From Balamuthia mandrillaris (taxonomy: Eukaryota), in contig JAVKOQ020000007.1 in the NCBI GenBank assembly GCA_031835245.2, forward strand, positions 124,001-188,000: a DNA stretch of 64,000 bases, given 5' to 3'. This document shows, piece by piece, positions 1-64,000 of this stretch (positions within the stretch are counted from its first letter, which is position 1; each line of letters begins with the position of its first letter). The translations under genes were made by a program, and so were the position numbers. A model generated the notes under the pieces. It was not told the origin of the DNA. It worked only from the letters and a program-made list of their open reading frames with translations, and ran no database searches.

Positions 1-404
1 TTAATTTGTCCAGATCGAAAAGGGTGAAATTGGGGGGCATCAAAGTGGACAGTGTCCTTACCTTACAGTGTTCAGGTTGACGACGAAGAGAAGAAGAACA
101 AGACGCCATGGTTACTTAGTGGAGGAAGAAAAGAGAATGCGAACGAACAATGAACCTTAGGCTGGCTTCTTCGGTGGTGGCAACACATTCATATAAAAAA
201 GATCGGCTTTGCACTCCAAAATAACGATGTAATACCAAAGTCTTTTTGTTAAAAAGAAAGTTTAAACAAAGATAACGACATGAGAGAGATGTTACGAAAG
301 ATGAACAACAAAAACTTTGACGGTCTGGCAACGTCGTGGCAAAGTAGCATACAATAGGCACGCTACCATCACCACAACGGTCCGTCCAACCCAAACCACG
401 ACCC

Positions 405-1577
405 TTACTTGTTTTCCTGAACCCACTGGTACACTTCGTCGCTTCCGCAGCAAAGGGTATCGGGGTTCCATGGACAGCCATGCGCCCTCAACCACTTCAA
501 CACCTCCAATTGGCCCGCCAAAGCGGCCCTCTCGCAGGTGCTCTCGTCCCAAGGGCACCCGTTCTCATGCGCCCATTTCAGCACCTTTAGGTTACCTTGC
601 TCAGCAGCGCCACTGCAGGTCTGCTCGTCCCAAGGACAGCCGTTCTCCCTTGCCCACTGCAGCAGTTCCAAATGGCCGTTCTCAGCGGCAGCAGCGCATG
701 TCCACGAGTCCCAAGGGCAGCCTTGTTCTCTCAGCCACTTCAAGGTCTCCACGTGGCCAGACCTGGCCCCGTGGGTACAAATATCGAGCGAGTCCCAAGG
801 GCAACCGTTCTCTCTTGCCCATTTCAACACCTCCAACTGTCCGTTGGACGCCGCCATCTTGCAGGTGACGTTGTTCCAAGCGCATTTGTTGTTTCGTGCC
901 CACCGAAGCACTTCCAAGTGGCCGTTGCGGGCTGCGTTGTGGCAAGTCCACTGGTCCCAAGGACAGCCTCTCTCCCTGGCCCACTGCAGCACTTCCAAAT
1001 GGCCGTTCTCAGCAGCGTAGGCGCAAGTCCTTTCCGTCCAGTTGCATCCCTGTTGCAAACGTGCCCATTGGACCACATGCAAATGGCCATGGAAGGCAGC
1101 AAAGTCCATCACAAAGTACAAGAAGGCTATCTTCCAATCCGGTCTTTGTCGCATCCACTTCAGCCCTTCCAGATGGCCTTGCTTTGCCAGCACGGTGGCC
1201 ACCTGCCGCTCCTGCCAAGGACAGCCGTACTCCACGGCCCACTTGAGGACCAACAGATGACCGCCCTCGGCAGCCGCCAAGGCGGTCTGGCGATCCCAAT
1301 GACAAGCCTGTTCCAGGCGGAGCCACTGCAGCACGTCCAGCTGGCCCTGCCCGGCGGCTGCCGCGCAGGTTTCATGGTTGGGCACCAAGCCGTTGCCCAC
1401 CGCCCACTGCAGCAACGCCAGCCGGCCGCACAGGTACTTGACGGAGAGGCGGTTGCGCAGGTGGACCGGGGAACAGCGGTACCAGCGGTTGCAGGTCCGG
1501 GCCGCCACGCCCACCGCGTGCTTGGGTAGCTGCGCCATGATGAGCGCCACCAGCTCTTCTGGCAAGTCGTCCTCCAT
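405..1577 (-). CDS. F-box + ankyrin-repeat protein (Acanthamoeba/Pandoravirus-type GCPWD repeats), intron-less
   Basis: N-terminal F-box-like LPEELVALIMAQL..ARTCNRW followed by ~25-aa repeats AA..GHLEVL.WARENGCPWD. Likely ATG at 1577 (MEDDLPEE). Confidence 0.85.
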   Translation of the reverse strand: MEDDLPEELVALIMAQLPKHAVGVAARTCNRWYRCSPVHLRNRLSVKYLCGRLALLQWAVGNGLVPNHETCAAAAGQGQLDVLQWLRLEQACHWDRQTALAAAEGGHLLVLKWAVEYGCPWQERQVATVLAKQGHLEGLKWMRQRPDWKIAFLYFVMDFAAFHGHLHVVQWARLQQGCNWTERTCAYAAENGHLEVLQWARERGCPWDQWTCHNAARNGHLEVLRWARNNKCAWNNVTCKMAASNGQLEVLKWARENGCPWDSLDICTHGARSGHVETLKWLREQGCPWDSWTCAAAAENGHLELLQWARENGCPWDEQTCSGAAEQGNLKVLKWAHENGCPWDESTCERAALAGQLEVLKWLRAHGCPWNPDTLCCGSDEVYQWVQENK

Positions 1578-2035
1578 TTCTTTTTCTTCGCTCTCTCTCT
1601 TGTTAGCGTTACTGTGCTTTCCTTTCTTTCTTTCTTTGTGTGGTGGTGAAAAGAACAAATGGAGCGTAACACGACTTGGCAGGTTTAAAATAGCTGGTTT
1701 TTGGTAAGATTTTCCCCGCCGCGAAGACCACCTTAAGACCCAACAGCCTCCTTAAAGGTGAAACACCCGCCAAGCGTGGCGTGAATAAGCGAAAGGTTGT
1801 GTGTTTTCTCTGGAAATGCCACGAGTTTGCTGAAAATGGACCAAATAAGGGAGGTATCCTTAGCACGAGGTAACGGATTCATTTAGTTCACGATGGGCCC
1901 TTTTTTGGTTGCCGACCTGGGTGCTAGGATATGATCTCTATTTTTGTCCTCTCCAAGGCAACCGGAGAAATGTAATAGCTTTCTTGGAAGGAAACAGATC
2001 GAGAATGAAACCACATTTCTCTATCCTGTTTCACT

Positions 2036-2255
2036 TTAAAAAAAGAAGAATTTCTTGGTTTTTTTCTTTCGCGGTAAGGACAGACGGAGGCCCGTGTTGG
2101 CAGGTTCTTGGGGGTCGTAGGCCAACGCATCGGCCACCAGCTCCCTGCAAAACTGCTCCAATGTCTCTCTTGCGTTCGTGTTTTCCTTTGCGCTCGTCTC
2201 CGCAAAGTCCATTCCGCATTCATCGGCCAACTCCTTATGTCCCAAAACCATTAAC

Positions 2256-2303
<48 letters not shown>

Positions 2304-5300
2304 AGAAAGAGAATAAATAAGGAACGTCATGGATCAAACAGGTGGGACGACAGAACAAACCCTTGCTTCCTCAGATGTCAGCGCATGGAAATCTGGTGGT
2401 ACGTCCACCTTGGTGGCCACCATTATTTTGGGTACCCCATCTAGCGCGTAACGCTCCACTTCAACATTCCAGTTTCTGAACCAATAGCGCAGGGTAAATC
2501 CAAAAGGAAGAAGGAACAGAAGAAGAGGAAGAAGAGAATAAACAAGAAGAACAAGAGGGGCAAGAAACGAGAACAAGGAGAAAGCTTTGAACAAAGCACA
2601 AGAAGTAGCACGTACCTGACATTTTCAAAGCTTACACGATCAGTTACGTCGTAACACAATAACACACCACAAGTTCCACGGTAGATATAACGGTTATGAT
2701 TGTCGCCATAGAATCTTGGGTTCAGGTATGGTTCCCACTGTCATAAAGAGCAGGTGAGCAGAGAGCAGGTACATAATTTAGAAAGCAGAAGAGAGAGAAC
2801 CATTTGCACTTTGACTTTGTAGCTATCCAAATCAAGTGTACCCATTTTCTAAAGGTAATGATAAAGAATAGAGAAGTTAACAAAACCTTGTGACCTGTTC
2901 TTAAGACCGTCCACTACGCCGTACAGTACACAATACGGTTGCAGAATGACTTAGCGTGTTTTTTGTCCTGCTAAATTGTCCACTATCGCACCTAATTTAG
3001 CAGACAGAGGGCCGGTAGTGGACGGCGAGAGTGTCCGTTGGTTGTAGACAAAAAGTAGCCTTCATCCGGCACTCGCGGTCATATGCCGCCAGAGCATGCG
3101 CTTGAGAGTGCCGTTAAAGCGCTCAACAACGGCTTGTGAGTTTGGTTTGTATGGCTTTGATGTAATGTGTGCAATCCCATTCTCTTCCATGAGCAGATGA
3201 TTGACGAACTCTGCGCCGTTATCTGTTTGCAGGATCTTAGGCTGCTGTTCCGCCAATAATGGCCGCAAGTGTCGGGCCACATTCGCCGCAGTCTTCTTGG
3301 TGATTGGGAACGCCCACGCATACTTGGTGAACACATCGATAGCCGTAAGTATGAAATTGTACCGGTCGTTAAACCCGCGCAGTGCACTGACATCCACGAG
3401 ATCCGCTTGCAGGCGTTCGTGCGGCGCCTTCGCCCGAATAGGTTGTTTCACTGCAATCTTACGAATCGGCTGATGTAATTGGTTAGTATGATTCCGCCGC
3501 AGGTATGCCGCAACATCCCGCCGAGATATGCCGATGAATAACTCCACAGCGCGTTTATATAACTTATCCCGGCCGTATGCCATTGTCGCCGGGCTTGCCA
3601 TCAGTTCGCCGAGCACACGATCGATAGCGCCGGCGGGTACTACAATCCGGCCATCATACTTCGCCACAATGGTGTCTTCTGTTCCTTCTTGTAGCCGGAA
3701 GTGCCGCCACTTATCGGCAAAACCCCGCTGTTCTTTCGGCAGGAGATCCGGCAAAGTATTTGTTTGTAAGTATTCCAGCCCGGCATCATATGCTTCATCT
3801 GTGAATTTGTACTGAGAGTAGTCTTTCATTCTCACAGTATACTATACTAAGGCCGACATAAAACGATTACACGTTATCGGTTGACAGACAATATCGGCCA
3901 GTGGATATAAGAATTTCAATGTAGCCTTCGTCAGAATAGATTATATGACCATAGATTGACGAAGGCTACATATTTCGGGGAAGGTAGATAAACTTAGTAA
4001 ATTGTTATTATTACCTCTTCTTCTGTGCTTTGCCGCAAGAAGGCTACTCTCTGGCCAAAAAAATATTTACATTGATGTATGCTTACTACCGCCGCCAGAT
4101 TTACATCATTCGCAGTCCCTTACCGGACTGTTTCTTCTTCATTGAGGCGCCTAGAAAGCTATCAAACTGTGCGCGACTCTTTGGTGTTGGCTTCTTTGTT
4201 GCTTTGGCACTTGGCTTACTCTTTGCCGGCTTCTTCTTACCGGACCCGATCATTCGCATACCACTGCCAGACTTCACAGTGCTACGCACGTTGGCTCCGC
4301 CAACCCCCAACAACTCGCGCACTTTGCCTTTCGCAGTGGACTTCGCACTATCAGCTAGTTGTTCGATCTTGCCGGTTGCAATAGGTTTGATAACGCCTAA
4401 CAATTCCTTTCCCAAAGTACCAACTAATCCTTTAGGATTCAGCGCATTCTTGCCTTTTCTTATTAACTTCTTCAGGAAGCCCCCGCGCTGTAAGTGCGCC
4501 GGACCATACCTGTGTAGGTTTCTACGGTCTATCAACATTGTTTTCGCCGGTTTCACTAAGTATTATACTACAGGCGACATAAAAACAGATCATGTAAAAT
4601 AATCCCGCACAATAGCTTCATTGGCCGCTGTTGGCTCCTGATCGAACACAGTGATGATATCTGCCGGCGATCTACCGGCGTCTCTTTGCTGAATGTAGAG
4701 GACACAGTAATAGCCGCAGAGAACTGTTTTGTCCGTTTGTGTCTGTGTTGAAGGATACAATATTGTGCGCTTGGGTGCAATCCGCCGCAGAAATCGTTCG
4801 AGTTCTGGTGGTGGCACTACTCCGTATGAATCATAGTACTCAACGAATGGGCTGCTCTTCTCGCAATATACAGCGACCCAATGCGAACCCGGTTGCGAGC
4901 GTTTGTCATAGTTGAAGATAAAACTCGCCGGTAAGTTGATTTCTTTTGTCTTCACCTTCTTGGCTTCATCACGGGCAAACACGCCGGCAAATGAAGGCGA
5001 ATCAACCAACATTTCTGTCAACTCAAAGTTGCTCAGAGCGTGGAACCTTTTTTTTTACTGCATTTGCCGCATCCACCGGCTTGCGAGCCCATTGTGTATC
5101 CTAGACGTAATCCTCTGCCTTTCCTTGGCTTTATCTTTCTTCTCACATTACCCTTGCCCGCATTTCCAGTCCCTTTGGGACGTCGAGCACCCGACCCAAA
5201 CAGTTTACCCAATGCGCCGGTTGCCGTATCAATGCCTTTATCAATTAATTTATCAGCAACACCCGCGAGAATCTATTAAAGGCCACTAATACTGGTAAGA

Positions 5301-8300
5301 ACCCACCAACTTGTGGCCGCATCTTGGTCAACTGTGTTTTGCTAAGCCGCAATACTAATCCCCGGTTATCTTTCGCCGCACGCTTTAGCTTCTTCGCCTG
5401 TGTTTTCGTAAGCAGCAGGGCGGCATTAGGTTCAGCTTTCAGTTGTTTTCTTGTGAGTCGAATGTTGGCGCCATGTTGCGCCTTGATAGCCCTCCCTGTG
5501 GGCTTCTGTTGTTGTTCGCTGAGGAAAATCGGTATGTTGTTGTAGTTCGCAGACATTGTTGTTGTATGCGTTGAGAATACACAGTATACTATACCCGACA
5601 AAAAAAATATTGGATTGTGATATTTAGCGGCGATCACAGAGGATTTGCAGACGCTCTCCATCCCCTTTATAATCGAGCTCAGCCTCCGCCTCAACAACTG
5701 CTAACACGACATAGGAAGTAGGTAAAGCATGCGTGCCAATAGTGGCGCCTGGTGTGAACTCAAGGACCATATCCGCAGCAGTTTCATATGAGAATGCGGC
5801 ACGGTCTCCCTTGCTGTATCCGCAATCGAATACAAAGATAGGGTATATGTTTTTGAAGTCTTCATAGGTGACGATACTACCAGACTCCGTATCATTACAA
5901 TGTCTTCCAGCTTGCAAGAAAGATCTGTACAATCGGATATAGTTTTCGTTAGAAGCATGGAAGAAAGGTGCGTACTCAGTCTTGGGCACAGGTTTGCCGT
6001 TAACCATCAGCCGCATATTCTGCATATTCAGAGTATCATATACTGCCTTGTTGATGTTCTGCACGGCTTGCCTAGTGCCGGACAACCGTGCGTTATCTTG
6101 GAACACGACATAAACGCGCTTTGGCTTACGAAGATTGCTACTAAGCAGGAATCTTTGCCGGCCAGAACCACTCATAGGTGAGCTCTGGATAACAAACAGG
6201 TCATTGTAGACGACAGTCTTAGTGGCACCCGCTGCGAGCTGTTTATCCAGCATAGTTTGTACAGAGAGAGAAGCCTGCAATTGAGGAATCCATAAGTTCA
6301 GTTCATCAACTTTGATACGCAAATCATCAATAGTTGCTGTGCCGTGCCTGTTGTTCCTTGGATAGCCAAATTATGTCTGTTGAGAACCAAAGCCAAAGTA
6401 TGACTAGTGCCGCGCCAGACAGATTTGTGATGATACCAGAAGCGGCAAACATCAGCAATAGGTAAGAGTAGAGTGTGAGTAGCACTTGCAAGGTTTTTAT
6501 CGGCCCTGATCTTAAATGATTCAGAATACTTTGAATTTCTTTCAGTTAGCTCTGTGCCGTTATCATTGAACTCCTTTATTTCTACATCAGCACCAGTATA
6601 TGCCTCACGATAGAAACCAGTTCGGGAGCCTAGAGACCGGAGATTGTCTTCACTCCAACAGACCAGATTCATAACATTTGCGGCCACACCAACGGATGTC
6701 ACGTCGCTAACTGTTTTGTTATCAATACTCCATTTGACACGCTCGAAGAGATGCCAGCCGCCGTTAGTAAGAGCCGCCACATGACCAGCAGTCGCAACGC
6801 CGGCGGTTGTGGTAAGTGCAGTGCCATTGGATTGAGTTATGCTACATTTCACTTCCAAATATGCCTCGTTAATCAGCAGCCATGAGGACTTATCGTTCAC
6901 ACGAATAAGGATCTCACTGGTTGGCACGCCGGTGGAAGTGCCACTAGTGGTATAAGGATATCTGACGTCTTCACGATAGGTGGTAGTCTCATCAACGACA
7001 TCGCTGCTGAAGAGATCCCACTCTTGGGTCATTCTCGGGTCGAGTTGTTTCACGGACATTGTTTACTTTACTGAATGCAGGTACTATACTAAAGCAGCCA
7101 ACAAAGAAAAAAATCGTAATATTTACAGGTAGGCTTACCCAACTCACCCAAGCGGGCAACAATGCTGCGGGTGGCAGTGTTAATATCTTCTTCTGTTATA
7201 TCCGCGTGGCTTGTCTTACCGGCTTCAACCATCCGCAGGTAGACTTGATAGCCAACGTTAAGTATTTCACAAAATCACGCTTGGCTTCACGCCGAGGGCA
7301 TTCAAGATATATGCTTGTTTGCTGCCGGCTTCATCAAACACATGCTTCTTTTTATGCGGCTTCTGGATATGGTTGGAGAACATAATCGTTTTGAGTTGCC
7401 ACACAGTAAGGTTTAATTTCTCACATATTTCATTATTGCAAAGGTTCTGCCGGCATAATTCCCGGACTTGATCAATAATTTCCGTCATCTTTGCTCTGAA
7501 CTAATACACACTATACCAGACATAAAAAAATCAATAAATAAATAATTATTGAAAGCCCGCGCCATATACCACATAGTCTATCTTTGCGGCTAAGTCTGTT
7601 GCAAGTTTAGCAAGGCCTCGGATACGCGGGTGGCCCTTCAATAGTTGTCCTGCGTCCTGAATAATGAAGTTCTTTAACTCTGCTGTTAGCATTCCGTTGG
7701 CCGCAAGTATGTCATGTATGAACAGTTGGCAATTGTATCTAGTGGCACTATACAGCCACATCCGGCGTTCTCCCACGGCTTTCAAAGTGCGGGTAAGCAT
7801 TGCGGCAAGCGTTGGCCGGCCTCTCACATTAACCTGCATTGCGCCGCCATTATGCGGGTGTAGGTCTGCTTCACTGGCCAGCCGAGCGCTTACCACTTGA
7901 TTCTTCTCAAGCCGGATAACTTCGCCGGTTTGGAGCCGAAGAACAAGATACAAATGATATAGATTATCGTAATTCAACTTGCGCTGCATTCGGGATAAGT
8001 CTCCTAGTGTTAGGATATTGCCAAGAGTAGTTATTGCTTGTTGGATTGGGCTTCGCACAACGTACATTGAAGTAATCACCGTGTTTCCTTTGGGTTCCAC
8101 AAGCCGGCGGGTTGCCGGTGGAGCATTCAACCTGAGGCCGAACATCTGCCGCAGTGTTGTCTTCACTGCATTGTAATTATCAACGAGACCTTCGCCTTCC
8201 TGTAGGTTAGTTGGATGATTTAGTAGTAGCGATTGCTTGGAATTACTCGCTTTTTTTTTAACCTGCCACCACGCACAGATAGGAACTTCGACTTCCTTGC

Positions 8301-11300
8301 GCCACAGCTTCCGCACTTTGTTAACTGATATCGCCGGCCGTTTGCCGCTACTTTCACAATTGGTTTGCCGGAGTCGGCCGTCTTTCGTTTACAACGGGGA
8401 CAGTACGTAGTCATTGTTGTTCACTTTTTCTTTGTCTGGTATACTATAGGAGTGAGAAAACCAACGAACGAAAAATAAATGACTGATTACAACATTGGGC
8501 AATGGCATATTGTTATCAACACTAATAAGAAGGTTGAGAACACGCCAGAGAGCCGCCGGCTTGTGCGGAAGTTTACGCGGGTTATACAGGATGTGTTCTC
8601 GGAGGAGAACGCAGATGATATGCTTAGAATATTCCAACGCGGGAAGAACCGTGATCCAATCTATTCAATCCAACTAACTTCATCAATTGAGTGGAAATCA
8701 GGCCGGCAAAAGCGGCTGCATGCGCATATTCTTATTTTCATTACGTTTGCCAAAGACAGAAGCTGCGGTTGACATATGACCGGCTGCGGGGATCTGTGGA
8801 AGAAGCATTAGGTATACCGATACATTTCAATGCTAAGTTCTTGGATAAGAAACAAACATTAGAGCAAATGCAGCAGAACCAAATCAACTATGTCCTCAAA
8901 GAATACTTAGGCATAGATAGGAAGAAGAAAGAAGAAGGAGAATAATCGAATATTTTTTTGCCAAGATTTATTTGGCGGCTTAAGTATAGTTGGAGTGAAT
9001 GGAGTTCTCGGATGAACAAGTGAGGAAGCTCTTGCAACATATGTTGGATTCCTGGGGTAAACCAGCGAAAGAGGTAAGTGAAGAAGTTGTTGTTGAACCA
9101 GAACCTATTGCGGAACCATTGCCGGCGGTAAAGAAAGCAGTGCGAAAGACAACAGCCGGCAAGAAGGCGCCGGCAAAGAAGAAGGCTCCGGCGAAGAAGG
9201 CGCCGGTTAGGAAAGCCGCAAGTAAGCGAGCTCCGGCGAAGAAGAGTGGTGCTGCGGCGAAAAAAGAGAAGCCAGTAAGTAGACCGCGAGCCGGCGAGTT
9301 ATCCAAGTATGTCTTCCAACATTATGCGGAGGAGTTTGATAGTGATGACGACAATGTAGCCGAGGATGAGAGCGGTGAGGAGGCCGAAGAGTAAGAGGTA
9401 TGTTATTTTTTTGTGCCGGCTGAGAGTAGCCTTTGTTCGGCAAAGCAAGGAGAATAAGAGATAATAACTGTTTATGACTTCTACCGGCCTTCTTCGGTTA
9501 GATGTAGCTTTCGCCAATCTATGGTTATATAATCTGTTCTGACGAAGGCTACATTGAAATTCTTATATCCACTCGCCATATGGCGAAGGCTACATTTATT
9601 GAAAAAAAGATAACCACCCACCATTTATTGAAAAAGTTATGCCCACTACAATAGAAAGCTACAATCACCTATTTGTTCACTGTACCAGCTAAGCTAGTAT
9701 TTGTAGCTTCCGTCGCTGAAGAACATCTTGTCGACTAATTCTTGTTGCAAACCATGGCGTTCCATAGCTCGCCTTCTCACCATCATAGGGTCTTCAGGAC
9801 GAGTCCCCGGCGCCGCTTCTTCCCTCGTAATCTGAGGCGAACTCGGCGGCGAGTGTACTGAGATAGCATCCAACCCGGCGGTAAGAGACTGCATCGGGCT
9901 TGCAGGTTGTGCCGGCCTACCTTCTGGTTCTTCGCCTTCTTCTTCCTCTTCTTCGTGCTTTACTTTCTCTCGTTGAGAAACCAGCGGAGGAACGCTTTCG
10001 TCATCCGGGAGAGGCGCCGCGTCTGGTTCGCCCTCGAAAGCAAACTTAGTGAAGTTATCGGCTTGCGATTCGCTCTCCTCTTCATCGGCTTCTTGCGCCA
10101 CTTGCTCTTCCTTCGTGCGGTCCTCTTCATCTTGTTGCAGGAGATTAACGCCTTTGATCGTCGGGTGAGCGCCGCTCTTCAGGTTCTTATCAAACTCCTT
10201 CCATTGCTCGTGGTTCATCTCTTGGTGTACCATCGCCACAGTCGGTTGCAGGCTAACGTTAGCTAAGCGGATCCTCTTCTTTTCTTTGCCAATGCGCTTC
10301 CAAAAGCTTGCATGCTCCGGGTCTCTGCTAACATAGTCTCGGAACTTGCTGGCATACTTTGTCGTGTAAGTACACCAACTGCACGGCATATAGATGATCG
10401 CTGGGTAGCGCCTAAGATCATTGTAGTAGCTAACATATCGGCGGACCATAGAATGTGAAACTATCGGCGTAGGGCCGCCGCTGAGGAAGATAGCCAGGCT
10501 CCTAGCGCGGGCTGGATCAGTCGTCCTAAGCTTGGCCACTAGCGCCACGTAATACCCAACTTTCGAGGCATAGGACTACTAGACTCCTTGGCAGCAAAAA
10601 CAACAATATTAATCGTGTTGGCCAGAGTTTGCGAATCATTCCTCACCATAGCTAACTTCTTGAAATCCGCCATAATCGCCTCGTCGCTACCCGGATCATC
10701 CTCGAGGGCCGGCGGTACAACGTCCAAATAAGTGATGTCCCCGGCTGCCATTGTACGTTCGACATACTTGTACTGCTCGTTGTACCAGCGCATGAAGTCG
10801 TGGTCGTCGTCGGACATAGCAGCGTGAGAACGTTTCTTCTTGGGCTTTGGCTTGTCTTTCTCACAGGCCTGTTCGATGAGCTCAGGCGTCAATAGGTTCA
10901 GCATATTGTCAATACCGTCGGTGCCGAGGAGTTCGCAAAGCACGCTAAATTCTGCGTCGTTTAACTTGCGGAGCATCTTGAAGATCTCAGCGGCGTTTGC
11001 CTTCTTTCGGCCGACCTGTCGTCCTTCCATATTGTGTGTTGGTTTGGGCTGCGAAAATTCTCCTGTCACAAAAAAGCCACGTGATAAATTTTGGCGACAT
11101 GGGAAACCTCCATTTTTTAGGACTCCTCATAGTTATATATAATTCTTGTCAGGAAAGACAGGACGACGGTCAAAATGGCAGAGGAAACCTGTGCTCCAGC
11201 AAGTGGGCAAACAGCTCATGAAAAGGCGGCTCACATAGCAGGGGCTTACAACACAAAGATAGCAGAGGTTCACACAACCACTTCACTAAAGGTTGCGGAG

Positions 11301-12682
11301 CTGAACCGTGAAGCCTTATTGCGCAGCGCTAAAATCAGTGCGAGAGCAAGATACTTCCAAGGCACGGCTACATTAATAGGTGCAGTTGGAGTGCTTGTAG
11401 GGCTTGTTTATCGATTACGAGAGGAGTCAAGCTCCTTGAAGATGGACCTTGAACACACAAGAAGTGATCTCGAAGGACTGAAGCAAAGATACATACTCTT
11501 GAAGGACCATAGAAGTTTTCCCAAGCCAGAAGAAGACAACAAACCACTTCCTAATGAAAAGGACGTGGAAAACGCTTATCAATAAGCTACCAGTAGTAGC
11601 TTAAAAATAGCCACTTCACTTTGTAGCAACTGTCATCACACCATTCTTCGCCCTCCACAACCGAAGTGTTTTCTCTTTTTCTTTTTTTCTATTAAATTCT
11701 TTTTCCTCTGACCTACTTGTTAATATTAAGACCGTCCACTACGCCGTACAGTACACAATACGGTTGCAGAATGACTTAGCGTGTTTTTTGTCCTGCTAAA
11801 TTGTCCACTATCGCACCTAATTTAGCAGACAGAGTGCCGGTAGTGGACGGCGAGAGTTCTTTCGTCTTTGTCAAGCAAATATTGAGAGGTACGGTCTGCG
11901 TACTGGATCAGGTGGCGAAGCTTGGTGCTGATACGTATCGGTGAATGTGCCATCCTGGAGTCATTCAAAAACAACAAAGCGAGAGAGAGAGAGAGAAGAA
12001 GAAACATGTAAGTTTAAAAACGGAGCTAGATTAATGCGTTGTATTATCATACGTACGATCATCCTTGTGGCTAAAGATGTCTAATAACAAACGGTTGGTG
12101 TAAGTAAGGTAACTGTCAAAAAAAAAACACAGCTTCACGCCAGCACACTAAACAAGAACTATGCGTTTAATGTGGTTTGACATACCTTGCCAACGCCAAG
12201 GTCGCCAATAATTGCCAACTTCACGAGAAAGTCATAATCGCTAGTAGTTCTATCTCGTGGTCTCACATAAGGCCGCAGTCCTTGTTCTGCCCGTGCCTTT
12301 CTGCGTTTCTCTCTTTGTTCAATGAGTCCTTTGCGGTGATCCAAATAGATTTGTTTCCATTGGCCATCGTTGTTGCTAGTTGCCGTCAACTTGGATGGAG
12401 CCACCTTTGCTAGAAATGGTTTCCAAAGTCTTATAGAAAAGACAAAGCAAACAAGTTGGGTATTGAGGCTTAAAAGAGGCGGAGAAGGAAGCTATGACGT
12501 ACATAGGCTCGCTGCCAATGCGACGAAAGTGTTTGCAGACATGGGTTACGTGAAGGAGGTCATTTACACTAGTGAGGAAGCTGAAAGCGTACAATAACAT
12601 CTCGTCTGGAAGCCGGCGAATACGTACGTAAAGAAACCTGTTATACAGCAAAGCAAGAGAGGGAAAGAGAGAGAGAGCGAGG

Positions 12683-12714
<32 letters not shown>

Positions 12715-12916
12715 TAAAGAAGGGTTAAAGAAGAAAAAAAAAAGGAGAAAAGCCAGGAACAAAACTGTCGATGTAGTCAGCAATGTGAACACATTGGCAT
12801 TCTAGGGCAATGTCGGAGGCAGAACCATTGTTACCCACAGCGCTGACGTCCGCTCCGTTCTGCACCAACAGTTGCACCACCAACGGGCATTTGGAGAACG
12901 GCACAAGGCAAGGCAA
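2036..12916 (-). CDS. Host ankyrin / F-box / divergent Rab-like GTPase-domain protein, multi-exon, interrupted in an intron by the 9-kb element; 5' end uncertain
   Basis: Exons join in frame across GT-AG introns. ANK (VVQLLVQNGADVSAVGNNGSASDIA) and F-box (RLPDEMLLYAFSFL..VCKHFRRI) precede DYDFLVKLAIIGDLGVGK|TSLATRMI|DGTFTDTYQHQASPPDP|[element]|KMGTLDLDSYKVKVQM|WEPYLNPRF..YRGTCGVLLCYDVTDRVSFENVR|..VPKIMVATKVD..|..FAETSAKENTN. Confidence 0.8.
2902..3030 (+). repeat. Left direct terminal repeat (LTR-like, ~129 bp)
   Basis: Identical to 11727-11855 except G3010 vs T11835. Subterminal inverted repeats CCGTCCACTAC (2907-2917) / GTAGTGGACGG (3015-3025) and an internal stem CTGCTAAATT (2968-2977) / AATTTAGCAG (2994-3003). 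Confidence 0.95.
3062..3829 (-). CDS. Retroviral-like (rve, DDE) integrase, Polinton-type; C-terminus appears truncated
   Basis: LQADLVD...LTAIDVFTKYAWAFPI...LQTDNGAEF...PYKPNSQAVVERFNGTLK gives a complete D-D-E triad. Polinton-like N-terminal GRDKLY..ISRRDV..YL..QLHQP. The ORF stops shortly after the catalytic E. Confidence 0.93.
   Translation of the reverse strand: MKDYSQYKFTDEAYDAGLEYLQTNTLPDLLPKEQRGFADKWRHFRLQEGTEDTIVAKYDGRIVVPAGAIDRVLGELMASPATMAYGRDKLYKRAVELFIGISRRDVAAYLRRNHTNQLHQPIRKIAVKQPIRAKAPHERLQADLVDVSALRGFNDRYNFILTAIDVFTKYAWAFPITKKTAANVARHLRPLLAEQQPKILQTDNGAEFVNHLLMEENGIAHITSKPYKPNSQAVVERFNGTLKRMLWRHMTASAG
3900..3971 (+). repeat. Internal inverted repeat, left copy (72 bp), itself containing a 15-bp-stem hairpin
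   Basis: Reverse complement of 9502-9573 with 4 mismatches. ATGTAGCCTTCGTCA (3919-3933) pairs perfectly with TGACGAAGGCTACAT (3957-3971). Confidence 0.9.
4101..4538 (-). CDS. Basic virion core-like protein with putative adenain cleavage sites
   Basis: Lys-rich ORF with QRGGF followed by an amphipathic segment, plus GSG/GKG motifs. Lies next to the protease gene. Confidence 0.6.
   Translation of the reverse strand: MLIDRRNLHRYGPAHLQRGGFLKKLIRKGKNALNPKGLVGTLGKELLGVIKPIATGKIEQLADSAKSTAKGKVRELLGVGGANVRSTVKSGSGMRMIGSGKKKPAKSKPSAKATKKPTPKSRAQFDSFLGASMKKKQSGKGLRMM
4590..5054 (-). CDS. Adenain-like cysteine protease (virion maturation)
   Basis: FAGVFARDE...FIFNYDKRSQPGSHWVAVY...EYYDSYGVVPP...QTQ....CGYYC shows the H-D-Q-C order of adenovirus/Polinton proteases. 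The frame is open to 5054 (ALSNFEL) with no ATG before 5012. Confidence 0.9.
   Translation of the reverse strand, partial: KKRFHALSNFELTEMLVDSPSFAGVFARDEAKKVKTKEINLPASFIFNYDKRSQPGSHWVAVYCEKSSPFVEYYDSYGVVPPPELERFLRRIAPKRTILYPSTQTQTDKTVLCGYYCVLYIQQRDAGRSPADIITVFDQEPTAANEAIVRDYFT
5033..5556 (-). CDS. Polinton-type basic core protein (LLLTKTQ..LSKTQ..VGGFL), frame break near 5275
   Basis: MSANYNN..LLLTKTQAKKLKRA..LRLSKTQLTKMRPQVGGFLPVLVA. The -1 frame continues ILAGVADKLIDKGIDTATGALGKLFGSGARRPKG..KGRGLRL..CSKKKGSTL* ending at 5033. Confidence 0.6.
5624..7059 (-). CDS. Double-jelly-roll major capsid protein (Polinton/adintovirus hexon-like), frame break near 6320-6370
   Basis: ORFs 6298-7059 and 5624-6322 join to ~470 aa. 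Motifs EAYLEVKCSI, NGGWHLFERVKWSIDNKTV, KPKRVYVVFQ, MRLMVNGKPVP, Y.RLYRSF and TYEDFKNIYPIFVFDC are typical of Polinton-family MCPs. Confidence 0.85.
7267..7488 (-). CDS. Small putative helix-turn-helix protein; probably continues in another frame toward ~7100
   Basis: NNEICEKLNLTVWQLKTIM looks HTH-like. The +1 frame after KPSVI reads EILNVGYQVYLRMVEAG.. The element's shared upstream motif precedes the ATG. Confidence 0.4.
   Translation of the reverse strand: MTEIIDQVRELCRQNLCNNEICEKLNLTVWQLKTIMFSNHIQKPHKKKHVFDEAGSKQAYILNALGVKPSVIL
7546..8259 (-). CDS. Permuted NlpC/P60 (LRAT/PPPDE-like) papain-fold hydrolase
   Basis: His motif (LYHLYLVL..LEKNQ) lies upstream of YSATRYNCQLFI, resembling the LRAT-family Y...NCxxF. 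No ATG at the start of the frame; joined to the upstream Zn-ribbon ORF through an A9 tract. Confidence 0.55.
   Translation of the reverse strand, partial: KKKASNSKQSLLLNHPTNLQEGEGLVDNYNAVKTTLRQMFGLRLNAPPATRRLVEPKGNTVITSMYVVRSPIQQAITTLGNILTLGDLSRMQRKLNYDNLYHLYLVLRLQTGEVIRLEKNQVVSARLASEADLHPHNGGAMQVNVRGRPTLAAMLTRTLKAVGERRMWLYSATRYNCQLFIHDILAANGMLTAELKNFIIQDAGQLLKGHPRIRGLAKLATDLAAKIDYVVYGAGFQ
8220..8414 (-). CDS. Small Zn-ribbon protein (DUF5679-like)
   Basis: YCPRCKRKT...NGRRYQLTKCGSCGARKSKF matches the CxxC..NGR..CxxCG.KS.F pattern. Confidence 0.7.
   Translation of the reverse strand: MTTYCPRCKRKTADSGKPIVKVAANGRRYQLTKCGSCGARKSKFLSVRGGRLKKKRVIPSNRYY
8479..8945 (+). CDS. HUH-superfamily rolling-circle endonuclease (Rep-like), frame break near 8755
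   Basis: Motif I-like WHIVINTN, motif II E.....KRLHAHILI, and motif III INYVLKE (YxxK) in the -1 continuation 8691-8945. About 155 aa, with no helicase domain. Confidence 0.75.
8999..9394 (+). CDS. Histone H1-like Lys/Ala/Pro-rich protein with acidic tail
   Basis: AVKKAVRKTTAGKKAPAKKKAPAKKAPVRKAASKRAPAKK repeats and an acidic C-terminus. Confidence 0.65.
   Translation: MEFSDEQVRKLLQHMLDSWGKPAKEVSEEVVVEPEPIAEPLPAVKKAVRKTTAGKKAPAKKKAPAKKAPVRKAASKRAPAKKSGAAAKKEKPVSRPRAGELSKYVFQHYAEEFDSDDDNVAEDESGEEAEE
9502..9573 (-). repeat. Internal inverted repeat, right copy (72 bp)
   Basis: Reverse complement of 3900-3971 (68/72 identical; the 37 bp at 9537-9573 are perfect). Confidence 0.9.
9694..11030 (-). 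CDS. Element protein of unknown function (ORFs 10539-11030 and 9694-10548, probably one gene with a frame break near 10575)
   Basis: The ORFs overlap and the -1 frame reads SYASKVGYYVALVAK. Contains a degenerate CxxC finger (CSWCTYTTKYASKF) and an acidic low-complexity tail. Confidence 0.5.
11175..11585 (+). CDS. Element protein with one predicted TM helix and a coiled coil
   Basis: ATG-initiated 136-aa ORF with hydrophobic ATLIGAVGVLVGLVY followed by heptad-like LKMDLEHTRSDLEGLKQRY. Confidence 0.5.
   Translation: MAEETCAPASGQTAHEKAAHIAGAYNTKIAEVHTTTSLKVAELNREALLRSAKISARARYFQGTATLIGAVGVLVGLVYRLREESSSLKMDLEHTRSDLEGLKQRYILLKDHRSFPKPEEDNKPLPNEKDVENAYQ
11727..11855 (+). repeat. Right direct terminal repeat (LTR-like)
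   Basis: Same-orientation copy of 2902-3030, followed immediately by TSD GTTCT(T). Confidence 0.95.
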
Positions 12917-13083
12917 AATGGGAGAGTCTTGTCCTTCTCCGGAGTGGACGTACTTAGCTTGTGCCCGTTTGCAATTTCCCAGGGGGAATCAAATCACACT
13001 ATCGGCCAACCAGAAATCAGAGATTCTGTTTCTTCTTTCTTATTCTTTTGCCTCCATGCAAGGCCGTGCCGGACTTTGTGTTC

Positions 13084-13172
<89 letters not shown>

Positions 13173-13377
13173 CTCTTCGTTCACCCGCGTTCATCAGTTC
13201 CTCTCATCACCGAACATAATGGATCAGAAAAAAAATATTATGATATATTAGTATTTGTGTTATTTCCATTGCTCTTGCAATACATTTACAAAACTCAAAG
13301 CCCAGCCAAAAAAAAAATATCTTTCTTTATCACAAAAATAAAATAAAACACCAACACCAACACCAACACCATCAAAC

Positions 13378-14512
13378 TCAAACTTGGTCTTCTGCAGAAG
13401 TCGAAGAATCTGAGGAAGTCTCCTTATCATCATCAAAGTCATTCTTCTTCTTGCTCTTCTTGCTCTTCGTATTCAGGTTCTTTAACTGCTTTCTCAATCC
13501 ATCGTTCATACCATTCCTAACATCGCCGTCAAACGCTTCGTCGTCTATCGACTTGTCTCCTTCCGCAACAAACTCACTCCTGTTAGTGACCCTGAACAAG
13601 AGCCCAGCCACAGCGGACGCAAAGAAGGGGCCTAACCAATAGACCCAAACATACTCAAACTTGTCGCCACCTCGATCGATAGCATTCACAATGATGGCAC
13701 CAGTCATCACTGCTGGATTGAAACCGCCTCCAGATATTGGCATATGCTCTGTTTCAGAGGTTTAGAAAGAGAATAGATGATGAAAGAAAGATGAGTCCAA
13801 AGCGACTCAGAGAATAATACGGACGTCCAACAGCGACAGCACCAGCGGTAATGCTGAACCCGATGGCCAGACCGTAAAAGGAGTTACCCACTTGGGTCCG
13901 TGTGGTGGCAGTTTGAATGACGGCGTTGATGAGGAGGAAGGAGAAGAAAAACTCCGCTGCAAATGCTTGTCCAGCGTTGAAACCGCTTCCAGGGGTGACG
14001 GAGAATGTCTGATAAGAAATAGCCCAGTAGGTCTATTTGTTCCAAAACACACAACGTAAACAAGCTGTACAAGTTTAAAAACAAAACAAAAAAAAATACA
14101 AAAAGGAACGTTACCAATGCGCCAAGAAATGCTCCGGTGAATTGCGCACACCAGAAACACACAAGGTAGAACCATGTAAGCTTTCCACGTCCGGAAAGAA
14201 ACACTCCCAAAGAAACCGCTATTTTTTGTTAACAAAAATAGCGTTAAAGAAAGCAAATACAGAATAAAAACAACAATAAAATAATAAAAAGAGAGAAAAG
14301 GTACAAGGGTTGAAGTGTCCGCCAGATATATGCCCACCGGAATAAACCAGTATCATGAGCGTGGCCCCAATGCTGAAAGGAGCCAATTCTCCCCCGGAGA
14401 GAACGGACAAACCGATGGACAGCATGAACATAAAAGTTCCCACCAGTTCCACGATGAACGGAGCAACCTTTCGGCAAACTCGGTCCAGCTGCTCCGGCAT
14501 GATGTAGGCCAT
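13378..14512 (-). CDS. Aquaporin / MIP channel, multi-exon
   Basis: VELVGTF, GGHISGGHFNP(S) and PISGGGFNPAV signature motifs. Confidence 0.92.
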
Positions 14513-14999
14513 TTGTGGTTCTTCTAAAAGTAAGTGTAAAGAGTGAAACGTATGTGACAATAGCAAACAAAAACTGAAAAAAAAAAGCTAGCCGTGTTAA
14601 CAAGTTAAAGTTGGAACGGAATACAAAAGACAGGAGTGGCAAAACACGAAAACATCGTATGAAAAAGGGACTCATATTCTCCGAAGAGACGTCAAAACAA
14701 CGTTATTCCACCTAGAAAGGTTTGTTACAATTGGTTTTAATCACCTATTCAAAACTGTGAATTAATAATTAATGAACCTTTATAGGTGATTTGTAACCAC
14801 ATCGAACGCACCTGCGAACAACCCGGCAACGAACCAAATGGACAAAACAGCGTTACTCTGATATTCATTTTTTTTTTCCGTTGTTTACTTCAGTTTTTCT
14901 TTTGCTTTTCTATTTATCCTATTTGTTTGTTTGTTGTGCTTTGTTTTTGCAAATAGATCATAATAAAAAAAATGAACATTTAAAAGAAGGTTTAGAAAT

Positions 15000-15049
<50 letters not shown>

Positions 15050-15074
15050 AAAGGGAATGGCGCAATCACTACCA

Positions 15075-18066
15075 TCAAGAACAAATAGAACGAAGGTAAT
15101 CGTTGATGAATTGTTGATAGTGCTCCGCAGAGAGACCAGCCGCCACCGCTTTGTCATACAGCTTATGAGCCTGCATTTGGATGTTGCTCTCTTTGCCGCC
15201 CTCCAACAAATAGTTCAGCTTCGCTGCAACCGCCGCGCTCACAAAGTATCTTTAGGGGTTTTTTTTTTCGTGAACGTTTTGTGGCATGAAGAGGAAAAAA
15301 AAACCAAACAAACAAACAAACAGAAAACAAAAAACAAAAACAATGGATCAAAAAAAACAGAAACAGCAAAACTAAAGAGAATCATTGTTGTACCTTTTGT
15401 TAACATCAGCCAGCTGCTGTTGCAACCGTTCCATCTGTTCCTGCTGCTTCTTTGCTTTCTGCTGCTGCTCCGTTTTTTCCTCCTCGAAAATCTTTTCTTT
15501 GACGTCCATCGACAAAACAGTTTTTCTTAACTCCAACTCCAATTCATGTTTGCTCTTCAGCGCTTCCTCCAGTTCTTTGCGAAGTATTTCTGGGTCGTGG
15601 CAATCGCTCAACGACAAAGAAGCAAGAAAAGAGGAGGAAGAGGAGGAAGAAGATGATGAGGAAGAAGATGATGAAGAGGAGGATGATGACGATGATGAAG
15701 AGGACGAAGCAGAAGAAGGAGAAGGAGAAGAGGAAGTCAGAGGAGAGATTAAGTCTTTTGCAGAATGAGCGAGAGCAGCGGTGAGAGAGGAGGACGGTTG
15801 GTGGTCACGAAGCCGGTGTGTTTCCTCTGTCATGTGATTTAATTGTGCTGTTAGGCTTGCTATTTCCACTTTTTGCTTTCGCTCTTTGTCTATATGAAAC
15901 GAGTTAATAAATGAAAAAAAAAGATAACAATCAGATAAGAAGAAAGAAACCTTGAAGCTGAGAAATAGTTTCTTGAGCAGCAGCTAACTCTGTCCGCTGT
16001 TTGCGCAAGACCTCTTCCACGTCTTCTTCGATCCGCCTTGCATTTTTCTTGAGTGCAATAGCTTCCTCTTCGTGCTTCCGTTCTTTTTCTCTCATTGTCT
16101 AATTTGCAAATAACACAAAGAGGAAACCGAAAGAAAGCAAAAAGGTAAGTCGGCGTTGTTGTTTGTGGTTAGTGTGAGTTTGTAAAAACCTGAAGTTGGT
16201 TATCTTTTGACTTGATGATCGCCAAACAATCTTGCAGATTGCCTCTAAGTTGTTCAGATTCACGTCTTTCTCCCTCTAAGTTGTTCACCAATATCTGGAT
16301 TTGTTGTTGCAATTCTGAAAAGAGACACAGATGAGATAAAGAGATAGAATGAGAGGGTGCAATAGTACGTAAGATGATAAACTGCGCTTGTTGGTCTACA
16401 GCCACAAGTTGTTCCTGCGTAGCATCCTGATGATGAGGCTGCTGTTGATGATGTTGCATGCCAGCATGATAGCTGGATCCCAACGCAGCTGGCGATTGAC
16501 TAGCTAGCTCATTATGAGGAGGGCTTAGAGAAGAAGGAGGAGAGGGAGAGTGCCTCGAAGGAAAGGACCCTCCCGACGATGGAATGCTTTGATAATAAGC
16601 GACATCGTAGAAAGAATGACGTGGCGCTTTTCTTCTATTTCTGGAGTTATTGTTCGTTTGCTGCGCGGTTTTTGCAGATTGAGTCCCACCTTCAGAAGCT
16701 GTCGCTGCGTTTTCGTTGTTATTAGTTTTGTCATTAAAGTTGTCGCTGTTGATGTTGTTGTTGCTCGCTGTATAATGAGTTGCAGCTCGAACATTTCTGC
16801 TTTCTCGTCGCGAATTTTCCTCCTCTTCCTCCTCCAAGAAGGAAGTCGGTTTGCCAACCATCGGACTGGAAAGACTACGAACGAGAACATGAGGAGAAGA
16901 ACCAGAAGAAGACGACGACGATGACGAAGGAGATGGTGGTGAGGAGGGTCTGTCGATTGTTCTCCTCCCCACAACACCAAAACTCCCTACAACGCTTACA
17001 CTGTTTCCTCCACTTTCACCGGAACTGCCGCTTCCACTTCCACTGGCAGAGGTGTGTCGATTGATGAGGCTGCCACCACCAGCCGGCATGGCAGACGCCA
17101 ACAGCTCGTTGGCTCTCATGTGCACGGTCTGGCGTTGCAGCCGGATGGAGCGCTCCACGTCCTCCTTCTGCGACATGAACAACTCGCGGTACTTCTTTAT
17201 CCCATCCAACCAGTAGAGCATGTCCACCTCGGAGGAGGCCACCAGCTTGTAGTCCCTGTCCTTAGTGGCTATTACGAAAGGCCATGAGGTCTGTTGCTTA
17301 CTGCTGTTGCTTTGGTTGCTACCACCTCCGGTGCTGCCTGGTGGAATGCCTAACGCCCCTTTGGAGTAGCATTGGCTGTAGATGCGTGTGCATTGCTCCA
17401 ATGCGATGAAGCCCAGTTCCTGTTGTCATCGTTTTGTTGTTTTGTCACGAGGTTGAAGAAGAAGAAGAAGAAGAAGAAGAAGAAGAAGAAGAACAAGAAC
17501 AAGAACAAGAAGAAGAACAAGAAGAAGAACAAGAAGAAGAACAAGAAGAAGAACAAGAAGAAGAAGAACAAGAAGAAGAAGAAGAAGAAGAAGAAGAACA
17601 AGAAGAACAAGAAGAAGAACAAGAAGAAGAACAAGAAGAAGAACAAGAAGAACAAGAAGAAGAAGAAGAAGAACAAGAACAAGAACAAGAAGAAGAACAA
17701 GAACAAGAACAAGAAAAAGAACAAGAAGAACAAGAACAAGAAGGAAGAAGAAGAAGAAGAACAAGAAGAAGAACAGAGACAAAGACAAAATTGAAGAAGA
17801 AGAAGAAGACGAAGAAGACGAAGAAGAAGAACAACAACGAGAACAGAGAGAATCCATAGAAAGAAGAAGAATCGGTCTTTCAGTACCTCACTTTTAGGAG
17901 ATTTGCTGTAGGAAAGTTTGCCTTTCGAAAGCCAAAACCACCGCTTCTTGAAGGTGCGCACCAAGCCCTTCGCTCCTAACTTGTACAAATAACCTTCCAA
18001 TTGGTAGAGCTTTTGGTTTGTTTTGTGTTGTGGGAGATCGATCGGGAATTTTTTAAAAAAATCCAT
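15075..18066 (-). CDS. PH-domain + coiled-coil protein, multi-exon
   Basis: LEGYLYKLGAKGLVRTFKKRWFWL..ELGFIAL..FVIATKDRDYKLVASSEVDMLYWLDGI is a PH domain. Downstream exons are Ser-rich and coiled-coil. Confidence 0.8.
17455..17835. repeat. (AAG/AAC)n microsatellite in an intron of the PH gene
   Basis: About 380 bp of GAA/CAA triplets. Confidence 0.95.
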
Positions 18067-18451
18067 TTGAAATAAAAGAAAGTTAGTATTCCCGACACAC
18101 AAGACACAACCCACAAGTCCTGACCATACCTTCTCCTGTTCCTCAAAGGAGTGCAACATCTTATGGAGGCCTCCCCACTCCTGCCACTATTAAAGCCTCC
18201 TTTGTTTCGGCGATCTTTTTTTTCTGTTTTTGTGGACAATCCATAGGGATAACCGAGTGACGTCAAAATTTTCGTTTTTAGACGCGCATGACATCAGCGT
18301 AGTTAATTAATCGATTATCTGAGATTTTTAAATAAATATTAGAAATCGGTTAATATTTTAAATATTACCCAATATAAAGTATATATTGCAATATTTTGTA
18401 ATTAATATTAAAATATTGCAAAAATTATAAAAGCAGCGTCGAATTGTCGTT

Positions 18452-19511
18452 TCAGTTGACGACTTTCTCCTTTGCGGCAGCGATCTCCTTGTCCTTGAGC
18501 ACGCGGCGGAGGATCTTGCCGCTCATGTTCTTTGGGATCAGGTCCACAAACTCCAGCCCACCGCGAAGCTTCTTGTAAGGGCTGACTTTGTCGTCGAACC
18601 AAGCGATGAGCTCCTCGGCGGTGAGGCTGTGATCCTTCTTCAAAACGACGTAGGCTTTGGGCAACTCTCCCGCCTCGTCATCCGGTTTCCCCACCACAGC
18701 GCAATCCGCAACTGCTGGATGAGTCAACTGCATTTATAAATGGCGGACATGAGAAGGAAGAAAGTCAAATGAAGCAGAATATTGAAGACTAAAGAAAGAC
18801 CAACACACAACGAAAGCAAAGAAAGAAGAAGAAAAACAAACCAATTTGCCTTCAAGTTCAGCGGGAGGAACTTGGAAGCCTTTGAACTTGATGAGCTCTT
18901 TGAGGCGATCCACCACAAAGTAGAAGCCGTTCTCGTCTACGTGACCAATATCTCCTGTGTGCAGGAAGCCATCCTTATCCATTATGGCTGTTGGTTATCG
19001 AGCCATTAGTCTTCATAGAACAGAGCAAGAGAGAGAGAGAGAGAGAGAGGAGTAGAAAAAGAAAAGAGAAAAAAACAGAGAGGAACAATAGAAAAGACAG
19101 TAGGACAAGAGAAGAGAGGCGAAGAAAAGAAGAAAAATGAACCAGCAGTAGCATCAGGACGCTTGTAATAGCCTTTTTGTTTGAGATGGTGTTGTGTGAT
19201 GAAAACATAATAGTAATCAACAAAAAAAAAAATAAACAAACAAACACAAAAGCCAAACAAAGTGATGAAAAGGAAGCTACCTTTCATGATATTGGGACCG
19301 CGAACACATATTTCACCATCCTGGTCAACGCCCACAAACTCACCGGTAGCGGGGTCTTGTATTCTGGCCTCCAAGTTGGGGAGAAGGATGCCAACCGATC
19401 CTGCTGGCGCTTCCCTGGAAGGTGCTACAGAAGGACCGAAATGAAGAAACAATTAAAAGAAAAAACGTTAACAACAAAAACTATCAGCTTTGTGGGGAGG
19501 GAGGGAGAGGG

Positions 19512-19567
<56 letters not shown>

Positions 19568-21232
19568 CAAGGACACATACTGATGTGTGTGGCAGGAGAC
19601 AATTCGGTCATGCCATAGCCTTGCTTGATTTGCACGTTAAGTCGTGATATGCACTCTTTCTCCAAATCACCTGAGAGAGGCGCAGCCCCACTAAACACAA
19701 CACGAAGACTGTGTAGCCCAACATAAGAATGAAGTGCGAAAACAAATGAAAAGAAAAACGAGCAGAGCGAGAAACAGTACCTGGAAAGATCGTATTTGTC
19801 AACAAGAGGGCTCTTAGCAAGAGCCAAAACGATGGGTGGCACAATGTGGGCATATGTAACTTTATGTTCTTGAACGATTTGCAAGTACTGTTCGTTGTGT
19901 CAGTACAGAGAAAAGGAGGAGCAGGAGAAAAGTCAATTACCTGCTCCAAATCGAACTTGGGCATAATAACAGTCTTGATCTTTTTATGAAGCCCAAGGCT
20001 CAAAATGGCAATCATGGCGTAGATGTGATAGAATGGAAGCACACCAATAAAGACATCATCCTCCTTGATGTCGTCCAACACGGCCTCTATCTGGCAAACG
20101 TTGGTGACAAGGTTGAGGTGGGTAAGCTCCACTCCTTTGGGCAAACCAGTGGTACCGCTTGAATAAGGGATGGCCACAGTATCCGTTTTAGGATCTATCT
20201 CTACGTTTGGCATCTATGCGAGAAGAAAAAAGGGATGTAAGAAGAAAAAGAGAAAGAAGACAAAAGACAGAGGAGGAGAGAAAATCGTGTGGTAACAACA
20301 AACCTCTCCCTCAGCCTTCAGCAAGCTTGCGAAAGGGGTAGCTCCTTCGGCCTCGCCAAAGACGAAGATCTCTTGGATGGGAGTCTCCAGCGTCTGCATA
20401 GCAGCTTTTGCCTAAAAAGAAGAGACACAACTAAGAAATAAAAACAACCAAACAGAAGCAAGATGAAGAACGCGAACACGAAGAAGAACATACCTTTTCA
20501 AGAAAGAGAGAAATAGTAATGAGGAACTTGGCATCGCTGTCTTTGAGCTGGTAGGCCAATTCCTCTGTGCTTGCCAGCGGGGTACAACCCGTTACGATAG
20601 CACCTTTTGGTCATAGTTGTTTAACACAAAGCTAAATGAAGTAGCGAAGAGAGGCAGAAGAAACAAAGCGAGAAGAAGCAGAAGAGAAACGCGACAGAGA
20701 AGAAGCAAAGTAGAGAAGCATAGCGAAGGCAATACGAACAAGACGAGAAGAAGGACAAGAAGAAAATTGAAACCCGCAAAGCAAAAAAAAAAAGAAGAAG
20801 CAAGAAAATGACAGAAAGGAAGCGAGGCAGAGCGCAGGTAGAAGCAGTACCAAGGGAAGCGACCGCATGAAAGGCAATAGGGTACTCGGGAAGGTTGGGC
20901 GCGAAGATGCACACCACGTCTCCCTTTCTCACTCCATGTTGGTGCAAACCCAACGCTACCTATTGTTGTTAATATTTGCAACCACGAAAAAAAGAACCAA
21001 AAAAAAAGATGAGAAACAGTGGTGGTGTTTTTTTTAACAAACAAAAAAAAACCTTTTGAATAGCGCCGTAGAGCTGACCGTAGTTATACTGGCGGCCAGA
21101 GACGTCCACCAAGGCCGCCTTGTCCCTGACCGACTGCCAGCCTTGGAAGGTGAACTGGGTGATGGTGGCCAGAGGAAAGTCCAAAGGCTCCAACTGGCTC
21201 TTGAAGGTGATCGCTGTGGCGGTGTCTTGCAT
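18452..21232 (-). CDS. 4-coumarate-CoA ligase/luciferase-like acyl-CoA synthetase (ANL family)
   Basis: [68 protein letters not shown] and [11 protein letters not shown]. Confidence 0.93.
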
Positions 21233-21572
21233 GGATTTTGGGGGTGGGGGGGGGTTGGTTGTGAGGGAAAGAGAGGGGGGAGCAAGTTGGGCCAAACGGG
21301 TTTCTTTTTTTTTTTTTTGCTGCAAAAAAAAAAGTAGTGGTTTGTTTTGGCGATTAAAGAGACGCACCCCAGCACAAATAGCATTTGACCAAAGCTGGAC
21401 AATTTATCGAGTTCAACGGAAGGAGCAGCGGTGAGGGGGGTCGCTGGATACAAAATTATCTACGGTCACCATTGGCGTGGCGCGGAGTATTGAAGCTAGA
21501 CAAATTTTTCTCCTTGTTGAATCGCTCTCATGATACCGTCGACAAGAAGAAAAATTATAAAGAAAGAGGGAT

Positions 21573-22470
21573 TTATTCGTGGTGGCCGTTTAGCGGAACA
21601 GAGTGGAAGTACAGTTTTACTGTTGCGATTACCCCAACAAGCTGTCCTTTTGCAGCGCCCTTCTTAGTTGGTCCAGATGGTCTATTAGAGACTTCGATAG
21701 TCTGGCGTGTGTTCCTGCTGTAACGGTTGTTATAGATTGTCTGCGCGATTTCCTTCATTCTGGCTGGGCTAGGTGGTTCCTCCGCTTCGTCATCTTCAGT
21801 GGTGGGGTCGAGCTACTTGCTGCCTAACGTCCGCCAAAAGTTTCAAAACGTGGGCATAGTCTTCCTGCCCAATAAGTAGCACAAAAGCTTTCCCAGCGCG
21901 TCTTTGTATGCTCTTGATTCAGAGCGGCCTCCTCCAGGTCATCTATGGTCGGGTAGCGGCGTCGTAGTCTGTATGTCTCGCGCTCGCTGTTTGGTTGAAA
22001 AACGTATTCGATGGCAGATTCCATATACGTATAGCTGAGAGTTCCTAGAAGTAACCTGAACCTCGCACGTTGCTCTTGATTCTGCATCTTGCGCATGTTT
22101 TGCTCCAACTCAGCAACTCGTTTCTCAAAATCCGCGTTTCTGCGTTTCAGCTCATTTATCTCTGCGTCACGGTTCAGCACCACCTGTTTCAGCTCCTTTA
22201 TCTTTTGTTTGAGTCCTTGGACGCGTTTCCCGTGCTCCTCGTCCCGTTTTGAGAGCTCATTCATGTGTTTTTGCATCAAGGCATCCTTTTCTGCACGCAA
22301 CAACTCCTCCTTTTGCTTGGCGAGTCTCAACTCCTCCTCTAGCTGGGAGAGTTTGCGTTGTAGGGCGTTTTGGTCCCCATAGATGCCCAGCGTCACGGTC
22401 TGGGCAGCCCTTTGCACGAGCGTTTCTTGCGACGATTCCCCACTCGCCTGGAGTTGATTACTTTCTGACA
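21573..22470 (-). pseudogene. Intron-less coiled-coil orphan ORF with apparent frameshifts in its 3' half
   Basis: The 230-aa coiled-coil ORF continues in other frames (QEDYAHVLKLLADVRQQVA..; TEDDEAEEPPSPARMKEIAQTIY). Confidence 0.4.
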
Positions 22471-23361
22471 TTTGTTGGCTGTGTGCTTGATTCATGAGCA
22501 AAGAAGAAATACCCAAAAAAATAAGTGGGCCGTGCCTGGTGTACCCCTTTTTTTCTCTCGCTCACTTTTTTTCGAAAATAGGAAAAAAAAGACAAGAGAA
22601 ATATCAGTGCTTCGAACAGGATCTTGGCGGTGACCTTGTTAGGAGGCAATCGTTAATGCCAAGGTCAGCCATCCTTTTTCTCTCCAAGGCGGACGGGTTG
22701 TCATCACGTCTTGAGGCTATGAAAAAGACCTTGAGTTCTTCCTTTTAGAAACAAGAGGCGCTCCTCAATCGCGAACGCGACACATTTTTTAGAGACTCAT
22801 GGCAACCACAAACAGATGGCAGCGAGAACGAACCATGCATGTGCCTGGCATCGTGCACTCCCTGCACGCTGACAACGGGCGGTTTCAGCCACAGCGAGGC
22901 AGACTGGGTGATTCGGTGGATTAGCCCAGCGGTGCCCAATGGGAATTAAAATGAAGACCATTTAAAACTCCGTCGAACGACCCCTCCTGCAATGTCGACA
23001 CAAATATATGCAAAAGGAAAAACGCGCCAAAACCGAAACAAAAAAAAAGCAAACAGAAAAATTTTTTTCAAACGATTGAAAGGATTGCAGCCGTCACTAC
23101 TCGCTACGGTCGGGTCCACTGGTAGGCCCGCCACAAATCCAAAGATCGAGTGTTACGCGCAGTGATAAGGTAGGCTCTTTGTGATCTTACGCATCTTGCT
23201 CCCTCCCCCTTCCAGGGCATCTGAGGTTTTTAACACTTGACACTGAGGCCCCCTCTTCATGATTACTTTTTCCCCTGCTTGCTACTTTTTTAACGAGTTT
23301 TCGTTGTTCACTACGCAAACAGGAAGAAAAGTTGCGACACACCAAGTTTTATCCCGGCGCT

Positions 23362-24175
23362 ATGTCTAGTAGTGAGTTCTTTCTACTCCGTTCCTTCTCT
23401 TTCATTCTAGTTCTTGTTCTTCCTTTTCCTAAGAGAAACATGTGTACCCACCAGGGAGAAGGAAATCAGAGCCTGCCAAAAAGGGAGCAGCATCCAGGGC
23501 CGCTGCCGCCCGAGTTAACCCCACTGCTCGACTACAAGATCTGAAACGACTAGGTTTGTAACACTGAAAGAAGAGCAGTTGAGAGAAAGGAATGAAAAAG
23601 GCGGAAGGAAAGGCTCCTTTGCTAAAGTCACCGCGCTCACCATAGAGGTTGAGGCCTATTGTGCCGTTTTAAGTGCATTTCGAGCGCAAGGGGAGTTAAC
23701 ATGGAAGAAGGAATCAATCATGCAAGACTTGAGGGATATACTAAGGATTTCAGAAGAGAGGCACAGAATGGAGATAAAAAGGGTGCGAGAAGACGAAGCC
23801 TTGGCTGAAATTGCTCAGTTAAATACAAGGTACATACTGGTTGTAGTCTATGTTGTTCTTCTTCCTTTCATTCTTTCATTCAGGCTCACAAAGAAATTTG
23901 TTACCAAAACTTGTTCATTTATTCTGCTTTTCTGCAGTCCTGTTGCCGAGGAAGGGGATCTTACAGACACAGAGTCACCTAGATCAAAGAAAAAGCAAAA
24001 ACAATCAATGTGGGGCAGTAACCATTTGGGCGAAGGTCTGCCCCCGCTCGATGCTGTTGCTTTGGCCGCCTCCACCACACCACCCAATCTTTCCCATATT
24101 CCTTCCGTAGACACCAAAGCAAAATCTAAACGAACTGTACGTCTTCCCTCCACCTCTTATCCTGTTATGTCTTCT

Positions 24176-24216
<41 letters not shown>

Positions 24217-24775
24217 CGTTTTACTCACTGAAACAAACAAATAGACATCAACCAGCAGAAAGCGAAAGGAACCGCCAAAATCTACAAAGAAAGAGCTGAA
24301 AGTGGAAGTAACCACCGCCGAAGAAGAGGAACCAGAACTTCAACCACAACAAGCACAAGCGATGGACAAAGAATCAGCCGAAGAAAAAGCATCAGGTGAA
24401 GCGGGAGGAGAAGGAGACGGGACTGGTGAAGCTGGAGAGGATGGGGGGGAGGGAGAAGAGGGAGATGGGGCGCTTCCTATGGAAGCCTCCTCCGAGGACA
24501 AAGAAGACCTTTCCGCATTTGGAGATCCCTCTGAGATTCAACAGATGCAGATAAGTACTTTTCCCGCTTTTTTTTTGTCCCATTTGTACTAATTCTATTT
24601 TCTCGCTCTTCTTTTGATTTCTCCCTTTCTCTTTTTCTTTCTTTCTTTTTCCCTCCTTCTTTCTTCTTTTCTTTTCTTTGTTTTTTTTTGGGATGTGCAC
24701 GAGAAACTATTGGCCGAGAAAGAGCGGTTAAGAGCAGAGTTGGAAGCACTGCAAGCCGAAATCGGTGGAGGATAA
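23362..24775 (+). CDS. ENT (EMSY N-terminal) domain protein
   Basis: EVEAYCAVLSAFRAQGELTWKKESIMQDLRDILRISEERHRMEI matches the ENT domain. Acidic disordered C-terminus. Confidence 0.85.
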
Positions 24776-24889
24776 AAATAACAACCCACATCCCCTTTTT
24801 TAAACAATCTTCTTCTCTCTTCAATTAATTTTTTTCGTTGTATCTTTTTTTTTTCTGTATTTTTCCTCCCAAACCAAATAAGAACCAAA

Positions 24890-26705
24890 CTACAAGTGAA
24901 CAAGATTGCGATACTTGGATCGATTCTTTTTCTGCTTCACTTCATTTTCTTTGGTTGAAGAAGCAGAAGCACCCGACTCTTCCACAGGACGAAAATGAGG
25001 ATCCCATTGGTGCCGATACGCATCCACGGGCACCAGCTTCATCACATCTTCTCTTCCCTCGTTTTCGTTCATGTTCTTCCACAGTGGGAGAACTAAGCCG
25101 TCTCTTTCTCCGTCCAACAACAAACGCACCCGACGACCTTGCAATAAGGAACGAAGAACTCGTTTATCGTCCGCCACAATTCCTTCTGGCACTTCAAACG
25201 CCAACACATCTTCTGCGTCTTCCTCTTCCTCTTTCTCTTCGTCTTCCATCTTCTTTCTCTTTGTCTTCTGTTCATGTTCTATTGGGATCGAATGTTTCTG
25301 CTCTTTCTGCTTCTTCTTTTTGAAGAGTAAGTTGAGAGCAAAATCGATGGTTCTTCGCTCTTGTGGAGAGTATTTCCCCAACTCAACTCGTTGCGCTTCT
25401 CGCTGAATGAGCTGACTGAATCGACGCGTCTGCATATGGAGTTGCATCGAGTTGAGTGCTGTAGGCACTGTTCTCGTTGGGCGTGCTTCCTCCTCTTCCT
25501 CCTCTTCCTCTTCCGCTTCGTTGTTCTCCTTCTCCACGTTTGTGTTTCTGTTATTGTTGTTGGTATCTATGTCCATCACGAGATGACGAAGAGGAGCGAC
25601 GACAAAGTCTTTGGCCCAACTTGGCATAACTGCCAAACAAAACAGATGTGGTAACAACGGCTCCGACTTTACATTGGCGCTTCTTACAGATATCGGTGAT
25701 GTTAATGTTGGTGTTGTTTCGAGAGCAAGCGAAGGAGCAGAAGAAGATGGGGAGGAAGGAGCAGTAGAAGGAGAAGGATAGGAAAGATGACGGTAATGGC
25801 GTTGAATCCAAAGAATGAGTTGGTCAGCTGGGGGTGAGTGTGGAAAACTATAGTGAAAGTCATAATTGCCACAACTATACGAATAACGACATTAAAAAGA
25901 GCAAACAGAGAGTGAGAACAGGGAATGAAAGAATGAGAGAGGTAAAGAAGAGGATAATAACGTACTTTGCAAAAAGGTACATGTGAATGTTCCAAAGAAG
26001 AGCTTGTAAATAAGCGGGAACGTCCCAATGCCTAACGAAGAGGTTGCCGTCGTCTTCCTCCTCTTGCTCCTCTTGTAGGTTTGGACTTGGATCGTCAACC
26101 TCTGCTTCTTTTTCTTTTTCTTTTGCTTTTGGCGTTTCTTTTGCGTGAAAGAGTTTTGTATGACAATTCAAGAATTGACAAAGTCGTTTGGTGCTGATGA
26201 GAATATGATAAAGCAGAGGTAAGTTGAGAGTAAGTTCGTTGTGTTGATCGACGTCGACTAGAAATTGTTGTTTTATCTTTTCGTTGTTCTGTTTTAGCTG
26301 TACATAACTCCACCATAAATCTCCCCATTCCACTCTTTTGTGTTTTAGCGAAGAGGGTAAACAAAGATAGAAAATGGTAAGAAGAAGGAAGGAAGAATAC
26401 ATCGTGCAAAATAAGAAAGCGAAGATAAATTGAAAAATACCCTTGAAACTTAGGAATGTAGTCATTGCCCATGAATACAACAAGTAACACAAAGTCCACT
26501 GCTGTCCTTCTGATGAACCCCTCATAACAAGAGGCCTCCTCTTCCTCGTTTCCGTTCTGTGGAAAGGTCTCCCTGAAATAGCCAAACAGTCTAGCTACTG
26601 AGAAGAGCTGGTCATAACCTTTACACGGGGCAAACACCGATGTGGCTCGTCCTCCACTTACCATCCCACATATTGCTGATATTATTTGAAGTTTTTCTCA
26701 TCAGC

Positions 26706-26737
<32 letters not shown>

Positions 26738-27119
26738 GAGGGGAAAGGAGTAGAAGAATAGCAACGAATGAAGAGCGAAGCGCGAAGAGAGAAGAAGGGA
26801 TAAGGGATGAAGAGAGAAATAGTACCCAGCAAAAGGAGATCAGAGTCGTCTCCTACGATGAGTGATGCTCTTTCTGAGGTTTCCTCTTTTGCTTTTTCAG
26901 CTGCTGCGAGACCATTGCCCTCTTTTTCATTTCTTTTTTGTCGCTTCTTCTTCTTCTTCTTTATCTTTTTTCTTCTTTGTTTCTCTCTTGCTCTCTTTTC
27001 TTCGTATAACAGCAATTGCACCAACTTCAACTCACCTTCACCTGCATCACTCTGTTAGCCCAAAAAAAAAAGAAGCACAAGACGAGAGGAGAAGCAGGGC
27101 AGGGCGATAGAGGAGCGAG

Positions 27120-27158
<39 letters not shown>

Positions 27159-27971
27159 AGAAGAAGAAGAAGAAGAAGAAGAAGAAGAAGAAGAAGAAGA
27201 AGAAGAAGAACAAGACCAAGACCAAGAACAATAAGAACAAGAACAAGAAGAAGAGAGAAGACTAAAAAACTAGAACGCGGGAAGAACGGAAGGGACAGAG
27301 CAGAGACAAGCAAAAGAGGAAAACAGCATACCAGGGACAGTGGCTCCAGAAACATAAATGCGTGAGGGTGATGATGGAGAAGAAAGCAAACGGGAGCATG
27401 CATAATGACAGAGGGCGTCCTTGACCTCCTCCATGAATGTAGTGCCTGGCGTCAACTCCAACTTATCGATTGCTGCTTTGGTGCTCGCTTCTTTGTTGGA
27501 CTGAAGCGAAAGAGCGAGAGAAGAGGGGTGAGAAAAGAGAGAGAGAGAGAGAGAGAGAGATGTCAACAACAGAACAAGGGAGGAGAGCATACGTACAGTT
27601 TTCACTCTTCTTCGTTTTTGTTTGACCCATTTGGCGGCAGGAGCAGGTCCATCCAACGCCAGAACAAGGGACACCTCCGGAGGAAAAGCCTCCAACACCG
27701 CGTCCACCTGCTCGAACACCTCTCTGAAGAAGAACATCGGGTGAGTGCTCGCCGATCGCGCCAAGAGGTTGTGCAGCATAGACATCAGATCGAGGGCGAC
27801 GTGTTGCATGGGCAAAGGGTCATATCTTATCACACGCTCTTTTCTTCTCGAAGAAAAAGGCGAGGAGGAGGCAGAAGAAGACGACGACGACGATGACGAC
27901 GAAACATGGTAGTTGCGAAAACAATCCGGGAAGGTTCGGCTGAGCCACTGAGAGAGTCCACTTACACCCAT
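24890..27971 (-). CDS. XRN-family 5'-3' exoribonuclease-like protein (catalytic domain, short form)
   Basis: MGVSGLSQWL, ALDGPAPAAKW, LTPGTTFM, VSGATVPGEGELK, GDDSDLLLLG and DFVLLVVFMGNDYIPK. Confidence 0.88.
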
Positions 27972-28691
27972 CCCCTGTGCTTTCTTTTTTTTTTTGGGTC
28001 CACTCTATTATTTCACGTCGTCATGGAATATGATTCTCTCCTGTCCATTCTCGCTATCCTTTAATCACCCGAATTAATTACCCTATTTAATCATTTTCAG
28101 CTAAAAATGACTTTAAGGAAGCTCCTTATTTTTGGATGCTAGGTTACCCGTTTGATTTTGGATTGGCGGGGAGTAAAAAATAAACAATAACGGCTAAAAA
28201 ACGGATGAAAAATAATTGCGGGTGAAAAGAAAGAGAGGCGAACACCATCCCCCACGATCAAACCACACCACTTGCCACTTTTTTTTCTTTCTGTGTGTGT
28301 CACGCCAATCATTTGGTGCACCTTTTAGTCTTCCTCCTTCCATCTTTTTTTTTTGGGGGGGGTGCTGCTTTATATTTATATAAAGTGCCTTTGTTTTTTT
28401 GTTTTGTTTTTCAGCTTCCTTTCTGTCTTTTTCTTTCGTCGTCGTCGTCGGTGTCTTCTTTATTTAGTTCCTTGTCCTCTTTCTTTCATTCCTTCCTTCT
28501 TTCTTTTTTATTTATTTATTTGGTGCCTTCTTCTATATTATTGTTCGGTTCTTCTTCTTCTTTATTGTTGCTGCTGCAGCTGTTTTCGGTTTGGAGAAAC
28601 ACAAAAAGAACGGCCTTCTTCCTCGTCTTCTCTCTGAAAAACGAGCGGCAAATCAAACGAAAAAAAAAAATTCGAAAGGGAAACACACGCA

Positions 28692-29336
28692 ATGACCATT
28701 CGTCAGTCCAACGAGGAAGCGGCGGAGCGCCAAGCGCAGTTCCACCCCACAACCTCAAACCTCAACAACGACCACAGCAACAACAGCAACAACGAGCTCA
28801 TCGTCGTGGTTCCTCTCCTTCCAGAGGAAAGCGTGGCCTCCTCCTCCTCCTCCTCCTATAAGGACTTTCCTACGACGCCCTCAAAAATGTCATCAAAGGC
28901 CACCACCACCACAGTAGAAGAAGAAGCTAAACCAAAGGGTTCTGCTGAGGAAATGTCGAACCTCTCCACTTCCTCCTCCTCCTCCTCGGACACCTTATTC
29001 TACGAGAGAGTGATGAACGAGGGAAGGAAGGTGGACATGGCGGAGATCCTCCGCGACTTTCTCTACCTGGGCAGCATGAAGGCGGCCCGCCAGAGGGAGG
29101 TGCTCAAGTACCTGAAGGCCGTCACCCACGTCTGCAACGTCACCTCCCGCTGCCAGAACTTCTTCCCGCAGGACTTCACCTACAGGACGTTCCGGCTGGA
29201 GGACGTTCCCCAAGCTGACATCGGGCAGTGCTTTGCCCCTGCCATTGAGTTTCTTGGTTTGTTTCTTCTTTGCTTTGTTTCTCCTCTCTTCATCTCGTTC
29301 CCTCTCTCTCTTCTTGCGTCTCTGCTTCTCCACTTC

Positions 29337-29392
<56 letters not shown>

Positions 29393-29986
29393 GTTTTCAG
29401 AGCACATTATAACTCACAACTATGCTTATAAACAAATAAAGACAACGCACGCAAAGCGGGAGGAAGAGTCCTGGTCCACTGTTCAGCGGGCGTTAGTCGC
29501 AGCACGACCCTCGTGCTGGCCTATCTGATGGCGAGGGAGGGAATGACCCTTCGTCAGGCTTTCATCTACGTCAAACGACGGCGGCACGTCGTTCGCCCTA
29601 ACAATGGCTTTCTGATGCAATTGGTTCACTTTGAGAAGACTCTCTTTGGACGAACCTCTATCAAAGAAGATGAGATTGTACGTTCTCTATCCCCTCTCTC
29701 GCTGTCTCTTCATTCTCTCATTATTCGTTTTCCTTCTTGTAATGTTCTTGCTAACCTCAACCCAACCAAAGGCGAATATTACGCAACTCTACAGGTCGAC
29801 ATGGCGGTCGGAAGAGACTCCCGTCCCTCTGTCGCATCGTTCTTCTGCATCTTCGCATTGTTCTTTGACTTTGCAAGCCAACTCTCCTTCTACCTCTGTT
29901 GCTGCTACCTTTACTTCCTCTTCGGCTTCCTCCTTTTCTGCTGTACAAAACCGTCATCCAAAACCCGTTTCTTTTCTTCGGGTATG

Positions 29987-30030
<44 letters not shown>

Positions 30031-30181
30031 TCACGCTAGACTAACCTCTGTTTTCTTACTCTCTCTCTATCCATAGTTTTGTTGGAGTGTTATATTTTTG
30101 GTGTGTTGTTACATGTTCAGCGTGGTGGAAGGCCAGTTCTACTATATTTGGCGGCGCAACAATCTCTCTGCTCTCTTCTGA
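28692..30181 (+). CDS. Dual-specificity phosphatase with hydrophobic C-terminal segments
   Basis: FLYLGS, VLVHCSAGVSRS (HCX5R) and AYLM..RPNNGFLMQL. Confidence 0.9.
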
Positions 30182-30211
30182 AACCAATAACAACAAGGTT
30201 GAAACACACAT

Positions 30212-30669
30212 TTATTGTTGAAAGAGGTCGGCATGTTCCAAGAGGTAAGCTTTCAGTTTGTCGAGAGCTTTTCTGCGGTGAGAAATGCTGTTCTTTGTTT
30301 CTTTTGGCATCTCCGCAAAACTGGTTTGTGAGAGTGAGCAAAAGAGGGAAGGAAGGAAAGAGAAAGACAAGAAAGAAAGAAACGAGAGGTGTACGTTTGG
30401 TCGAAGCCAGCTGGCTCAAAGACAGGATCCCATCCAAAGTTGGTCGGGCCGCGTGCTGGCACTATGCGACCCTGTTGGTTGAAAAATGATTTAGAAAGAA
30501 CAAACGGACACCAGAAAGAGTAAGGAGAGGTCGGACAGCGAAGCAAAGGGTAAGAGCGTACCTCCGTTCTGCCCTCAAAGACAATGGGGGTGGAATCCGG
30601 AGAAGCGCTGAAGGAGAATGTGCAAAGAGCATACGCCTTTTGGAAGACACGAAAAAGGTTAGAAAAGCT

Positions 30670-30700
<31 letters not shown>

Positions 30701-30832
30701 AGGAGCGCGTACGGTTTTATCTTCGTAAGGCTCGAGCATCTTGTTGAGACCTTCGTGGCCCAACTTGCCCAAGAACCATTTGCTGCAAGCAACCAAAGAG
30801 AGGGTTCGTTAAGAGAAGACAACATATAGGGC

Positions 30833-30870
<38 letters not shown>

Positions 30871-31503
30871 AGCGAAGGGAGAGAACTAGGAAAAGAGAGC
30901 ATGCGGGAGTGAACGAACATGTAAGGCCCGGGAAGACCCTTGAGAGCGTTGAAGCACAAGCATGTGTCCTCCACGATCACTGGGCCTTTGATCTGCCGAG
31001 TCGAAACAAAGCAAAAAAAAAAAAAAAAAAAGAAGTGCTGGCGAAGTCAGGGCAAGCCTACAAGAAGAAGAAGAGAAGCAAGACAAAAAGGAAGTCTTCC
31101 GTACAGTTTCAACGGCGATCTTGCACTTCTCCACAGAGATCTCCTCAGGCTCTCCCTGTAACTCTGGCACTGTTGTTGAACAGCAGAAAACGACAAAAAA
31201 AAGAGGCTCCAGTAAGTATCAACAGAGAAGAGAGAGAAGAGAGAAGAACGTCTTGTGTGACATACGATCAATGTTTCTGGACTCTATGGGGATGTTGACC
31301 TCTTCCAAGATGGCCTTCACCTCGGCCAATTTGTTGGCGTTGCCGGTGACAAAGATGAGCGGCTTTGCGGAGGAGGAAGACATGGCGGTGGAGCGATAGG
31401 ACCGTGAAGCAGGGAGGAACCAAGACGGAGAAGAAGGTTTGCCGAGGAGAAAGGGCTTCGCCGAAGCTTGCTGCTGCGCTCTTCGTTTCACCAAGGCGAA
31501 CAT
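30212..31503 (-). CDS. ITPA: Inosine triphosphate pyrophosphatase (HAM1 family); upstream ATG may add a mitochondrial presequence (alternative start 31383)
   Basis: [45 protein letters not shown] and ISHR. Confidence 0.93.
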
Positions 31504-31604
31504 TCAGCACCTTTTGTGCACCAATGTTACTGTAGTTGACCAACATTGATGTAGAGTTGTCGACATAAATAAAACTGTCGACAAATTTCAACCGTCGACA
31601 GCTT

Positions 31605-31683
31605 TTCAGGAATGGAGCAGAAGTATTACAGTAGTTGTTCAGGAATGGAGCAGGAGTATTACAGTATTTGTTCAGGAAGGGAG
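31605..31683. repeat. 33-bp tandem repeat (~2.4 copies) in the ITPA/SSRP1 divergent promoter
   Basis: TTCAGGAATGGAGCAGRAGTATTACAGTAKTTG units start at 31605 and 31638, with a partial copy at 31671. Confidence 0.85.
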
Positions 31684-31945
31684 TCGCTATGATTGAGGGG
31701 TATTCCTTTAGAAAAAGGCGGGAAAAAAGAAAACCGAAAAAAAAAATCAGTAGAGAAAGGCACGAAGCGGCTCCTTGCCCTCTCTGCTACACTTTGTCCG
31801 ACTCTGCTGCTTCTCCTTGTCCCCCTTCCCCCCTTTCTTTTCTCCTTCGCGCTCGCTTCTTGTGCGGAAAGAAACGAGCGAACGTGTGAGCAGAAGAGAG
31901 AGAAAAAAAACAACAACAACAAAAAAAACAAAGAACGCAACAACG

Positions 31946-34457
31946 ATGGAACTGAACGACACACTTCAGTTTGGAGAAATCACGTTAGCTGATAATCCCA
32001 ACGTAAGTTTTTTTTTAAAAAAACAAATTATTTGATGGCTTTTTTGCAGAGAATGGATTTTGATGGTTCTTGCTCTTTTCTTTCACGCTAAAAGGGATCT
32101 GGCACGTTGAAGATCAATCCGAAAGGTTTGGGCTGGCGGACAAAGGCTGGGCGAACGGTTGGCGTCATCGGCACTGAGGTAAAGAAGGTGGAGTGGATTA
32201 ACGCTGGCATTGGTTATCAGCTCAAAGTGAGCACTAAGGAAGGTCCTCCTGTTAGACTGGCTGGCTTTCGTGATAGGGTACATTCAGCCTCTCTAGCTTC
32301 TCTACTTCTCTCTCTCTCTCTCTCTCTCTCTCTTACCGTTTCTTCCTTTCTTGTTGTCTTCTTCTCTCCTCGTTATTCATCTTCTCATCGTGCCATACAA
32401 ACAAAAAGGACTATGAGCCATTGCGTTCGTTCTTTGACCGCCACTTTCGCTTGGAGCTGCAGAAAGTGGAGCTTTCCACCAAAGGATGGAATTGGGGCGA
32501 GACGGAGCTGAAACGTTAGTACTTTTCATTTTTGTCGTATCATTTGTTGGTGTTTGTTGTTCTTATTTTCTGGTGTTACTTTGCGTTGACTCCTTTCCAA
32601 ACAAACAAAAAGGGGATACCACGTTGCTCTTTCGAGTGGCTGGTGCTCCTGCCTTTGAAATTCCTCTGAAGAACGTTGCTCAATGCGTTCTTCACAACAA
32701 AAATGAGGTCTCTCTAGAGTTCCATCAAGATGATACCACTATCTCTCCTGATGTATGGCTTCTCTCTTTCTCTCTCGCTCATGTTTTCTTTTATTGACTT
32801 CTTAGCTTTACAGACAGAAGCTCTCGTTGAAATAAGATTCAACTTACCTGCTGCTAAAGATGAAGAAGGCGGAGCAGCAGTATGTGTTTTCAATTTCTCT
32901 TCTTTTTGTCTTCCCATCAACACTCACAGTTCATTTTGTGTTTCAGGATTTTCACAAGAAAATATTACGAGTGGCGGATGTTGCCCCAACAGCGGGTGGA
33001 GGACTCCTTGTATTTAAAGACGTGGCGGTGCTCACTCCTCGTGGCCGTTACGACGTGGAAATGTATTCCTCGTTTTTGCGGCTGCACGGTAAAACCTATG
33101 ACTACAAGATCCTCTTTTCCAGCATTTATCGCCTCTTTGAACTACCCAAACCTGATAATAAGCATGTGTGCTTTGTTGTACGTTCTTTCGTCCTTTTTTT
33201 CTTATGCTACTCTCTTCTCGGTTCTCATTTTCAAAAAATCTTTTCTTCTTCCGTCTGCTTCCATCTAAAATAACAATCAAACAGATAAGTTTGGATCCAC
33301 CCATTCGCCAAGGCAATACATTCTATCACCATCTCGTCCTGCAATTCTCCAAAGAACAGAAGACCTCTCTTGAAGTGAACATGGCTGAACTCGAGGCAAC
33401 CACCAACAAAAACAAATCTTCCTCTTCTGCTTCCTCTTCTTCTGGCAGCAAGCTTCAAGAAAATATGAGCGGCAAGACTTACAAACTATTTCGTCGAGTA
33501 TTTCGTGAGCTCGTCCAAATCAAGTTCACTACTCCGGGCACCTTCTCCTCCTACAACGAGAGCTTTGCGGTGAAGTGCTCCGTCAAGGCCAACGATGGCT
33601 ACCTCTTCCCCCTGGAGAGCAGCTTCTTCTTTATCCACAAGCCTCCTACTTTTGTGCGTTACTCGGAGGTTAGCATGGTGGAGTTCTCTCGCGTGAGCAG
33701 CGGCTTGGGCGCGGGTGCGGGCGCAGTGAGCAATCGAACGTTTGACTTGATCGTTAACTTGAAGGCCGGAGGAGATGTACAATTTACTGGCATTCAGCGG
33801 AACGAGTTCAAGGGCCTGTTTCAGTTTATTCACAAGAAAGGCATGCCAGTCAAGAAGATAACGGATATTAATGATGCATCGAGGGGGCAGGTCGTGGAGG
33901 GAGAGAGCAGCGCTGCCGTCCAACTGGATGATGAGGATGAGGACTCTGAGGAAGCCGCTGATGGTTTGTTTCTTTGTTGTTTTCTTTTTCTTCTTGCTTC
34001 TGCTTCTTCTGGTTGGAATGTGCTGCTTTCCATTTCTTTTTGTTATCATCTTTTCTTATTTCTATTTTTTTCCTTCGTCACCTTAGACGACTTTGTGGCA
34101 GGAGATGAAGAGGGAGAAGTGCCGGAAGAATACGACGAGATGGGGGCCGAACCTTTGGAAGAAGAAATCGGTCTTCTCTCTGGCGAAGAAGACGAAGAAG
34201 AAGAAGAAGAGGAAGAAGATGAAGAAAACGAAGAAAAGGAAGATGGAAAACAAAAGAGAAAGAAACGAAAGACTCCTTCTACTCCTACTTCCAACAAATC
34301 CGAAAAGCCATCAAAGTCTTCTTCAACAAAGAGCCAGAAGAAGAAAGACGATAAATATGGTTCCGAGGAAGAGAGCGACAGCGGAAGCGAAGCGGAAGCC
34401 AAAGAACGTTCTCAAAAGAGGCAGAAAACCACTTCATCCAAAACGGGAGATAAGTAA
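31946..34457 (+). CDS. SSRP1: FACT complex subunit SSRP1/Pob3 (no HMG box seen)
   Basis: KGWNWG, TPRGRYDVEMY..FLRLHGKTYDYKI, LDPPIRQGNTFY, KCSVKANDGYLFPLE..FFIHKPP and an acidic tail. Confidence 0.95.
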
Positions 34458-34607
34458 GTGAACGTGTGGGCATTTTTTTTTTCATGAAGATGAAAAAAAC
34501 AACGCAGTGTGAAAGAATTACAATACACTCAACTTTTTTTTTTGGAATGGATTTACAAAATCGGAATAAACAAAAGAAGAGAGAGATAAAAATACGGAAT
34601 GGCGCAA

Positions 34608-37600
34608 TCACAAGACGCTCTCTTCTCTGGCGTCAGGGACAGAGGTGGCAGTTTGTTGATCTTCAACAGCAGAAGAAGTGGGGTGCTCCAAATGAAAGAT
34701 GGCGTCTTCGTCGTTTTCCTTTGCTTTGGCTTGTTGGCGGAGTGATTGCGCTTCTTCGTCTTCTTCTTGTTCATCGGAGGAGAAAGCGCGAAGCATTGCT
34801 TTGGCTTCTTCCTCTCGCAGCCATTCTTCTCTTTGTTGAGCCAGCTCTTGCATGAGCGCCCATTCTTCGTCGTCCTCGTCTTCTTCCTCCTCATCATCTT
34901 GTTTGTTGCTATCTTCTGTCTCTTCGCTTGCATCGTCTTCTTTTTCTTTCCCCTTTTCCTTGGCTGAAGTCTCTTCTTCCAATACGCTGGCAACAGGCCG
35001 GACGGTTTCGTCTTGTTCCTGTTTTTCCTCTTTTTCTTTTTCCTTCTCCTCCGGAGGAGTAGAAGTCAAAGGAGGAGAGGAAGCAGTTTTGTTGCTGTGA
35101 ACAATCGTATTCAAAGAAGAGGAATAGCTGTTCAAGTTGGCAGATACTCTCCTTCCAGGGGTTCGCGGAGTTCGCGGAGTCAACATCCGTTCAGCATGAG
35201 CTTCAATGATGTCTTGAGCCAGTTGGGCCTGTTTGACCAGTCCTTCGTTCATCCACGCCAAGCTCACCATTACCGATCTTCTCTTCTGTTGGTTCAGCGC
35301 TGTTTTGCTCAACTGTCGCTTCAATTCTTTGTCATCCTCCCGTTTTTCTGCATCAACAACGTCACTCCCTTCTTTCTCGCTTTTATTTGCGGTTGTGGGA
35401 TCTATTTCCCTCTCTGCGGCTGTTCGGATGGAAGGAGATGAGGCAGAGGACTTGATGCGAATGGAAGAAGAAGGACTGCTGTTGTTGCTTCCCAGCATCA
35501 TTATCTTGTTCCTCTCCTTCAACAACACTTGATCAGCATCGCTGTTCCGTCGACTTCTTCTGCCACTAGGCGTTCTAGGCGTTCGTGGTGTGCTTAAGCT
35601 TCCTTCTTCCTCCTCCCAAGCATCCGTTCGAGGGGAGTAAGAGGAGTCGGTATCAGCTTCTTCGGCTCCTGAACTTGCTGCTCCACTGTTGGTGTTCTTC
35701 AAGTTTAACAACGGATTGAGGAAGAGAGTGGGCACTTCCTCTTTCTTCTTTGAATCTTTCTTGTTTTGACTTCGGCCAAAAGTGTTTCCATTTCGTATCT
35801 TGTCTCGTATCTTGGAGCCACCTCCTCCACTGGACTTACCGCGAGAGCCGTCAGAAGAGCTGTTGTTCTTGCGACGAGGATAGGCGGTTGTGGAGAGAGC
35901 GTAGAGGATGTCTTGATCCTCGATGTACTCCAAAGAGCGATAGAAGTTGACAGCCAATGGATTACTTAGTTTTGAGAGGGAGAACGTCAAAAACTGGAGA
36001 TAAAGATACAAAAAAAGCAAGAAAATAACAAAACGAAAACGAAAAAGAAAGAGAAACGAGAAGAGATAAAGAAGAGAGATGGTAAAGAGCAGAGAAAGAA
36101 ACTTACCGAACAATATTGAAAGGAATGTTCTGCAATTGTTTGATCTCAACAATTTGGTTCCAACGTTGCTGCAACAACTTATTATTTATGGTACCATCGT
36201 GATTGTACTTTGGATTGGCGTCATCTATGAAGGTGAAGTTGCGAAGGTACAAACCAAAGTAAGGTATGCACGGCTCTTGAGCTGCAATTCGCTTCTGAAG
36301 AGCGCTGCTGTAGTTGCGATAGTTGTGGTTGGGGTCCATTGTGTCTTGCATTTGTGCGTAGACTGTTAAAGGCTTTGTTCCTAGCTTTTTCCATGCATCC
36401 TTTTTTTTGTGGTCGTGAGAAAAAACAGAATACTAGAGAAGGAACAAGTGACCAGAATAAAGGAACCAATCAAAAAATAAAGAGGATAGAAAGGAGAAAA
36501 TAAAGGTGAAAGTGACAACAAAAGAGAAGGAAAGTATACCTCTAAGCGATAGATAGGACTAGAAGCTAATGCACTTAGGATTTGCATCATTGTGTTAAAG
36601 TTGCCTAAGTTGAGACAACAGAATGCTATCTTTATAAATCGTTTCAGTAGACTCGCTTTGTCCTTCGTTTTTTGCAATTTGTGAAGAAAAAAAATATCGT
36701 CAGGGGATATAGAGGAGAAAAGTAAACGAAACGTTCCACAAGAAAGACAAGAAAGAAACCTTGTTCCCTTTGGTAAGAATTTGAGTGGCCACCCAATAGC
36801 TGACATGATTGAAGTGATCTATGAGCTTGCAAATATTTGGAGCTCGTTTCTGTTTGTCATCCTTTTGCCAAGCGTGGTTTAAGAACTCTCTCGGCTCCAC
36901 TGCTGAGAACAACTCCCATTCCAACATTGTCATGTCTTTTGCTATCGAGTGGGCTTGGAGATGAAGTTAGGGAAAGTCAGTCCCAGGAAGAGGAAGCAAA
37001 AAAAGGCGAAAGCGAAGAAGAACAAGAACAACAATAGAGGATACGAACTTGATTGAACTTCCCAGCTAAATCCAGTAGCCAAGCCTCTGCTAAACGAGCT
37101 TGTTCTCTTAAACTCTGCATACTGCTCCTCACTAAAGTCATCATCGCTCGAAGTGAGCGCCACTTCTTCTCTCACCAATTTGTCTTTTCTGTTGTTCTTG
37201 AGAGAGTTGTTGGCGCTATGCCTTCCGGTTTCTTTCTGCTGTTTCCGCTTTGTCTTCCACGTTTTGTGGGATGGAAAAGAGCCGCTATGAGAAAACGCTT
37301 TTTCGGTAGAAGCCACTGTAACGGCGCGAACGCGAGAGTTGGTCGCTTGTATAAAGTTTTTGGTGTTCTTCTTGTTTTTGAGGAAGAGCAACTTGAACTC
37401 GTTGACGATGCCACCACTTTTCTTGTCTTTGCCTAGAAGCTCAAGAAAACGGGTATGATAGTGAGGAGGAACGTCAACTGGAAACTCTTTGATCCATTCG
37501 TGCAAAAATTCACGTAATCTATTTTTTAAGGTTAAGAACGAGAGGAAACTGAAAACGAACAAGAAAGGAACGAAAAGAAACATACTGCGATTCATCGGAA

Positions 37601-38036
37601 CTAGTGTTACTTCCACTTGCTTTGATGCCAAGGAGTTTAAGCGCTTTTGGTTGATCACAGTCTTCTTGTTTTGTACCTTTATACCTTTATTTTAAGGACA
37701 GTTGAAAGAAGGGTTGTTACTCATAAAGAAGGAAATAAAGTACAAAAGAAAGAGGAGAAAGAGGCGTACTCAGAAATCCAAAACTCACAAAGAGTGATTT
37801 CGGGCGTTTCATAGTCAGGAAGGCTGAGAAGAAAAGCCTTTTGTTCATCTTGTAAAAGAAAAGAAATAAAAACATTGAGCTCACAACAAAATAAAACAAC
37901 AAAACGAGAGAAACAAACCAGTTCTTTTGGAGAACATCACGAGCCGAGCAGCTCGACGAAAGGCCTCCTCTTTCGAGCAACTGGTTCCGTCGTTCTCTTC
38001 ATTCCCTTTCGCCTGTTGCGCTTTGTCTCTGGTCAT
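34608..38036 (-). CDS. RasGEF (CDC25-domain) protein, multi-exon
   Basis: APNICKLIDHFNHVSYWVATQIL, LGNFNTMMQILSALASSPIYRL, NYRNY and PCIPYFGLYL. Confidence 0.9.
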
Positions 38037-38521
38037 GTTACGCGTTATACGAGTAGAAACGTTCCAACAAAATGGCTAAAAGAGAGACCCAAGCGATTCT
38101 CTTCTGCCTCCTCCTGCAGGCGAAAAACGGAACCAGGCAGGAGTGTACCTCTTTACTCAGTTTTTTTTCCTGTTCACTTTGCACAACAACAACAACAAAA
38201 GAAACTCCCAAAACAAAAAAAACCTTTCGAGCCAACAATGTATCTGCAGTAATGGTAGGTAATGTCGGGGTCGGGGGTGCCTGGTAGCCCATAGTACCGC
38301 CAAAAGGCTTAATATTCCACCAATAGAGAAAGGCGGTAATTAATTATGAGATAATTCATATTCTGTTGCTGTGGTAATTATTAGCCAATCGCCACTCTGT
38401 TTTTCGTTAGTAACGCTCGCGATGTTTCAAACAAAAAAGATCATCCAAGCCAAAAAAGAGAGACTAAAAACTGGAATAACAAGAAAGGACGTAAAGAAAA
38501 CGGAAGATGTTTGTTGGGTTT

Positions 38522-40076
38522 TTAGTCATGTGTCCATTTCACATCTTTTCTCTTTTCAACGAAAGCTTTCATGCCTTCCTTTTGATCGTTCTGGTTTGAT
38601 TGTTAAAAAATACCTAAGCAACAAAGAAAGAAAGAAACAAAAAGAACAAGACTGAATGAGCAACGAAACAAGAGCAGAAACGTACGGTGGCAAATGTGCT
38701 GTGGAACATCCTTCGCTCGAAGTGAACGCCCTCCGTGAGTGTTGATTCATAGGCTTGGTTCACACATTCTTTCGCCATCGCCACTGCAAAAGCAAGCAAA
38801 AGTTTTTTTTTTTGAGAACCAAAACGATAGTAATACGAAAAGAAAGTGCACAGAGTAGAGAAGAGAAATGAAGAGGAAGAAGGAACCGATGGGCTGGGAG
38901 TAAGAGGCAATCTTGGCAGCAGTTTGGAGGGCCGTATCCAAAAGCTTATCATCAGGTACCACTCTGCTCACCAGTCCTTGATTTCATGCAAAAGTTAGAC
39001 ACCGGTCGTTACAAACAAACAGAAAAACGAGACTAAGCAAACCAGCTTTCTCAGCCTCACGAGCATTCATAAAGTCGCCAGTCAAGATCAACTCCATGGC
39101 CTTGGCCTTGCCGACGGCCCTCGTGAGCCTTTGCGTGCCGCCCACGCCAGGGATGGTTCCCAGCTTGATCTCTGGCTGGCCAAAGGTGGCCCCCTCTCCG
39201 GCGATGATAAAGTCGCACATCATGGCCAGCTCGCAGCCGCCGCCGAGCGCGTAGCCATTGACGGCGGCAATGATCGGCTTCTTGGCCTTGGTGATGAGGT
39301 CCCAGGTGGCGAACATGTTGGTGCGGTAGACCTCCATGAAGCTCTTTTCGGCCATCTCCTTGATGTCAGCGCCAGCGGCGAAGGCCTTGGGGGTGCTGCC
39401 GGTGAGCACGATGCAGCCGACCTCGCGGTCGTGGTCCAACTGGTGGACGGCGTGGTTGAGCTCCTCGATGAGGTCGTTACAGAGGGCGTTGAGGGCTTTG
39501 GGGCGGTTCAGCGTGATGACGGCCACTCTGTTTTCCTTCTTTTCCACCACTATGTTGTTGTAGCTTTGGCCTATTTTGTTTGTTTTTGTTAGTTTGTCGA
39601 TGAGAGCGGAGAGCAAGAAGAAAGAGGAAGAAAAGAGGACTAGGAAAAACAGGAGAGAGAAGGAAGAAGATGTTACCAGTGGCAGAAGATGTAGCAGCCT
39701 GTTCAGTTGCATAGTCTGTAAACAGAGAGAGCAGAGGAGAGAGTAGTGAGAATGAGAGAGAGCAAAGAGAGAAGAGAGCAGAGAGCAGAGAGCAGAGGAA
39801 CAACTAAATATTTGCTTTGCAACAACTAACGCAGAGAAAGAGAGTAGAGAAAAGAGATCGCTTACGTCGAGCAGCAACGAAGGGGGGCAAGCGGTGAGCG
39901 GCACCCATGTCCGAGGCTTTAGCCAGAACGAAAAGACTACGGGAAGAAGAGCAATAGGCAGGAACAGCAGCCCTTCTCAAGCACGAGGCCCTCCAACCCG
40001 CAGTGGCACGACGAAGACCCAACGCGGTGGAAGAGGAACGCACTGCACCGCCTAAACTCGCTCTGCTGCTTTGCAT
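38522..40076 (-). CDS. ECHS1: Mitochondrial short-chain enoyl-CoA hydratase
   Basis: [42 protein letters not shown] and [13 protein letters not shown], plus an Arg/Ser-rich presequence. Confidence 0.93.
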
Positions 40077-40209
40077 CTTTCTTTCTTTCCGAATAAACTA
40101 TTTGTGAATAAACTTTTTTTATTCACAAAATTTGTTGAAATTTTACCTATAAATTAAATTTTTTCGATTTTTTGGATGATAATTCGGAATATTTTGAAAT
40201 TTTATTACG

Positions 40210-41856
40210 TCAGCTTCTTACAAATATGTAGAAAACTGATGTCATATTCACATAGCAGCTGCACTGCGAGGAGGAGGAGGAGAAGAAGAACAAGAACAAG
40301 AACAAGAAGAAGAAGAAGAACAAGAACAAGAACAACAAGAACAAGAACAACAAGAAGAATAACAAGAAGAACAAGACAAAGAAGAACAAGAACAAGAACA
40401 AGAACAAGAACAAGAACAAGAACAAGAACAAGAACAAGAACAAGAAGAAGAAGAGCAAGAAGAAGAAGAAGAAGAAGAAGAAGAAGAAGAAGAAGAAGAA
40501 GAAGAAGAAGAACAAGAAGAAGAAGAAGAAGAAGAACAAGAACAAGAACAAGAACAAGAAGACAAACAATGCAAGAGATACTTTATAATTCTTGACCCTG
40601 CGAAGGAGAATACTCCCAAAGGATTTGTTCAGGAGGAACGGTAGATGTCCTGCCGACCGACGTGAACAACACAAAGTCGATGCAAACAAACATCACGTAC
40701 TTATCCCAGCCCCCAAACGATTTCACATTCAAGAAGAAACATAATGGTTCCATTCCCTCTTCATTTGCTCCTTTCCTGTTTGGCAACGATGAAGAAAGAG
40801 AAGACGAGGAAGAAGACGAAGCAGCAGCAGCAAGATGCATGCAGTAAAGGATTTCCTGAACAGTTTCCTGACATTGAAAGAGGTTGAACAACAAAGTCTC
40901 GGCAGCTGTGCTGGAGACTTGCATCCAACGGGCGTTTGTGGTGTTGGGCGAGTAAGAGGGATAGCTCAAACGAACGGCTTCGCAAAAGACCCCTTGCAGC
41001 AAACGAAGAAGAGGGAGAAAGTGATGGTGTTGCTGTCGGTCGTTGTAAAGCTGGATGAGAGAGGAGAGTTGCATCTCCTCGATGAAATGAGACCGGTTGG
41101 CAAAGTGGAGGCAAATGGTGTCGATGATGTACCATTGCTGACACACTGCTTTGAGATGAGCTTTTACGGACGGAAAGCCTGTTCGAGCGTTTGTAAGTTT
41201 AAAGCAATAGGAAACGAGGAAGGAGAGGAAAGGAAAGGAAGGAAGTGTCAAGAAAGAAAGCATGAAAAGAAAGAAACAACAACAAGGAAAGAAGGAGAAA
41301 GCGTTACCGTCAGGACGAATGGTGGTTGCACGAAGTGCAAGTTTGGCGTCTAGAACGCGCTTCCACAAGAGGTCATCACACGACAACTGGTACCAACGAC
41401 GACACACCAAGGAGACGGCCTTCAAATGCTTTTCCCGAAGGTAGGAGAAGATGAGAACGGTCACCTCTTCTGGGAGATTCGTCATAAAGTCCAACTTTCG
41501 AATGCATTTGCTGGCCTCTAGCACCTCTGCTATCTCTTTGCAATCAGGATATAACTGGTTGTTGTTAAGTTGGTCAGCTGAATGATAAGGACAGGAAGAA
41601 GAAGACGAAGGAGAAGCAGAAGCAGAAGCAGAAGCAGAAGCAGAAGCAGAAGCAGAAGCAGAAGCAGAAGCAGAAGAAGAAGAAGAAGAAGAAGAACAAG
41701 AACAAGAACAAAAACAAGAAGAAGAAGAAGAACAAGAACAACAACAAGAACAAGAAGAAGAACAAGAACAAGAACAAGAACAAGAAGAAGAACAAGAAGA
41801 AGAAGAACAAGAACAAGAAGAACAAGAAGAAGAAGAACAACAACAAGAACAAGAAC

Positions 41857-41887
<31 letters not shown>

Positions 41888-42656
41888 ACGAGAAGGAGAA
41901 GAACAAGAAGCAAGAAGAGGAAGAGGAACAAGAACAAGAAGAACAAGAAGGAGAAGGAAACAAACTTGTTTGCCAGCAGCCAACGTGTCAAATGCTTGTT
42001 GATAGAGGCAGAGGCGTGTGTTTTCAGTAGAGCCTTTTCTTGCAGGTACCACATACGGCTTTTCTTGTTCCCTCTTCACCGACATTCAAAAAAAGTATTA
42101 GAGAAGAAGCAGCAAGAAGAAGAACAAGAACAAGAAGAAGAACCTGTTGAGCAAGACCAATGTAAGCCTTTCCAAGCAACACATAATACCTGCTCCTTCC
42201 TTCGCTTCCACCCTCGCTCTTCTCCTCCTCCTCCTCTTCTTCTTCCGCGTTCAAGGCCAAGCCGTCCTCCACCGCCCTCTCGAACTGCCTCGAGCGGAGG
42301 CGCAGCTCGCACCGCAGCGCCAAGAACGTCCGCCGCCGCTGCGGCCAGCGCTGCAGGGCCTCCGTGCAAAGGGCGAGGGCGGAGAAGCAGTCCCCCTCCG
42401 CGCAAAGCGAGCGGACGGCTTGCTCGGCAGCGTTCGGGTCGTTCGTCCTGCTGCGCTCTGCTTCTTCATCTTCTTCTTGTTGTTGTTGTTGCGTGGTGTT
42501 CTTCTTTCGTTTCTTTTGTTCTCTCCTTTTGGACTTTGTTTTTGATGCAGAGGAAGGAGGAGAAGAAGAAGAGGAAGAAGAAGAAGAAGAGGAAGAGGAG
42601 GAAGGGGAAGGAGAAGAAGAGGCAGAGGAAGAGGAAGAGGAAGAAGAGTGTTCCAT
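40210..42656 (-). CDS. TPR + F-box protein, multi-exon
   Basis: TPR-like GDCFSALALCTEALQ..RCELRLRSRQFERAVEDG and F-box LPEEVTVLIFSYL..VSLVCRRWYQLSCDDLLWK. Confidence 0.75.
40265..40560. repeat. (AAG/AAC)n intronic microsatellite
   Basis: Continuous GAA/CAA triplets. Confidence 0.9.
41595..41960. repeat. (GCAGAA)n/(AAG/AAC)n intronic microsatellite
   Basis: Continuous simple repeats. Confidence 0.9.
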
Positions 42657-42906
42657 TGCAAGTTTTCGTTTGTATTTGTTTGGGGTGCTTGTCCCTTGTT
42701 TCTCTTTCTTCTTCATGTTCTTGTTCTTCTTCTCCTTCTTCTCCTTCGTCTTCTTCTTCTGTTCCATTTTTTTTTTCTCAAACCTTTTTTCTATTCTTCT
42801 TTTTTTTTTTCTGCGAAGGGTTACCCCTGTAATGCTCATCTGTTATAACTAGCTTTTAGAAGAAAGAAAGAAAAAAGAAAAGGAAAAAGGAAGAGAAGAG
42901 AAGAGA

Positions 42907-44578
42907 ATGCAAAACAATGCACAGAAGAAGAAACAGCAAAAGAGCCGAAGCTACGGCTACAACAGGAAGAACAAACGGAAGGGCAAGAGGGCGGCGGGCG
43001 GCGTCGAAGCGGCCCCGCAGAGAACGGAGGAGCAATGGAAGCAGCTCTTTGAGCCTTACCCCTCCTCTCCCGATGGTTTCCTTTTCCCTTCTCTCCGTCG
43101 TCCTCTTTTCCTTTGGCGTGTGCTCTGCTCTTCTCGTCGCCACTTTGTAGTTGGCTTCTTCTCTGCATCGTTCTCTCTTCTCTTCCTCTTCCGTGACTCA
43201 TGTCTAAACGCTCGTTTCGTGGGTATGAACAGGTTACCTGCGTTCGTTCGAGCCGGAGGAAAGCCAAGAGTACCTGGCCATGCTCCGACAGTACGGCTTT
43301 TGCATCGTGCGAGTGCTCTCCGCCGAAGAATGCCGCGACACGGTGGACGCCCTCTTCCTCGACGTAAACCAGCTCTACCGAACGAAGCGGCTTCAACCTC
43401 AAAAGCCAAAAGGAGAGCGAGAGAAAGAAGAAGAAGGAGAAGAACAAGAAGAGAAAGTCGAAAAGGACGACCCAACAACATGGCAAACCAAGCGTTGGCC
43501 CAGCGGAAGAAAGTTCCTGTTCGATGCTCCGACGTTTGCCGCGAAAGCGTTCGAGAACAGGACCAGCGAGAACGTTTACAAGACGTTTTGCAGCATTTAT
43601 GAGGGAAGGGAGCAGCTGTGGTGCTCTATCGACAAGTGGGGCGTTGCTCGTGGAACCACTGCTTTGCCTTGGCGTCATGAGGATGGTTCGTCCTTTTAGT
43701 TGTTGGTTGCTTTGTCTTGTTGTTTGTTCTTTGGTCTTTGGTCTTTGGTCTTTAGTCTTCCTTCTTCCTTCCTCCTTCCTCCTTCCTCGTCTTGTGCTGC
43801 TTACATGCTTCTCTGCTTCTCCCCACTTATAACAGGAACCTCGACGCTCGTCGACAAGCCGGAATGGGGATGGGACCTCAAGCTGCACTGGGATCTGAAC
43901 CCATGGGTCTACGTCGACAGCCTTCATCAGAGTCCACCGCTGCCACCGATGTATCAGGGCCTCATCGCTTTGGAGGACGGTCCCACAGAGGTGGGCTGCA
44001 CCATGGTGGTTCCAGGAAGCGCAGCGTTCCTGCCCACGTTTGTAAGGGAGAACGCCGCGCCGCACCGCCGCTGGGTGCAGATCAACGTTCCAGAGGATCA
44101 CCCCATGCAACGGTATGCCCAGCACATTCCATTGAGGTAAGCGACCTGTTGAAACGATCAAACGTTGAACCGACACTTGTTGTTGACTTATTTGGTGGGT
44201 AACATATGGACTGGAACAGGAAAGGTGAGATGTTGATATGGGATGCGGGGTCTGCCCACTCTGCATCTGCCAATCGTTCCTCAAAGATGAGGCTATACCA
44301 ATTCGTTAGGTTTGTTTCTCAAGCTCTCTCTCTCTCTCTTTCTCTCGCTCTCTCCTTCTTTCGTCTCTGTTCGTTTCTTTTTCGTGCATTCTAATTGTTC
44401 TTTGTGAAGAATGCTGCCAGCAACAGAAGAATGCGAAGAAAGGGACAAATACGCCCCAAGAAGAATCATGCAAAAGTACCCCGATGCGGTGGACTACTCA
44501 GCCTTACCTCTCTCAGACTTGGGAAAGAAACTGATCGGCCTCCAACCCTGGGGACCTGATCTGAAAACACAAAAATAA
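42907..44578 (+). CDS. Phytanoyl-CoA dioxygenase-like Fe(II)/2OG oxygenase
   Basis: LRQYGFCIV, LHWDLNP (HxD), YQGLIALED..VVPGS and GEMLIWD..AH..N.S..R. Confidence 0.8.
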
Positions 44579-44730
44579 AAAAAAACGTGCGACAAAGCGG
44601 CAGGAAGGTAAAGACGGAGAACAAGAGAACGAGACGAAGACAGGAAGGTCGTACCTTGTCTTTGTTTCTCTCTTTTTGGTCACGTTTGTGAATGTGATCA
44701 CAAACGTTTCAAGCGGATACGGATACCATG

Positions 44731-44771
<41 letters not shown>

Positions 44772-45093
44772 GCTGCGAGGCAAAAAAAAAAGAAACAAAG
44801 AGCACCACAAGTGTTTGCTTGTTTCTGTTTTCGGCTAAACAAAAATGAAACAGACCAATGGGAAAACAGCTTTCCTGTTTAAATAAGGAAAAGGCGCGTC
44901 GTTTCGAGAACTTGTTTACACACGTTGGCCTTTTAGCAGACATAAAATCCAAGGAGGAGGTCAAAAGAAAAAAAAGAAGGAAGAAGAAGAAGAAGAAGAA
45001 GAAGAAACAAGCTTGTTTTTTTTTTCCGTTCAAAGGGGTTGCTTTTTGGACTTAATATATTTTTTGTTTGTTTTCTTCAAGGAAAGAGAGAAA

Positions 45094-47404
45094 ATGGGAG
45101 ATAGAAAGGATGCAAGAAAGTCGACCAAAGTCAGGGACGAGCGACGCGCAAGCGGCGATCATACCTCCTCACGGCGCAGCTCGGAGCGACATCGCGAGCG
45201 AAAAGAAACCAGCAAATCCGACAGAGTCAGCCGCAGCAGAGAGAACAACCGAGCCAGCCTCACAATAGTGGAGGAGGGTCCTCCAAAGTTTGCCACCACG
45301 GGCAACGAAATAGAAATCCAGCATAGCAACAACAACACGCCCCCGAGTGAGTCAGAGAAACGCGCCTCCTCCGCTCCCCAGCCTCCTTCCTCTTCCTCCT
45401 CCTCATCCTCCAGCCAAGAGACACACCGGACTTCGCCAAAATGGGAGATATTGCCGACCGAAATACAGAAGACAGGAGAGAAGCTCGGTCAAGGAGGCTT
45501 TGGAGCGGTTTATAAGGGGTAAGTCCTTCTATTTCTTATATTCTCGTTCCTTGTATTAGAATATGTAAAGGAGATGTTATAACTAACCTGTTGACAAAAA
45601 GGTTGTGGCGAGGCATCACGGTTGCTATTAAAGTATTGTTGTGCGATGATGAAGCATCCCTCAACAATTTCAAACAAGAGATAGACATGATGAGGTATCT
45701 TTAAACTGCTACCTTTTTATCCCTCTATGTTATTGTTTTTCCTTTACGTTCGCTATTTTTCTTTTTATTTTCTTCCCTGTTTTCTTTTGGCATTTCTGCA
45801 TCTTTCTCTTCTCGTTGATAAAGCTTCTTCTAACCTTTCTTCCCTTCTCCTTGCCACTAAATCAAGTGAACTACGGCACCCAAACATTGTCTTGTTTTTG
45901 GGAGCTTGTTTGCAGCCAAACGATGTATTCTTCATCACCGAGTTTGTGCCGAACGGAAACCTTCACGATGTGGTCAACAAACAGAAACTGTCCTGGAAGA
46001 AAACGATCCAGTTGGTCAGGGATATAGCCAGAGGCATGTGCTATCTTCACGAAAGCCGCCCAGTCATCTTACACAGAGATTTGAAGTCGCTCAACGTTTT
46101 GGTTAGCTCTCTACCCCGTCCCCATCTCCTTCTCCAATTCTTCCTCCTTTCTGAGTCGCTTACTCCTTCCTTCCTTTTTCTTTTCCTTTATTCCATGCGG
46201 TAATAGATCGACGACCATTACACAGCAAAAGTTTGTGACTTTGGTATCTCCAAAGAAGCAACCAAGGGTCGTCAAGTGGCAACAGTGACGAACGTCGGCA
46301 CATTGAACTGGACCGCTCCAGAACTTCTGGATGGCGGCAAAGCCACCAAAGCGGCTGACATATATGCTTTTGGCATGGTGTGCTGGGAGGCTATAACGGG
46401 CAGGTTTCCGTTCGAAGGCTTGACCTCGTTTCAAATCATTAAGTCGTTGTCCAGAGGGGAAAGACCAGAGGTTCCAGCGGACTGCCCCGATCCTGAATAC
46501 AGGAAACTGATGGAGGATTGTTGGCAGCAAGACCCTGCAAAACGGTTCTCTCTTTCTCGTCTTGCTTGACTTTCTTTGCTTGAATTTATTCTCTGAGCTT
46601 ACCTATGATTTTTTCCGTTGCATATCACACAGGCCTCACTTTGCGACGGACATTCTTCCGCGGTTGGATAAGATGTTTGAGGAAGCAGGTAGAATGGAAG
46701 CGGCTGAAGAGGAGGCGCGCAAACTGGCCTTAGAGCAAGCTCAAGCTATCATACAAGCAGCAAAGGCAGGGGTTGCAACTACTATCGCTGCTCCTGTTGC
46801 GCCTCCCGCAGCTGCACCGCCGTCTGCTGTTAGCGTCAAGGATCCTCCCCCAAAAGAAAGAGCTTCCTCATCATCATCTTCCTCAACTTCATCTTCGTCT
46901 ACAAGGAAGAAATACAGCATTGATCATTCTAGTTCCTCTTCTTCATCGTCATCATCTTCTTCCTCGTCATCGTCATCATCGAAGAAAGAGAGGTCTAGCC
47001 ACAAGTCTACAACTCCTAGAAACACCTCTATCAAAGGTATCTCTTATGGTTTCCAGTTCTTTTGCGTTCGTTTGTTTCTGAAGGTATCTCATGCTGTTCT
47101 CTTTCTCTCTCCTTTACTCTCCTTCTTTATGAAAATAGCAGAAGAGGACGATTTGGAATACAAGCCATCGAGACACAAGAAGAAGGTACAATTGTTGGCC
47201 GACTCCGACGGCTCCAAAGGTTCCACCACTAAGAAACAAAGCACTGAGAGGGCACTATCAGAGAGAGGAACCCAATCATTGATAGCAGGCAGAGACAAAG
47301 AGGTCTCCAAATCTTCTTCTTCCTCCTCCTCTGCCGCCAAAAAGAAAGTTTCGCGATCCGACAGCCCAAAGAGTCTTTCCTGGATTCTAACGGATGAGAT
47401 TTGA
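45094..47404 (+). CDS. Tyrosine-kinase-like (TKL/Raf-like) protein kinase with Ser-rich tail
   Basis: LGQGGFGAVYKG, VAIK, LRHPNIVLFLGAC, HRDLKSLNVL, DFG and GTLNWTAPE. Confidence 0.93.
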
Positions 47405-47594
47405 ACTGTTTGCTGTAAGGAACTGTTTTCGTTTATTTCCACTTAACAATTTTTTTATAACAACATTTAAACAAGCCTCTTGTATGCCATCCTCTGTGAG
47501 TCGTTGTTTATTTTTTCTCATTTCTTTTCGTTTCGAGGTTCCTCTCAGAGGGACACAAGTAAGACTTTAAAGGATTGGCTCGCTTTGCTTGGTG

Positions 47595-47770
47595 TGGCAG
47601 TCCTGAAGGATGACCTCCACTCCTTCGCTGAGCGTACCGTTGAATGTCGGGAGCTGAGCTTCAGGGCCGGCGATATCATCAACGTCACGCAGAAGGGCAG
47701 CTCGGGCAGGGAAAGCTCAACGGGAAGACCGGCGCCTTCCCCCGCCACCTTTGTACTTGAGATAAAAGGA
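47595..47770 (+). pseudogene. Frameshifted SH3-domain relic
   Basis: LHSF..ELSFRAGDIINVTQKG, then in shifted frames QGKLNGKTGAFP/ATFV. The WW motif is missing. Confidence 0.6.
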
Positions 47771-47977
47771 AGCCAACGGAGTTTCGTGCTGAACTAAAAT
47801 AGGGAATCATACGTCCCTTCGTGCAGGCTACAAGAATTGGTGGTTCAGGGCGAGAGAGTCTGTTGTTGAGGGAAGAAAGAAGGGAGGGACGTGTAAAGGA
47901 AAACAAAAGATAGAAAGGTACTCACCCCGACAGGGATTCAATTTTAAGCGTTGACTGCTTAGTTAGTGCAGGGAGGA

Positions 47978-50900
47978 ATGGAACAGCCTGAGAACTCTTC
48001 GTCTGAAGGCGAAGGCAAGGCTGTTGAGACATCAACAACCGCAACAACGCCGCAAACAGTAGCCCCTCCCACCAAGCATGCCGTCCCTACCCGCGCTTTA
48101 CCACCGACACCCACCCAGCACCCTTCTCCCACCCCAACGGCAACCACAGCTCCAACCAGCAGCACAGACAATGCCGCAACTCAGTCTCCAGCTGTACTAA
48201 GCCCCCGATCCACACAGCCGCCCCCTCCTCCCTCTCGCGATACCAAACCTACTCCAACATTCAGCGAGGCTTCTTTCTCCTCATTGTCTGCTTCCTCATC
48301 GTCGCTTCCTGCTTATGCGACAACCTCCCACCCTGAACATGTTGTCTCCGCACCGACAACTACTATTACAGCAACTCTTCCAAGGCCGAACGTGCAACAG
48401 ATACAAGAGCAAATACAACCGGTTGCAGGAGGCAGCGGCCAAGGAGCGGGGTCCAAGGTCGCGTCTCTTATCACAAAAACCAACATGTCCCCAGAGGAAG
48501 AACTGCAAAGGCTCAAAGAGGTCCACGAAACAATGGTAAAGAAACTCCAACAGTGGCAGTCTGACCTGTTGAAGCGACCAGCAGTGACCCCCGTTCCTAT
48601 GAGCGAAGCCAGAGCAAAAGTGGAGGAGATTCTTAAAGAAGTGTATTCTAAACCTGGGCATCCCTCCTCTATAGTAAGCAGTGCTTCTACCCCTGCTATC
48701 ACTGTAGGGGCTGCAGTTACAGGAACAGTAGCTGCTCTTGTTGCTAGCACCGGCGCAGGAAACCGGGGAAGCACCAGAGGGCCTTCTGCAACCATTTCTT
48801 CACTCAACAGCAGCAGCAACAGTAATCCAAACCCGCCGAAGGTCTCCACGCTCGTTCGAAGCCTGAGCCAGAGTTACGGCAAAAACAACACCTCCTCCAA
48901 TCAACTGCAACCACCTCCACAAGCAGACATGTCAGTAAGCAGCGATGCCACGCCCACCAAACTTCCACCGGCGCCTTCCTCGCCTTCTCCATCTCATTCT
49001 TCTTCAACCATCGAAGCTCTCAAGGGCACCACAACGTCACAACCGACCACTCCACAACCCGATCGAAAGAAGACACCAGAACAACAGGTGGAAGCGTTGA
49101 CAGCCGAGTTCCTGCAAACGGAACGAACTTACGTGAACGGGCTTCGAGTGTTGGTGGAAGTATATCTCAAGGGTGTTCGAGCAGATGAACTGATGAGCGT
49201 CAAGGACATCCAAACCGTGTTCTCCAACGTGGATGTCATCTTTGAGCTCAACCAGAAGCTGCTGTCTGATCTTGAAAAGACCCACGAGGCAGGAGGCGGC
49301 TCCATCTTGAAGAATCTGTGCGATAACTTGGGAACTTTCATCCCCTTCTTGAAGATGTACACTCAGTACATCAACAACTATGACAATGCGCACAAGAGAG
49401 TGAAGAAGCTGTCCAACAGCGCCGCCTTCAAGACTTTCCTTCAGCAATGTAAGAGTAGACCCGAGTGCAACAGCCTTGGCCTTCATGATCACCTCATCAT
49501 GGTACTGCTTCCTACTTCTGTCCATGCTTCCTTCCTGTCTTTTGCCTTGTTCCTCCCCTTCCTTCTTCCCTCTCAGTTGTTGTTCGTTTGCTTACTTCTT
49601 TTTTGCTTCTCCTTTCCTCTTTCAAAGCCGGTACAACGTTTGCCTCGTTATGAGTTACTGTTGCGTGACATTCTGCGCTACACGCCAGACGACAGCGCGG
49701 AGCACTCCAAGATAAAGAACCTCTTGGGCACTATCCAAAACGTCAACAAGTACGTCAACGAGAGCAAACGCAGCCAAGAGACTCGCCAGAAGCTCTACAA
49801 GCTGAAGGATGCTTGTAAGCCAAAAGGCGTGGATATCTTTGACCGGCCTCACCGAGAGCTCATCAAGGAATTGACTCTGAGCTCTCACGAGGTGCAACCC
49901 GGAGAAGAAGGGCGGTTCATCAACCACACTGACAGCATTAAGTTCAAGGAGCACCACTTCTTCCTCTTTGATGACATGATGGTCGAAGTGCAAAAGCTCA
50001 AGTCGGACAAGTTCAAGTTCATAAGGCACTATAACTTGTTGCACTACGAAGTCAAGCTCAGCCTTTTGGAGGATTGGTTAAAGTCCAAAGAAGACTCCAA
50101 GCTCAACAAGCCAGCAGCGACTGGTGCCGAACAACATCACCATCACCACAGGCCCTCATCTGCAGGTCTTCATCATCAGTTACAAACAAAAGGAGGCGGA
50201 GGTATGAGTCGTACCTCCTCTGAAATCAAACTGGGCGCACCTTCTGTGGAAGATGGCGAAGATGGCACCGAAAGCGAAGGCAGCGGCATCCATATCCAAC
50301 GCCACCAACAACCACCACTGGAAGGAGGTGGCTCTGACAGTCCCCTTGTTGGCAAACAGGAACAATGGCGGCGCTCCATTTCCGGCCTTCACAACGGTGG
50401 CGGCACCGCAGCTGCCGCTGCATCCGAAGAAAGAGCCGCCACAACAGAAGCAGAGGAAGCTCCTGATCCTACCTCTCCTGCCTCATCCACATCCACAGAC
50501 CAACAACAACCGCATGTGGGAGCACTGCCACCAGGAGAGTTGGAGATGCAGATGCAAATGTTGATGGCGGCCACACAGATGCAAATGGCGGGCAGCTCCA
50601 CCAGCTTTGTCCTCGTCAACCGCCTGCTGGACAAAAGGGTGGTCATCAGGACGTCCTCCATCGAGGCCAAGAAGGAAGTCATCAAGCTCATCGAGGACGC
50701 CAGAGAGAGGGCCAAGGCCTTGCAGAGCGAGCCCGCCAAGGCCGCAGAGGGCCTCCCCTCCGGCTCCGCCATCTCCAACATCGCTGGCACTGGGTTGGGC
50801 ACGCTGTTAGATGGGGGAGGGGAAGGAGAGAGCAGCGAGGAGGAGGGAGAGGGAGGGGAGGAACACGCCGCCACCAACAGCGGCAGCGTGGTCGTGGAGG

Positions 50901-51256
50901 AGCAAGAACAGCAGCATCAGAAGAAGAAAGGGGCATCCATGCCCAAGCGCATCAAGAGCATGAAACTGAAGAAGGAAAAGAAGAAGGATCGGAGGGGATC
51001 TTTGGCCCCCAGCAGCGGCAGCGAAGGCAACTCGGGTATTGGCGCAGGGGGTTCGACGCCAGAGCAACCGAATCCACTGGCTTCTTCGGCTTCGGGCCTT
51101 CCTTCTTCGGGCAACAGCACCGGGGGAACCATTCGGGGACGCATCGTCTCCGCGTTCAACAAGAAGGGCTCCGCTGACAAAGGGGTGGCGGGTGGGGGAA
51201 CGGAGGAAGATGAGAAGAAAGGGTCCAAGAAGAAAAAATTGTTTGGCTTTTCGTGA
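47978..51256 (+). CDS. RhoGEF (DH-PH) protein
   Basis: EFLQTERTYVNGL, VFSNV..I..LN, FLKMYTQYINNYD and LIM|PVQRLPRYELLLRDI. In-frame intron at ~49502-49628. Confidence 0.92.
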   Translation: MEQPENSSSEGEGKAVETSTTATTPQTVAPPTKHAVPTRALPPTPTQHPSPTPTATTAPTSSTDNAATQSPAVLSPRSTQPPPPPSRDTKPTPTFSEASFSSLSASSSSLPAYATTSHPEHVVSAPTTTITATLPRPNVQQIQEQIQPVAGGSGQGAGSKVASLITKTNMSPEEELQRLKEVHETMVKKLQQWQSDLLKRPAVTPVPMSEARAKVEEILKEVYSKPGHPSSIVSSASTPAITVGAAVTGTVAALVASTGAGNRGSTRGPSATISSLNSSSNSNPNPPKVSTLVRSLSQSYGKNNTSSNQLQPPPQADMSVSSDATPTKLPPAPSSPSPSHSSSTIEALKGTTTSQPTTPQPDRKKTPEQQVEALTAEFLQTERTYVNGLRVLVEVYLKGVRADELMSVKDIQTVFSNVDVIFELNQKLLSDLEKTHEAGGGSILKNLCDNLGTFIPFLKMYTQYINNYDNAHKRVKKLSNSAAFKTFLQQCKSRPECNSLGLHDHLIMVLLPTSVHASFLSFALFLPFLLPSQLLFVCLLLFCFSFPLSKPVQRLPRYELLLRDILRYTPDDSAEHSKIKNLLGTIQNVNKYVNESKRSQETRQKLYKLKDACKPKGVDIFDRPHRELIKELTLSSHEVQPGEEGRFINHTDSIKFKEHHFFLFDDMMVEVQKLKSDKFKFIRHYNLLHYEVKLSLLEDWLKSKEDSKLNKPAATGAEQHHHHHRPSSAGLHHQLQTKGGGGMSRTSSEIKLGAPSVEDGEDGTESEGSGIHIQRHQQPPLEGGGSDSPLVGKQEQWRRSISGLHNGGGTAAAAASEERAATTEAEEAPDPTSPASSTSTDQQQPHVGALPPGELEMQMQMLMAATQMQMAGSSTSFVLVNRLLDKRVVIRTSSIEAKKEVIKLIEDARERAKALQSEPAKAAEGLPSGSAISNIAGTGLGTLLDGGGEGESSEEEGEGGEEHAATNSGSVVVEEQEQQHQKKKGASMPKRIKSMKLKKEKKKDRRGSLAPSSGSEGNSGIGAGGSTPEQPNPLASSASGLPSSGNSTGGTIRGRIVSAFNKKGSADKGVAGGGTEEDEKKGSKKKKLFGFS

Positions 51257-51386
51257 CCAACTTGTTTTTTTGTGTTTATGATTATTTTTTTTAAAAAAAG
51301 GGGAGTACATTTTTTGTGGTACGATCGATTATTTACAAAATGCAAAGTTGATGAGATGCTGATGATTGATTTTTTGTTTTTGTTTT

Positions 51387-51799
51387 TTACAAGGTCACAC
51401 GAGAGGTGACTTGGTATTCGCCCTGCAAGTTCTGGTAGATGGTGATGACTTGGGTTTCGTGCTCACCACAGGCCTTGGTCAGGTCGAGCGTAATTCTCCA
51501 GTTGAGGCCAGCCACTACCTACAAAACAACAACCAGAAAAAAAAACCATCAGTTTTCTTTATCACACAAAAAAAAAAGTAGAGAAGAGGCTGTACCTGTC
51601 TCTCCACAGAAACTATTTTGGTGGCAACCACCTCGTCGCCGAGCTCGCTGCGCAGGGTCTCGCCAGAAAAGGCCAACACCTGCTTGACGTGCTCCTGGGC
51701 GAACTCCTCCTCAGGGACTTGGTGCCAGCCACCAGCCAGACCCGCGGCCGCCACCAAGGCCACACAGAGAGCGAACAGTACGGTCACCAGAAGTTTCAT
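51387..51799 (-). CDS. Secreted cystatin-like protease inhibitor (2 exons)
   Basis: Signal peptide, LAGGW, and the spliced Q|VVAG cystatin motif. Confidence 0.8.
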
Positions 51800-51991
51800 T
51801 GTTGTTGTACTACTACTACTTTACTACCTGCTGCTTGCTGTAGTTTGTTTGTTCGAATTGTGAACTTTTCTTTCTTTTCTCAAAAAGAAAAAAAATGGTG
51901 CACGTGTCAATTCCACTCGAGGGTTCGATCTACTTTCCGCCTTCTTTCGCCGAGATTCACGGTGATACAGCCCTAATTAAGATAAATAGCC

Positions 51992-52241
51992 CTAACCTTG
52001 GACATTCCCGTACGAAAACCCGCAAAAGGGATTCAACAACGCGCGGACGGCCTGCTTGGCGGGGGAGTTGGTGGGGATGACGTGCCCGCCTTTGTGCTCC
52101 TGCGTGGCGGCGTGGCTCCCGAACAGCTCGGCCAGCTGCTTGCTTGCTGAGGGAGGGACCAAATCATCCTTTGCTCCCCAACAATGCAACGTTGGAATGC
52201 ATGCCCTTTCTTCATCCTGTTTGTCCAACATTTCAGCAAAT

Positions 52242-52280
<39 letters not shown>

Positions 52281-53137
52281 GAACGATGAAGAGAGATGAA
52301 AAAAGCCCTTACCGAAACAATTCTTGAATAGAGCTGGGCCATAGGCTGTGCCTGCGTTGGAAAAGAAGAGTACATGATGGCAAACTTGAATGAAAATGTT
52401 GGCCACTCCATTTGCCGCGTTTCTTCTTGCTCGCCCAGAGAAGCATAAGGAGAGCTCTTGTTATTGTCTTTGTTGTTGCTGGCACAAGGGCCGGACAGCA
52501 TGCACAACAAGGAGGCCATGATACCGCCCTGAGAGAATCCTATCACTCCATCGAAGGGACCCTGTTGATGATGAAGGGTAACAACAAGCGAAGAAGAAAG
52601 TCAACAGACGAAACCTAAAAGGAAGGAAGAAAACGCACGTTGGCAGCCTCTTCCTCTTGGATGAAAGCGGTGAGGTAAGCGAAGGACTCCTCGAAGCCAC
52701 GTTGCTTGGACGCTGTCAAGAACTGCTCTTTGGGTTCCGTTTGCCACCAGCCAAATACTTCTTCTCCTTCCTCGTTCGCTCCTAACCGAAGCGGTGCTGT
52801 GGGACACACTATTTATTTTATTTTTTTCAACAAAAGTGAGAACAGATGATGACGATCACTCAGAGGTCTTGCTTCTCGAGATAGAGAAACAAACCGAGTT
52901 CGGGAAAGAAGTTCTTTGCTTTGAGATCCAAAACGCGCTCCCTTGAAAACGAGTGAGATAAAATAAAACAAGAAGAGAGCAGGTTCGTTACGAACTTGAG
53001 ATGCTTCATGCTGGACCGCTGAAAGATGGGTCCGCTCTGCATGTAGCCATGAAGGCAGAGAATGCGCAGTCGCGGTGGAGTCGTCGGCTCACCACCAGCA
53101 GCTACTCCCTTGTTGTTGTTGCTTTTTGTTGTTTCCA

Positions 53138-53138
<1 letters not shown>
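51992..53138 (-). CDS. FSH1/OVCA2-family serine hydrolase
   Basis: RILCLHGYMQSG, IGFSQGG, PTLHCWGAKDDLVP and HKGGHVIP. Confidence 0.9.
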
Positions 53139-53171
<33 letters not shown>

Positions 53172-53358
53172 TGCTCAGTGTATTTGGTTGGTGTCTGGTT
53201 CTTTTTGCGCTTGCGTGCAGTGAAGAGAAGCAGGAAAAGAAAGACAAAACCAACTTTTAATCGTTAATCTTACAACAACAACAACACAAAGCAGCCTTCT
53301 AGCAACACACAATAGCAAAAAAATAACACGTTGTCAAACGTATCGTGCCCTGTACTTT

Positions 53359-53869
53359 TTACATGAAGAGGCACCTGCGCTCTCCAGAAGATTTGGAAGA
53401 TGAGGCTGACTTGTTGCCATGAAAGATGGCGCGATAGGCCTCGCCAAAGACGTCGTTCAGGCCTGCCTTCTCCACGGCAGAGCATTCCACCAAAGCGCAG
53501 GCCTTGACTTCTCTGGCCATGGCCTCCCCCTCCTCCTTGCTCACCGCTCCAACTTTGTCCGCACGGACCTCCTCCGCCGCCTTTTCTTCCTCCTCCTCTT
53601 CATCCTCCTCTTCCTCTTTCTGCGCCTCCTCCTTTTCGCCGTTTTCGAGTTTTGTTCTTCGGTCGGACTGACAACCCACCAGCACAACAGGGACGCCTGG
53701 GCAATGAGCAGCGACCTCGCTGACCCACTTGCGTACCGACTGCAAGGAAGCGGGAGAGGCCAACGAGTAGCACACCAGAAACACGTTGGCGTTTTCGTAT
53801 TGCAATGGGCGAACTCTATTCACATCCTTTGTACGTGTGCCTGTGAAAGTCGGATCAGAAAAAGTTGAC

Positions 53870-53910
<41 letters not shown>

Positions 53911-54116
53911 ACAAGGCAAGTTTGGTTACCATTGGTGTCGTAGAGCGCTACGCTGAGGTCTTTTCCTTCCACTCGTTTGGAGAGGGTCTTGGGTAATGAC
54001 ACATCGGGCAGTTCGGAAGGGACGCGGCCATCCGCGTAGGCACAGCACAAGCTGGTCTTTCCAACTCCATTGCTACCGACGACCACCACCTTCACGGCCT
54101 GGGCAGAAGCACTCAT
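53359..54116 (-). CDS. Rho/Rac-family small GTPase (divergent), CAAX CLFM
   Basis: VVVGSNGVGKTS, LYDTNG, RPLQYENANVFLVCYS, ECSA and C-terminal RRCLFM. Confidence 0.88.
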
Positions 54117-54242
54117 CCCTGCTTCCTTGCTACTTTTTTCTTCAACAAAGAAAAGCCAATTTTATCTTTTTGAGCGAGATCCATCACGACGACATGAATT
54201 TATTTACTGTCGACAGAGACACATTTCTTGTCGACAGTGAAG

Positions 54243-54893
54243 TCATTCCAGGTGGATGGCGAGGGCGCTGAGCCGAGGGTGTGAAGCCCTGAGCTGTGGG
54301 AGCAGGGCCTGAGGGAGGGAGAGGGTCAGCCGTTCCAGGCATTCCGGCAACCACGGCAAGCAATCCATGAGGCCAAACCGTAGAGCGGTAACGTAGGTGG
54401 CGGGAGAGGAAGATGTAGGAAGGCCATAGCGAGGAAGCACAGGACCGGGTTGTGTATAGTTGCTCAAGGGGGTCCAACTGGCGTTAAGTTCTTGCAAATT
54501 GGCAAACGCTAAAATGACCTCCGCTTTTTGTTATAAACACGACCAAAAGAAGTAAAATGAGCGCCAAGGTAAAGAAATAAAGTAAAACAAAACTCAGAAG
54601 AGCAAACGCACCAGGAGCAGAGAAGTCAAACCCGTATTGATTGTAATAATGGAATGCCGCAGCTGTAACCAAAGTGTGGGCTATGTCAAGGTATTGTAAA
54701 TGGGGACAACCTTTGCCAATGCTCAACAGCTGCTCGTCCGATACGTTAGTCTTACGCAAGTTGAGCCACCGTAGTCGTTTGCACTCACTAATGGAGCTAA
54801 AGTTTAATTCATATCTTTTGTTGTGGTTGTTGGTTGCAGTTGCTCATTTAGTTAAATTTTGATGTTGTGCAAACAAACACGATAAAGGTTACC

Positions 54894-54924
<31 letters not shown>

Positions 54925-56505
54925 TAGTCTTCCAAAGAACAACAGCAACTACAACGAGGAAGAAGAACTAACCTTTTACAACCTTCCAATGAAAGAGAAA
55001 CCAGGTCAGTGCACTGACTACAAATCTCCTGCAGCTGCTGAGTCAAAATAGGGTGGTGGGACAAGTCCAAAGAAAGCAATCCAGTGGCCAAATGAATGCT
55101 GAGACCCGCATAATACTCGTCATCATCATGGCTTGTTCGATAGCTAATCCTTTTTTGGGGAAGGAATGCCATGTACAAGTTTAAGTGCCGGAGGGATGTG
55201 TTGCGCTCAAGGAAAGTGTTGAAAGGAGCGACATCACCAGATGTTGCTGTGACTTGTTCATGAGTGATTGTTAACGACTCTAGCCGTGTTAAACCTTTAA
55301 GGAATAAGAGAATGAGAAAGAAGAACGGAAGAAAGAAAGAAGGAAAGGAACCGGGAACGAACAGGAAGTATACCGGTAATTGCGCGAAGAGAAAATGAGG
55401 TCTCAGTTTCCCGCAAACTGAGGGAGCGAAGCTGTTCACCGTTGGTAAGAAGACTATGTACAATGTCGGGTTCTAGTGTTAACTTGTCCAGTACTAGAGA
55501 AGCCAAGTTTGGGAAGAGCTGTAGGTAGTGGTGCAGAAGAAGGCACAGCAGAGAACGAAAAGATAAGTGAAAGGAGAGAGAGAAGAGAAGAGAACGACGA
55601 AGAGAACGACGAAGAGAAGAGAACGACGAAGAGAACGACGAAGAGAACGACGAAGAGAACGACGAAGAGAACGACGAAGAGAACGACGAAGAGAAGAGAA
55701 GAGAAGAGAAGAGAACGATGAAGAGAACGATGAAGAGAACGACGAAGAGAAGAGAACAACTAAGAGAAGAGAACGATGAAGAGAAGAGAACGATGAAGAG
55801 AAGAGAACGACGAAGAGACCGATGAAGAGAACTATGAAGAGAGAAGAGAAAAGAGAAAGAGAGAAAGCATACGCGTGGTAAATGAGGCATGAGCTCCGTG
55901 GAAATGTCCCAACAATAAGTGAGGTTGAGGGTGTGCAGCCGCGGACAAGTCTTTGCCACCGCTTCGATGGACTTCCTCGTCAAGCCAAGTGCCTCCGTCA
56001 GGTCCAACGCTCCAACGCCCGAAGGAACGCACGCCATAAAATTCTCGTCGGTCAACTGGTGGTACTTTTTTTGTTTGATCAGAAGATTAGGAGCAGCATC
56101 TTTCAGAAAAAAGGATGAGAGGAGGACAAAGGTACATACTTTGATCAAATGGCTGACCAATCTTTCTTTCAGTTCAAGCGGAAGCCATTCCAAGTCTCTT
56201 TTGGTCATTTGTGAGTTGCTGTTGTTGCGCATGTCGAGGTGGAGAGCCACCACGTCCAAGCATTGGATGAGCAACGAGGGGACCCCATCTTCGGCAGCCG
56301 CTAGTCTTTCGGCCCAACCGGTGCGTTGCCTGCCAGCTTGTTTCCTTCTTTCGGGGAAGAAAAGGCTGCCGGTCGCGACTTCATCTTTCACGGCCTTCAG
56401 TCGCGCTCTTTCTTTTGCTGTTGCGCTCTCCTCCTCCTCCTCCACCCCATCAAACATGTATTTGCCCACCTCTGCTTGCTCCTCCTCCTCTCCAAATAGA
56501 TCCAT
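54243..56505 (-). CDS. RNI-like leucine-rich-repeat protein; 5' end uncertain
   Basis: VPSL..C..V, LPLELKERL, CPRLHTLNLTYC, CTDLVSLSLEGC and CPHLQYLDI repeats. Confidence 0.75.
55585..55830. repeat. GAAGAGAACGAC 12-mer minisatellite in an LRR-gene intron
   Basis: Multiple tandem AAGAGAACGACG/AAGAGAACGATG units. Confidence 0.85.
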
Positions 56506-57346
56506 CTTCTTTTTCAACAAGCCCAAAGGGGAAAACTCGCGTGTGCTGCTCTCTCCTCTCTGCTCTCTCCTCTCTCCTCTCTCCTCTCTGCTCTCTCCTC
56601 TCTCCTCTCTCCTCTCTCCCCCTCTCTCCTCTCTCTCCCCTCTCTCCCTCTCCCTCTCTCTCCTCTCTCCTCTCTCCCTCTCTCTCCTCTCTCCTCTCTC
56701 CTCTCCCTCTCCCTCTCTCTCCTCTCTGCTCTCTCCTCCTCTCTCCTCTCTCCTCTCTCCTTCTTTGACGCTCAGCGCCCTTGGCGTGCTTGCGCAAGGA
56801 CATCAAGTTGGTGCAGGGCAACACCGAAGAAGATCGTCATGCTTGGTAGTTCTTTTAAGGAATGAATGTGCATTCGCCGAGCTACGACTCGGAACCTCGG
56901 AACCTCCGGGAACTCGCCCCACAGCAACAGCGGAACGGAAGGAGTGCGCCAGAGAGCGCCGGGAGTAAGTTTTCTGTGGACATGGCTTCGATTTGCTCTC
57001 GATTTGCTTTGTCCCAGTGCGCGGGTTACGAGGGTCCTGTTCGGTTTCCAACGTAAACGTTCGACTTTCGTACACCCTGCAGTCGGGCCACCCAAGTTCT
57101 CTTTTGTTCTTCTTTAACGTTTAAACACACAGAGCACACAGGCCACGCTTGGTCCATTGTTGTGGCTGCACAAAGGAAAGATCAACGTGTAGCGGTTCAA
57201 CTAGAAATGTGAGCATCAGCTAACCAACAGGGTTAGCTTGTTCGTGCACGTTACGTGGTCGCTTCGCTCTTCCTCCACCAACCAACAGTGGCACCGCCCC
57301 CTGACTTCGTTTGGCTTGGGGACGCCAACCCGTCGACACAAAATCA

Positions 57347-57354
57347 TCCCATAA
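57347..57354 (+). promoter_or_regulatory. DUSE-like snRNA upstream element TCCCATAA
   Basis: Matches the Dictyostelium WCCCAYAA element, 61-68 nt upstream of the U6 start. An AT-rich TATA-like box lies at ~57376-57388. Confidence 0.65.
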
Positions 57355-57414
57355 TTCAACACATCCCCCCTCCGCTATATCTTTAAAACGCCCATCGCGC
57401 CCCAAATGATCATC

Positions 57415-57439
57415 GGATTCTCTTCGGAGATCCATCTGT

Positions 57440-57471
<32 letters not shown>

Positions 57472-57521
57472 TGCCCCTGCGTAAGGATGACAATCAAAAT
57501 CGAGAAGATAACACACTTTTT
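57415..57521 (+). ncRNA. U6: U6 spliceosomal snRNA
   Basis: 5' hairpin GGATTCTCTTCGGAGATCC, then AAAATTGGAACGATACAGAGAAGATTAGCA (ACAGAGA box 57455-57461, AGC triad), ISL CCCCTGCGTAAGGATGAC, and a T8 Pol III terminator. Confidence 0.96.
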
Positions 57522-57962
57522 TTTGGATCCACCGCCCCGCGTTGAGGCGGATGGGGGATCTTCCGAGCGGCTTTGATCTTTCTTTCCATCTCCGATTTCT
57601 CTCTCTTTCGCTCTCTCTTTTGCTCTTTCTCTCTCGTTCGTGTCTGCTTTTTCACGGCAATGCTATTTTTCTCTTTATTGTTCCTAACTTGGCAACTGGC
57701 AAGGGGGAGGAATTGCGGCACGGACCATTATTGACAATCAAAATCGAAAACACGTCCTTTTTTTTGTAAAAAAGAAAAATTCCTTGGCCCCCCTCCCCTC
57801 CTTTTTGTCTTGAGGCTCGCTCCCTGTCTGGCCATACACGCACCACTGCGTGCACGCCTTCTCTCTGTGACACTTCTTGTCTTTTTTTTTCCCTGTGTGG
57901 GTGGCCTCTGTTAGTCTTTGGTCAAAGATCCTTTCTTGCTGCAACACATCTGCTCTAGCTTT

Positions 57963-58031
57963 GAAGTTTCTTAGCTCAATAGGATTGGTCGTCGTTCAGC
58001 GCCAATGATGCCCAGTGAGCTAAGAAACTTC
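57963..58031. other. 69-nt intergenic hairpin with a 16-bp perfect stem
   Basis: GAAGTTTCTTAGCTCA (57963-57978) / TGAGCTAAGAAACTTC (58016-58031), with further ATTGG..CCAAT pairing inside. Confidence 0.7.
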
Positions 58032-58545
58032 TTGTGCTTGGTCTGTGGCCACCACCCTTCTCTTCTCGTCATTGGGGGGAAGGGATTTGCTGACGATGAC
58101 CTTCAGAGAACAAACAGTAACTGAAAATGACTTTATGGAGCGGAGTCAGTGAGAAGAAGCTGTGTAAAAGTTTTACTGTAAAACATACTTTCGGAAGTTT
58201 TATTCTCCTCTCCTCTCCTCTCCTCTCCTCTCCTCTCCTCTCTCCTCTCCTCTCCTCTCCTCTCCTCTCCCTCCTCTCCTCTCCTCTCCTCTCCTCTCTC
58301 CTGTCCTTGCCAAGTCGCAGCATCGAGACCACACAAGGGTGAGAAGATGTCAGGAAACCGGAAGGAGGAAATCTCTCGGAATCCCCCGAGTCCTAAGGAT
58401 AGGCTGATTAATTTGCGATGTCGGCCGAACTAACACAAAAAAACCCCGATGGCGGCCCACTATTTATTGGCAACACTCCTGGATGCTGCTCCCTTGCATT
58501 GCTTGAAACAACAAAAAAGTTACGAAAGAAAACACACATATCAGC

Positions 58546-59838
58546 ATGAGTTCCATTGGCACATCCTCCTCCTCCTCCAGCGACCCCCTCTCCGAGGGGG
58601 AAGAGCACCTGGAGGAGCATGCTGGCGGCAGCAAAGAGGAACAGCTTGCCAGCTCCGTGCTGGGGGACGAGGAGCTGGGGGTGGTCTCCAAGTACGCCAA
58701 GGTCAACCAGCCCTGCCCATTCTCCGGCCACACCCCCAAGCACCCCATCTCCCTGGAATGGCGCAACCTCAACTACAAAGTCGTCATCCCCAAACCTCCG
58801 GAGAACCTCTTCCTCCGCCTCTTGCTCAAGCTGCCTATCCCTGCCATGCTCACCGAGCCCCTCAAGACCAAGATCGAAGTGCCCATCCTCAACAACGTCT
58901 CCGGCAAAGTGGCTCCTGGCAATGTCATCGCCATCATGGGTCCCACTGGTTCCGGCAAGGTTTGTCTCCCTCTTCTTGTCCACCTCCCATGACTTTCAAC
59001 CAACAACTCCGCCCATTTCTCTCTTCTCTCTTTCCTCTTCTTCTCTCTTCCTCTGTGTGCGTGGGTGTGCAGACAACATTGTTGAACGTGTTGGCACGGA
59101 GGGTGAAGATGAACGTGACGGGAGACATCCTGGTGAACGGGGAGGAGGTGTCGGGGCGACGGTTCAAGCGGCGGATGGCCTACGTCCTGCAGGACGACCT
59201 CTTCTTCCCCAACCTCACCGTGCGAGACACGGTGACCTACACCGCCCTCCTCAAGCTCCCCAAGGACCTCTCCCCGCAAGCCAAGCGAGAGCGCGTGGAC
59301 GAGGTCCTCACCGAGCTGGGCCTTCAGCGCTGCTCCAACACCATCATCGGAGGAGCCTTTGTGCGAGGCATCTCCGGAGGAGAGCGCAAGAGGACCAACA
59401 TTGCCAACGAACTTGTCAACAACCCTTCCCTCATCTTTCTTGACGAACCCACCTCCGGTCCGCTTCCCCCCCCCTCCCCCCCTCCTCCTTCTCCAATTGG
59501 TCTCCTTCCCTTTCTGTTTCGTCCTCCTGGCTGACATGTTGTTGCTTTGCCTTCCATTGGGGGGTGGGTGGGAACCACAACGACAGGTTTGGATGCAGCA
59601 ACCTCTCTGGGATTGATCGTGTCGTTGAAGAACCTGGCCAAGAGCGGTCACACCGTGGTGACCACCATTCATCAACCTTCCTCCGCCATGTTCATGATGT
59701 TCGACAACGTCATCCTCTTGGCGGAGGGCGGGTTTGTGGTGTACTCTGGGAGCGCGGCTGGGGTGCTGCCCTACTTTGCCAGCCTGGGGCTTCACTCTCC
59801 TTCCAACTACAATCCTGCTGACTTCATGTGTACGTTCT

Positions 59839-59881
<43 letters not shown>

Positions 59882-61016
59882 CCTTCGAAAACAAAGGACT
59901 GATCACACTGCTTTCAAAAGTGGAGGTGGTGACCTCCGACGAGAAGACCAGTGATGGACGAACGGTGAGACAACTGCTCATCGACAACTACGCAGAGGAG
60001 TTCCAAAAGGATTCCACAGCAAACGGTAAGCCACTGAAGATCGAGGAGGAGATGGAAGAAGGCTTGGTGGACATGAAGAAGGGAGCCAAGTATCCGACGG
60101 GCATGTTGCAACAGACTTGGGTCCTGGCCAATCGTGCCTTCAAGCAACGACGTCACGACATTCTCTCCTGGATGAACGTCATTCAGATGCTTCTCATCTC
60201 ACTTCTTTCCGGGTTCATCTGGTTCCAAATGGATAAAGACGAATCGGCCATTCCTGATCGGACTGGTTTTCTCTTTTTTTCTACTATGTTTTGGATCTTG
60301 CACCCATGGATGTCAGCTCTTTATGGCTGTGTGTATACTCTTCTCGCCTCATTATCTCTCTTCTCATCCTTAACGCAAACTGATCCAACAACTATTTAAT
60401 AGTTCCTCCGGAAAGGGCGGTGCTGAACAAAGAACGTGCCACAGGAAATTACCGCTTGTCTTCCTACTTCATTGGCAAGATGATTGCTGAGACGCCCTTG
60501 CAGTTGCTTCTCCCCTTCATGTTCGCTTGTATCACCTACTGGATGGTGGGACTGTCAGACGACGGCTACACCTTCATCTTCTACATTGTCATCTTGTGGT
60601 TGTTCGTGCTCCTTGGAGATGGAATTGGCACGTTCATCGGTGCTACCATCGTCAACATCAAGACCGCGATGACCATGTCCATCATTATCATGCTTGGCTC
60701 AGTGCTGCTGGGTGGATTCTTTGTGAGCAGAGAGAACCTTGCGGTGTGGGTGGCATGGGCTCGGTGGTTGTCCATCGTGAAGTACAGTTACGAGCTGGCC
60801 TTGCTGAACGAGTTCGAACTCTCCTCCGACCTGGAGTTCACCCCTTCCAACCCATCAACCTATACATCCGACCCAATCACGGGGGATGACGTAATTGACC
60901 ACCTGAACGTGGAGACGAACGTGTGGGGGGACATCATCTTCCTTGTGGGCATGATCATCGTTTCCAGGGTTGCAGCCTATTTTTCTCTTCGTTTCCTCAA
61001 CAAGCCACGGCAGTAA
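58546..61016 (+). CDS. ABCG (White-family) half transporter
   Basis: GPTGSGK|TTLL, ISGGERKR, LDEPTSGLD, TTIHQPS and NPADF, followed by a C-terminal TMD. Confidence 0.95.
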
Positions 61017-61850
61017 GCATATTCACTTCTCTGGCTCTCTGCGATAGGCAATTCGTTTATCCTTACACGGGCTCGTTCCTTCGAGTTGTGCTCACAACGC
61101 TAATTATTCGTCCTGTCCAACCGGAGAGAGAATGATTGTGTGATTCTTTTATCGGATTGCCTTTGGTTCCTTCGCTAAGCAAGACTGCTTACAAACTGCT
61201 ATCTTTGTCGTTGTTGGCTTGTTTTATTGCTTGCTTGTTTGTGTTAATAATACCAACTCACTAGTCAGTCAGCTCATTGTCTCCGTTCCAAGGAGCACTT
61301 TATTCTGCTTCGGGTCTTATTCTTCACATCCAATAGTATTTCTGACTTTAGTGCAGTCTACAAGACTGCTTTCATCTTCAAGAAAGCCCACACAGTGAGG
61401 GAATACCCTGCTGTATCCTAGGCTGGCGTGTTGATAAGTAACCAAACACCCTTGACTGCCGACTGCATTTGGCATGCAGAGGGTCCTCAGTTGCATTGAC
61501 TCAACGGGAACAAGACGCGCATTGATAATGAAGACGAGTGCAAACCTGTTCCCGAACCTTCAGAAGGTACCCCATGCGTTTCTATTCCTCTCGCTGGTTG
61601 ACTCCCTTCTTTACTCTTACCTCTGGTTCACAGGCGAGGAGTGTTTCGTGCCCTTGCTGTGCGCTGAAACTGTGCCACCTCTGCTGAAAGGAGAGGATTG
61701 TACAAGAAAAAAGGTAGCCCATTCGTTGCAAAGAAAGAAAAAGAGTAAGCCAGAAAAGAGTTGTTAGGGAAAGAAGAAAAAAGCACTCATTTATTGGTTG
61801 CATCAAGCGGATTTTCTTAGAGGAACGAAAAGCCATTCAAGGTCCGGGCT

Positions 61851-62387
61851 TCATTCCTTTTGCGTCCTCATGGAAATGACTTGCTCCTTTCCCATGGAGC
61901 GCAGCACCGTCAAGTAGATGCTGGACTCCGCTCCCTCCTCCTCGAATCTCTCTCTAATGGTCTCGCCGAGTTCCCCTTTGGGAAGGTCCAGGTCGGACCT
62001 CAGGGCTCCGCTGGCGGTGAGGAGGCTGATGGCGCCATCCTCCTTCACGTCCACCAGGAGGAACTCGTCCTTGTCGACCCTGGGCACCTCCACATCTCCA
62101 GAGGAGAGCATCTCACGCTTTTTGCCAGTGAAGAGGTCGATGCCGACAATGTGTGCCTTGGCGTGTCCGTGCTTGCCGGGCTTGGACTTGTTGATCTCCA
62201 CGACCTTGCAAGGGTGGCCATTGATGAGGATGAAGCCACCCTTCTTGACGTTGTTCATCTTGTCAGGGTAGGAGAGACTCTCATTGTCGACCACGTTCAC
62301 GTTGGAGGTGGAGTGGGTGGATTCTTGGTCGTTATTGCTGTTGTTCTGGTCGCTATTGTTGTTGTGGTTCACCTTCTTTTTGGCCAT
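61851..62387 (-). CDS. eIF5A: Translation factor eIF5A-like, intron-less, divergent
   Basis: KKGGFILINGHPCKVVE..SKPGKHGHAKAHIVGIDLFTGKK includes the hypusine-site motif. Confidence 0.88.
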   Translation of the reverse strand: MAKKKVNHNNNSDQNNSNNDQESTHSTSNVNVVDNESLSYPDKMNNVKKGGFILINGHPCKVVEINKSKPGKHGHAKAHIVGIDLFTGKKREMLSSGDVEVPRVDKDEFLLVDVKEDGAISLLTASGALRSDLDLPKGELGETIRERFEEEGAESSIYLTVLRSMGKEQVISMRTQKE

Positions 62388-62812
62388 TTGGAGCAGATGG
62401 AGGAGTGGTCTTGGGGTTTGTTGCTAGTTTGCTTGTGGAATGCCAGCTTGGACACCGTTGAGGTTGCTTGAAAGTCTTCTTTCTTTTGGGTTGCAATGTT
62501 TTACACAGAAACGACCAAAAGAAAAAAGACAGTGCTGTCTTTGGTGGGAGTGTAGCGAGTAGAGTTGGGTTGCTTGTGAGCGGTGAAGCAAAAAGAAAGC
62601 AAAGGAAGGTAAGCCAAGCACTTCTATTTTTTGTACGGGCGGGTGTTGGCTGTTCCCTGAAGCTGAATGCACCAGGTGATTCCCAAAACAATGGAGAAGG
62701 GATCGGGAAAACTGAGGATCTGATCAACTGCGCTGTAGTCCTCGATCTCTCTCCCCAGAAAGGGCACTGTTTGCGAGAGGAGCAAATTCCCAGTATAGCA
62801 AAGAGGATGAAG

Positions 62813-62867
<55 letters not shown>

Positions 62868-62969
62868 CACACACACAATAACTATCAGAAGATTCGTTGT
62901 TGAAAGGGAGTTTGGATGGCTCACCCAAATGAATAAATAAATAAATAATTGAAACAGGAATAAGAAGAC

Positions 62970-64000
<1,031 letters not shown>

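Follow-up and report, generated by a model that had tools for sequence, protein, structure and literature searches.

Within the 64,000-nt stretch of Balamuthia mandrillaris DNA analysed here (hereafter the window), an element of 8,954 bp (2902..11855) is bounded by 129-bp direct repeats and carries genes for an rve integrase, an adenain-like protease, a double-jelly-roll (DJR) major capsid protein (MCP), basic core-like proteins and a candidate HUH endonuclease (Table 1). A 6-bp target duplication, GTTCTT (2897-2902 at the left), fits as well as the 5-bp one. In each repeat the inverted arms lie at symmetric positions, starting 5 nt in from either tip, and the left repeat is predicted to fold into a single long stem (-21.7 kcal/mol, equalled by 1 of 300 dinucleotide shuffles). 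Long terminal inverted repeats (TIRs) are absent, the subterminal inverted match amounting to 11 exact nt (about 16 with mismatches). Contigs from runs X1 and X2, which derive from one sample, join position 2896 to 11856 with 6 ambiguous letters, therefore an empty allele exists and the called ends are correct. Together with the repeat comparison, these contigs bear out the cassette of about 8.95 kb with sharp ends, direct repeats and target duplication that the first-pass annotation had described. The provirus is carried by one allele only and the insertion is polymorphic; it lies within a putative intron of a host gene belonging to the F-box/Ras family. No tRNA genes were found in positions 1-20000 of the window.

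Table 1. Features of the element and its insertion site (window coordinates).
Feature	Position	Strand	Remarks
Left target-site duplication, GTTCT	2897..2901		Repeat-flank comparison and empty-site joint
Left direct repeat, 129 nt	2902..3030	+	Inverted arms 2907-2917 and 3015-3025
rve/DDE integrase, 255 aa	3062..3829	-	Pfam rve E 2.8e-12; D-D-E present
Putative promoter motif, 24 nt, eight copies	3842..8989	both	T-run...TGTCGG...TAGTATA; TATA 14-34 nt ahead of an ATG
Internal inverted repeat, left arm	3891..4065		81% to 9404-9581; T-run plus GAAGGCTAC hairpin array
Basic core-like protein, 145 aa, 24% K+R	4101..4538	-	GG motif; no family match
Adenain-like maturation protease	4590..5054	-	Pfam C5 E 0.032; -1 frame behind A9 run 5048-5056
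Basic core protein, presumably pX/pVII-like	5033..5556	-	GGFLP motif; frame broken near 5270
DJR major capsid protein, Polinton/MELD type	5624..7059	-	Profile and fold; frame broken near 6345
Small HTH-like protein	7088..7488 (3' end approximate)	-	HTH_5 E 0.047; frame broken near 7271
Conserved Polinton/virophage protein	7546..8190	-	HLY and YNCQ motifs
DUF5679 zinc-ribbon basic protein	8226..8414	-	E 2.9e-5
Candidate small helicase-less HUH Rep-like protein, ~155 aa	8479..8945	+	IVINTN, HAH, YVLK; frame broken near 8750
Histone-H1-like Lys/Ala/Pro-rich protein, acidic tail	8999..9394	+	HC2 E 5e-7, low-complexity match
Internal inverted repeat, right arm	9404..9581		Matches left arm 3891-4065
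Protein(s) without assigned function, two ORFs in this copy	9694..11030	-	
Protein without assigned function, 136 aa	11175..11585	+	Hydrophobic segment
Right direct repeat, 129 nt	11727..11855	+	1 mismatch to left repeat
Right target-site duplication, GTTCT	11856..11860		Repeat-flank comparison and empty-site joint

The capsid gene is the best characterised of these. A phmmer search returned 346 matches at E<=1e-3, the top one being a Balamuthia paralogue (55%). Among the 20 matches looked up, the sole informative name was the Trichoplax MELD hexon (E 1.4e-20), and PF21738 was matched by 28 of the 32 aligned capsid members. An AF2 model of the C-terminal half (pLDDT 83.8) retrieved DJR capsids as the listed Foldseek PDB matches (best E 3.9e-6), with NCLDV capsids ranking high, while the sequence relatives are of Polinton/MELD type. 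Both profile and structure thus uphold the DJR capsid of the first-pass annotation; its placement within Polintoviricetes is unsettled, with a support of 0.27 for the nearest clade in the capsid tree. A search for a longer homologue of the N-terminal half gave none, the capsid and hydrolase profiles had no match among PDB sequences, and a two-sequence capsid alignment had none among viral and prokaryotic genome contigs. A capsid-query match in viral contigs, a single ribonucleotide-reductase locus, was judged spurious.

The earlier calls of an rve integrase and an adenain-like protease likewise stand, the former on its Pfam match and D-D-E residues and the latter on the C5 match and on His, Asp, Gln and Cys residues that align with metagenomic Polinton/virophage proteases (E 7e-18 to locus L005, in a small database). 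The integrase is truncated, a point absent from the earlier annotation: it ends about 20 aa past the catalytic Glu, without the C-terminal part of about 170 aa found in the two Polinton integrases compared. Among the rve differences listed between variants, 17 of 29 fall at the third codon position (p=0.0045). We take the GG motif of the 4101..4538 protein to resemble adenain cleavage sites, the pX/pVII label of its neighbour is assumed from GGFLP, and the 7546..8190 protein is presumably a permuted papain-like hydrolase (lipase or peptidase). Querying with this hydrolase turned up 1 viral locus and 19 metagenome ones, of which those inspected were a virophage-like contig and Polinton-like contigs with pPolB; rve, protease, zinc ribbon and hydrolase occur together in three of the latter (L003, L007 and L018). 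The two ORFs in 9694..11030 are likely one ORF in related copies, judging from a joint at 10573->10616, and the internal inverted-repeat arm at 3891-4065 is likely a terminator or regulatory sequence. The ORF that follows the DUF5679 gene likewise lies behind an A9 run (8251-8259), in the -1 frame; programmed -1 frameshifting at these two runs drew no support from downstream structure (69 and 210 of 300 shuffles were as stable).

The HUH protein carries motifs I-III in the right order and close to those of SIRV1 ORF119. With a profile of nine rudivirus Reps, a family picked after the SIRV1 lead and with motif III unaligned in the local HMM, the ORF ranks first among 575 window ORFs (13.7 bits against 4.8 for the next), and the score of its read-through was reached by none of 2000 shuffles. 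The match to PF23343 has an E of 0.033, and the Atlas match is 0.89 with recognition under threshold. In a related variant the matching islands stop at the second His and restart before YVLK (joint 8727->8853). Motifs and profile thus support at moderate strength the HUH endonuclease claimed by the first-pass annotation, but structure gave no confirmation: the model is poor (pLDDT 53.6), there is no significant fold match, and SIRV1 ORF119 comes ninth at E 2.0. The two halves had no significant match in phages, plasmids, PDB sequences, PHROGs or NCBIfam, and none of loci L001-L021 scores like the window's HUH (best 7.6 bits). The poor model would also suit an ORF that is not HUH at all, and the best profile match, to Reps of linear rudiviruses, the lack of a helicase and the strong stem of the repeat would suit a protein that resolves or processes hairpin ends of a linear genome, by rolling hairpin or as a resolvase. 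We consider this pair of options improbable, however, given that a YxxK motif III is present, that direct repeats suit release of a circle and that helicase-less HUH proteins can borrow helicases (PMC11253617).

Eight genes are preceded by a shared motif that had escaped the earlier annotation. Its copies, anchored by eye, start at 3865-, 4586-, 5607-, 7107-, 7529-, 8462-, 8426+ and 8966+; in leave-one-out scoring each of the eight beats every one of 110,034 host positions, and the element holds no further site above 8 bits. The protease, the 9694..11030 ORFs and the 11175..11585 protein have no copy of their own. The HUH gene does, and hence forms part of the same unit. The late promoter of ASFV reads TATTT...TATATA (PMC5294985), and virophage activation rests on shared promoters (PMC8547959). 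The bipartite T-run/TATA motif is similar to such asfarvirus late promoters and suggests dependence on a giant virus. It would thereby predict that Balamuthia, an amoeba of medical importance, has a giant virus not yet isolated.

This copy is decayed, with seven frame breaks besides the truncated integrase; the first-pass annotation mentions neither these breaks nor the inverted arms of the repeats, nor that packaging ATPase and penton are missing from the genes found. Assembly error is ruled out for the breaks near 5270 and 6345, where an X1 contig matches 5120-7007 without difference or gap; the X2 contig has one gap. The NCBI gene models P0001 and P0005 span frame breaks with predicted introns. 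Raw RNA reads of X10-X12 (3-5% of each run) gave low-complexity matches alone on the element and hardly touched the host gene, and are therefore uninformative. Runs X3 and X8 have no cover over the capsid genes and were set aside, not counted as evidence.

As to what is missing, no ORF has a Pfam match to pPolB, and for two pPolB queries the best value on the element was E 0.55; none of the 15 ORFs matches a reverse transcriptase, and the coding space is filled. The earlier statement that neither enzyme is present therefore survives the Pfam scan and the two queries. Polymerase and helicase genes were not found in the element. As for a packaging ATPase, none of the coding frames of this copy holds a convincing Walker A and two queries gave a best E of 0.46, while two penton queries gave a single weak match, located inside the MCP.

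Contigs of related variants cover 30 of 30 bins of the element in both X1 and X2 and, where pieces are listed, are colinear with it from 3070 to 11740; NCBI also has paralogues on other contigs. One of them matches the right repeat over its first 14 nt only, followed by 83 unmatched nt, and another extends 933 nt past 3070 with no matching piece listed there (X1 record 6, X2 record 7). As both ends differ in the relatives from this sample, direct repeats are not established as family-wide; they may be peculiar to this copy, and so may the absence of ATPase, penton and polymerase. These differences and the decay of the copy leave some probability to a deleted or one-off copy, a case that the first-pass annotation itself named as refuting its reading. 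In one version, to us a real but minor possibility, the element derives from a larger Polinton-like virus by internal deletion or as a non-autonomous form; penton, ATPase, integrase C-terminus and possibly a polymerase would have gone missing or would come from a helper element. This would account for the frame breaks, for an integrase that stops where Polinton integrases run on for about 170 aa, and for the 933 further nt at that end of a variant contig, and an ATPase is present in all 257 of 257 near-complete virophages (PMC9952930). The colinearity of the listed pieces and intergenic gaps of at most 299 nt, on the other hand, leave room for extra genes only at the left end or in unmatched stretches between islands, and the promoter copy of the HUH gene ties that gene to the unit.

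The ends themselves could be read differently: the 129-bp units would be MITE-like modules, each with short inverted ends, and the element a one-off composite transposon mobilised by the rve enzyme, while the virus proper would have other ends. The arms are complementary and symmetric within each repeat, the variants share just 14 nt of it, and the integrase matches an IS481 transposase model at E 9e-27, below that model's curated cutoff. We give this little credence, because the target duplication occurs at the outer ends alone, the empty allele lacks any unit, no third copy of the arm exists in the 64-kb window, and the variant's own end begins at the same place with those 14 nt. A 16-nt repeat tip has matches in 36 viral contigs, but related genes are absent from all of them, and three 21-nt matches fall inside tailed-phage genes. 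The TAATATTAA preceding the right repeat, which we took for a geminivirus-like motif, was dismissed, as variants differ at 11722-11726.

Among known systems, LTR retroelements have an rve integrase, terminal direct repeats with short inverted tips and a 5-bp duplication, together with reverse transcriptase, gag and TG...CA ends; the element lacks these last three and has a DNA-virus capsid instead. With Polintoviricetes (Maverick-Polintons, adintoviruses, Trichoplax MELD virus, Gosseviruses) it shares the PF21738-type capsid, adenain-like protease, rve integrase, zinc-ribbon and basic core proteins, hydrolase gene and 5-6-bp target duplication. These viruses, however, are 15-20 kb long with long TIRs, whereas the element has 9 kb, direct repeats with short inverted arms and an HUH gene, without pPolB, helicase-polymerase or A32 ATPase, and a penton was not found. 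Virophages (mavirus/EMALE) resemble it in their protease, in rve-mediated integration (mavirus) and in a shared upstream motif read as a giant-virus promoter, but have another capsid family (the element's MCP matches PF21738), an ATPase and usually a penton; mavirus further has pPolB, TIRs and the motif TCTA. Virophages of the Gulliviroviridae carry circovirus-Rep-like nickases, and DDE integrases are associated with pPolB rather than other replicases (10.64898/2026.10.13.758929). Mriyaviricetes (PMC11253617) have an HUH protein with SIRV1 ORF119 as best match and no DNA polymerase, but differ in their 35-45 kb, helicase, ATPase and VLTF genes and lack of integrase.

The first-pass annotation did not recognise the combination of parts as a described family. 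This needs correcting, since DJR capsid, HUH and rve are reported within one group for Zoravirus (VC102) and for VC218 (bioRxiv 10.64898/2026.06.19.733378). About half of Zoravirus have HUH and 57% RVE, against 28% and 62% in VC218, these being group rates and not per-genome co-occurrence; complete elements have direct or inverted terminal repeats, and the study covered contigs over 10 kb only. As that source describes them, they differ in an NCLDV-related capsid module, ATPase, penton, Mriya48 and a size of 20-30 kb. The novelty lies in the Polinton-type capsid/protease module, together with the small size and the absence of an ATPase. Outside subscription journals, the literature searched has no account of an element of about 9 kb that joins a Polinton-type capsid module to a bare HUH and has LTR-like ends and no ATPase. 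Integrase, HUH and protease queries against viral contigs gave no relatives of the same architecture.

A small rolling-circle, integrating DJR virus, as first proposed, is in our view the best reading of the element; its parts list holds, but the copy is decayed, the ends of its relatives differ, and the HUH protein is without structural confirmation. More specifically, there is a slightly better than even chance that the element is the decayed provirus of a family of small, Polinton-derived viruses of Balamuthia, in which a bare HUH Rep replaces pPolB and a giant virus supplies transcription. The late RNA polymerase of that giant virus would read the eight T-run/TATA promoters, and the Rep would nick in or near the stem-folding repeat, yielding a one-repeat circle some 8.8 kb long, to be copied with borrowed polymerase and helicase. 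Without an ATPase, the genome might condense on the basic core proteins and co-assemble with the capsid. Cutting at the outward-facing inverted arms, the integrase could then free a repeat-genome-repeat unit from a dimer or concatemer and insert it with a 5-6-bp duplication, producing LTR-like ends without reverse transcription. Against this reading, a DJR capsid without penton is hard to close, and the association of DDE integrases with pPolB rather than other replicases (10.64898/2026.10.13.758929) also counts.

The bacteriophage FLiP (Finnlakeviridae, PMC7654751) is similar in its size of about 9 kb, DJR capsid, rolling-circle Rep and lack of polymerase and packaging ATPase; it differs in its bacterial host, internal membrane, pentameric spikes, virulence and a Rep of PF05144 rather than PF23343. 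FLiP is an analogy only; the eukaryotic host excludes membership in Finnlakeviridae, and an ssDNA genome is no more than a possibility for the element. It is conceivable, though we rather doubt it, that the element represents the first eukaryotic FLiP-like counterpart, a Polinton-capsid virus of about 9 kb, lacking polymerase, helicase and packaging ATPase, with rolling-circle replication, possibly an ssDNA genome, an asfarvirus-like giant virus of amoebae that it would parasitise and a DNA-only, concatemer-cutting route to LTR-like proviruses. In that case it would stand for a new lineage at family level, one that surveys overlook when they demand an ATPase or a size above 10 kb.

If the best reading is true, replication-module swapping in Polinton-like viruses extends to a design pared down to HUH alone and built on a Polinton-type capsid, raising the puzzle of an rve integrase that makes direct-repeat ends without reverse transcription. 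A virophage-like defence of Balamuthia is also possible, and the polymorphic insertion can be traced by simple PCR and long-read work. One Discosea MCP that Bellas 2023 mentions among Maverick-Polintons might belong to the same family as the element.

The element is a real, polymorphic and decayed provirus of a small, Polinton-derived and apparently undescribed lineage. It ends in the direct repeats described by the first-pass annotation, and the proposed target-site duplication, GTTCT, is present at either end, a 6-bp reading being equally possible. Since contigs of X1 and X2, two sequencing runs of a single sample that is possibly the window's source, join the two flanks directly, an empty allele occurs alongside the filled one. 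The element interrupts what is inferred to be an 85-nt GT...AG intron, in a host gene whose segments match F-box (Pfam E 1e-9) and Ras-family (Pfam E 2.5e-4) domains; judged from sequence, the gene would encode an F-box-GTPase fusion. Close homologues carry the NCBI label Balamuthia mandrillaris. Each repeat contains inverted arms 5 nt in from its tips (folding energy -21.7 kcal/mol, equally low in 1 of 300 shuffles), therefore the element has short inverted tips besides its direct repeats. With such arms, a composite transposon made of MITE-like units may be considered, which we find improbable.

Coordinates of features in and around the element (window positions)
Feature	Position	Remark
Element	2902-11855	8,954 bp
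Direct repeats	2902-3030; 11727-11855	129 nt each, 1 mismatch
Inferred host intron	2849-2896 + 11856-11892	minus strand
Empty-site junction	2896 to 11856	X1, X2
GAAGGCTAC inverted pairs	3042-3071; 3891-4065; 9404-9670	
Protease	4590-5054	(-)
A9 runs	5048-5056; 8251-8259	before protease; before hydrolase
Exact X1 contig match	5120-7007	
Capsid + pX region	5152-6978	
Capsid frame break	near 6345	
HTH-like protein	7088-7488	(-)
Putative hydrolase	7546-8190	(-)
HUH frame break	near 8750	
Right-hand genes	9694-11030; 11175-11585	(-); (+)
X3, X8 contigs	10114-11041; 11191-11576	
Segment between right-hand genes	11066-11142	77 nt

Sequence family and predicted fold both agree with the DJR capsid of the annotation. 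The two halves of the frame-broken gene match the same full-length proteins, and the C-half has 346 protein matches at E<=1e-3, led by a Balamuthia paralogue at 55% and followed by others near 30%. One of the 20 matches looked up has an informative name (Trichoplax MELD hexon), 28 of the 32 aligned members match PF21738, and the model (pLDDT 83.8) resembles the DJR capsids of PBCV-1, iridovirus, Sputnik, faustovirus and mavirus. In a C-half tree of 125 sequences (matches at least 400 aa long, together with the paralogue), the two Balamuthia proteins lie on a long branch without a supported neighbour.

The rve integrase (E 2.8e-12) and the adenain-like protease, which retains its catalytic residues, were also correctly called. 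The integrase ends about 20 residues past the catalytic Glu, and two Polinton integrases extend about 170 further. The zinc ribbon protein is DUF5679, and the putative hydrolase belongs to unnamed, mostly viral clusters (0.96 in the Atlas). Integrase, protease, zinc ribbon and hydrolase-type protein occur together in each of three metagenomic Polinton-like contigs (L003, L007, L018); in the two examined closely, pPolB is present as well, along with an ATPase and an ORF that resembles a penton. In the element we saw no polymerase or ATPase and detected no penton, and intergenic gaps measure 299 nt at most. A deleted or satellite derivative is rather unlikely in our judgement. The published definition of Polintons (PMC11161782) names pPolB, rve, protease and ATPase, and because pPolB, ATPase and TIRs are all missing here, the element is a relative of Polintons rather than a member as defined. 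L018 and L007 are Polinton-like with an rve-chromodomain, pPolB and ATPase, and have zinc ribbon, hydrolase and protease in common with the element; their capsid is barely detected by the window's capsid profile.

The broken HUH gene very probably encodes an HUH endonuclease, as its motifs indicate (IVINTN, LHAHILIF and YVLK, versus ITITTN, LHYHILVF and YMLK in SIRV1 ORF119, likewise described as the best match of mriyavirus HUHs; PMC11253617). A nine-sequence rudivirus Rep profile, picked after the SIRV1-type lead had appeared, ranked this ORF first among 575 window ORFs, with a score reached by 0 of 2000 shuffles and an alignment that spans the frame break and leaves motif III outside; weak hits in Pfam (E 0.033) and in the Atlas (0.89) fall in the same families. 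The single-sequence fold model was poor, and its fold search gave no significant match. That the protein has a role other than initiator is a slim prospect.

Eight genes are preceded by a 24-nt motif (T-run...TGTCGG...TAGTATA, sites anchored by eye) with no other scoring site in the element; in leave-one-out scoring, 0 of 110,034 host positions scored as high as any of the eight. T-runs lie 3' of several stop codons. In ASFV, late promoters reportedly consist of TATTT and TATATA (PMC5294985), transcription is described as terminating at poly(T) (PMC7163114), and virophage activation has been ascribed to shared promoters (PMC8547959). We infer that the element may depend on a giant virus. The right-hand genes are without the motif and are covered by contigs of X3 and X8, runs of two other studies that look RNA-derived because their contigs skip host introns, a weak hint that these genes could be host-driven during latency. 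Protease and hydrolase also lack the motif. Each follows a core-protein ORF and is shifted to the -1 frame past an A9 run, for which programmed frameshifting or loss of homopolymer bases may account; no stimulatory structure was found at the two runs. Six copies of GAAGGCTAC occur in the element and none in 55 kb of host DNA; they form inverted pairs near gene ends and are possibly binding sites of the HTH-like protein, or terminators.

Most likely, and with moderate confidence, we regard the element as a helper-dependent rolling-circle virus, for which we infer four steps. A giant-virus polymerase would transcribe its genes, Rep would free a circle bearing one repeat, basic proteins would condense the genome for assembly without an ATPase, and the integrase would excise the repeat-genome-repeat unit at the outer arms from a dimer or concatemer, invoked because a one-repeat circle cannot directly yield two repeats and the duplication.

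The annotation had recognised no described family in this combination. HUH with RVE is in fact already reported in Zoravirus and VC218, whose capsid modules are NCLDV-related and whose genomes, 20-30 kb in size, encode ATPases, in a study analysing contigs over 10 kb (10.64898/2026.06.19.733378). No published report of the element's own design was found in the main texts of the literature searched. Passages of PMC11296320, 10.1101/2024.03.25.586562, PMC10120064 and PMC9952930 contain no description of the design, and a term search of 10.1101/2025.04.19.649669 gave no match. Gulliviroviridae reportedly carry Rep-like nickases (10.64898/2026.10.13.758929), mriyaviruses are described with HUH and without integrase (PMC11253617), and the Trichoplax MELD virus with an SF1 helicase in place of PolB (PMC8502044). 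FLiP (PMC7654751) is the nearest analogue by size and by absence of ATPase; a FLiP-like eukaryotic family seems doubtful.

This copy has seven frame breaks, at least two of them present in the sample's own reads because an X1 contig matches that stretch exactly; the one mismatch between repeats corresponds, as a rough figure under neutral decay, to about 34 substitutions over the element. Contigs from diverged relatives occur all along it in X1 and X2, at depths of 83-126 versus 36 for this copy in X1, depth not being copy number. Among the first 40 of 385 differences listed, 17 of 29 in rve are third-position. One variant contig matches the right repeat over 14 nt and then continues for 83 nt, and another extends 933 nt past 3070; because neither end of the variants is like that of this copy, it is only here that direct repeats and the short gene set have been demonstrated. 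The segment between the divergent right-hand genes is joined on the opposite strand in X1 and X2, which suggests an inverted promoter segment in related copies. Over the capsid and pX region, variants match in short islands only (85% threshold), and rve is about 96% identical; together with the 55% NCBI paralogue, this is, at the sequence level, capsid-gene mosaicism inside one genome.

Follow-up and report, generated by a model that had tools for sequence, protein, structure and literature searches.

Direct terminal repeats as likely integrase end-units of a defective Polinton-like insertion in Balamuthia mandrillaris

Introduction

Direct terminal repeats with short inverted ends, a DDE integrase, a short target site duplication (TSD) and a possible one-repeat circle are known from LTR retroelements and from IS26-type composites. 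The locus described here, which lies in a stretch of 64,000 nucleotides of Balamuthia mandrillaris DNA (hereafter the window), raises the question of how an insertion carrying capsid genes came to end in such repeats, as neither a reverse transcriptase nor a tyrosine recombinase was found by Pfam in its 15 main open reading frames (ORFs) and 22 further frames. Polinton-like viruses (PLVs) are usually detected by their inverted ends, and searches of this kind would overlook elements whose ends are short and direct; a cryptophyte survey was filtered on TIRs (PMC12220804).

A polymorphic insertion and its terminal repeats

2897..2901, no strand: left TSD in the 5-bp reading, GTTCT (the 6-bp reading reaches 2902); from the empty-site joint
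2902..3030, plus: left terminal direct repeat, 129 bp, a branched hairpin with 11-bp arms (2907-2917 / 3015-3025) and a 10-bp stem (2968-3003); from repeat comparison and folding
11727..11855, plus: right terminal direct repeat, 129 bp; from repeat comparison
11856..11860, no strand: right TSD in the 5-bp reading; from flank comparison and the empty-site joint
2849..11903, minus: predicted intron in a host gene for a Rab-like small GTPase, about 96 nt long without the element that it holds; inferred from splice signals, protein continuity and a Ras match

The element is one polymorphic insertion of 8,954 bp, as seen from the flank duplication and from an empty allele in sequencing runs. The outer flanks of both repeats read GTTCTT and the inner flanks are not duplicated (GTGTCC after the left repeat, TAATAT before the right), in agreement with a preliminary description of this DNA, and the empty allele for which it had proposed a search of the reads is present as a joint 2896->11856, with six letters assignable to either side, in three of four runs from two studies (depth 26.3 in X1 and 9.7 in X2, from one sample, and 8.3 in X8, from the other study). 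In X1, the depths of window-identical contigs (36) and of the empty site (26) add up to about that of the flank (60-66). The earlier claim of a single, probably recent insertion event is thus upheld, the empty allele showing polymorphism, and one insertion only is known, as no second filled site with both ends was found among the matches listed. Since the joint is compatible with a TSD of 3, 4, 5 or 6 bp, the empty site by itself cannot fix the length; two observations favour 5 bp, as had been proposed with 6 bp also fitting: X1 contains another end of this family, where TCTTA, exactly complementary to the left end, comes after the right arm and precedes a different flank, and in the related genome L008 the hairpin arm starts at position 6.

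The two repeats differ at one base (G3010 / T11835), and their identity spans 132 nt (2901-3032 / 11726-11857), which makes the repeat ends ambiguous. Each unit has 11-bp inverted arms at its positions 6-16 and 114-124, 5 nt from each end, and a 10-bp stem at positions 67-76/93-102 with a third GTCCACTA in its loop; this core occurs six times in the window, always within the two repeats (expected 0.94; none of 100 shuffles reaches six). The unit folds more stably than shuffles (z -3.2, -3.4 and -3.9), in a branched fold of about 125 nt, and its ends are not TG..CA. The preliminary description stands in the one-base difference, the arms, the 10-bp stem with its loop core and the lack of TG..CA ends; the small CCGTA/TACGG stem it had also named is present at no more than chance level, one of four different 5-bp inverted pairs in the unit. 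The outer ends of the element are unlike (left TAAGA, right CGAGA, not mirror images), so that an integrase would have to tolerate different outer 5-mers. A search of viral contigs for the arm-gap-arm pattern gave no matches.

Gene content

3062..3829, minus: rve DDE integrase, 255 aa, D143/D203/E236 intact, ending just past the catalytic helix, likely inactive; from Pfam, alignment and tree
4101..4538, minus: basic (K/R-rich) ORF, candidate core protein; from the ORF list, no family found
4590..5054, minus: adenain-like (C5) maturation protease, start region uncertain; Peptidase_C5, E 0.025
5245..5556, minus: core protein of Polinton type with a GGFLP motif, its frame interrupted near 5270; a short-read contig is identical over 5120-7007
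5624..7059, minus: double jelly-roll major capsid protein (MCP), Polinton type, in two frames split near 6300-6330; 324 relatives
7267..7488, minus: small HTH-like ORF; weak match
7546..8130, minus: conserved virophage/PLV gene with a predicted permuted papain (C97/PPPDE-like) fold; from cluster comparison
8220..8414, minus: DUF5679 zinc ribbon, also present in Polintons L015 and L050; domain match
8479..8945, plus: HUH (Rep-like, Y1) endonuclease in two frames split near 8750; HUH profile, with an X2 contig identical over 8571-8882
8999..9394, plus: Histone H1-like lysine/alanine-rich ORF; HC2, 5e-7
9694..11030, minus: two overlapping ORFs of no family, likely one gene split in this copy; at 10574-10615 a diverged copy is shorter by 41 nt
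11175..11585, plus: 136-aa ORF of no family with one hydrophobic stretch; from the ORF list and domain search

The genes lie on both strands. The capsid module is of Polinton type: 31 of 35 aligned MCP members match PF21738, and the protease is 38-41% identical to those of Polintons L006, L038 and L050. The frame break of the MCP also occurs in short-read contigs, and contigs identical to the window exist within the element. Cluster comparison of the C97-like ORF gave 0.95-0.96 to three Preplasmiviricota-rich clusters, with PF05903 on 31% of one further cluster. For pPolB there was no tblastn match with two queries and none by Pfam, and neither the packaging ATPase (five queries) nor the penton (four queries) was matched in the element. 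Nothing of use came from PHROGs, PDB sequence and Rfam searches, from a search with the N-half of the MCP among longer proteins, or from locus scans with the C97-like ORF and with the first HUH alignment; two MCP alignments were too divergent for locus scanning, and two single-sequence AlphaFold models reached pLDDT 33 and 38.

The integrase retains its DDE triad and ends 31 bp from the left repeat, at 255 aa where most full-length relatives have about 340-470 aa, and is likely inactive. In a tree of 32 rows, five others having been removed from the alignment beforehand, it groups (100/100) with integrases of HUH-bearing Polinton-like viruses; the five HUH-labelled rows all lie on one side of a 100/100 branch and the 12 pPolB-labelled rows all on the other. 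The HUH gene has both HUH and YxxK motifs, and a profile of six viral HUH proteins matches its two halves at 3.7e-7 and 5.3e-5, while the Replitron_HUH profile gives E ~0.05 and matches two of five relatives only. The integrase truncation and the gene splits had not appeared in the preliminary description. Read from its sequence, the element is a defective chimeric virus and this copy is non-autonomous, as follows from the truncated integrase and four other split genes, and further moves would need a helper.

The link of the repeat unit to the capsid genes, asserted earlier, is borne out by a diverged copy in X1, where the same genes adjoin a unit that begins at the corresponding position and is left after 14 nt; as this copy is the dominant diverged one in X1, members of the family do not all carry the 129-bp unit in full. 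In the contigs of X3 the host introns are skipped, parts of 8873-11740 are covered and 3001-8872 is not, although contigs cannot rank genes, and the raw RNA run X12 has zero reads even on the host flank and hence says nothing about expression.

Inner hairpins and related viral loci

3055..3071, plus: short motif common to the tails of both inner inverted repeats, which gives the truncated integrase its stop codon; from GTAGCCTT occurrences
3891..4065, plus: inner inverted repeat, left copy, with a hairpin at 3919-3971 (15-bp perfect stem, 23-nt TTATAT loop), candidate HUH origin; from repeat search and folding
9404..9581, minus: inner inverted repeat, right copy, whose hairpin has two mismatches; from repeat search and folding

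Inside the element lies an inverted pair of hairpins, absent from the preliminary description, with 79% identity over 180 nt and 93% over a 76-nt core (fold z -8.4). The sequence GTAGCCTT occurs at 3055, 3921 and 9426 and at four minus-strand places, and nowhere else in the window. A promoter-like motif is found nine times within the element and not once outside; it differs from the TATATA motif of Asfarviridae relatives, so that no helper virus can be named.

The preliminary description had assigned the terminal repeat two roles, integrase att site and origin or resolution site. The first fits, because a DDE integrase is encoded within the element, and the 129-bp repeat is likely the end recognised by its rve integrase family. 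As to the second, the inner pair looks more origin-like than the terminal repeat and is the better candidate, since its anatomy is closer to that of the hairpins of HUH-bearing relatives.

Dispersed non-coding hairpin repeats were seen in 5/6 HUH loci, 0/12 pPolB loci and 1/9 unlabelled loci of at least 7 kb, a count that takes each contig once and only loci of 7 kb or more, and whose loci are not independent (L102-L104 are kin, and the pPolB set includes several near copies and fragments). The pPolB locus L015 has a plain 123-bp TIR only. L008, a complete genome of 19,322 bp with 141-bp TIRs and six hairpin units, has hairpins at both TIR ends. Its first letters are 5'-TAAAG and its hairpin arm runs from position 6, just as the element in the window opens with 5'-TAAGA and has an arm from position 6; the ends of L008 are inverted, not direct. 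The prediction that L008 encodes HUH failed (no HUH match, best E 0.21), and hairpin units therefore track the integrase clade, not strictly HUH; they are usual at ends and module borders in this clade, although the dispersed unit was not seen in the partial loci L105 (HUH) and L013 (same integrase clade). In G001 (20,372 bp) and the L104 contig (21,908 bp), both with HUH and rve, direct terminal overlaps lie in tandem direct copies of their own hairpin unit, as expected from head-to-tail multimers or circles, which is weak evidence because repeats make assemblers break and circularise contigs. The 24-nt loop of L104 is found in either orientation on 25-bp stems of identical sequence, within flanks that keep the same direction.

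Origin of the direct repeats

The reading that we prefer, and to which we give about an even chance, is that the repeats are the ends of a defective Polinton-like insertion, likely its integrase end-units, and have the same direction because the piece was cut from a head-to-tail multimer; that this multimer arose by rolling circle is held with the same evenly balanced confidence. A circular form with one end-unit would be copied by rolling circle, with the HUH protein nicking at the inner hairpins and helicase and polymerase supplied from outside (host, helper element or giant virus). On this multimer, the integrase would grip the 11-bp arms that face outward on two consecutive units, cut 5 nt outside each arm and insert the piece into host DNA cut with a stagger of 5 bp, and cutting at successive units would yield identical direct repeats without reverse transcription. 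Recombination between the repeats would free a one-unit circle and leave a solo unit; among the matches listed, which for the sample holding the insertion are contigs only, no circle, multimer or solo unit was found. The defective copy would depend on related copies in trans, given its truncated integrase, its split capsid, core, HUH and no-family genes and the ATPase and penton that were not found, but the single mismatch in 129 bp also fits an element that decayed once inserted, so that the copy need not have been broken already when it was mobilised.

A composite transposon, which we consider unlikely, would have formed when a MITE-like unit, the remnant of a TIR-bounded relative with its two ends joined inside to inside, landed twice in a resident virus, once near the integrase gene, and an integrase acting in trans moved the segment, as in IS-flanked composites. 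The unit does resemble two outward-facing ends, a family end with the arm and TCTTA is present in X1, the integrase stops close to the left unit, and the ATPase, penton and replicase genes are absent, as though the segment had been lifted out. However, there is no sign of a high-copy unit (the X1 contigs that match both places number four to six, and bin 3001-3367 has no depth in X8 or X3, contigs showing presence and not absence), the diverged copy begins the unit at the same place with the same genes adjoining, and hairpin units at such borders are normal for the integrase clade. That repeat collapse during assembly joined a virus contig into a host contig is hardly probable at all: no single contig crosses either filled junction among the matches listed, yet the duplicated flank equals the empty site exactly, the depths add up, and there are window-identical short-read contigs within the element.

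The branched fold, the flip/flop loops of L104, an X1 contig in which TAAGA is joined to the other arm, the hairpins at both TIR ends of L008 and the terminal palindromes of non-pPolB Halocafeteria elements (10.64898/2026.07.28.741278) would also suit a linear genome with parvovirus- or poxvirus-like hairpin ends. The unit would then be an opened terminal hairpin, and flip/flop resolution with recombination of the ends would have given both ends the same orientation before integration, without a circle. This is quite unlikely, as a loop flip keeps TAAGA..TCTTA as outer ends, yet the right end is CGAGA, so that a whole unit with unlike tails is directly repeated; moreover, the inner flanks have no common inverted segment, and the closing stem is just 11 bp. 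Very improbable, finally, is a supply of the missing enzyme in trans, either by a retroelement copying in TRIM/LARD-like fashion or by a recombinase integrating a circle. The unit size is within the range of TRIM repeats, but TG..CA ends are lacking, no primer-binding site or purine tract is obvious by eye at the expected places, and the genes occupy both strands. A tyrosine recombinase is documented for the direct-repeat PLVs of Tyrannomonas (PMC12747079), but the empty site here has no copy of the unit, so that the repeat is not a crossover core. Against both variants stand the true target duplication and the failure to find either enzyme in the frames of the element.

A wider proposal is offered tentatively: a DNA-only LTR system, in which a lineage of eukaryotic capsid viruses with an HUH rolling-circle initiator and a retroviral-type integrase would regenerate identical direct repeats without reverse transcription, multi-copy hairpin units (flip/flop isomers) serving as ends, origins and module borders. 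If true, it would also explain the swaps of capsid and replication modules between Polintons and Zoravirus-like viruses. The hairpin units of related viruses provide a concrete starting point for studying how modules are shuffled among these viruses.

Comparison with known systems

The locus matters for how pPolB-less, rve-encoding viruses make integrase-ready ends, and its exact ends, TSD, empty allele and candidate origin make both enzymes testable on defined substrates. Compared with LTR retroelements and IS26-type units, the element has no TG..CA ends and has a double jelly-roll capsid, and no reverse transcriptase was found in it. With Mavericks/Polintons (Polintoviricetes) it shares the MCP (PF21738), core protein, adenain protease, DUF5679, rve and a 5-6-bp TSD, whereas its ends are direct and not inverted, with only the 11-bp subterminal arms, its integrase is of another clade, and pPolB, ATPase and penton were not found.

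HUH+RVE Polinton-like viruses (Zoravirus VC102 and VC218) are described as having no pPolB and terminal repeats, direct or inverted, in their complete genomes (Bellas and Sommaruga, 10.64898/2026.06.19.733378); 'hairpin' and 'palindrom' are absent from the available main text. The element is like them in combining rve integrase and HUH, in the absence of pPolB and in its integrase clade, Zoravirus-like loci being assigned here by gene content only and not by the profiles of that paper. It differs in having a Polinton-type MCP, core protein and protease and in being integrated, and ATPase, penton and D5 helicase were not found; the NCLDV-related MCP and ATPase are not seen in the window, whose MCP profile matches none of five HUH loci. 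In Halocafeteria virophages and PLVs, palindromes adjoin the TSD and are linked to replication other than by pPolB and to certain RVE integrases, but lie inside TIRs, and neither 'direct repeat' nor 'HUH' occurs in that text (10.64898/2026.07.28.741278). Replitrons, as far as the accessible text goes, are eukaryotic HUH elements with short direct terminal repeats, most of which make no TSD, and no capsid or integrase is reported there (PMC10288648); the window has both a TSD and an integrase, so that HUH would not be its sole transposase.

Tyrannomonas regina PLV-56 and PLV-78 are integrated, complete elements of about 20 kb whose direct terminal repeats (246 and 287 bp) are identical; both have a non-canonical rve integrase and no pPolB, PLV-78 has a 5-bp TSD (GGGGG, Table S2), and their repeats are ascribed by the authors to an encoded tyrosine recombinase (PMC12747079). 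The element is likewise integrated, with identical direct repeats, rve and no pPolB, and differs in its HUH gene, its proven empty site and the inverted arms inside each repeat, a tyrosine recombinase not being found. Direct-repeat PLVs are already known from the literature, there with a tyrosine recombinase.

Insertion site and target duplication

The element, 8,954 bp long and very probably a defective Polinton-like virus (PLV) whose repeats are its mobile ends, is laid out as follows:

2902-11855, the whole insertion
2902-3030, left terminal repeat (the unit)
11727-11855, right terminal repeat, in direct orientation
3891-4065, left inner repeat
9404-9581, right inner repeat, inverted relative to the left

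The insertion is real and polymorphic. A Rab-like gene holds it, in a predicted intron of 96 nt. The empty allele, for which the preliminary description suggested looking, is present in public contigs of three of four sequencing runs, from two studies, as a joint from 2896 to 11856 at which six letters fit either side and which holds no copy of the unit. Its depth is 26.3 in run X1 and 9.7 in X2, both from one sample, possibly the one from which the window derives, and 8.3 in X8, from the other study. In X1, window-identical contigs inside the element (5120-7007, 9592-10143) have depth 36 and the host flank 60-66, so that filled and empty depths roughly sum to flank depth, with the caveat that contig depth is not copy number. 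The joint bears out the earlier view that the whole element inserted as one event; GTTCTT is indeed common to both outer flanks, and the inner flanks share nothing.

The target site duplication (TSD) had been put at 5 bp, with 6 bp also fitting; both stand, but the joint alone allows 3 or 4 bp as well. A 5-bp TSD, with the element at 2902-11855, is favoured because the arms are then symmetric in the unit, because in an X1 contig TCTTA, which complements the left end, follows the right arm and leads into unrelated flank, and because the genome of a relative (L008) begins with TAAAG and likewise has its hairpin arm from position 6.

Terminal and inner repeats

The terminal repeats, 129 nt each, differ at a single position, as first described, and their identity spans 132 nt over ambiguous edges. 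Each unit has 11-bp inverted arms, the first starting at unit position 6 and the second ending at 124, and a 10-bp inner stem whose loop carries a third GTCCACTA; these features were found again in both units, whereas the small CCGTA/TACGG stem, although present, is at chance level (four such 5-bp pairs in the unit). All six occurrences of GTCCACTA in the window fall within the two terminal repeats (0.94 expected), and against 200 shuffled versions the unit folds more strongly (z -3.2 to -3.9).

The inner repeats are 79% identical over 180 nt and flank the block of capsid and HUH (Rep-like nicking endonuclease) genes. In the left one, a stem of 15 perfectly paired bp closes a 23-nt loop (z -8.4), and stems of at least 14 bp with loops of at most 30 nt are absent from 52 kb of host DNA. 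Its tail motif recurs beside the left terminal repeat, where it provides the early stop of the integrase.

Among the matches listed, X1 also contains diverged copies of the element (depth 83-163). Of these, one begins the unit at the same position and next to the same genes but departs into different sequence after 14 nt; one has an inner-repeat tail joined towards 10114; and in one, 11066-11142 is inverted and 10574-10615 is shorter by 41 nt. The dominant diverged copy has intergenic 11042-11172, which separates the divergently oriented ORFs at 11030 and 11175, in inverted orientation.

Gene content

The DDE integrase, of rve type (D143, D203, E236), breaks off as soon as the catalytic helix is complete, leaving 31 bp to the left repeat, and aligned full-length relatives extend 100-200 residues further. 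Among named proteins, the nearest to the integrase (70%) and to the HUH protein (82%) belong to Balamuthia mandrillaris, which makes this amoeba, or one of its kin, the likely host. The major capsid protein (MCP), a double jelly-roll in two frames, has 324 relatives, with PF21738 on 31 of 35 aligned members; for it, the adenain protease, the GGFLP core protein and the DUF5679 ribbon, the gene set of the nearest loci (L015, L050, L069) is that of Polintons, pPolB being seen in L015 and L050. The HUH gene is split over two frames; the Atlas indicates REP_ORF2-G2P and 117-like clusters, and a profile from six viral HUH proteins, the window's own left out, matches both halves (3.7e-7, 5.3e-5). Its unbroken relative (P0055), a public protein called 'DksA', is an HUH endonuclease fused with the H1-like ORF, and the name is likely a misannotation. 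The element also carries a virophage/PLV gene with a predicted C97-like fold, an H1-like ORF and three ORFs without recognised family. Thirteen queries for pPolB, D5 helicase, ATPase and penton gave no match within it, and Pfam found neither reverse transcriptase (RT) nor tyrosine recombinase (YR) among its ORFs and further frames.

Where the MCP, core and HUH genes are broken, short-read contigs equal the window with no alternative letters, apart from a single gap in the X2 contig over 5120-7007, and the breaks are therefore not long-read errors. The motif RGTATAVT, likely a shared viral promoter, precedes genes at nine places in the element and is absent from the remaining 55 kb of the window.

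The element has 20 GCCGGC sites, in all codon frames (1.5 expected from base content), versus four in 52 kb of host DNA; CCGG density is five times the host's at equal GC, and the GCCGGC excess is absent from 12 related loci. Run X3 is likely RNA, since its contigs skip host introns. Its contig at 11284-11576, over the 136-aa membrane ORF, has depth 376, versus about 14 for the host gene, and among the matches listed none covers 3001-8872, which weakly suggests expression of the right arm and silence of the capsid genes. Host positions 405-1658 hold an F-box and ankyrin-repeat gene with GCPW repeats, of a kind found in amoebal giant viruses.

Hairpin units in related viruses

When 32 integrase rows are placed in a midpoint-rooted tree, where two of the HUH rows have long branches, a 100/100 branch parts five HUH-labelled rows, including the window, from 12 pPolB-labelled rows. 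Among 27 loci of at least 7 kb, dispersed non-coding repeats occur in 5/6 HUH, 0/12 pPolB and 1/9 unlabelled loci (Fisher p 0.0007, overstated because the loci are related and many are fragmentary); one pPolB locus has a plain terminal inverted repeat (TIR).

Such dispersed repeats form hairpins, and those of L103 and L104 combine perfect 15-25-bp stems with 19-24-nt loops around a TTATAT core, resembling the window's inner hairpin. L104 has the loop in both orientations within same-direction flanks; its tandem hairpin array at 5660-6437 has identical 25-bp stems with a 24-nt loop in either orientation, a flip/flop signature in a PLV. The L104 contig and another genome (G001) close by direct overlaps lying in tandem copies of their own hairpin unit. 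G001 (L099 189-373, 18215-18412) has a 190-bp branched hairpin three times, twice in tandem at the assembly junction and once inverted, in the gap between the integrase and HUH genes, which converge; inverted units thus stand on both sides of the integrase-ATPase pair.

L008 comes from a complete genome (L109; 19,322 bp), which has 141-bp TIRs and, at module borders, a 65-75-bp hairpin unit in six copies; neither HUH nor pPolB was found in it. The units therefore track the integrase clade more closely than they track HUH, and inverted ends are possible in this clade. Both points count against the mechanism favoured here.

Proposed mechanism and alternatives

DDE integrases are established to leave short TSDs (a TSD also appears in PMC12220804), and HUH enzymes to nick hairpin loops (PMC11253617). 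A one-unit circle would be replicated by rolling circle, started by HUH at the inner hairpins; the integrase would hold two consecutive units of the multimer by their outward arms and insert unit-genome-unit with a 5-bp stagger, and recombination between the terminal repeats would complete the cycle. As a whole, this mechanism has about an even chance.

A composite of two MITE-like units is rather unlikely. The repeats might instead be resolved hairpin ends of a linear genome, which is somewhat less probable again. Recombinase or retro routes, with neither enzyme found, are very improbable, and an assembly artefact, to be weighed against the empty allele and the matching short-read contigs, is hardly credible.

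Comparison with known systems

The accessible part of Bellas and Sommaruga (10.64898/2026.06.19.733378) covers metagenomic HUH+RVE viruses with direct or inverted repeats, and hairpins are not described there. Excerpts of PMC12747079 present two integrated PLVs with direct repeats of 246 and 287 bp, termed rare, a tyrosine recombinase plus a non-canonical rve, and a 5-bp TSD listed for one. Palindromes within TIRs of non-pPolB elements (10.64898/2026.07.28.741278) and replication modules flanked by internal repeats (10.64898/2026.10.13.758929) appear in the available portions of two further reports; those of PMC10120064 and PMC11702301 contain neither 'Balamuthia' nor 'direct repeat'.

In literature where subscription papers were sparsely covered, no report was found that describes this element or any rve-only virus which carries HUH and is integrated with direct hairpin ends. 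At this one locus, the element is a real, polymorphic, defective chimeric PLV with LTR-like direct ends, RT and YR not being found among its frames. If the proposed cycle were true, the locus would exemplify a DNA-only LTR cycle. Its ends may resemble LTRs, IS26 units, TRIMs and parvovirus ends.

Follow-up and report, generated by a model that had tools for sequence, protein, structure and literature searches.

Elements of the MELD/adintovirus-like group, described from protists (Trichoplax, Capsaspora, Physarum; PMC8502044), share their MCP (major capsid protein) family and rve integrase with the locus described here, which also has a candidate for their adenain-like protease, and a replicase other than protein-primed PolB (pPolB) is common among them. 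Polintons/Mavericks and polinton-like viruses (PLVs) resemble it in the double-jelly-roll (DJR) MCP, in the protease (a candidate at our locus) and in an rve integrase with a 6-bp target-site duplication (TSD) (PMC12220804, PMC10120064). Like our locus, the entomopoxvirus-associated PLVs behind the end-module turnover model consist of mosaic modules (PMC11296320). In these viruses repeats have been proposed as origins and internal repeat copies occur near end modules (Gezel-14T), but they use a tyrosine recombinase and a primase-helicase or pPolB. An HUH endonuclease accompanies an rve integrase in the PLV-sized Mriyaviruses and Zoravirus/VC218 groups (10.64898/2026.06.19.733378), which differ in their NCLDV-like capsids, Mriya48 and 20–45 kb size, whereas the MCP reported here is of the MELD/adintovirus kind. 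Two further systems are analogies only: the rudivirus stand-alone HUH Rep, a small HUH protein that acts at hairpins without a helicase (PMC6668415), and bacterial GTAG-tagged REP/RAYT, whose inverted units begin with GTAG and lie at gene 3' ends.

We analysed a 64,000-nt stretch (the window) of Balamuthia mandrillaris (GCA_031835245.2, contig JAVKOQ020000007.1, 124,001–188,000, forward strand). It contains a MELD/polinton-like provirus of 8,953 bp that sits in a host region with a Rab-like gene. Direct repeats of 128 bp (DRs; 2903–3030 and 11728–11855, both + strand, one mismatch) and the TSD GTTCTT (2897–2902 and 11856–11861) enclose it. The left DR is internally palindromic (fold z −2.9). 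An empty allele, with a joint 2896->11856 and 6 shared letters, occurs in the public runs X1 and X2, which represent one sample that may be the source of the window itself, and in X10, a second sample. This shows that the element inserted as a whole, from DR to DR. As in strict polintons, an rve integrase is present together with a 6-bp TSD; unlike in Polintons/Mavericks and PLVs, the insertion ends carry TSD-flanked direct repeats in place of terminal inverted repeats (TIRs), the inverted repeats are internal, and a Pfam scan of 16 ORFs of the window copy found no pPolB. The provirus differs from the MELD/adintovirus-like elements in its size (~9 kb), its direct rather than inverted terminal repeats, a stand-alone HUH protein and internal hairpin cassettes, and in a window copy without recognised ATPase, penton or helicase. 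It is a new combination on a known kind of element, with direct repeats as its ends, an rve integrase, a small putative HUH protein and internal cassettes that resemble origins. Literature on Balamuthia with polinton or capsid yielded no account of this provirus, and supplementary tables of large PLV surveys (PMC10120064; a 2026 preprint) may list these MCPs.

Two inverted repeats, arms A and B, divide the element internally, and the initial annotation had them enclosing exactly a virion and Rep module. The genes are placed as it described, but "exactly" goes too far: a scan of 16 ORFs of the window copy recognised no packaging ATPase, minor capsid protein/penton, helicase or polymerase. ATPase and minor capsid genes could sit in the extra DNA of other copies. 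Most of the enclosed genes lie on the minus strand. The MCP (5624–7059, −; PF21738, E 3e-4) is a double-jelly-roll protein akin to adintovirus/MELD hexons, with 324 relatives that include the Trichoplax MELD virus hexon. It is split between two frames near 6300, and the split recurs with 0 differences in an X1 contig (5120–7007). Beside it lie an adenain-like cysteine protease with no in-frame ATG (4590–5021, −; Peptidase_C5, E 0.025, below cutoff), a Zn-ribbon protein (8220–8414, −; DUF5679, E 3e-5), a small ORF of no assigned function by the ORF list and Pfam scan (7267–7488, −), and two ORFs named from motif resemblance alone, a basic core-protein-like one without a Pfam match (4101–4538, −) and a small basic core/cement-like one (5245–5556, −). 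An NlpC/P60-like label given earlier to the ORF at 7546–8316 (−) gained no backing: there was no such Pfam family at E<=1 and no PDB match, and the structural model had a pLDDT of 34. On the plus strand are a histone H1-like basic protein (8999–9394; HC2, E 5e-7, below cutoff) and a candidate stand-alone HUH (Rep-like) endonuclease (8479–8945; REP_ORF2-G2P, E 0.033, below cutoff), which, like the MCP, is frameshift-split in this copy. With motifs II (HUH) and III (YxxK) defined as in PMC6668415, HAH lies in frame 1 and YVLK in frame 2; Atlas neighbours at 0.84–0.91 carry REP_ORF2-G2P or 117-like_vir. These motifs and sub-cutoff family matches are leads to a putative HUH assignment, not proof. 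The provirus departs from REP/RAYT in being a eukaryotic integrated virus with a motif III of YxxK Rep type and no Pfam match to the Y1_Tnp/RAYT transposase at E<=1. As single-protein queries of viral contigs, the N-terminal half of the MCP, the integrase and protein P0005 gave 0 loci, and the MCP half had no match among longer proteins; alignments of the MCP relatives diverged too far to serve as the seed of such a scan.

The claimed 72-bp inverted copies are real: arm A (3900–3971) matches the reverse complement of arm B (9502–9573) at 68/72 positions, and microsatellites aside this is the longest inverted pair within 1–20000. The extent of 72 bp holds for the core, but homology runs further, from 3891–4065 to 9404–9581 (180 columns, 79%, E 2.7e-36), and includes inner extensions at 3972–4065 (−), a T-run with a GAGTAGCCTT site lying 3' of the leftward gene block, and at 9404–9501 (+). 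Arm A consists of a 19-nt outer tag and a hairpin, which we confirmed as a perfect 15-bp stem (3919–3933/3957–3971) around a 23-nt loop (−14.9 kcal/mol, z −6.5; 0/200 shuffles as good). The right hairpin is weaker (−8.0, z −2.4; 6/200 shuffles as good), and its mismatch at 9509 has no compensation. A third half-site (9581–9595, within a fold-back segment at 9576–9595) pairs with 9502–9516 at 14/15 positions. Within the element the motif GTAGCYTT is present 9 times, against once in the remaining 55 kb (0.65 expected; maximum 4 across 300 simulations). The arms are a conserved hairpin and GTAGCYTT-site cassette at module borders. Arm patterns found 0 matches in a collection of viral contigs, and a loose pattern found 1; 50 metagenome contig stretches (49 loci) proved to be unrelated hairpins, with 0 relatives of 15 element proteins and arm homology of at most one 21-nt match.

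In other copies of the family the cassette again lies next to H1 and next to the integrase, and there it also has a third neighbour that the window copy lacks. Arm position is kept from H1 to arm and from arm to integrase promoter, but not from arm to ORF2. A 3,072-nt contig (depth 126) connects ORF2, at 10114, with the inner side of an arm, and the outer side of arm B leads in X1 and X10 into unrecognised sequence behind 9621. Depth arithmetic on unitigs of one run, in which none of the contigs covers another copy from end to end, gives an arm-core depth of 444 against a single-copy depth of ~36, or ~12 arms for ~3.7–4.5 element copies, from which we infer about three arms per copy; the count may instead reflect a two-arm copy whose genes are ordered differently, or elements that carry arms separately. 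Among the pieces listed, divergence from the window is similar outside (93–99%) and inside (90–96%) the arms, and X1 covers the inner and the outer modules about equally deeply. The MCP/core segment (~5195–6978) of other copies aligns to the window in patches only and a second Balamuthia MCP is 56% identical to that of the window, so this capsid-gene swap has its breakpoints inside the arms. In X10 the arm maps while integrase, core and MCP do not at 85%, so the arm sequence, including the loop, is more conserved than these genes. In other copies, moreover, 9514 and 9583 change as a pair and the half-site region is duplicated in tandem; both suit fold-back copying. No free arm-to-arm unit was seen among assembled contigs.

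We read the arms as the virus's own hairpin cassettes, probably origin or nick sites for the small HUH protein, and not as the ends of a captured 5.7-kb virus; we give this reading a probability of roughly 0.45. That they act as hairpin origins is plausible and our preferred interpretation, on circumstantial sequence grounds. A typical copy would have some three cassettes and be longer by at least 3 kb, and the window copy would be a decayed derivative that lost this block beside arm B. Each cassette would face the 3' end of a gene block, and the inverted orientation would therefore follow from divergent transcription. The GTAGCYTT sites would be putative binding repeats, and the hairpin would be nicked by the HUH protein for rolling-type replication, which would begin once the provirus is activated, probably by a helper giant virus. 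Such nicking and replication would make the arms rearrangement hot spots.

Against an origin function, the HUH gene is split in the window copy, no helicase was found among the 16 ORFs scanned, and the 9509 mismatch is uncompensated. The DRs are hairpin-rich too in the fold test, which likewise counts against the arms, and the DRs could be the real origin.

The main alternative, less probable than the origin reading, is that the arms are duplicated terminator or 3'-processing cassettes of late gene blocks, which gene conversion would keep similar and which would be inverted through the outward-pointing genes. Coming from the inner side, a T-run leads into each arm ~10–45 nt past the stop of the last gene, and GTAGCYTT is also present at the 3' ends of the integrase and ORF2; the change at 9509 would make a G-U pair in H1-sense RNA, and virophage and transpoviron genes are described as flanked by terminator hairpins and late promoters (PMC7031253). 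This reading fits less well with a loop and 19-nt outer tag that are kept in sequence, not just in structure, even in X10. The internal genes have no hairpins of the arm type, and ORF2 has two AATAAA signals of its own outside arm B (9595–9629, −; ~9621 is the point where other copies run into unrecognised DNA), where the contig of its 3' part in run X3 ends at 9619.

The origin reading might be extended, in a form we consider doubtful, to a eukaryotic virus family that integrates as an LTR-like DR-ended unit via its rve integrase. Several internal hairpin cassettes tagged with GTAG, which the family's own small HUH enzyme would cut, would serve both its replication and the reshuffling of its gene blocks. 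Sub-genomes running from arm to arm, as circles or with hairpin ends, would be copied from the provirus and capsid modules would be exchanged, amounting to REP/RAYT-like shuffling inside a polinton-like virus. The locus bears on two open questions, the way in which polinton-like viruses without a polymerase replicate and the cause of their strong mosaicism. It offers a compact test case: the candidate origin is delimited to 72 bp and the HUH candidate has 150 aa, the DR ends come with a proven 6-bp TSD, the empty site is polymorphic, and the silent genes with the late motif are cleanly separated from the right-hand genes, which appear to be expressed.

Very unlikely, in our view, is an earlier proposal that a separate direct-repeat integrase transposon captured a 5.7-kb virus with hairpin or TIR ends. 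It would account for the position of every recognised virion gene and the HUH between the arms, and end-module replacement has been proposed for PLVs (PMC11296320). The integrase (3062–3829, −; PF00665, E 2.8e-12), which ends just past its core domain, lies outside the arms and shares the promoter-like motif of the inner genes, a T-run followed by AGTATAGTA (3837–3868, −). A position weight matrix trained on 7 inner genes alone scores this motif at 22.4, above the best non-element position (19.5), and the tetranucleotide correlation of integrase and inner module is 0.65, compared with 0.45–0.70 for six inner chunks and at most 0.51 for 60 host chunks. The integrase and the inner genes have one promoter motif in common, and in contrast to the end-module turnover model neither promoter nor composition marks the integrase as foreign to the virion module. 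A GTAGCCTT site over the integrase stop (3042–3071, +) forms a further inverted pair with 4031–4060 (30 nt, 77%) that brackets the integrase, and it matches the extension type of other copies (the loose end before 9451). Also against capture, the arm pair lacks a flanking target duplication at each of 9 offsets, the inner module lacks a recognised ATPase, penton or replicase, the whole DR-to-DR unit inserted, and other copies place ORF2 at an arm's inner side, with an arm between ORF2 and the rest and extra DNA.

The right-hand block lends the capture proposal some further support. ORF1+ORF2 (9694–11030, −; two frames here, one in another copy, P0156) and ORF3 (11175–11585, +; 136 aa) have no assigned function and no late promoter motif. 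Since their composition resembles the inner module less (0.40–0.43 for ORF1/2, 0.36 for ORF3), the block may be of separate origin. Run X3 contains ORF1/2/3 (ORF3 at depth 376) without arms or inner genes, and was the candidate for an outer-only copy; it lacks the integrase too, and it skips host introns, one of three skips being exact GT-AG, so X3 is likely RNA and expression is the more likely explanation. Protein searches with ORF2 and the HUH candidate returned Balamuthia annotations only. A thioredoxin-like identity for ORF2 was dropped, as all Atlas matches fell under 0.9, and its extension into a long replicase in other copies was ruled out by P0156 (334 aa).

Least probable is that the arms are recombination sites chiefly flipping the inner module, as isomers or a 2-micron-like amplification switch: the inverted 72-mers are near-identical with dyad symmetry and the ORF1/ORF3 intergenic segment is inverted within the family, but no tyrosine or serine recombinase was found in the Pfam scan of 16 ORFs or a further protein search, a flip would change little where each gene has its own promoter, and the 3,072-nt contig, with a third type of extension, accounts for an opposite-strand joint 4018->9455 that had suggested inversion. 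Contigs break within the core that the two arms share. That intergenic segment (11042–11172) is divergent and TATA-like; its inverted part (~11066–11142) is marked in other copies by opposite-strand joints 11041->11142 and 11066->11173, and it contains a 7-bp inverted repeat at 11061/11157.

The element spans 2903-11855 (8,953 bp) and ends in 128-bp direct repeats that differ at one base, with GTTCTT on each side. Among public sequencing runs, X1 and X2 (one sample, which may be the window's own source) and X10 (a different sample) contain the empty site, in which 2896 joins 11856 with six shared letters, indicating that the whole unit from direct repeat to direct repeat was inserted. Its integration is via the integrase (3062-3829, minus strand), which carries an rve domain (PF00665); PMC12220804 describes 6-bp target duplications as typical of such integrases. 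Proteins matching those of the element are labelled Balamuthia mandrillaris in NCBI, which identifies the host. In its workings this is a provirus of the MELD/PLV kind. It differs from a strict polinton in having neither pPolB nor TIRs. Zoravirus/VC218 groups, as outlined in a 2026 preprint (10.64898/2026.06.19.733378), also pair HUH with an rve integrase. The direct repeats (2903-3030 and 11728-11855) have terminal and internal inverted repeats of their own (fold z -2.9) and resemble LTR ends without a reverse transcriptase.

The C-half of the MCP had 324 relatives at E<=0.001, including the Trichoplax MELD virus hexon and a second Balamuthia MCP (56% identical). HAH and YVLK motifs (defined after PMC6668415) are present in the HUH ORF, but in two frames, and its links to REP_ORF2-G2P fell below cutoff. 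The 16 ORFs scanned included no recognisable ATPase, penton, helicase or polymerase. The window's copy of the element is defective: MCP, HUH and ORF1/2 (9694-11030, minus strand) are split, the MCP split recurring in an X1 contig with 0 differences across 1,888 nt. The 42 nt separating ORF1 from ORF2 (10574-10615) are a single letter in other copies.

The inverted 72-nt pair described in the initial annotation (arm A, 3900-3971; arm B, 9502-9573) agrees at 68 of 72 positions, and the perfect 15-bp stem described for arm A was also recovered, enclosing a 23-nt loop and folding better than all 200 shuffles; the arm B hairpin is weaker (6/200 shuffles equally good). Homology continues beyond these cores, decaying inward (3891-4065 versus 9404-9581; 180 columns, 79%, E 2.7e-36). 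A third half-site (9581-9595) pairs with 9502-9516 at 14 of 15 positions, and a 30-nt inverted pair (3042-3071/4031-4060) lies on either side of the integrase. The octamer GTAGCYTT occurs nine times in the element, always at a module border, and once in the remaining 55 kb (0.65 expected).

The arms are most likely copies of one native cassette that recurs wherever a gene block reaches its 3' end, a placement that would explain their inverted orientation. Their likeliest role, with a probability of roughly 45%, would be as an origin or nick site, a reading that draws on the conserved loop and outer tag, the repeated octamers resembling binding sites, fold-back copying and the stand-alone HUH gene. 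Replication would probably resemble that of HUH-initiated replicons, and the origin idea of the initial annotation is plausible. Bacterial GTAG-tagged REP/RAYT elements may be likened to the arms by analogy only; a family search of the element ORFs gave no RAYT match.

The main rival, less likely than an origin role, is that the arms are late-gene terminators, much as virophage and transpoviron genes are flanked by terminator-type hairpins according to PMC7031253. In run X3, a window-type ORF2 contig stops at 9619, close to two AATAAA signals outside arm B, suggesting that ORF2 termination is independent of the arm. Within the element this run covers ORF1/2/3 only (9619-11740). Host introns are skipped in X3 (three skips, one of them an exact GT-AG at 2476-2615), which favours a transcriptome over a copy of the element reduced to its outer part. 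Depth was ~21 over ORF1/2, 376 over ORF3 (11175-11585, plus strand) and ~14 over the host gene, with integrase, arms and virion genes uncovered; the right-hand block appears to be expressed and the remainder silent.

Capture of a 5.7-kb virus between the arms, with the integrase outside, is improbable, and the nested model of the initial annotation mostly lacks support. A promoter-like motif (T-run, GTC/GCC, AGTATAGT; 3837-3868, 4558-4589, 5579-5615, 7079-7110, 7506-7537, 8423-8470, 8963-8994) precedes the integrase and seven inner genes by ~14-37 nt and is absent from ORF1-3; it suggests a late promoter used by a helper virus. By a matrix trained on the seven inner-gene upstream sites only, the integrase site scores 22.4, versus 19.5 for the best position outside the element. 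The tetranucleotide profile of the integrase correlates with that of the inner module at 0.65, compared with 0.45-0.70 among six inner chunks and at most 0.51 for host chunks (n=60), while ORF1/2 and ORF3 are less similar (0.36-0.43). A search for a target duplication around the arm pair found none.

In X1, the window allele has a depth of ~36 and other copies add ~97-126. The longest listed pieces of these copies match the window at 93-99% outside the arms and at 90-96% between them, and identity does not jump where the arms lie. The core/MCP segment (~5195-6978) aligns only in patches, which places the breakpoints of that exchange inside the arms. This segment is swapped for a diverged version, that of the second MCP, between flanking genes 93-96% identical. 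Other copies keep the H1-to-arm order and the arm's outer side adjoining the integrase promoter; on the outer side of arm B, a minimum of 255 nt of unmatched DNA follows 9621, in X10 as well. There, the arm maps beside a diverged H1-like neighbour, and mapping at 85% places neither integrase nor core nor MCP. A 3,072-nt contig joins the inner side of an arm to ORF2 at 10114. This third type of inner extension accounts for the sole opposite-strand joint at the arms. Contigs end within the core that the arms share. A dedicated flip switch for the inner module would be an unlikely role.

Depth arithmetic on the arm-core unitig (444) gives ~12 arms per ~3.7-4.5 element copies; we infer that a typical copy has ~3 arms and that the window copy has lost 3 kb or more in one block, though the gene order may be a different one, every contig falling short of a complete copy. 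For PLVs, PMC11296320 proposes turnover of end modules. The long hairpin pairs 9514 with 9583, and these two positions change jointly (C-G in the window, T-A elsewhere); the partner of a change at 9509 is not altered alongside, and other copies carry a tandem duplication of the half-site region. In the higher-depth copies, part of 11042-11172, which separates the divergent ORF1 and ORF3, is inverted; a TATA-like stretch in this segment bears a loose resemblance to the arm loop.

Nine metagenome loci from a hairpin pattern search (L002, L004, L006, L023, L027, L030, L034, L035, L040) have a common long GC-rich palindrome, with core GTAGCCTTCG...CGAAGGCTAC and outer arms like TGATGGTCAC/GTGACCATC; they probably form one family of bacterial hairpin repeats, unrelated to the element. 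The host ORF at 405-1658 (minus strand) contains tandem 27-aa ankyrin-like repeats, which we take to be of the kind found in amoeba giant viruses.

Follow-up and report, generated by a model that had tools for sequence, protein, structure and literature searches.

A predicted mriyavirus-type HUH endonuclease gene, broken in frame, in a 9-kb integrated capsid-encoding element of Balamuthia mandrillaris

A gene predicted to encode a stand-alone HUH endonuclease of the mriyavirus type, broken in its reading frame, was found in a 9-kb integrated capsid-encoding element within the window, that is, the 64,000-nucleotide stretch of Balamuthia mandrillaris DNA (contig JAVKOQ020000007.1, positions 124,001 to 188,000) that was analysed. 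The intact protein would likely start rolling-circle copying with a borrowed polymerase and a borrowed helicase, and a probability of about 0.55 was given to this reading. It is supported by the family, the predicted fold, the conservation of the His and Tyr residues, the synteny in a second copy, the upstream motif and the element ends, together with the lack of any detectable polymerase, helicase, primase or ATPase. The protein of 8479-8945 had been called an HUH endonuclease in a first-pass annotation made from the sequence, and this call was correct.

Reading frames and motifs of the HUH gene

The ORF at 8479-8772 (97 aa) holds both WHIVINTN and RLHAHILI in one frame, and INYVLKE sits in the overlapping stop-to-stop frame 8691-8945; the motifs I, II (HUH) and III (YxxK) were all located in the Rep order in which the first-pass annotation had read them. 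The single -1 frame break that it had put near 8755 was mapped to 8755-8759, and in tblastn intact homologues matched 8479-8757 and then, in a second frame, 8760-8909, with the shift between 8757 and 8760. Its statement that no SF3 helicase is fused to the protein was also borne out: the gene ends at 8945, 2901-11857 is free of Walker A motifs, and the helicase fusion by which CRESS Reps are recognized was not found on the HUH domain.

The loose hydrophobic-HxH-hydrophobic pattern occurred three times in the chance test over the six frames of the window. A profile built from seven non-Balamuthia homologues found the window frame 8479-8769 at E 1.8e-16, with the next-best of the 1,516 window frames at E 6.6, and because of these values the HUH observation is taken, at the level of sequence, as real and beyond chance; the C-terminal half alone was not detected by this profile. 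The register of the catalytic Tyr varied among the alignments, in some of which the family Tyr is set against the KEYL Tyr further downstream. Since the environmental homologue P0007 has the first Tyr only, the comparison favours the Tyr of INYVLKE, as chosen in the first-pass annotation.

The sole database match for the first frame was the public Balamuthia mandrillaris gene model for this locus (P0001, 99% identical), which bridges the frame break by an intron that deletes the HUH motif. In the atlas P0001, without the HUH strand, matched nothing beyond generic ferredoxin-like folds, and it is an example of an annotation trap in which an intron laid across a break hides the motif.

Homologues and family assignment

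Homologues were obtained from the searches as P0006 (Balamuthia, two contigs), P0007 (stand-alone and environmental, 148 aa), P0008 and P0009. P0006, whose gene model also takes in the H1-like gene downstream, spans the position of the frame break without a gap, with 82% identity over residues 1-93 and 56% over residues 95-144, and by its sequence is regarded as an unbroken HUH paralogue within Balamuthia mandrillaris. Its accession adjoins that of the papain-like homologue. In this second copy the local gene order is the same as around the window HUH, including the H1-like ORF next to it, as judged from protein records, the form in which the other Balamuthia copies were examined. A scan for further relatives gave L002 and L003 (at least two among 596 candidate stretches), and a second scan gave L004 and L005 (two of 138 candidates).

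Conservation of His and Tyr among homologues and a profile search had both been set beforehand as checks, and both turned out in favour of the HUH assignment. HxH was kept in 8/9 homologous HUH domains, the exception being P0008 with HAN in place of HAH, and YxxK in 9/9; the scan patterns contained motifs I and II, by which their conservation in L002-L005 is partly selected, and YxxK was in no search pattern used. In addition to the seven-homologue profile, a profile of just three domains from L004 and L005 detected the window frame at E 6.8e-5. Pfam REP_ORF2-G2P matched 3/9 domains tested, weakly and under its cut-off (E 0.02-0.07).

L004 encodes an A32 ATPase and VLTF3, L005 encodes the HUH protein plus a separate long protein ending in HUH, and the gene next to the HUH in L002 is RuvC-like (E 0.023). 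In Yutin et al. (PMC11253617), the A32 ATPase, VLTF3, a second HUH-ended protein and RuvC are hallmarks of mriyaviruses, and the top structural match of the mriyavirus HUH is the SIRV1 ORF119 structure 2X3G. Because of these hallmark genes in L004, L005 and L002, the first two of which are termed gamadvirus-like on gene content, and because of the shared top match, the window protein is assigned, by family, fold and conserved His/Tyr, as a putative mriyavirus-type HUH. In a tree of ten HUH domains, the window protein, P0006 and P0007 were grouped (100/98), with the placement of this clade among the other domains not resolved. In the atlas, L003 fell into unnamed viral clusters at 0.93-0.94, one of which has REP_ORF2-G2P in 11% of its members, and Rep_1 was its first structure row, under the naming bar.

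Nothing relevant was found by the PDB sequence searches with the HUH N-half and with a three-sequence profile, by tblastn in phages and plasmids, or by IMG/VR scans with two early HUH alignments, the MCP N-half and the integrase. L006, found via the MCP C-half, was rejected as a chance match within a ribonucleotide reductase-like gene on a phage-like contig.

Predicted fold

An AlphaFold model of the intact paralogue P0006 was built on an eight-row alignment, with pLDDT values of 68-95 in ten-residue blocks along residues 1-150. It shows a ferredoxin-like/RRM core with a C-terminal Tyr helix. Structure prediction was a further check set in advance, and 2X3G came first both in Foldseek (E 2.2e-4, probability 1.00) and in VIA-align (Z 7.6, 104 aligned, rmsd 4.9, tied with unrelated ferredoxin-like folds at 7.5 and 7.4). 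Three ribosomal proteins likewise passed E 0.001 in Foldseek. The alignment of P0006 with 2X3G reaches residue 151, whereas most of the tied folds end near 123. The match between the model and SIRV1 ORF119 may thus be called modest, and because of the tied Z values the fold alone would not decide the HUH identity, which is decided by fold, motifs and family together. The window protein is predicted to be a Y1 Rep-class nickase, with metal-dependent nicking of ssDNA via a covalent Tyr-DNA link.

Ends and repeats of the element

The HUH gene lies in an element of 8,957 bp (2901-11857) bounded by 132-bp direct terminal repeats that are 8,825 bp apart from start to start, and the flanks of this element hold intron-rich eukaryotic genes (Table 1). 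Each terminal repeat has 11-bp inverted arms near both of its ends and an inner stem-loop, and because of the direct repeats with such arms the ends of the integrated unit resemble those of an LTR element. A bracket like GTTCTT was met in 1,225 of 200,000 random flank pairs. No further copy of the 132-bp unit, as a MITE family would have, was found in the window beyond the two. A hairpin at 3900-3971 had been named in the first-pass annotation, and it is placed here at 3896-3971; the picture was changed by its inverted twin at 9502-9577, and by terminal repeats that are direct and 132 bp long. The repeats and hairpins fold better than shuffled sequences. The motif AAGGCTAC occurs seven times in the element. 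The canonical CRESS nonanucleotide was absent from the repeats and the hairpin loops, and nothing relevant was found by a search of IMG/VR with the hairpin pattern or by Rfam over 2800-12000.

Table 1. Features of the element and its borders (window coordinates)
Feature	Position	Strand	Remarks
Left 6-bp target-site duplication, GTTCTT	2897..2902	.	Overlaps repeat end by 2 nt
Left 132-bp direct terminal repeat	2901..3032	.	Fold against shuffles z -3.0; candidate origin and integrase end
rve (DDE) integrase, 255 aa	3062..3829	-	Pfam rve E 2.9e-12
Repeat A, 76 bp	3896..3971	.	Perfect 15-bp hairpin, 23-nt loop; z -6.5; second candidate origin
Basic 145-aa ORF	4101..4538	-	No family match
Adenain-like cysteine protease	4590..5054	-	Pfam Peptidase_C5 E 0.032, under cut-off
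Basic ORF with GGFLP motif, two frames	5033..5556	-	
Double jelly-roll major capsid protein (MCP), two frames	5624..7059	-	Pfam DJR-like_dom E 1.5e-4, under cut-off
Small ORF, two frames, break near 7273	7089..7488	-	Weak HTH-like match
Zn-ribbon, then H/NC-motif domain across A run	7546..8414	-	Zn-ribbon DUF5679, E 3e-5
T-rich + GTATA motif	8424..8449	+	40 nt upstream of HUH start; common to seven other core genes
Y1 HUH endonuclease gene, stand-alone, predicted mriyavirus type	8479..8945	+	~155 codons, two frames
HUH motif I, WHIVINTN	8503-8526		
HUH motif II, HAH	8719-8727		
HUH motif III, YxxK (YVLK)	8889-8900		
Lys/Ala-rich histone-H1-like ORF	8999..9394	+	Pfam HC2 E 5e-7, under cut-off
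Inverted twin of repeat A	9502..9577	.	93% complementary
Third copy of 15-bp hairpin arm	9581..9595	.	Within 9502..9596
Two overlapping ORFs	9694..11030	-	No annotation; no shared upstream motif
136-aa ORF, one hydrophobic stretch	11175..11585	+	No annotation; no shared upstream motif
Right 132-bp direct terminal repeat	11726..11857	.	131/132 identical to left
Right 6-bp target-site duplication, GTTCTT	11856..11861	.	Overlaps repeat end by 2 nt

Genes, shared upstream motif and composition

Among the Pfam matches of the element only that of the rve integrase passes the Pfam cut-off. The integrase stops about 20 residues past its third acidic residue, 30 bp from the left repeat and at a AAGGCTAC motif, no continuation was found in the other frames, and from its sequence it looks C-terminally cut. 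The ORF at 4101-4538 likely encodes a DNA-condensing core protein, a role suggested by its composition, and that at 5033-5556 is presumably a core protein (pX-like). The H/NC-motif domain, which we take to be papain-like, lies in a protein with a homologue in the virophage contig L001 (35% over 200 aa, E 3e-34). The ORFs of 9694-11030 are possibly one broken gene, and the single-sequence structure model of 9697-10575 had a pLDDT of 46. The best hits of the capsid family were of the NCLDV type. The frame break of the MCP lies within 6298-6370, and the protein resembles, by eye, two intact Balamuthia MCPs in the published table of PMC10120064, where at least two intact Balamuthia capsid genes are filed in the unnamed 'new' cluster 4; Balamuthia is not mentioned in the available portion of the main text of that source.

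A T-rich GTATA motif, a putative promoter, was found upstream of 7/12 ORF starts examined, including those of the HUH, MCP and integrase genes, and the Zn-ribbon gene shares the near-palindromic GTATA site of the HUH gene on the opposite strand. The protease has no such motif of its own and is probably joined through an A run to the ORF upstream of it. The pattern GTATASTR, picked after inspection of the sequence, has ten matches in the element (six sites, one inside a gene; 0.88 expected) and none in the remaining 55 kb of the window. Because the motif is common to the HUH, capsid and integrase genes and is confined to the element, the HUH gene is regarded, on this sequence pattern, as integral to it. 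The CpG o/e ratio is 0.97-1.22 in the element versus 0.70-0.78 in the host, and the host-type depletion of CpG and TpA is missing throughout the element.

These data also bear on a nested arrangement, in which an integrase transposon would carry a 5.7-kb virus that is delimited by the inverted hairpin repeats (3896-9596) and copied by a rolling hairpin, as in rudiviruses or parvoviruses. The HUH gene and every capsid-type gene are indeed enclosed by the inverted 76-bp repeats, and the 15-bp hairpins in these repeats gave the strongest folding; the best structural match, SIRV1 ORF119, is from a linear-genome virus, hairpin genome ends are a feature of SIRV1-type linear viruses, and the shared upstream motif is missing from the genes beyond 9600. 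However, the integrase outside the inverted repeats carries the same upstream motif, AAGGCTAC is also found at 3055, the inner repeats (93%) are more diverged than the outer ones, and the dinucleotide composition is alike in the three segments of the element. This arrangement was given a low probability.

Replication and packaging genes

Walker A, PolB-C, primase and DEAD motifs were all absent from the six frames of 2901-11857, and the loose PolB-B pattern had three matches there, all in short unrelated frames. No replicase, ATPase or penton was found among the element ORFs by Pfam, PHROGs and NCBIfam, nor was a packaging ATPase, VLTF3 or RuvC, the genes by which Mriyaviricetes are recognized, or a P-loop. 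The HUH gene, described in the first-pass annotation as the only replication protein, is indeed the sole replication-type gene detected in this copy. For the intact element that status is tentative: two gene regions of this copy (9694-11030 and 11175-11585) lack annotation, and because its integrase is cut, genes may have been lost from it. The replacement of pPolB by the HUH protein, put forward in the first-pass annotation, is conjectural. Since neither penton nor packaging ATPase was found, the formation of virions by the element is only putative.

The element could instead be what deletion has left of a larger virus, Polinton-like or Zora-like and 15-30 kb in size, which encoded a helicase, an ATPase and a penton as well, the HUH gene being real and its sole-gene status apparent only. 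Such a loss would fit the short integrase, which ends 30 bp from the left repeat at AAGGCTAC, the up to seven frame breaks, and the published HUH relatives, which have 20-45 kb, ATPases and mostly helicases (55/60 mriyaviruses) in PMC11253617 and bioRxiv 10.64898/2026.06.19.733378. It is opposed by the tightly packed element core with core genes sharing one motif, by the CpG content without loss, by the local gene order kept in the second copy, and by the ends, since intact ends, an intact target duplication and repeats identical at 131/132 positions point to a unit inserted recently, probably at its present size unless deleted later. A deletion remnant was therefore rated as unlikely, with a substantial minority share of the probability.

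Origin of the frame breaks

Up to seven frame changes were seen or suspected in the element, six of -1 and one of +1, and two of the seven fall in A9 runs. Two were confirmed by tblastn with paralogues (in the HUH gene and in the gene at 7089-7488), one was supported by eye against the published capsids, and four were inferred. As assembled, this copy could make neither the HUH protein nor the capsid protein. The single-base shifts, the lack of clear internal nonsense codons, the near-identical repeats and the absence of CpG loss suggest consensus errors of the assembly. The clean host genes count against this: 10/10 junctions that separate Pfam pieces contiguous in their profile had the length of an intron (56-213 nt), in a check of 120 of the 234 candidate ORFs that were chosen by length and are thus biased to unbroken ones, and a host ORF of 1,097 codons is intact. 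Local assembly error was given slightly better than even odds, and decay slightly worse than even.

Proposed replication of the element

For the favoured reading, rolling-circle initiation by the intact HUH protein, the polymerase and the helicase would be borrowed from the amoeba nucleus or from a helper virus. The HUH protein would bind and nick a stem-loop; the simplest choice would be the one in the 132-bp terminal repeat, the other candidates being the 15-bp hairpins, which together with the sevenfold AAGGCTAC motif may be alternative origin or binding sites. Strand displacement to the second direct repeat, followed by a second nick and ligation, would release an 8,825-nt circle, and the provirus would not be excised. 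The copies would then enter capsids encoded by the element itself, with maturation by its protease, and an intact rve integrase would insert a terminally redundant linear form with the 6-bp duplication. An HUH gene flanked by two direct stem-loop copies is the layout that releases rolling-circle replicons from a chromosome, as in geminivirus tandem constructs. The iteron and stem-loop model of a rolling-circle origin is given in PMC10653810. Rolling-circle replication by the mriyavirus-type HUH is a prediction in PMC11253617, and no origin is given in the literature as far as covered.

The HUH protein might alternatively cut and join ends instead of starting replication, in concatemer resolution, packaging or Replitron-like transposition. 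The role of the mriyavirus HUH is itself a prediction (PMC11253617), eukaryotes are known to have Y1 HUH transposases that lack a helicase and are bounded by direct terminal repeats (PMC10288648), and the element has no ATPase to cut or package DNA. Against such a role, insertion is already explained by the rve integrase and the fixed 6-bp duplication, Replitron repeats are few bases long and their transposase has an extra oligomerisation domain (PMC10288648), and the element has no other initiator. End processing was given a low probability.

Comparison with known systems

For Mriyaviricetes (Yaraviridae, 'Gamadviridae'), an unfused HUH working with the host polymerase is the published model, with a helicase in 55/60 genomes; the HUH relatives reside in viruses without a DNA polymerase, and HUH is also reported in Corticoviridae and Simuloviridae (PMC11253617). 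The window element shares with Mriyaviricetes the unfused small Y1 HUH with SIRV1 ORF119 as top match, the lack of a DNA polymerase and the double jelly-roll capsid, and amoebal hosts of the group are known from that source. Mriyaviruses, however, have 35-45 kb, an ATPase, VLTF3, RuvC, usually a separate helicase and no integrases, whereas the window element is integrated, measures 8,957 bp and carries rve and adenain; those core genes were not detected in it.

HUH and rve occur within the same groups in Zora (VC102) and VC218, as in the window element: HUH is present in about half of VC102 and 28% of VC218, and the rve integrase in 57% and 62%, respectively, some with direct repeats (bioRxiv 10.64898/2026.06.19.733378). 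These genomes differ by 20-30 kb in size, an A32 ATPase, a minor capsid protein and Mriya48, a core cysteine protease is not reported for them in the available portion of that source, and neither this size nor the ATPase was found here. VC40 in the same source comprises 15-20 kb genomes without replication genes.

The gene set of Polintoviricetes (Mavericks/Polintons, Gosseviruses, VC35), namely rve, an adenain-like protease and a double jelly-roll capsid, is present, with the protease and MCP matches under the Pfam cut-offs (Table 1). Polintons also have a 6-bp target duplication like that of the window element. They are bounded by terminal inverted repeats, whereas the element has direct 132-bp repeats with inverted arms of just 11 bp. 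Polintoviricetes carry pPolB or helicase/primase fusions and an ATPase; in the element HUH was the one replication gene found. The H/NC-domain protein and the cysteine protease recall virophages (Sputnik-like contig L001), of which the Zn-ribbon is a core gene. L001 differs in its helicase-like, ATPase-like, penton (V18-19) and recombinase-like genes, and has no HUH.

Replitrons resemble the element as eukaryotic systems with a helicase-free Y1 HUH, direct terminal repeats and a proposed unwinding by the host, but they are transposons without capsid or integrase, with a HUQ signature, an oligomerisation domain and very short repeats (PMC10288648); the window HUH has HAH, about 155 aa and a separate rve integrase.

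The bacterial viruses FLiP and phiCjT23 can be set beside the element as a functional analogy only. To our knowledge they have no packaging ATPase. They share with it a small genome (circular ssDNA, 7,642 nt in phiCjT23), a rolling-circle initiator and a double jelly-roll capsid, and they are also known as integrated prophages (PMC9719478). They differ in their initiator, whose match in phiCjT23 is to a Geobacillus replication-initiation-factor family, and in having neither protease nor rve. By this analogy, the element might be a eukaryotic counterpart, i.e. a complete 8.8-kb double jelly-roll virus without packaging motor, peeled off by HUH between LTR-like repeats and reinserted by rve, with ssDNA circles possibly packaged. 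This was held to be doubtful; if true, its life cycle would be that of an LTR element run through DNA alone, and few integrating varidnaviruses of eukaryotes would have a smaller design.

Novelty and biological meaning

An unfused HUH in a capsid-encoding virus and the combination of HUH with rve are already in print, for mriyaviruses and for Zora/VC218, respectively; further related literature is PMC11296320, PMC11071296 and bioRxiv 10.64898/2026.10.13.758929. An ATPase-less 9-kb unit of HUH, rve, protease and capsid with LTR-like ends was not found in the literature searched, whose coverage left out most subscription journals, and as far as this search reaches, the combination, the size and the ends of the element are what is new.

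With an HUH protein of 150 aa in a small element with defined ends and two kinds of hairpin, the nick site is directly testable. With the element, the range of the mriyavirus-type HUH family grows beyond NCLDV-like viruses to a Polinton-like gene set that includes protease and integrase. If other copies share its size, it would define a minimal integrating capsid element that lacks a polymerase, a helicase and a packaging ATPase.

Repeated motifs and homopolymer runs within the element

The coordinates of the features are collected in the table. The AGTAGCCTT...CGGCA motif, the second motif family of the element, was located after the final gene of every transcription run and was also found in the opposite sense at the cut point of the integrase. 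AAGGCTAC was common to this motif family and the hairpin arms. Both A9 runs were situated exactly at junctions between coding regions, with the downstream ORF in the -1 frame and without an upstream motif (T-rich + GTATA) of its own. Either the runs are errors in the consensus, or they serve as sites of programmed -1 frameshifting.

Features of the element, its flanks and the HUH-bearing relatives
Feature	Location	Strand	Remark
Second motif family, AGTAGCCTT...CGGCA	window 3042-3071, 4026-4051, 9422-9447		
A9 run	window 5048-5057	-	junction core protein to protease
A9 run	window 8249-8258	-	junction Zn-ribbon to H/NC domain
F-box + ankyrin-repeat gene	window 405-1751	-	intronless, 448-codon frame; 1.1 kb away from the element
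Small-GTPase-like coding pieces	window 1864-2913 and 11860-12500	-	
1,749-aa protein, HUH domain at its end	L005 10502-15751		immediately follows short HUH gene
HUH homologue	within L003 1-1356		one small ORF on each side, both with hydrophobic stretches at the C-terminus

Flanking regions

Small-GTPase-like pieces lie on the minus strand on either side of the element, and therefore a Rab-type gene may have been hit or separated by the insertion. Giant viruses of amoebae commonly encode proteins of F-box plus ankyrin-repeat architecture. Window 12000-64000 was occupied by ordinary host genes according to Pfam (aquaporin, AMP-binding ligase, XRN, dual-specificity phosphatase, SSRP1, RasGEF, enoyl-CoA hydratase, kinase, RhoGEF, Ras, ABCG-type transporter, eIF5A and M17 peptidase), and CT and AAG microsatellites were numerous there.

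Related sequences

Contig L005 was gamadvirus-like, and the layout around the HUH homologue of contig L003 resembled the membrane-type genes of L005 and of L004, another gamadvirus-like contig. The public record of P0006, the unbroken Balamuthia paralogue, carries the name 'DksA' and joins HUH and the downstream H1-like ORF as one protein; both the name and the fusion look like annotation artefacts. The Balamuthia records P0003, P0004 and P0006 represented at least two more related copies, with H/NC protein identities of 93% and 71%, and two intact, more divergent Balamuthia capsid genes are contained in supplement 2 of PMC10120064. On the basis of these further copies and the published capsid genes, the element belongs to a small family.
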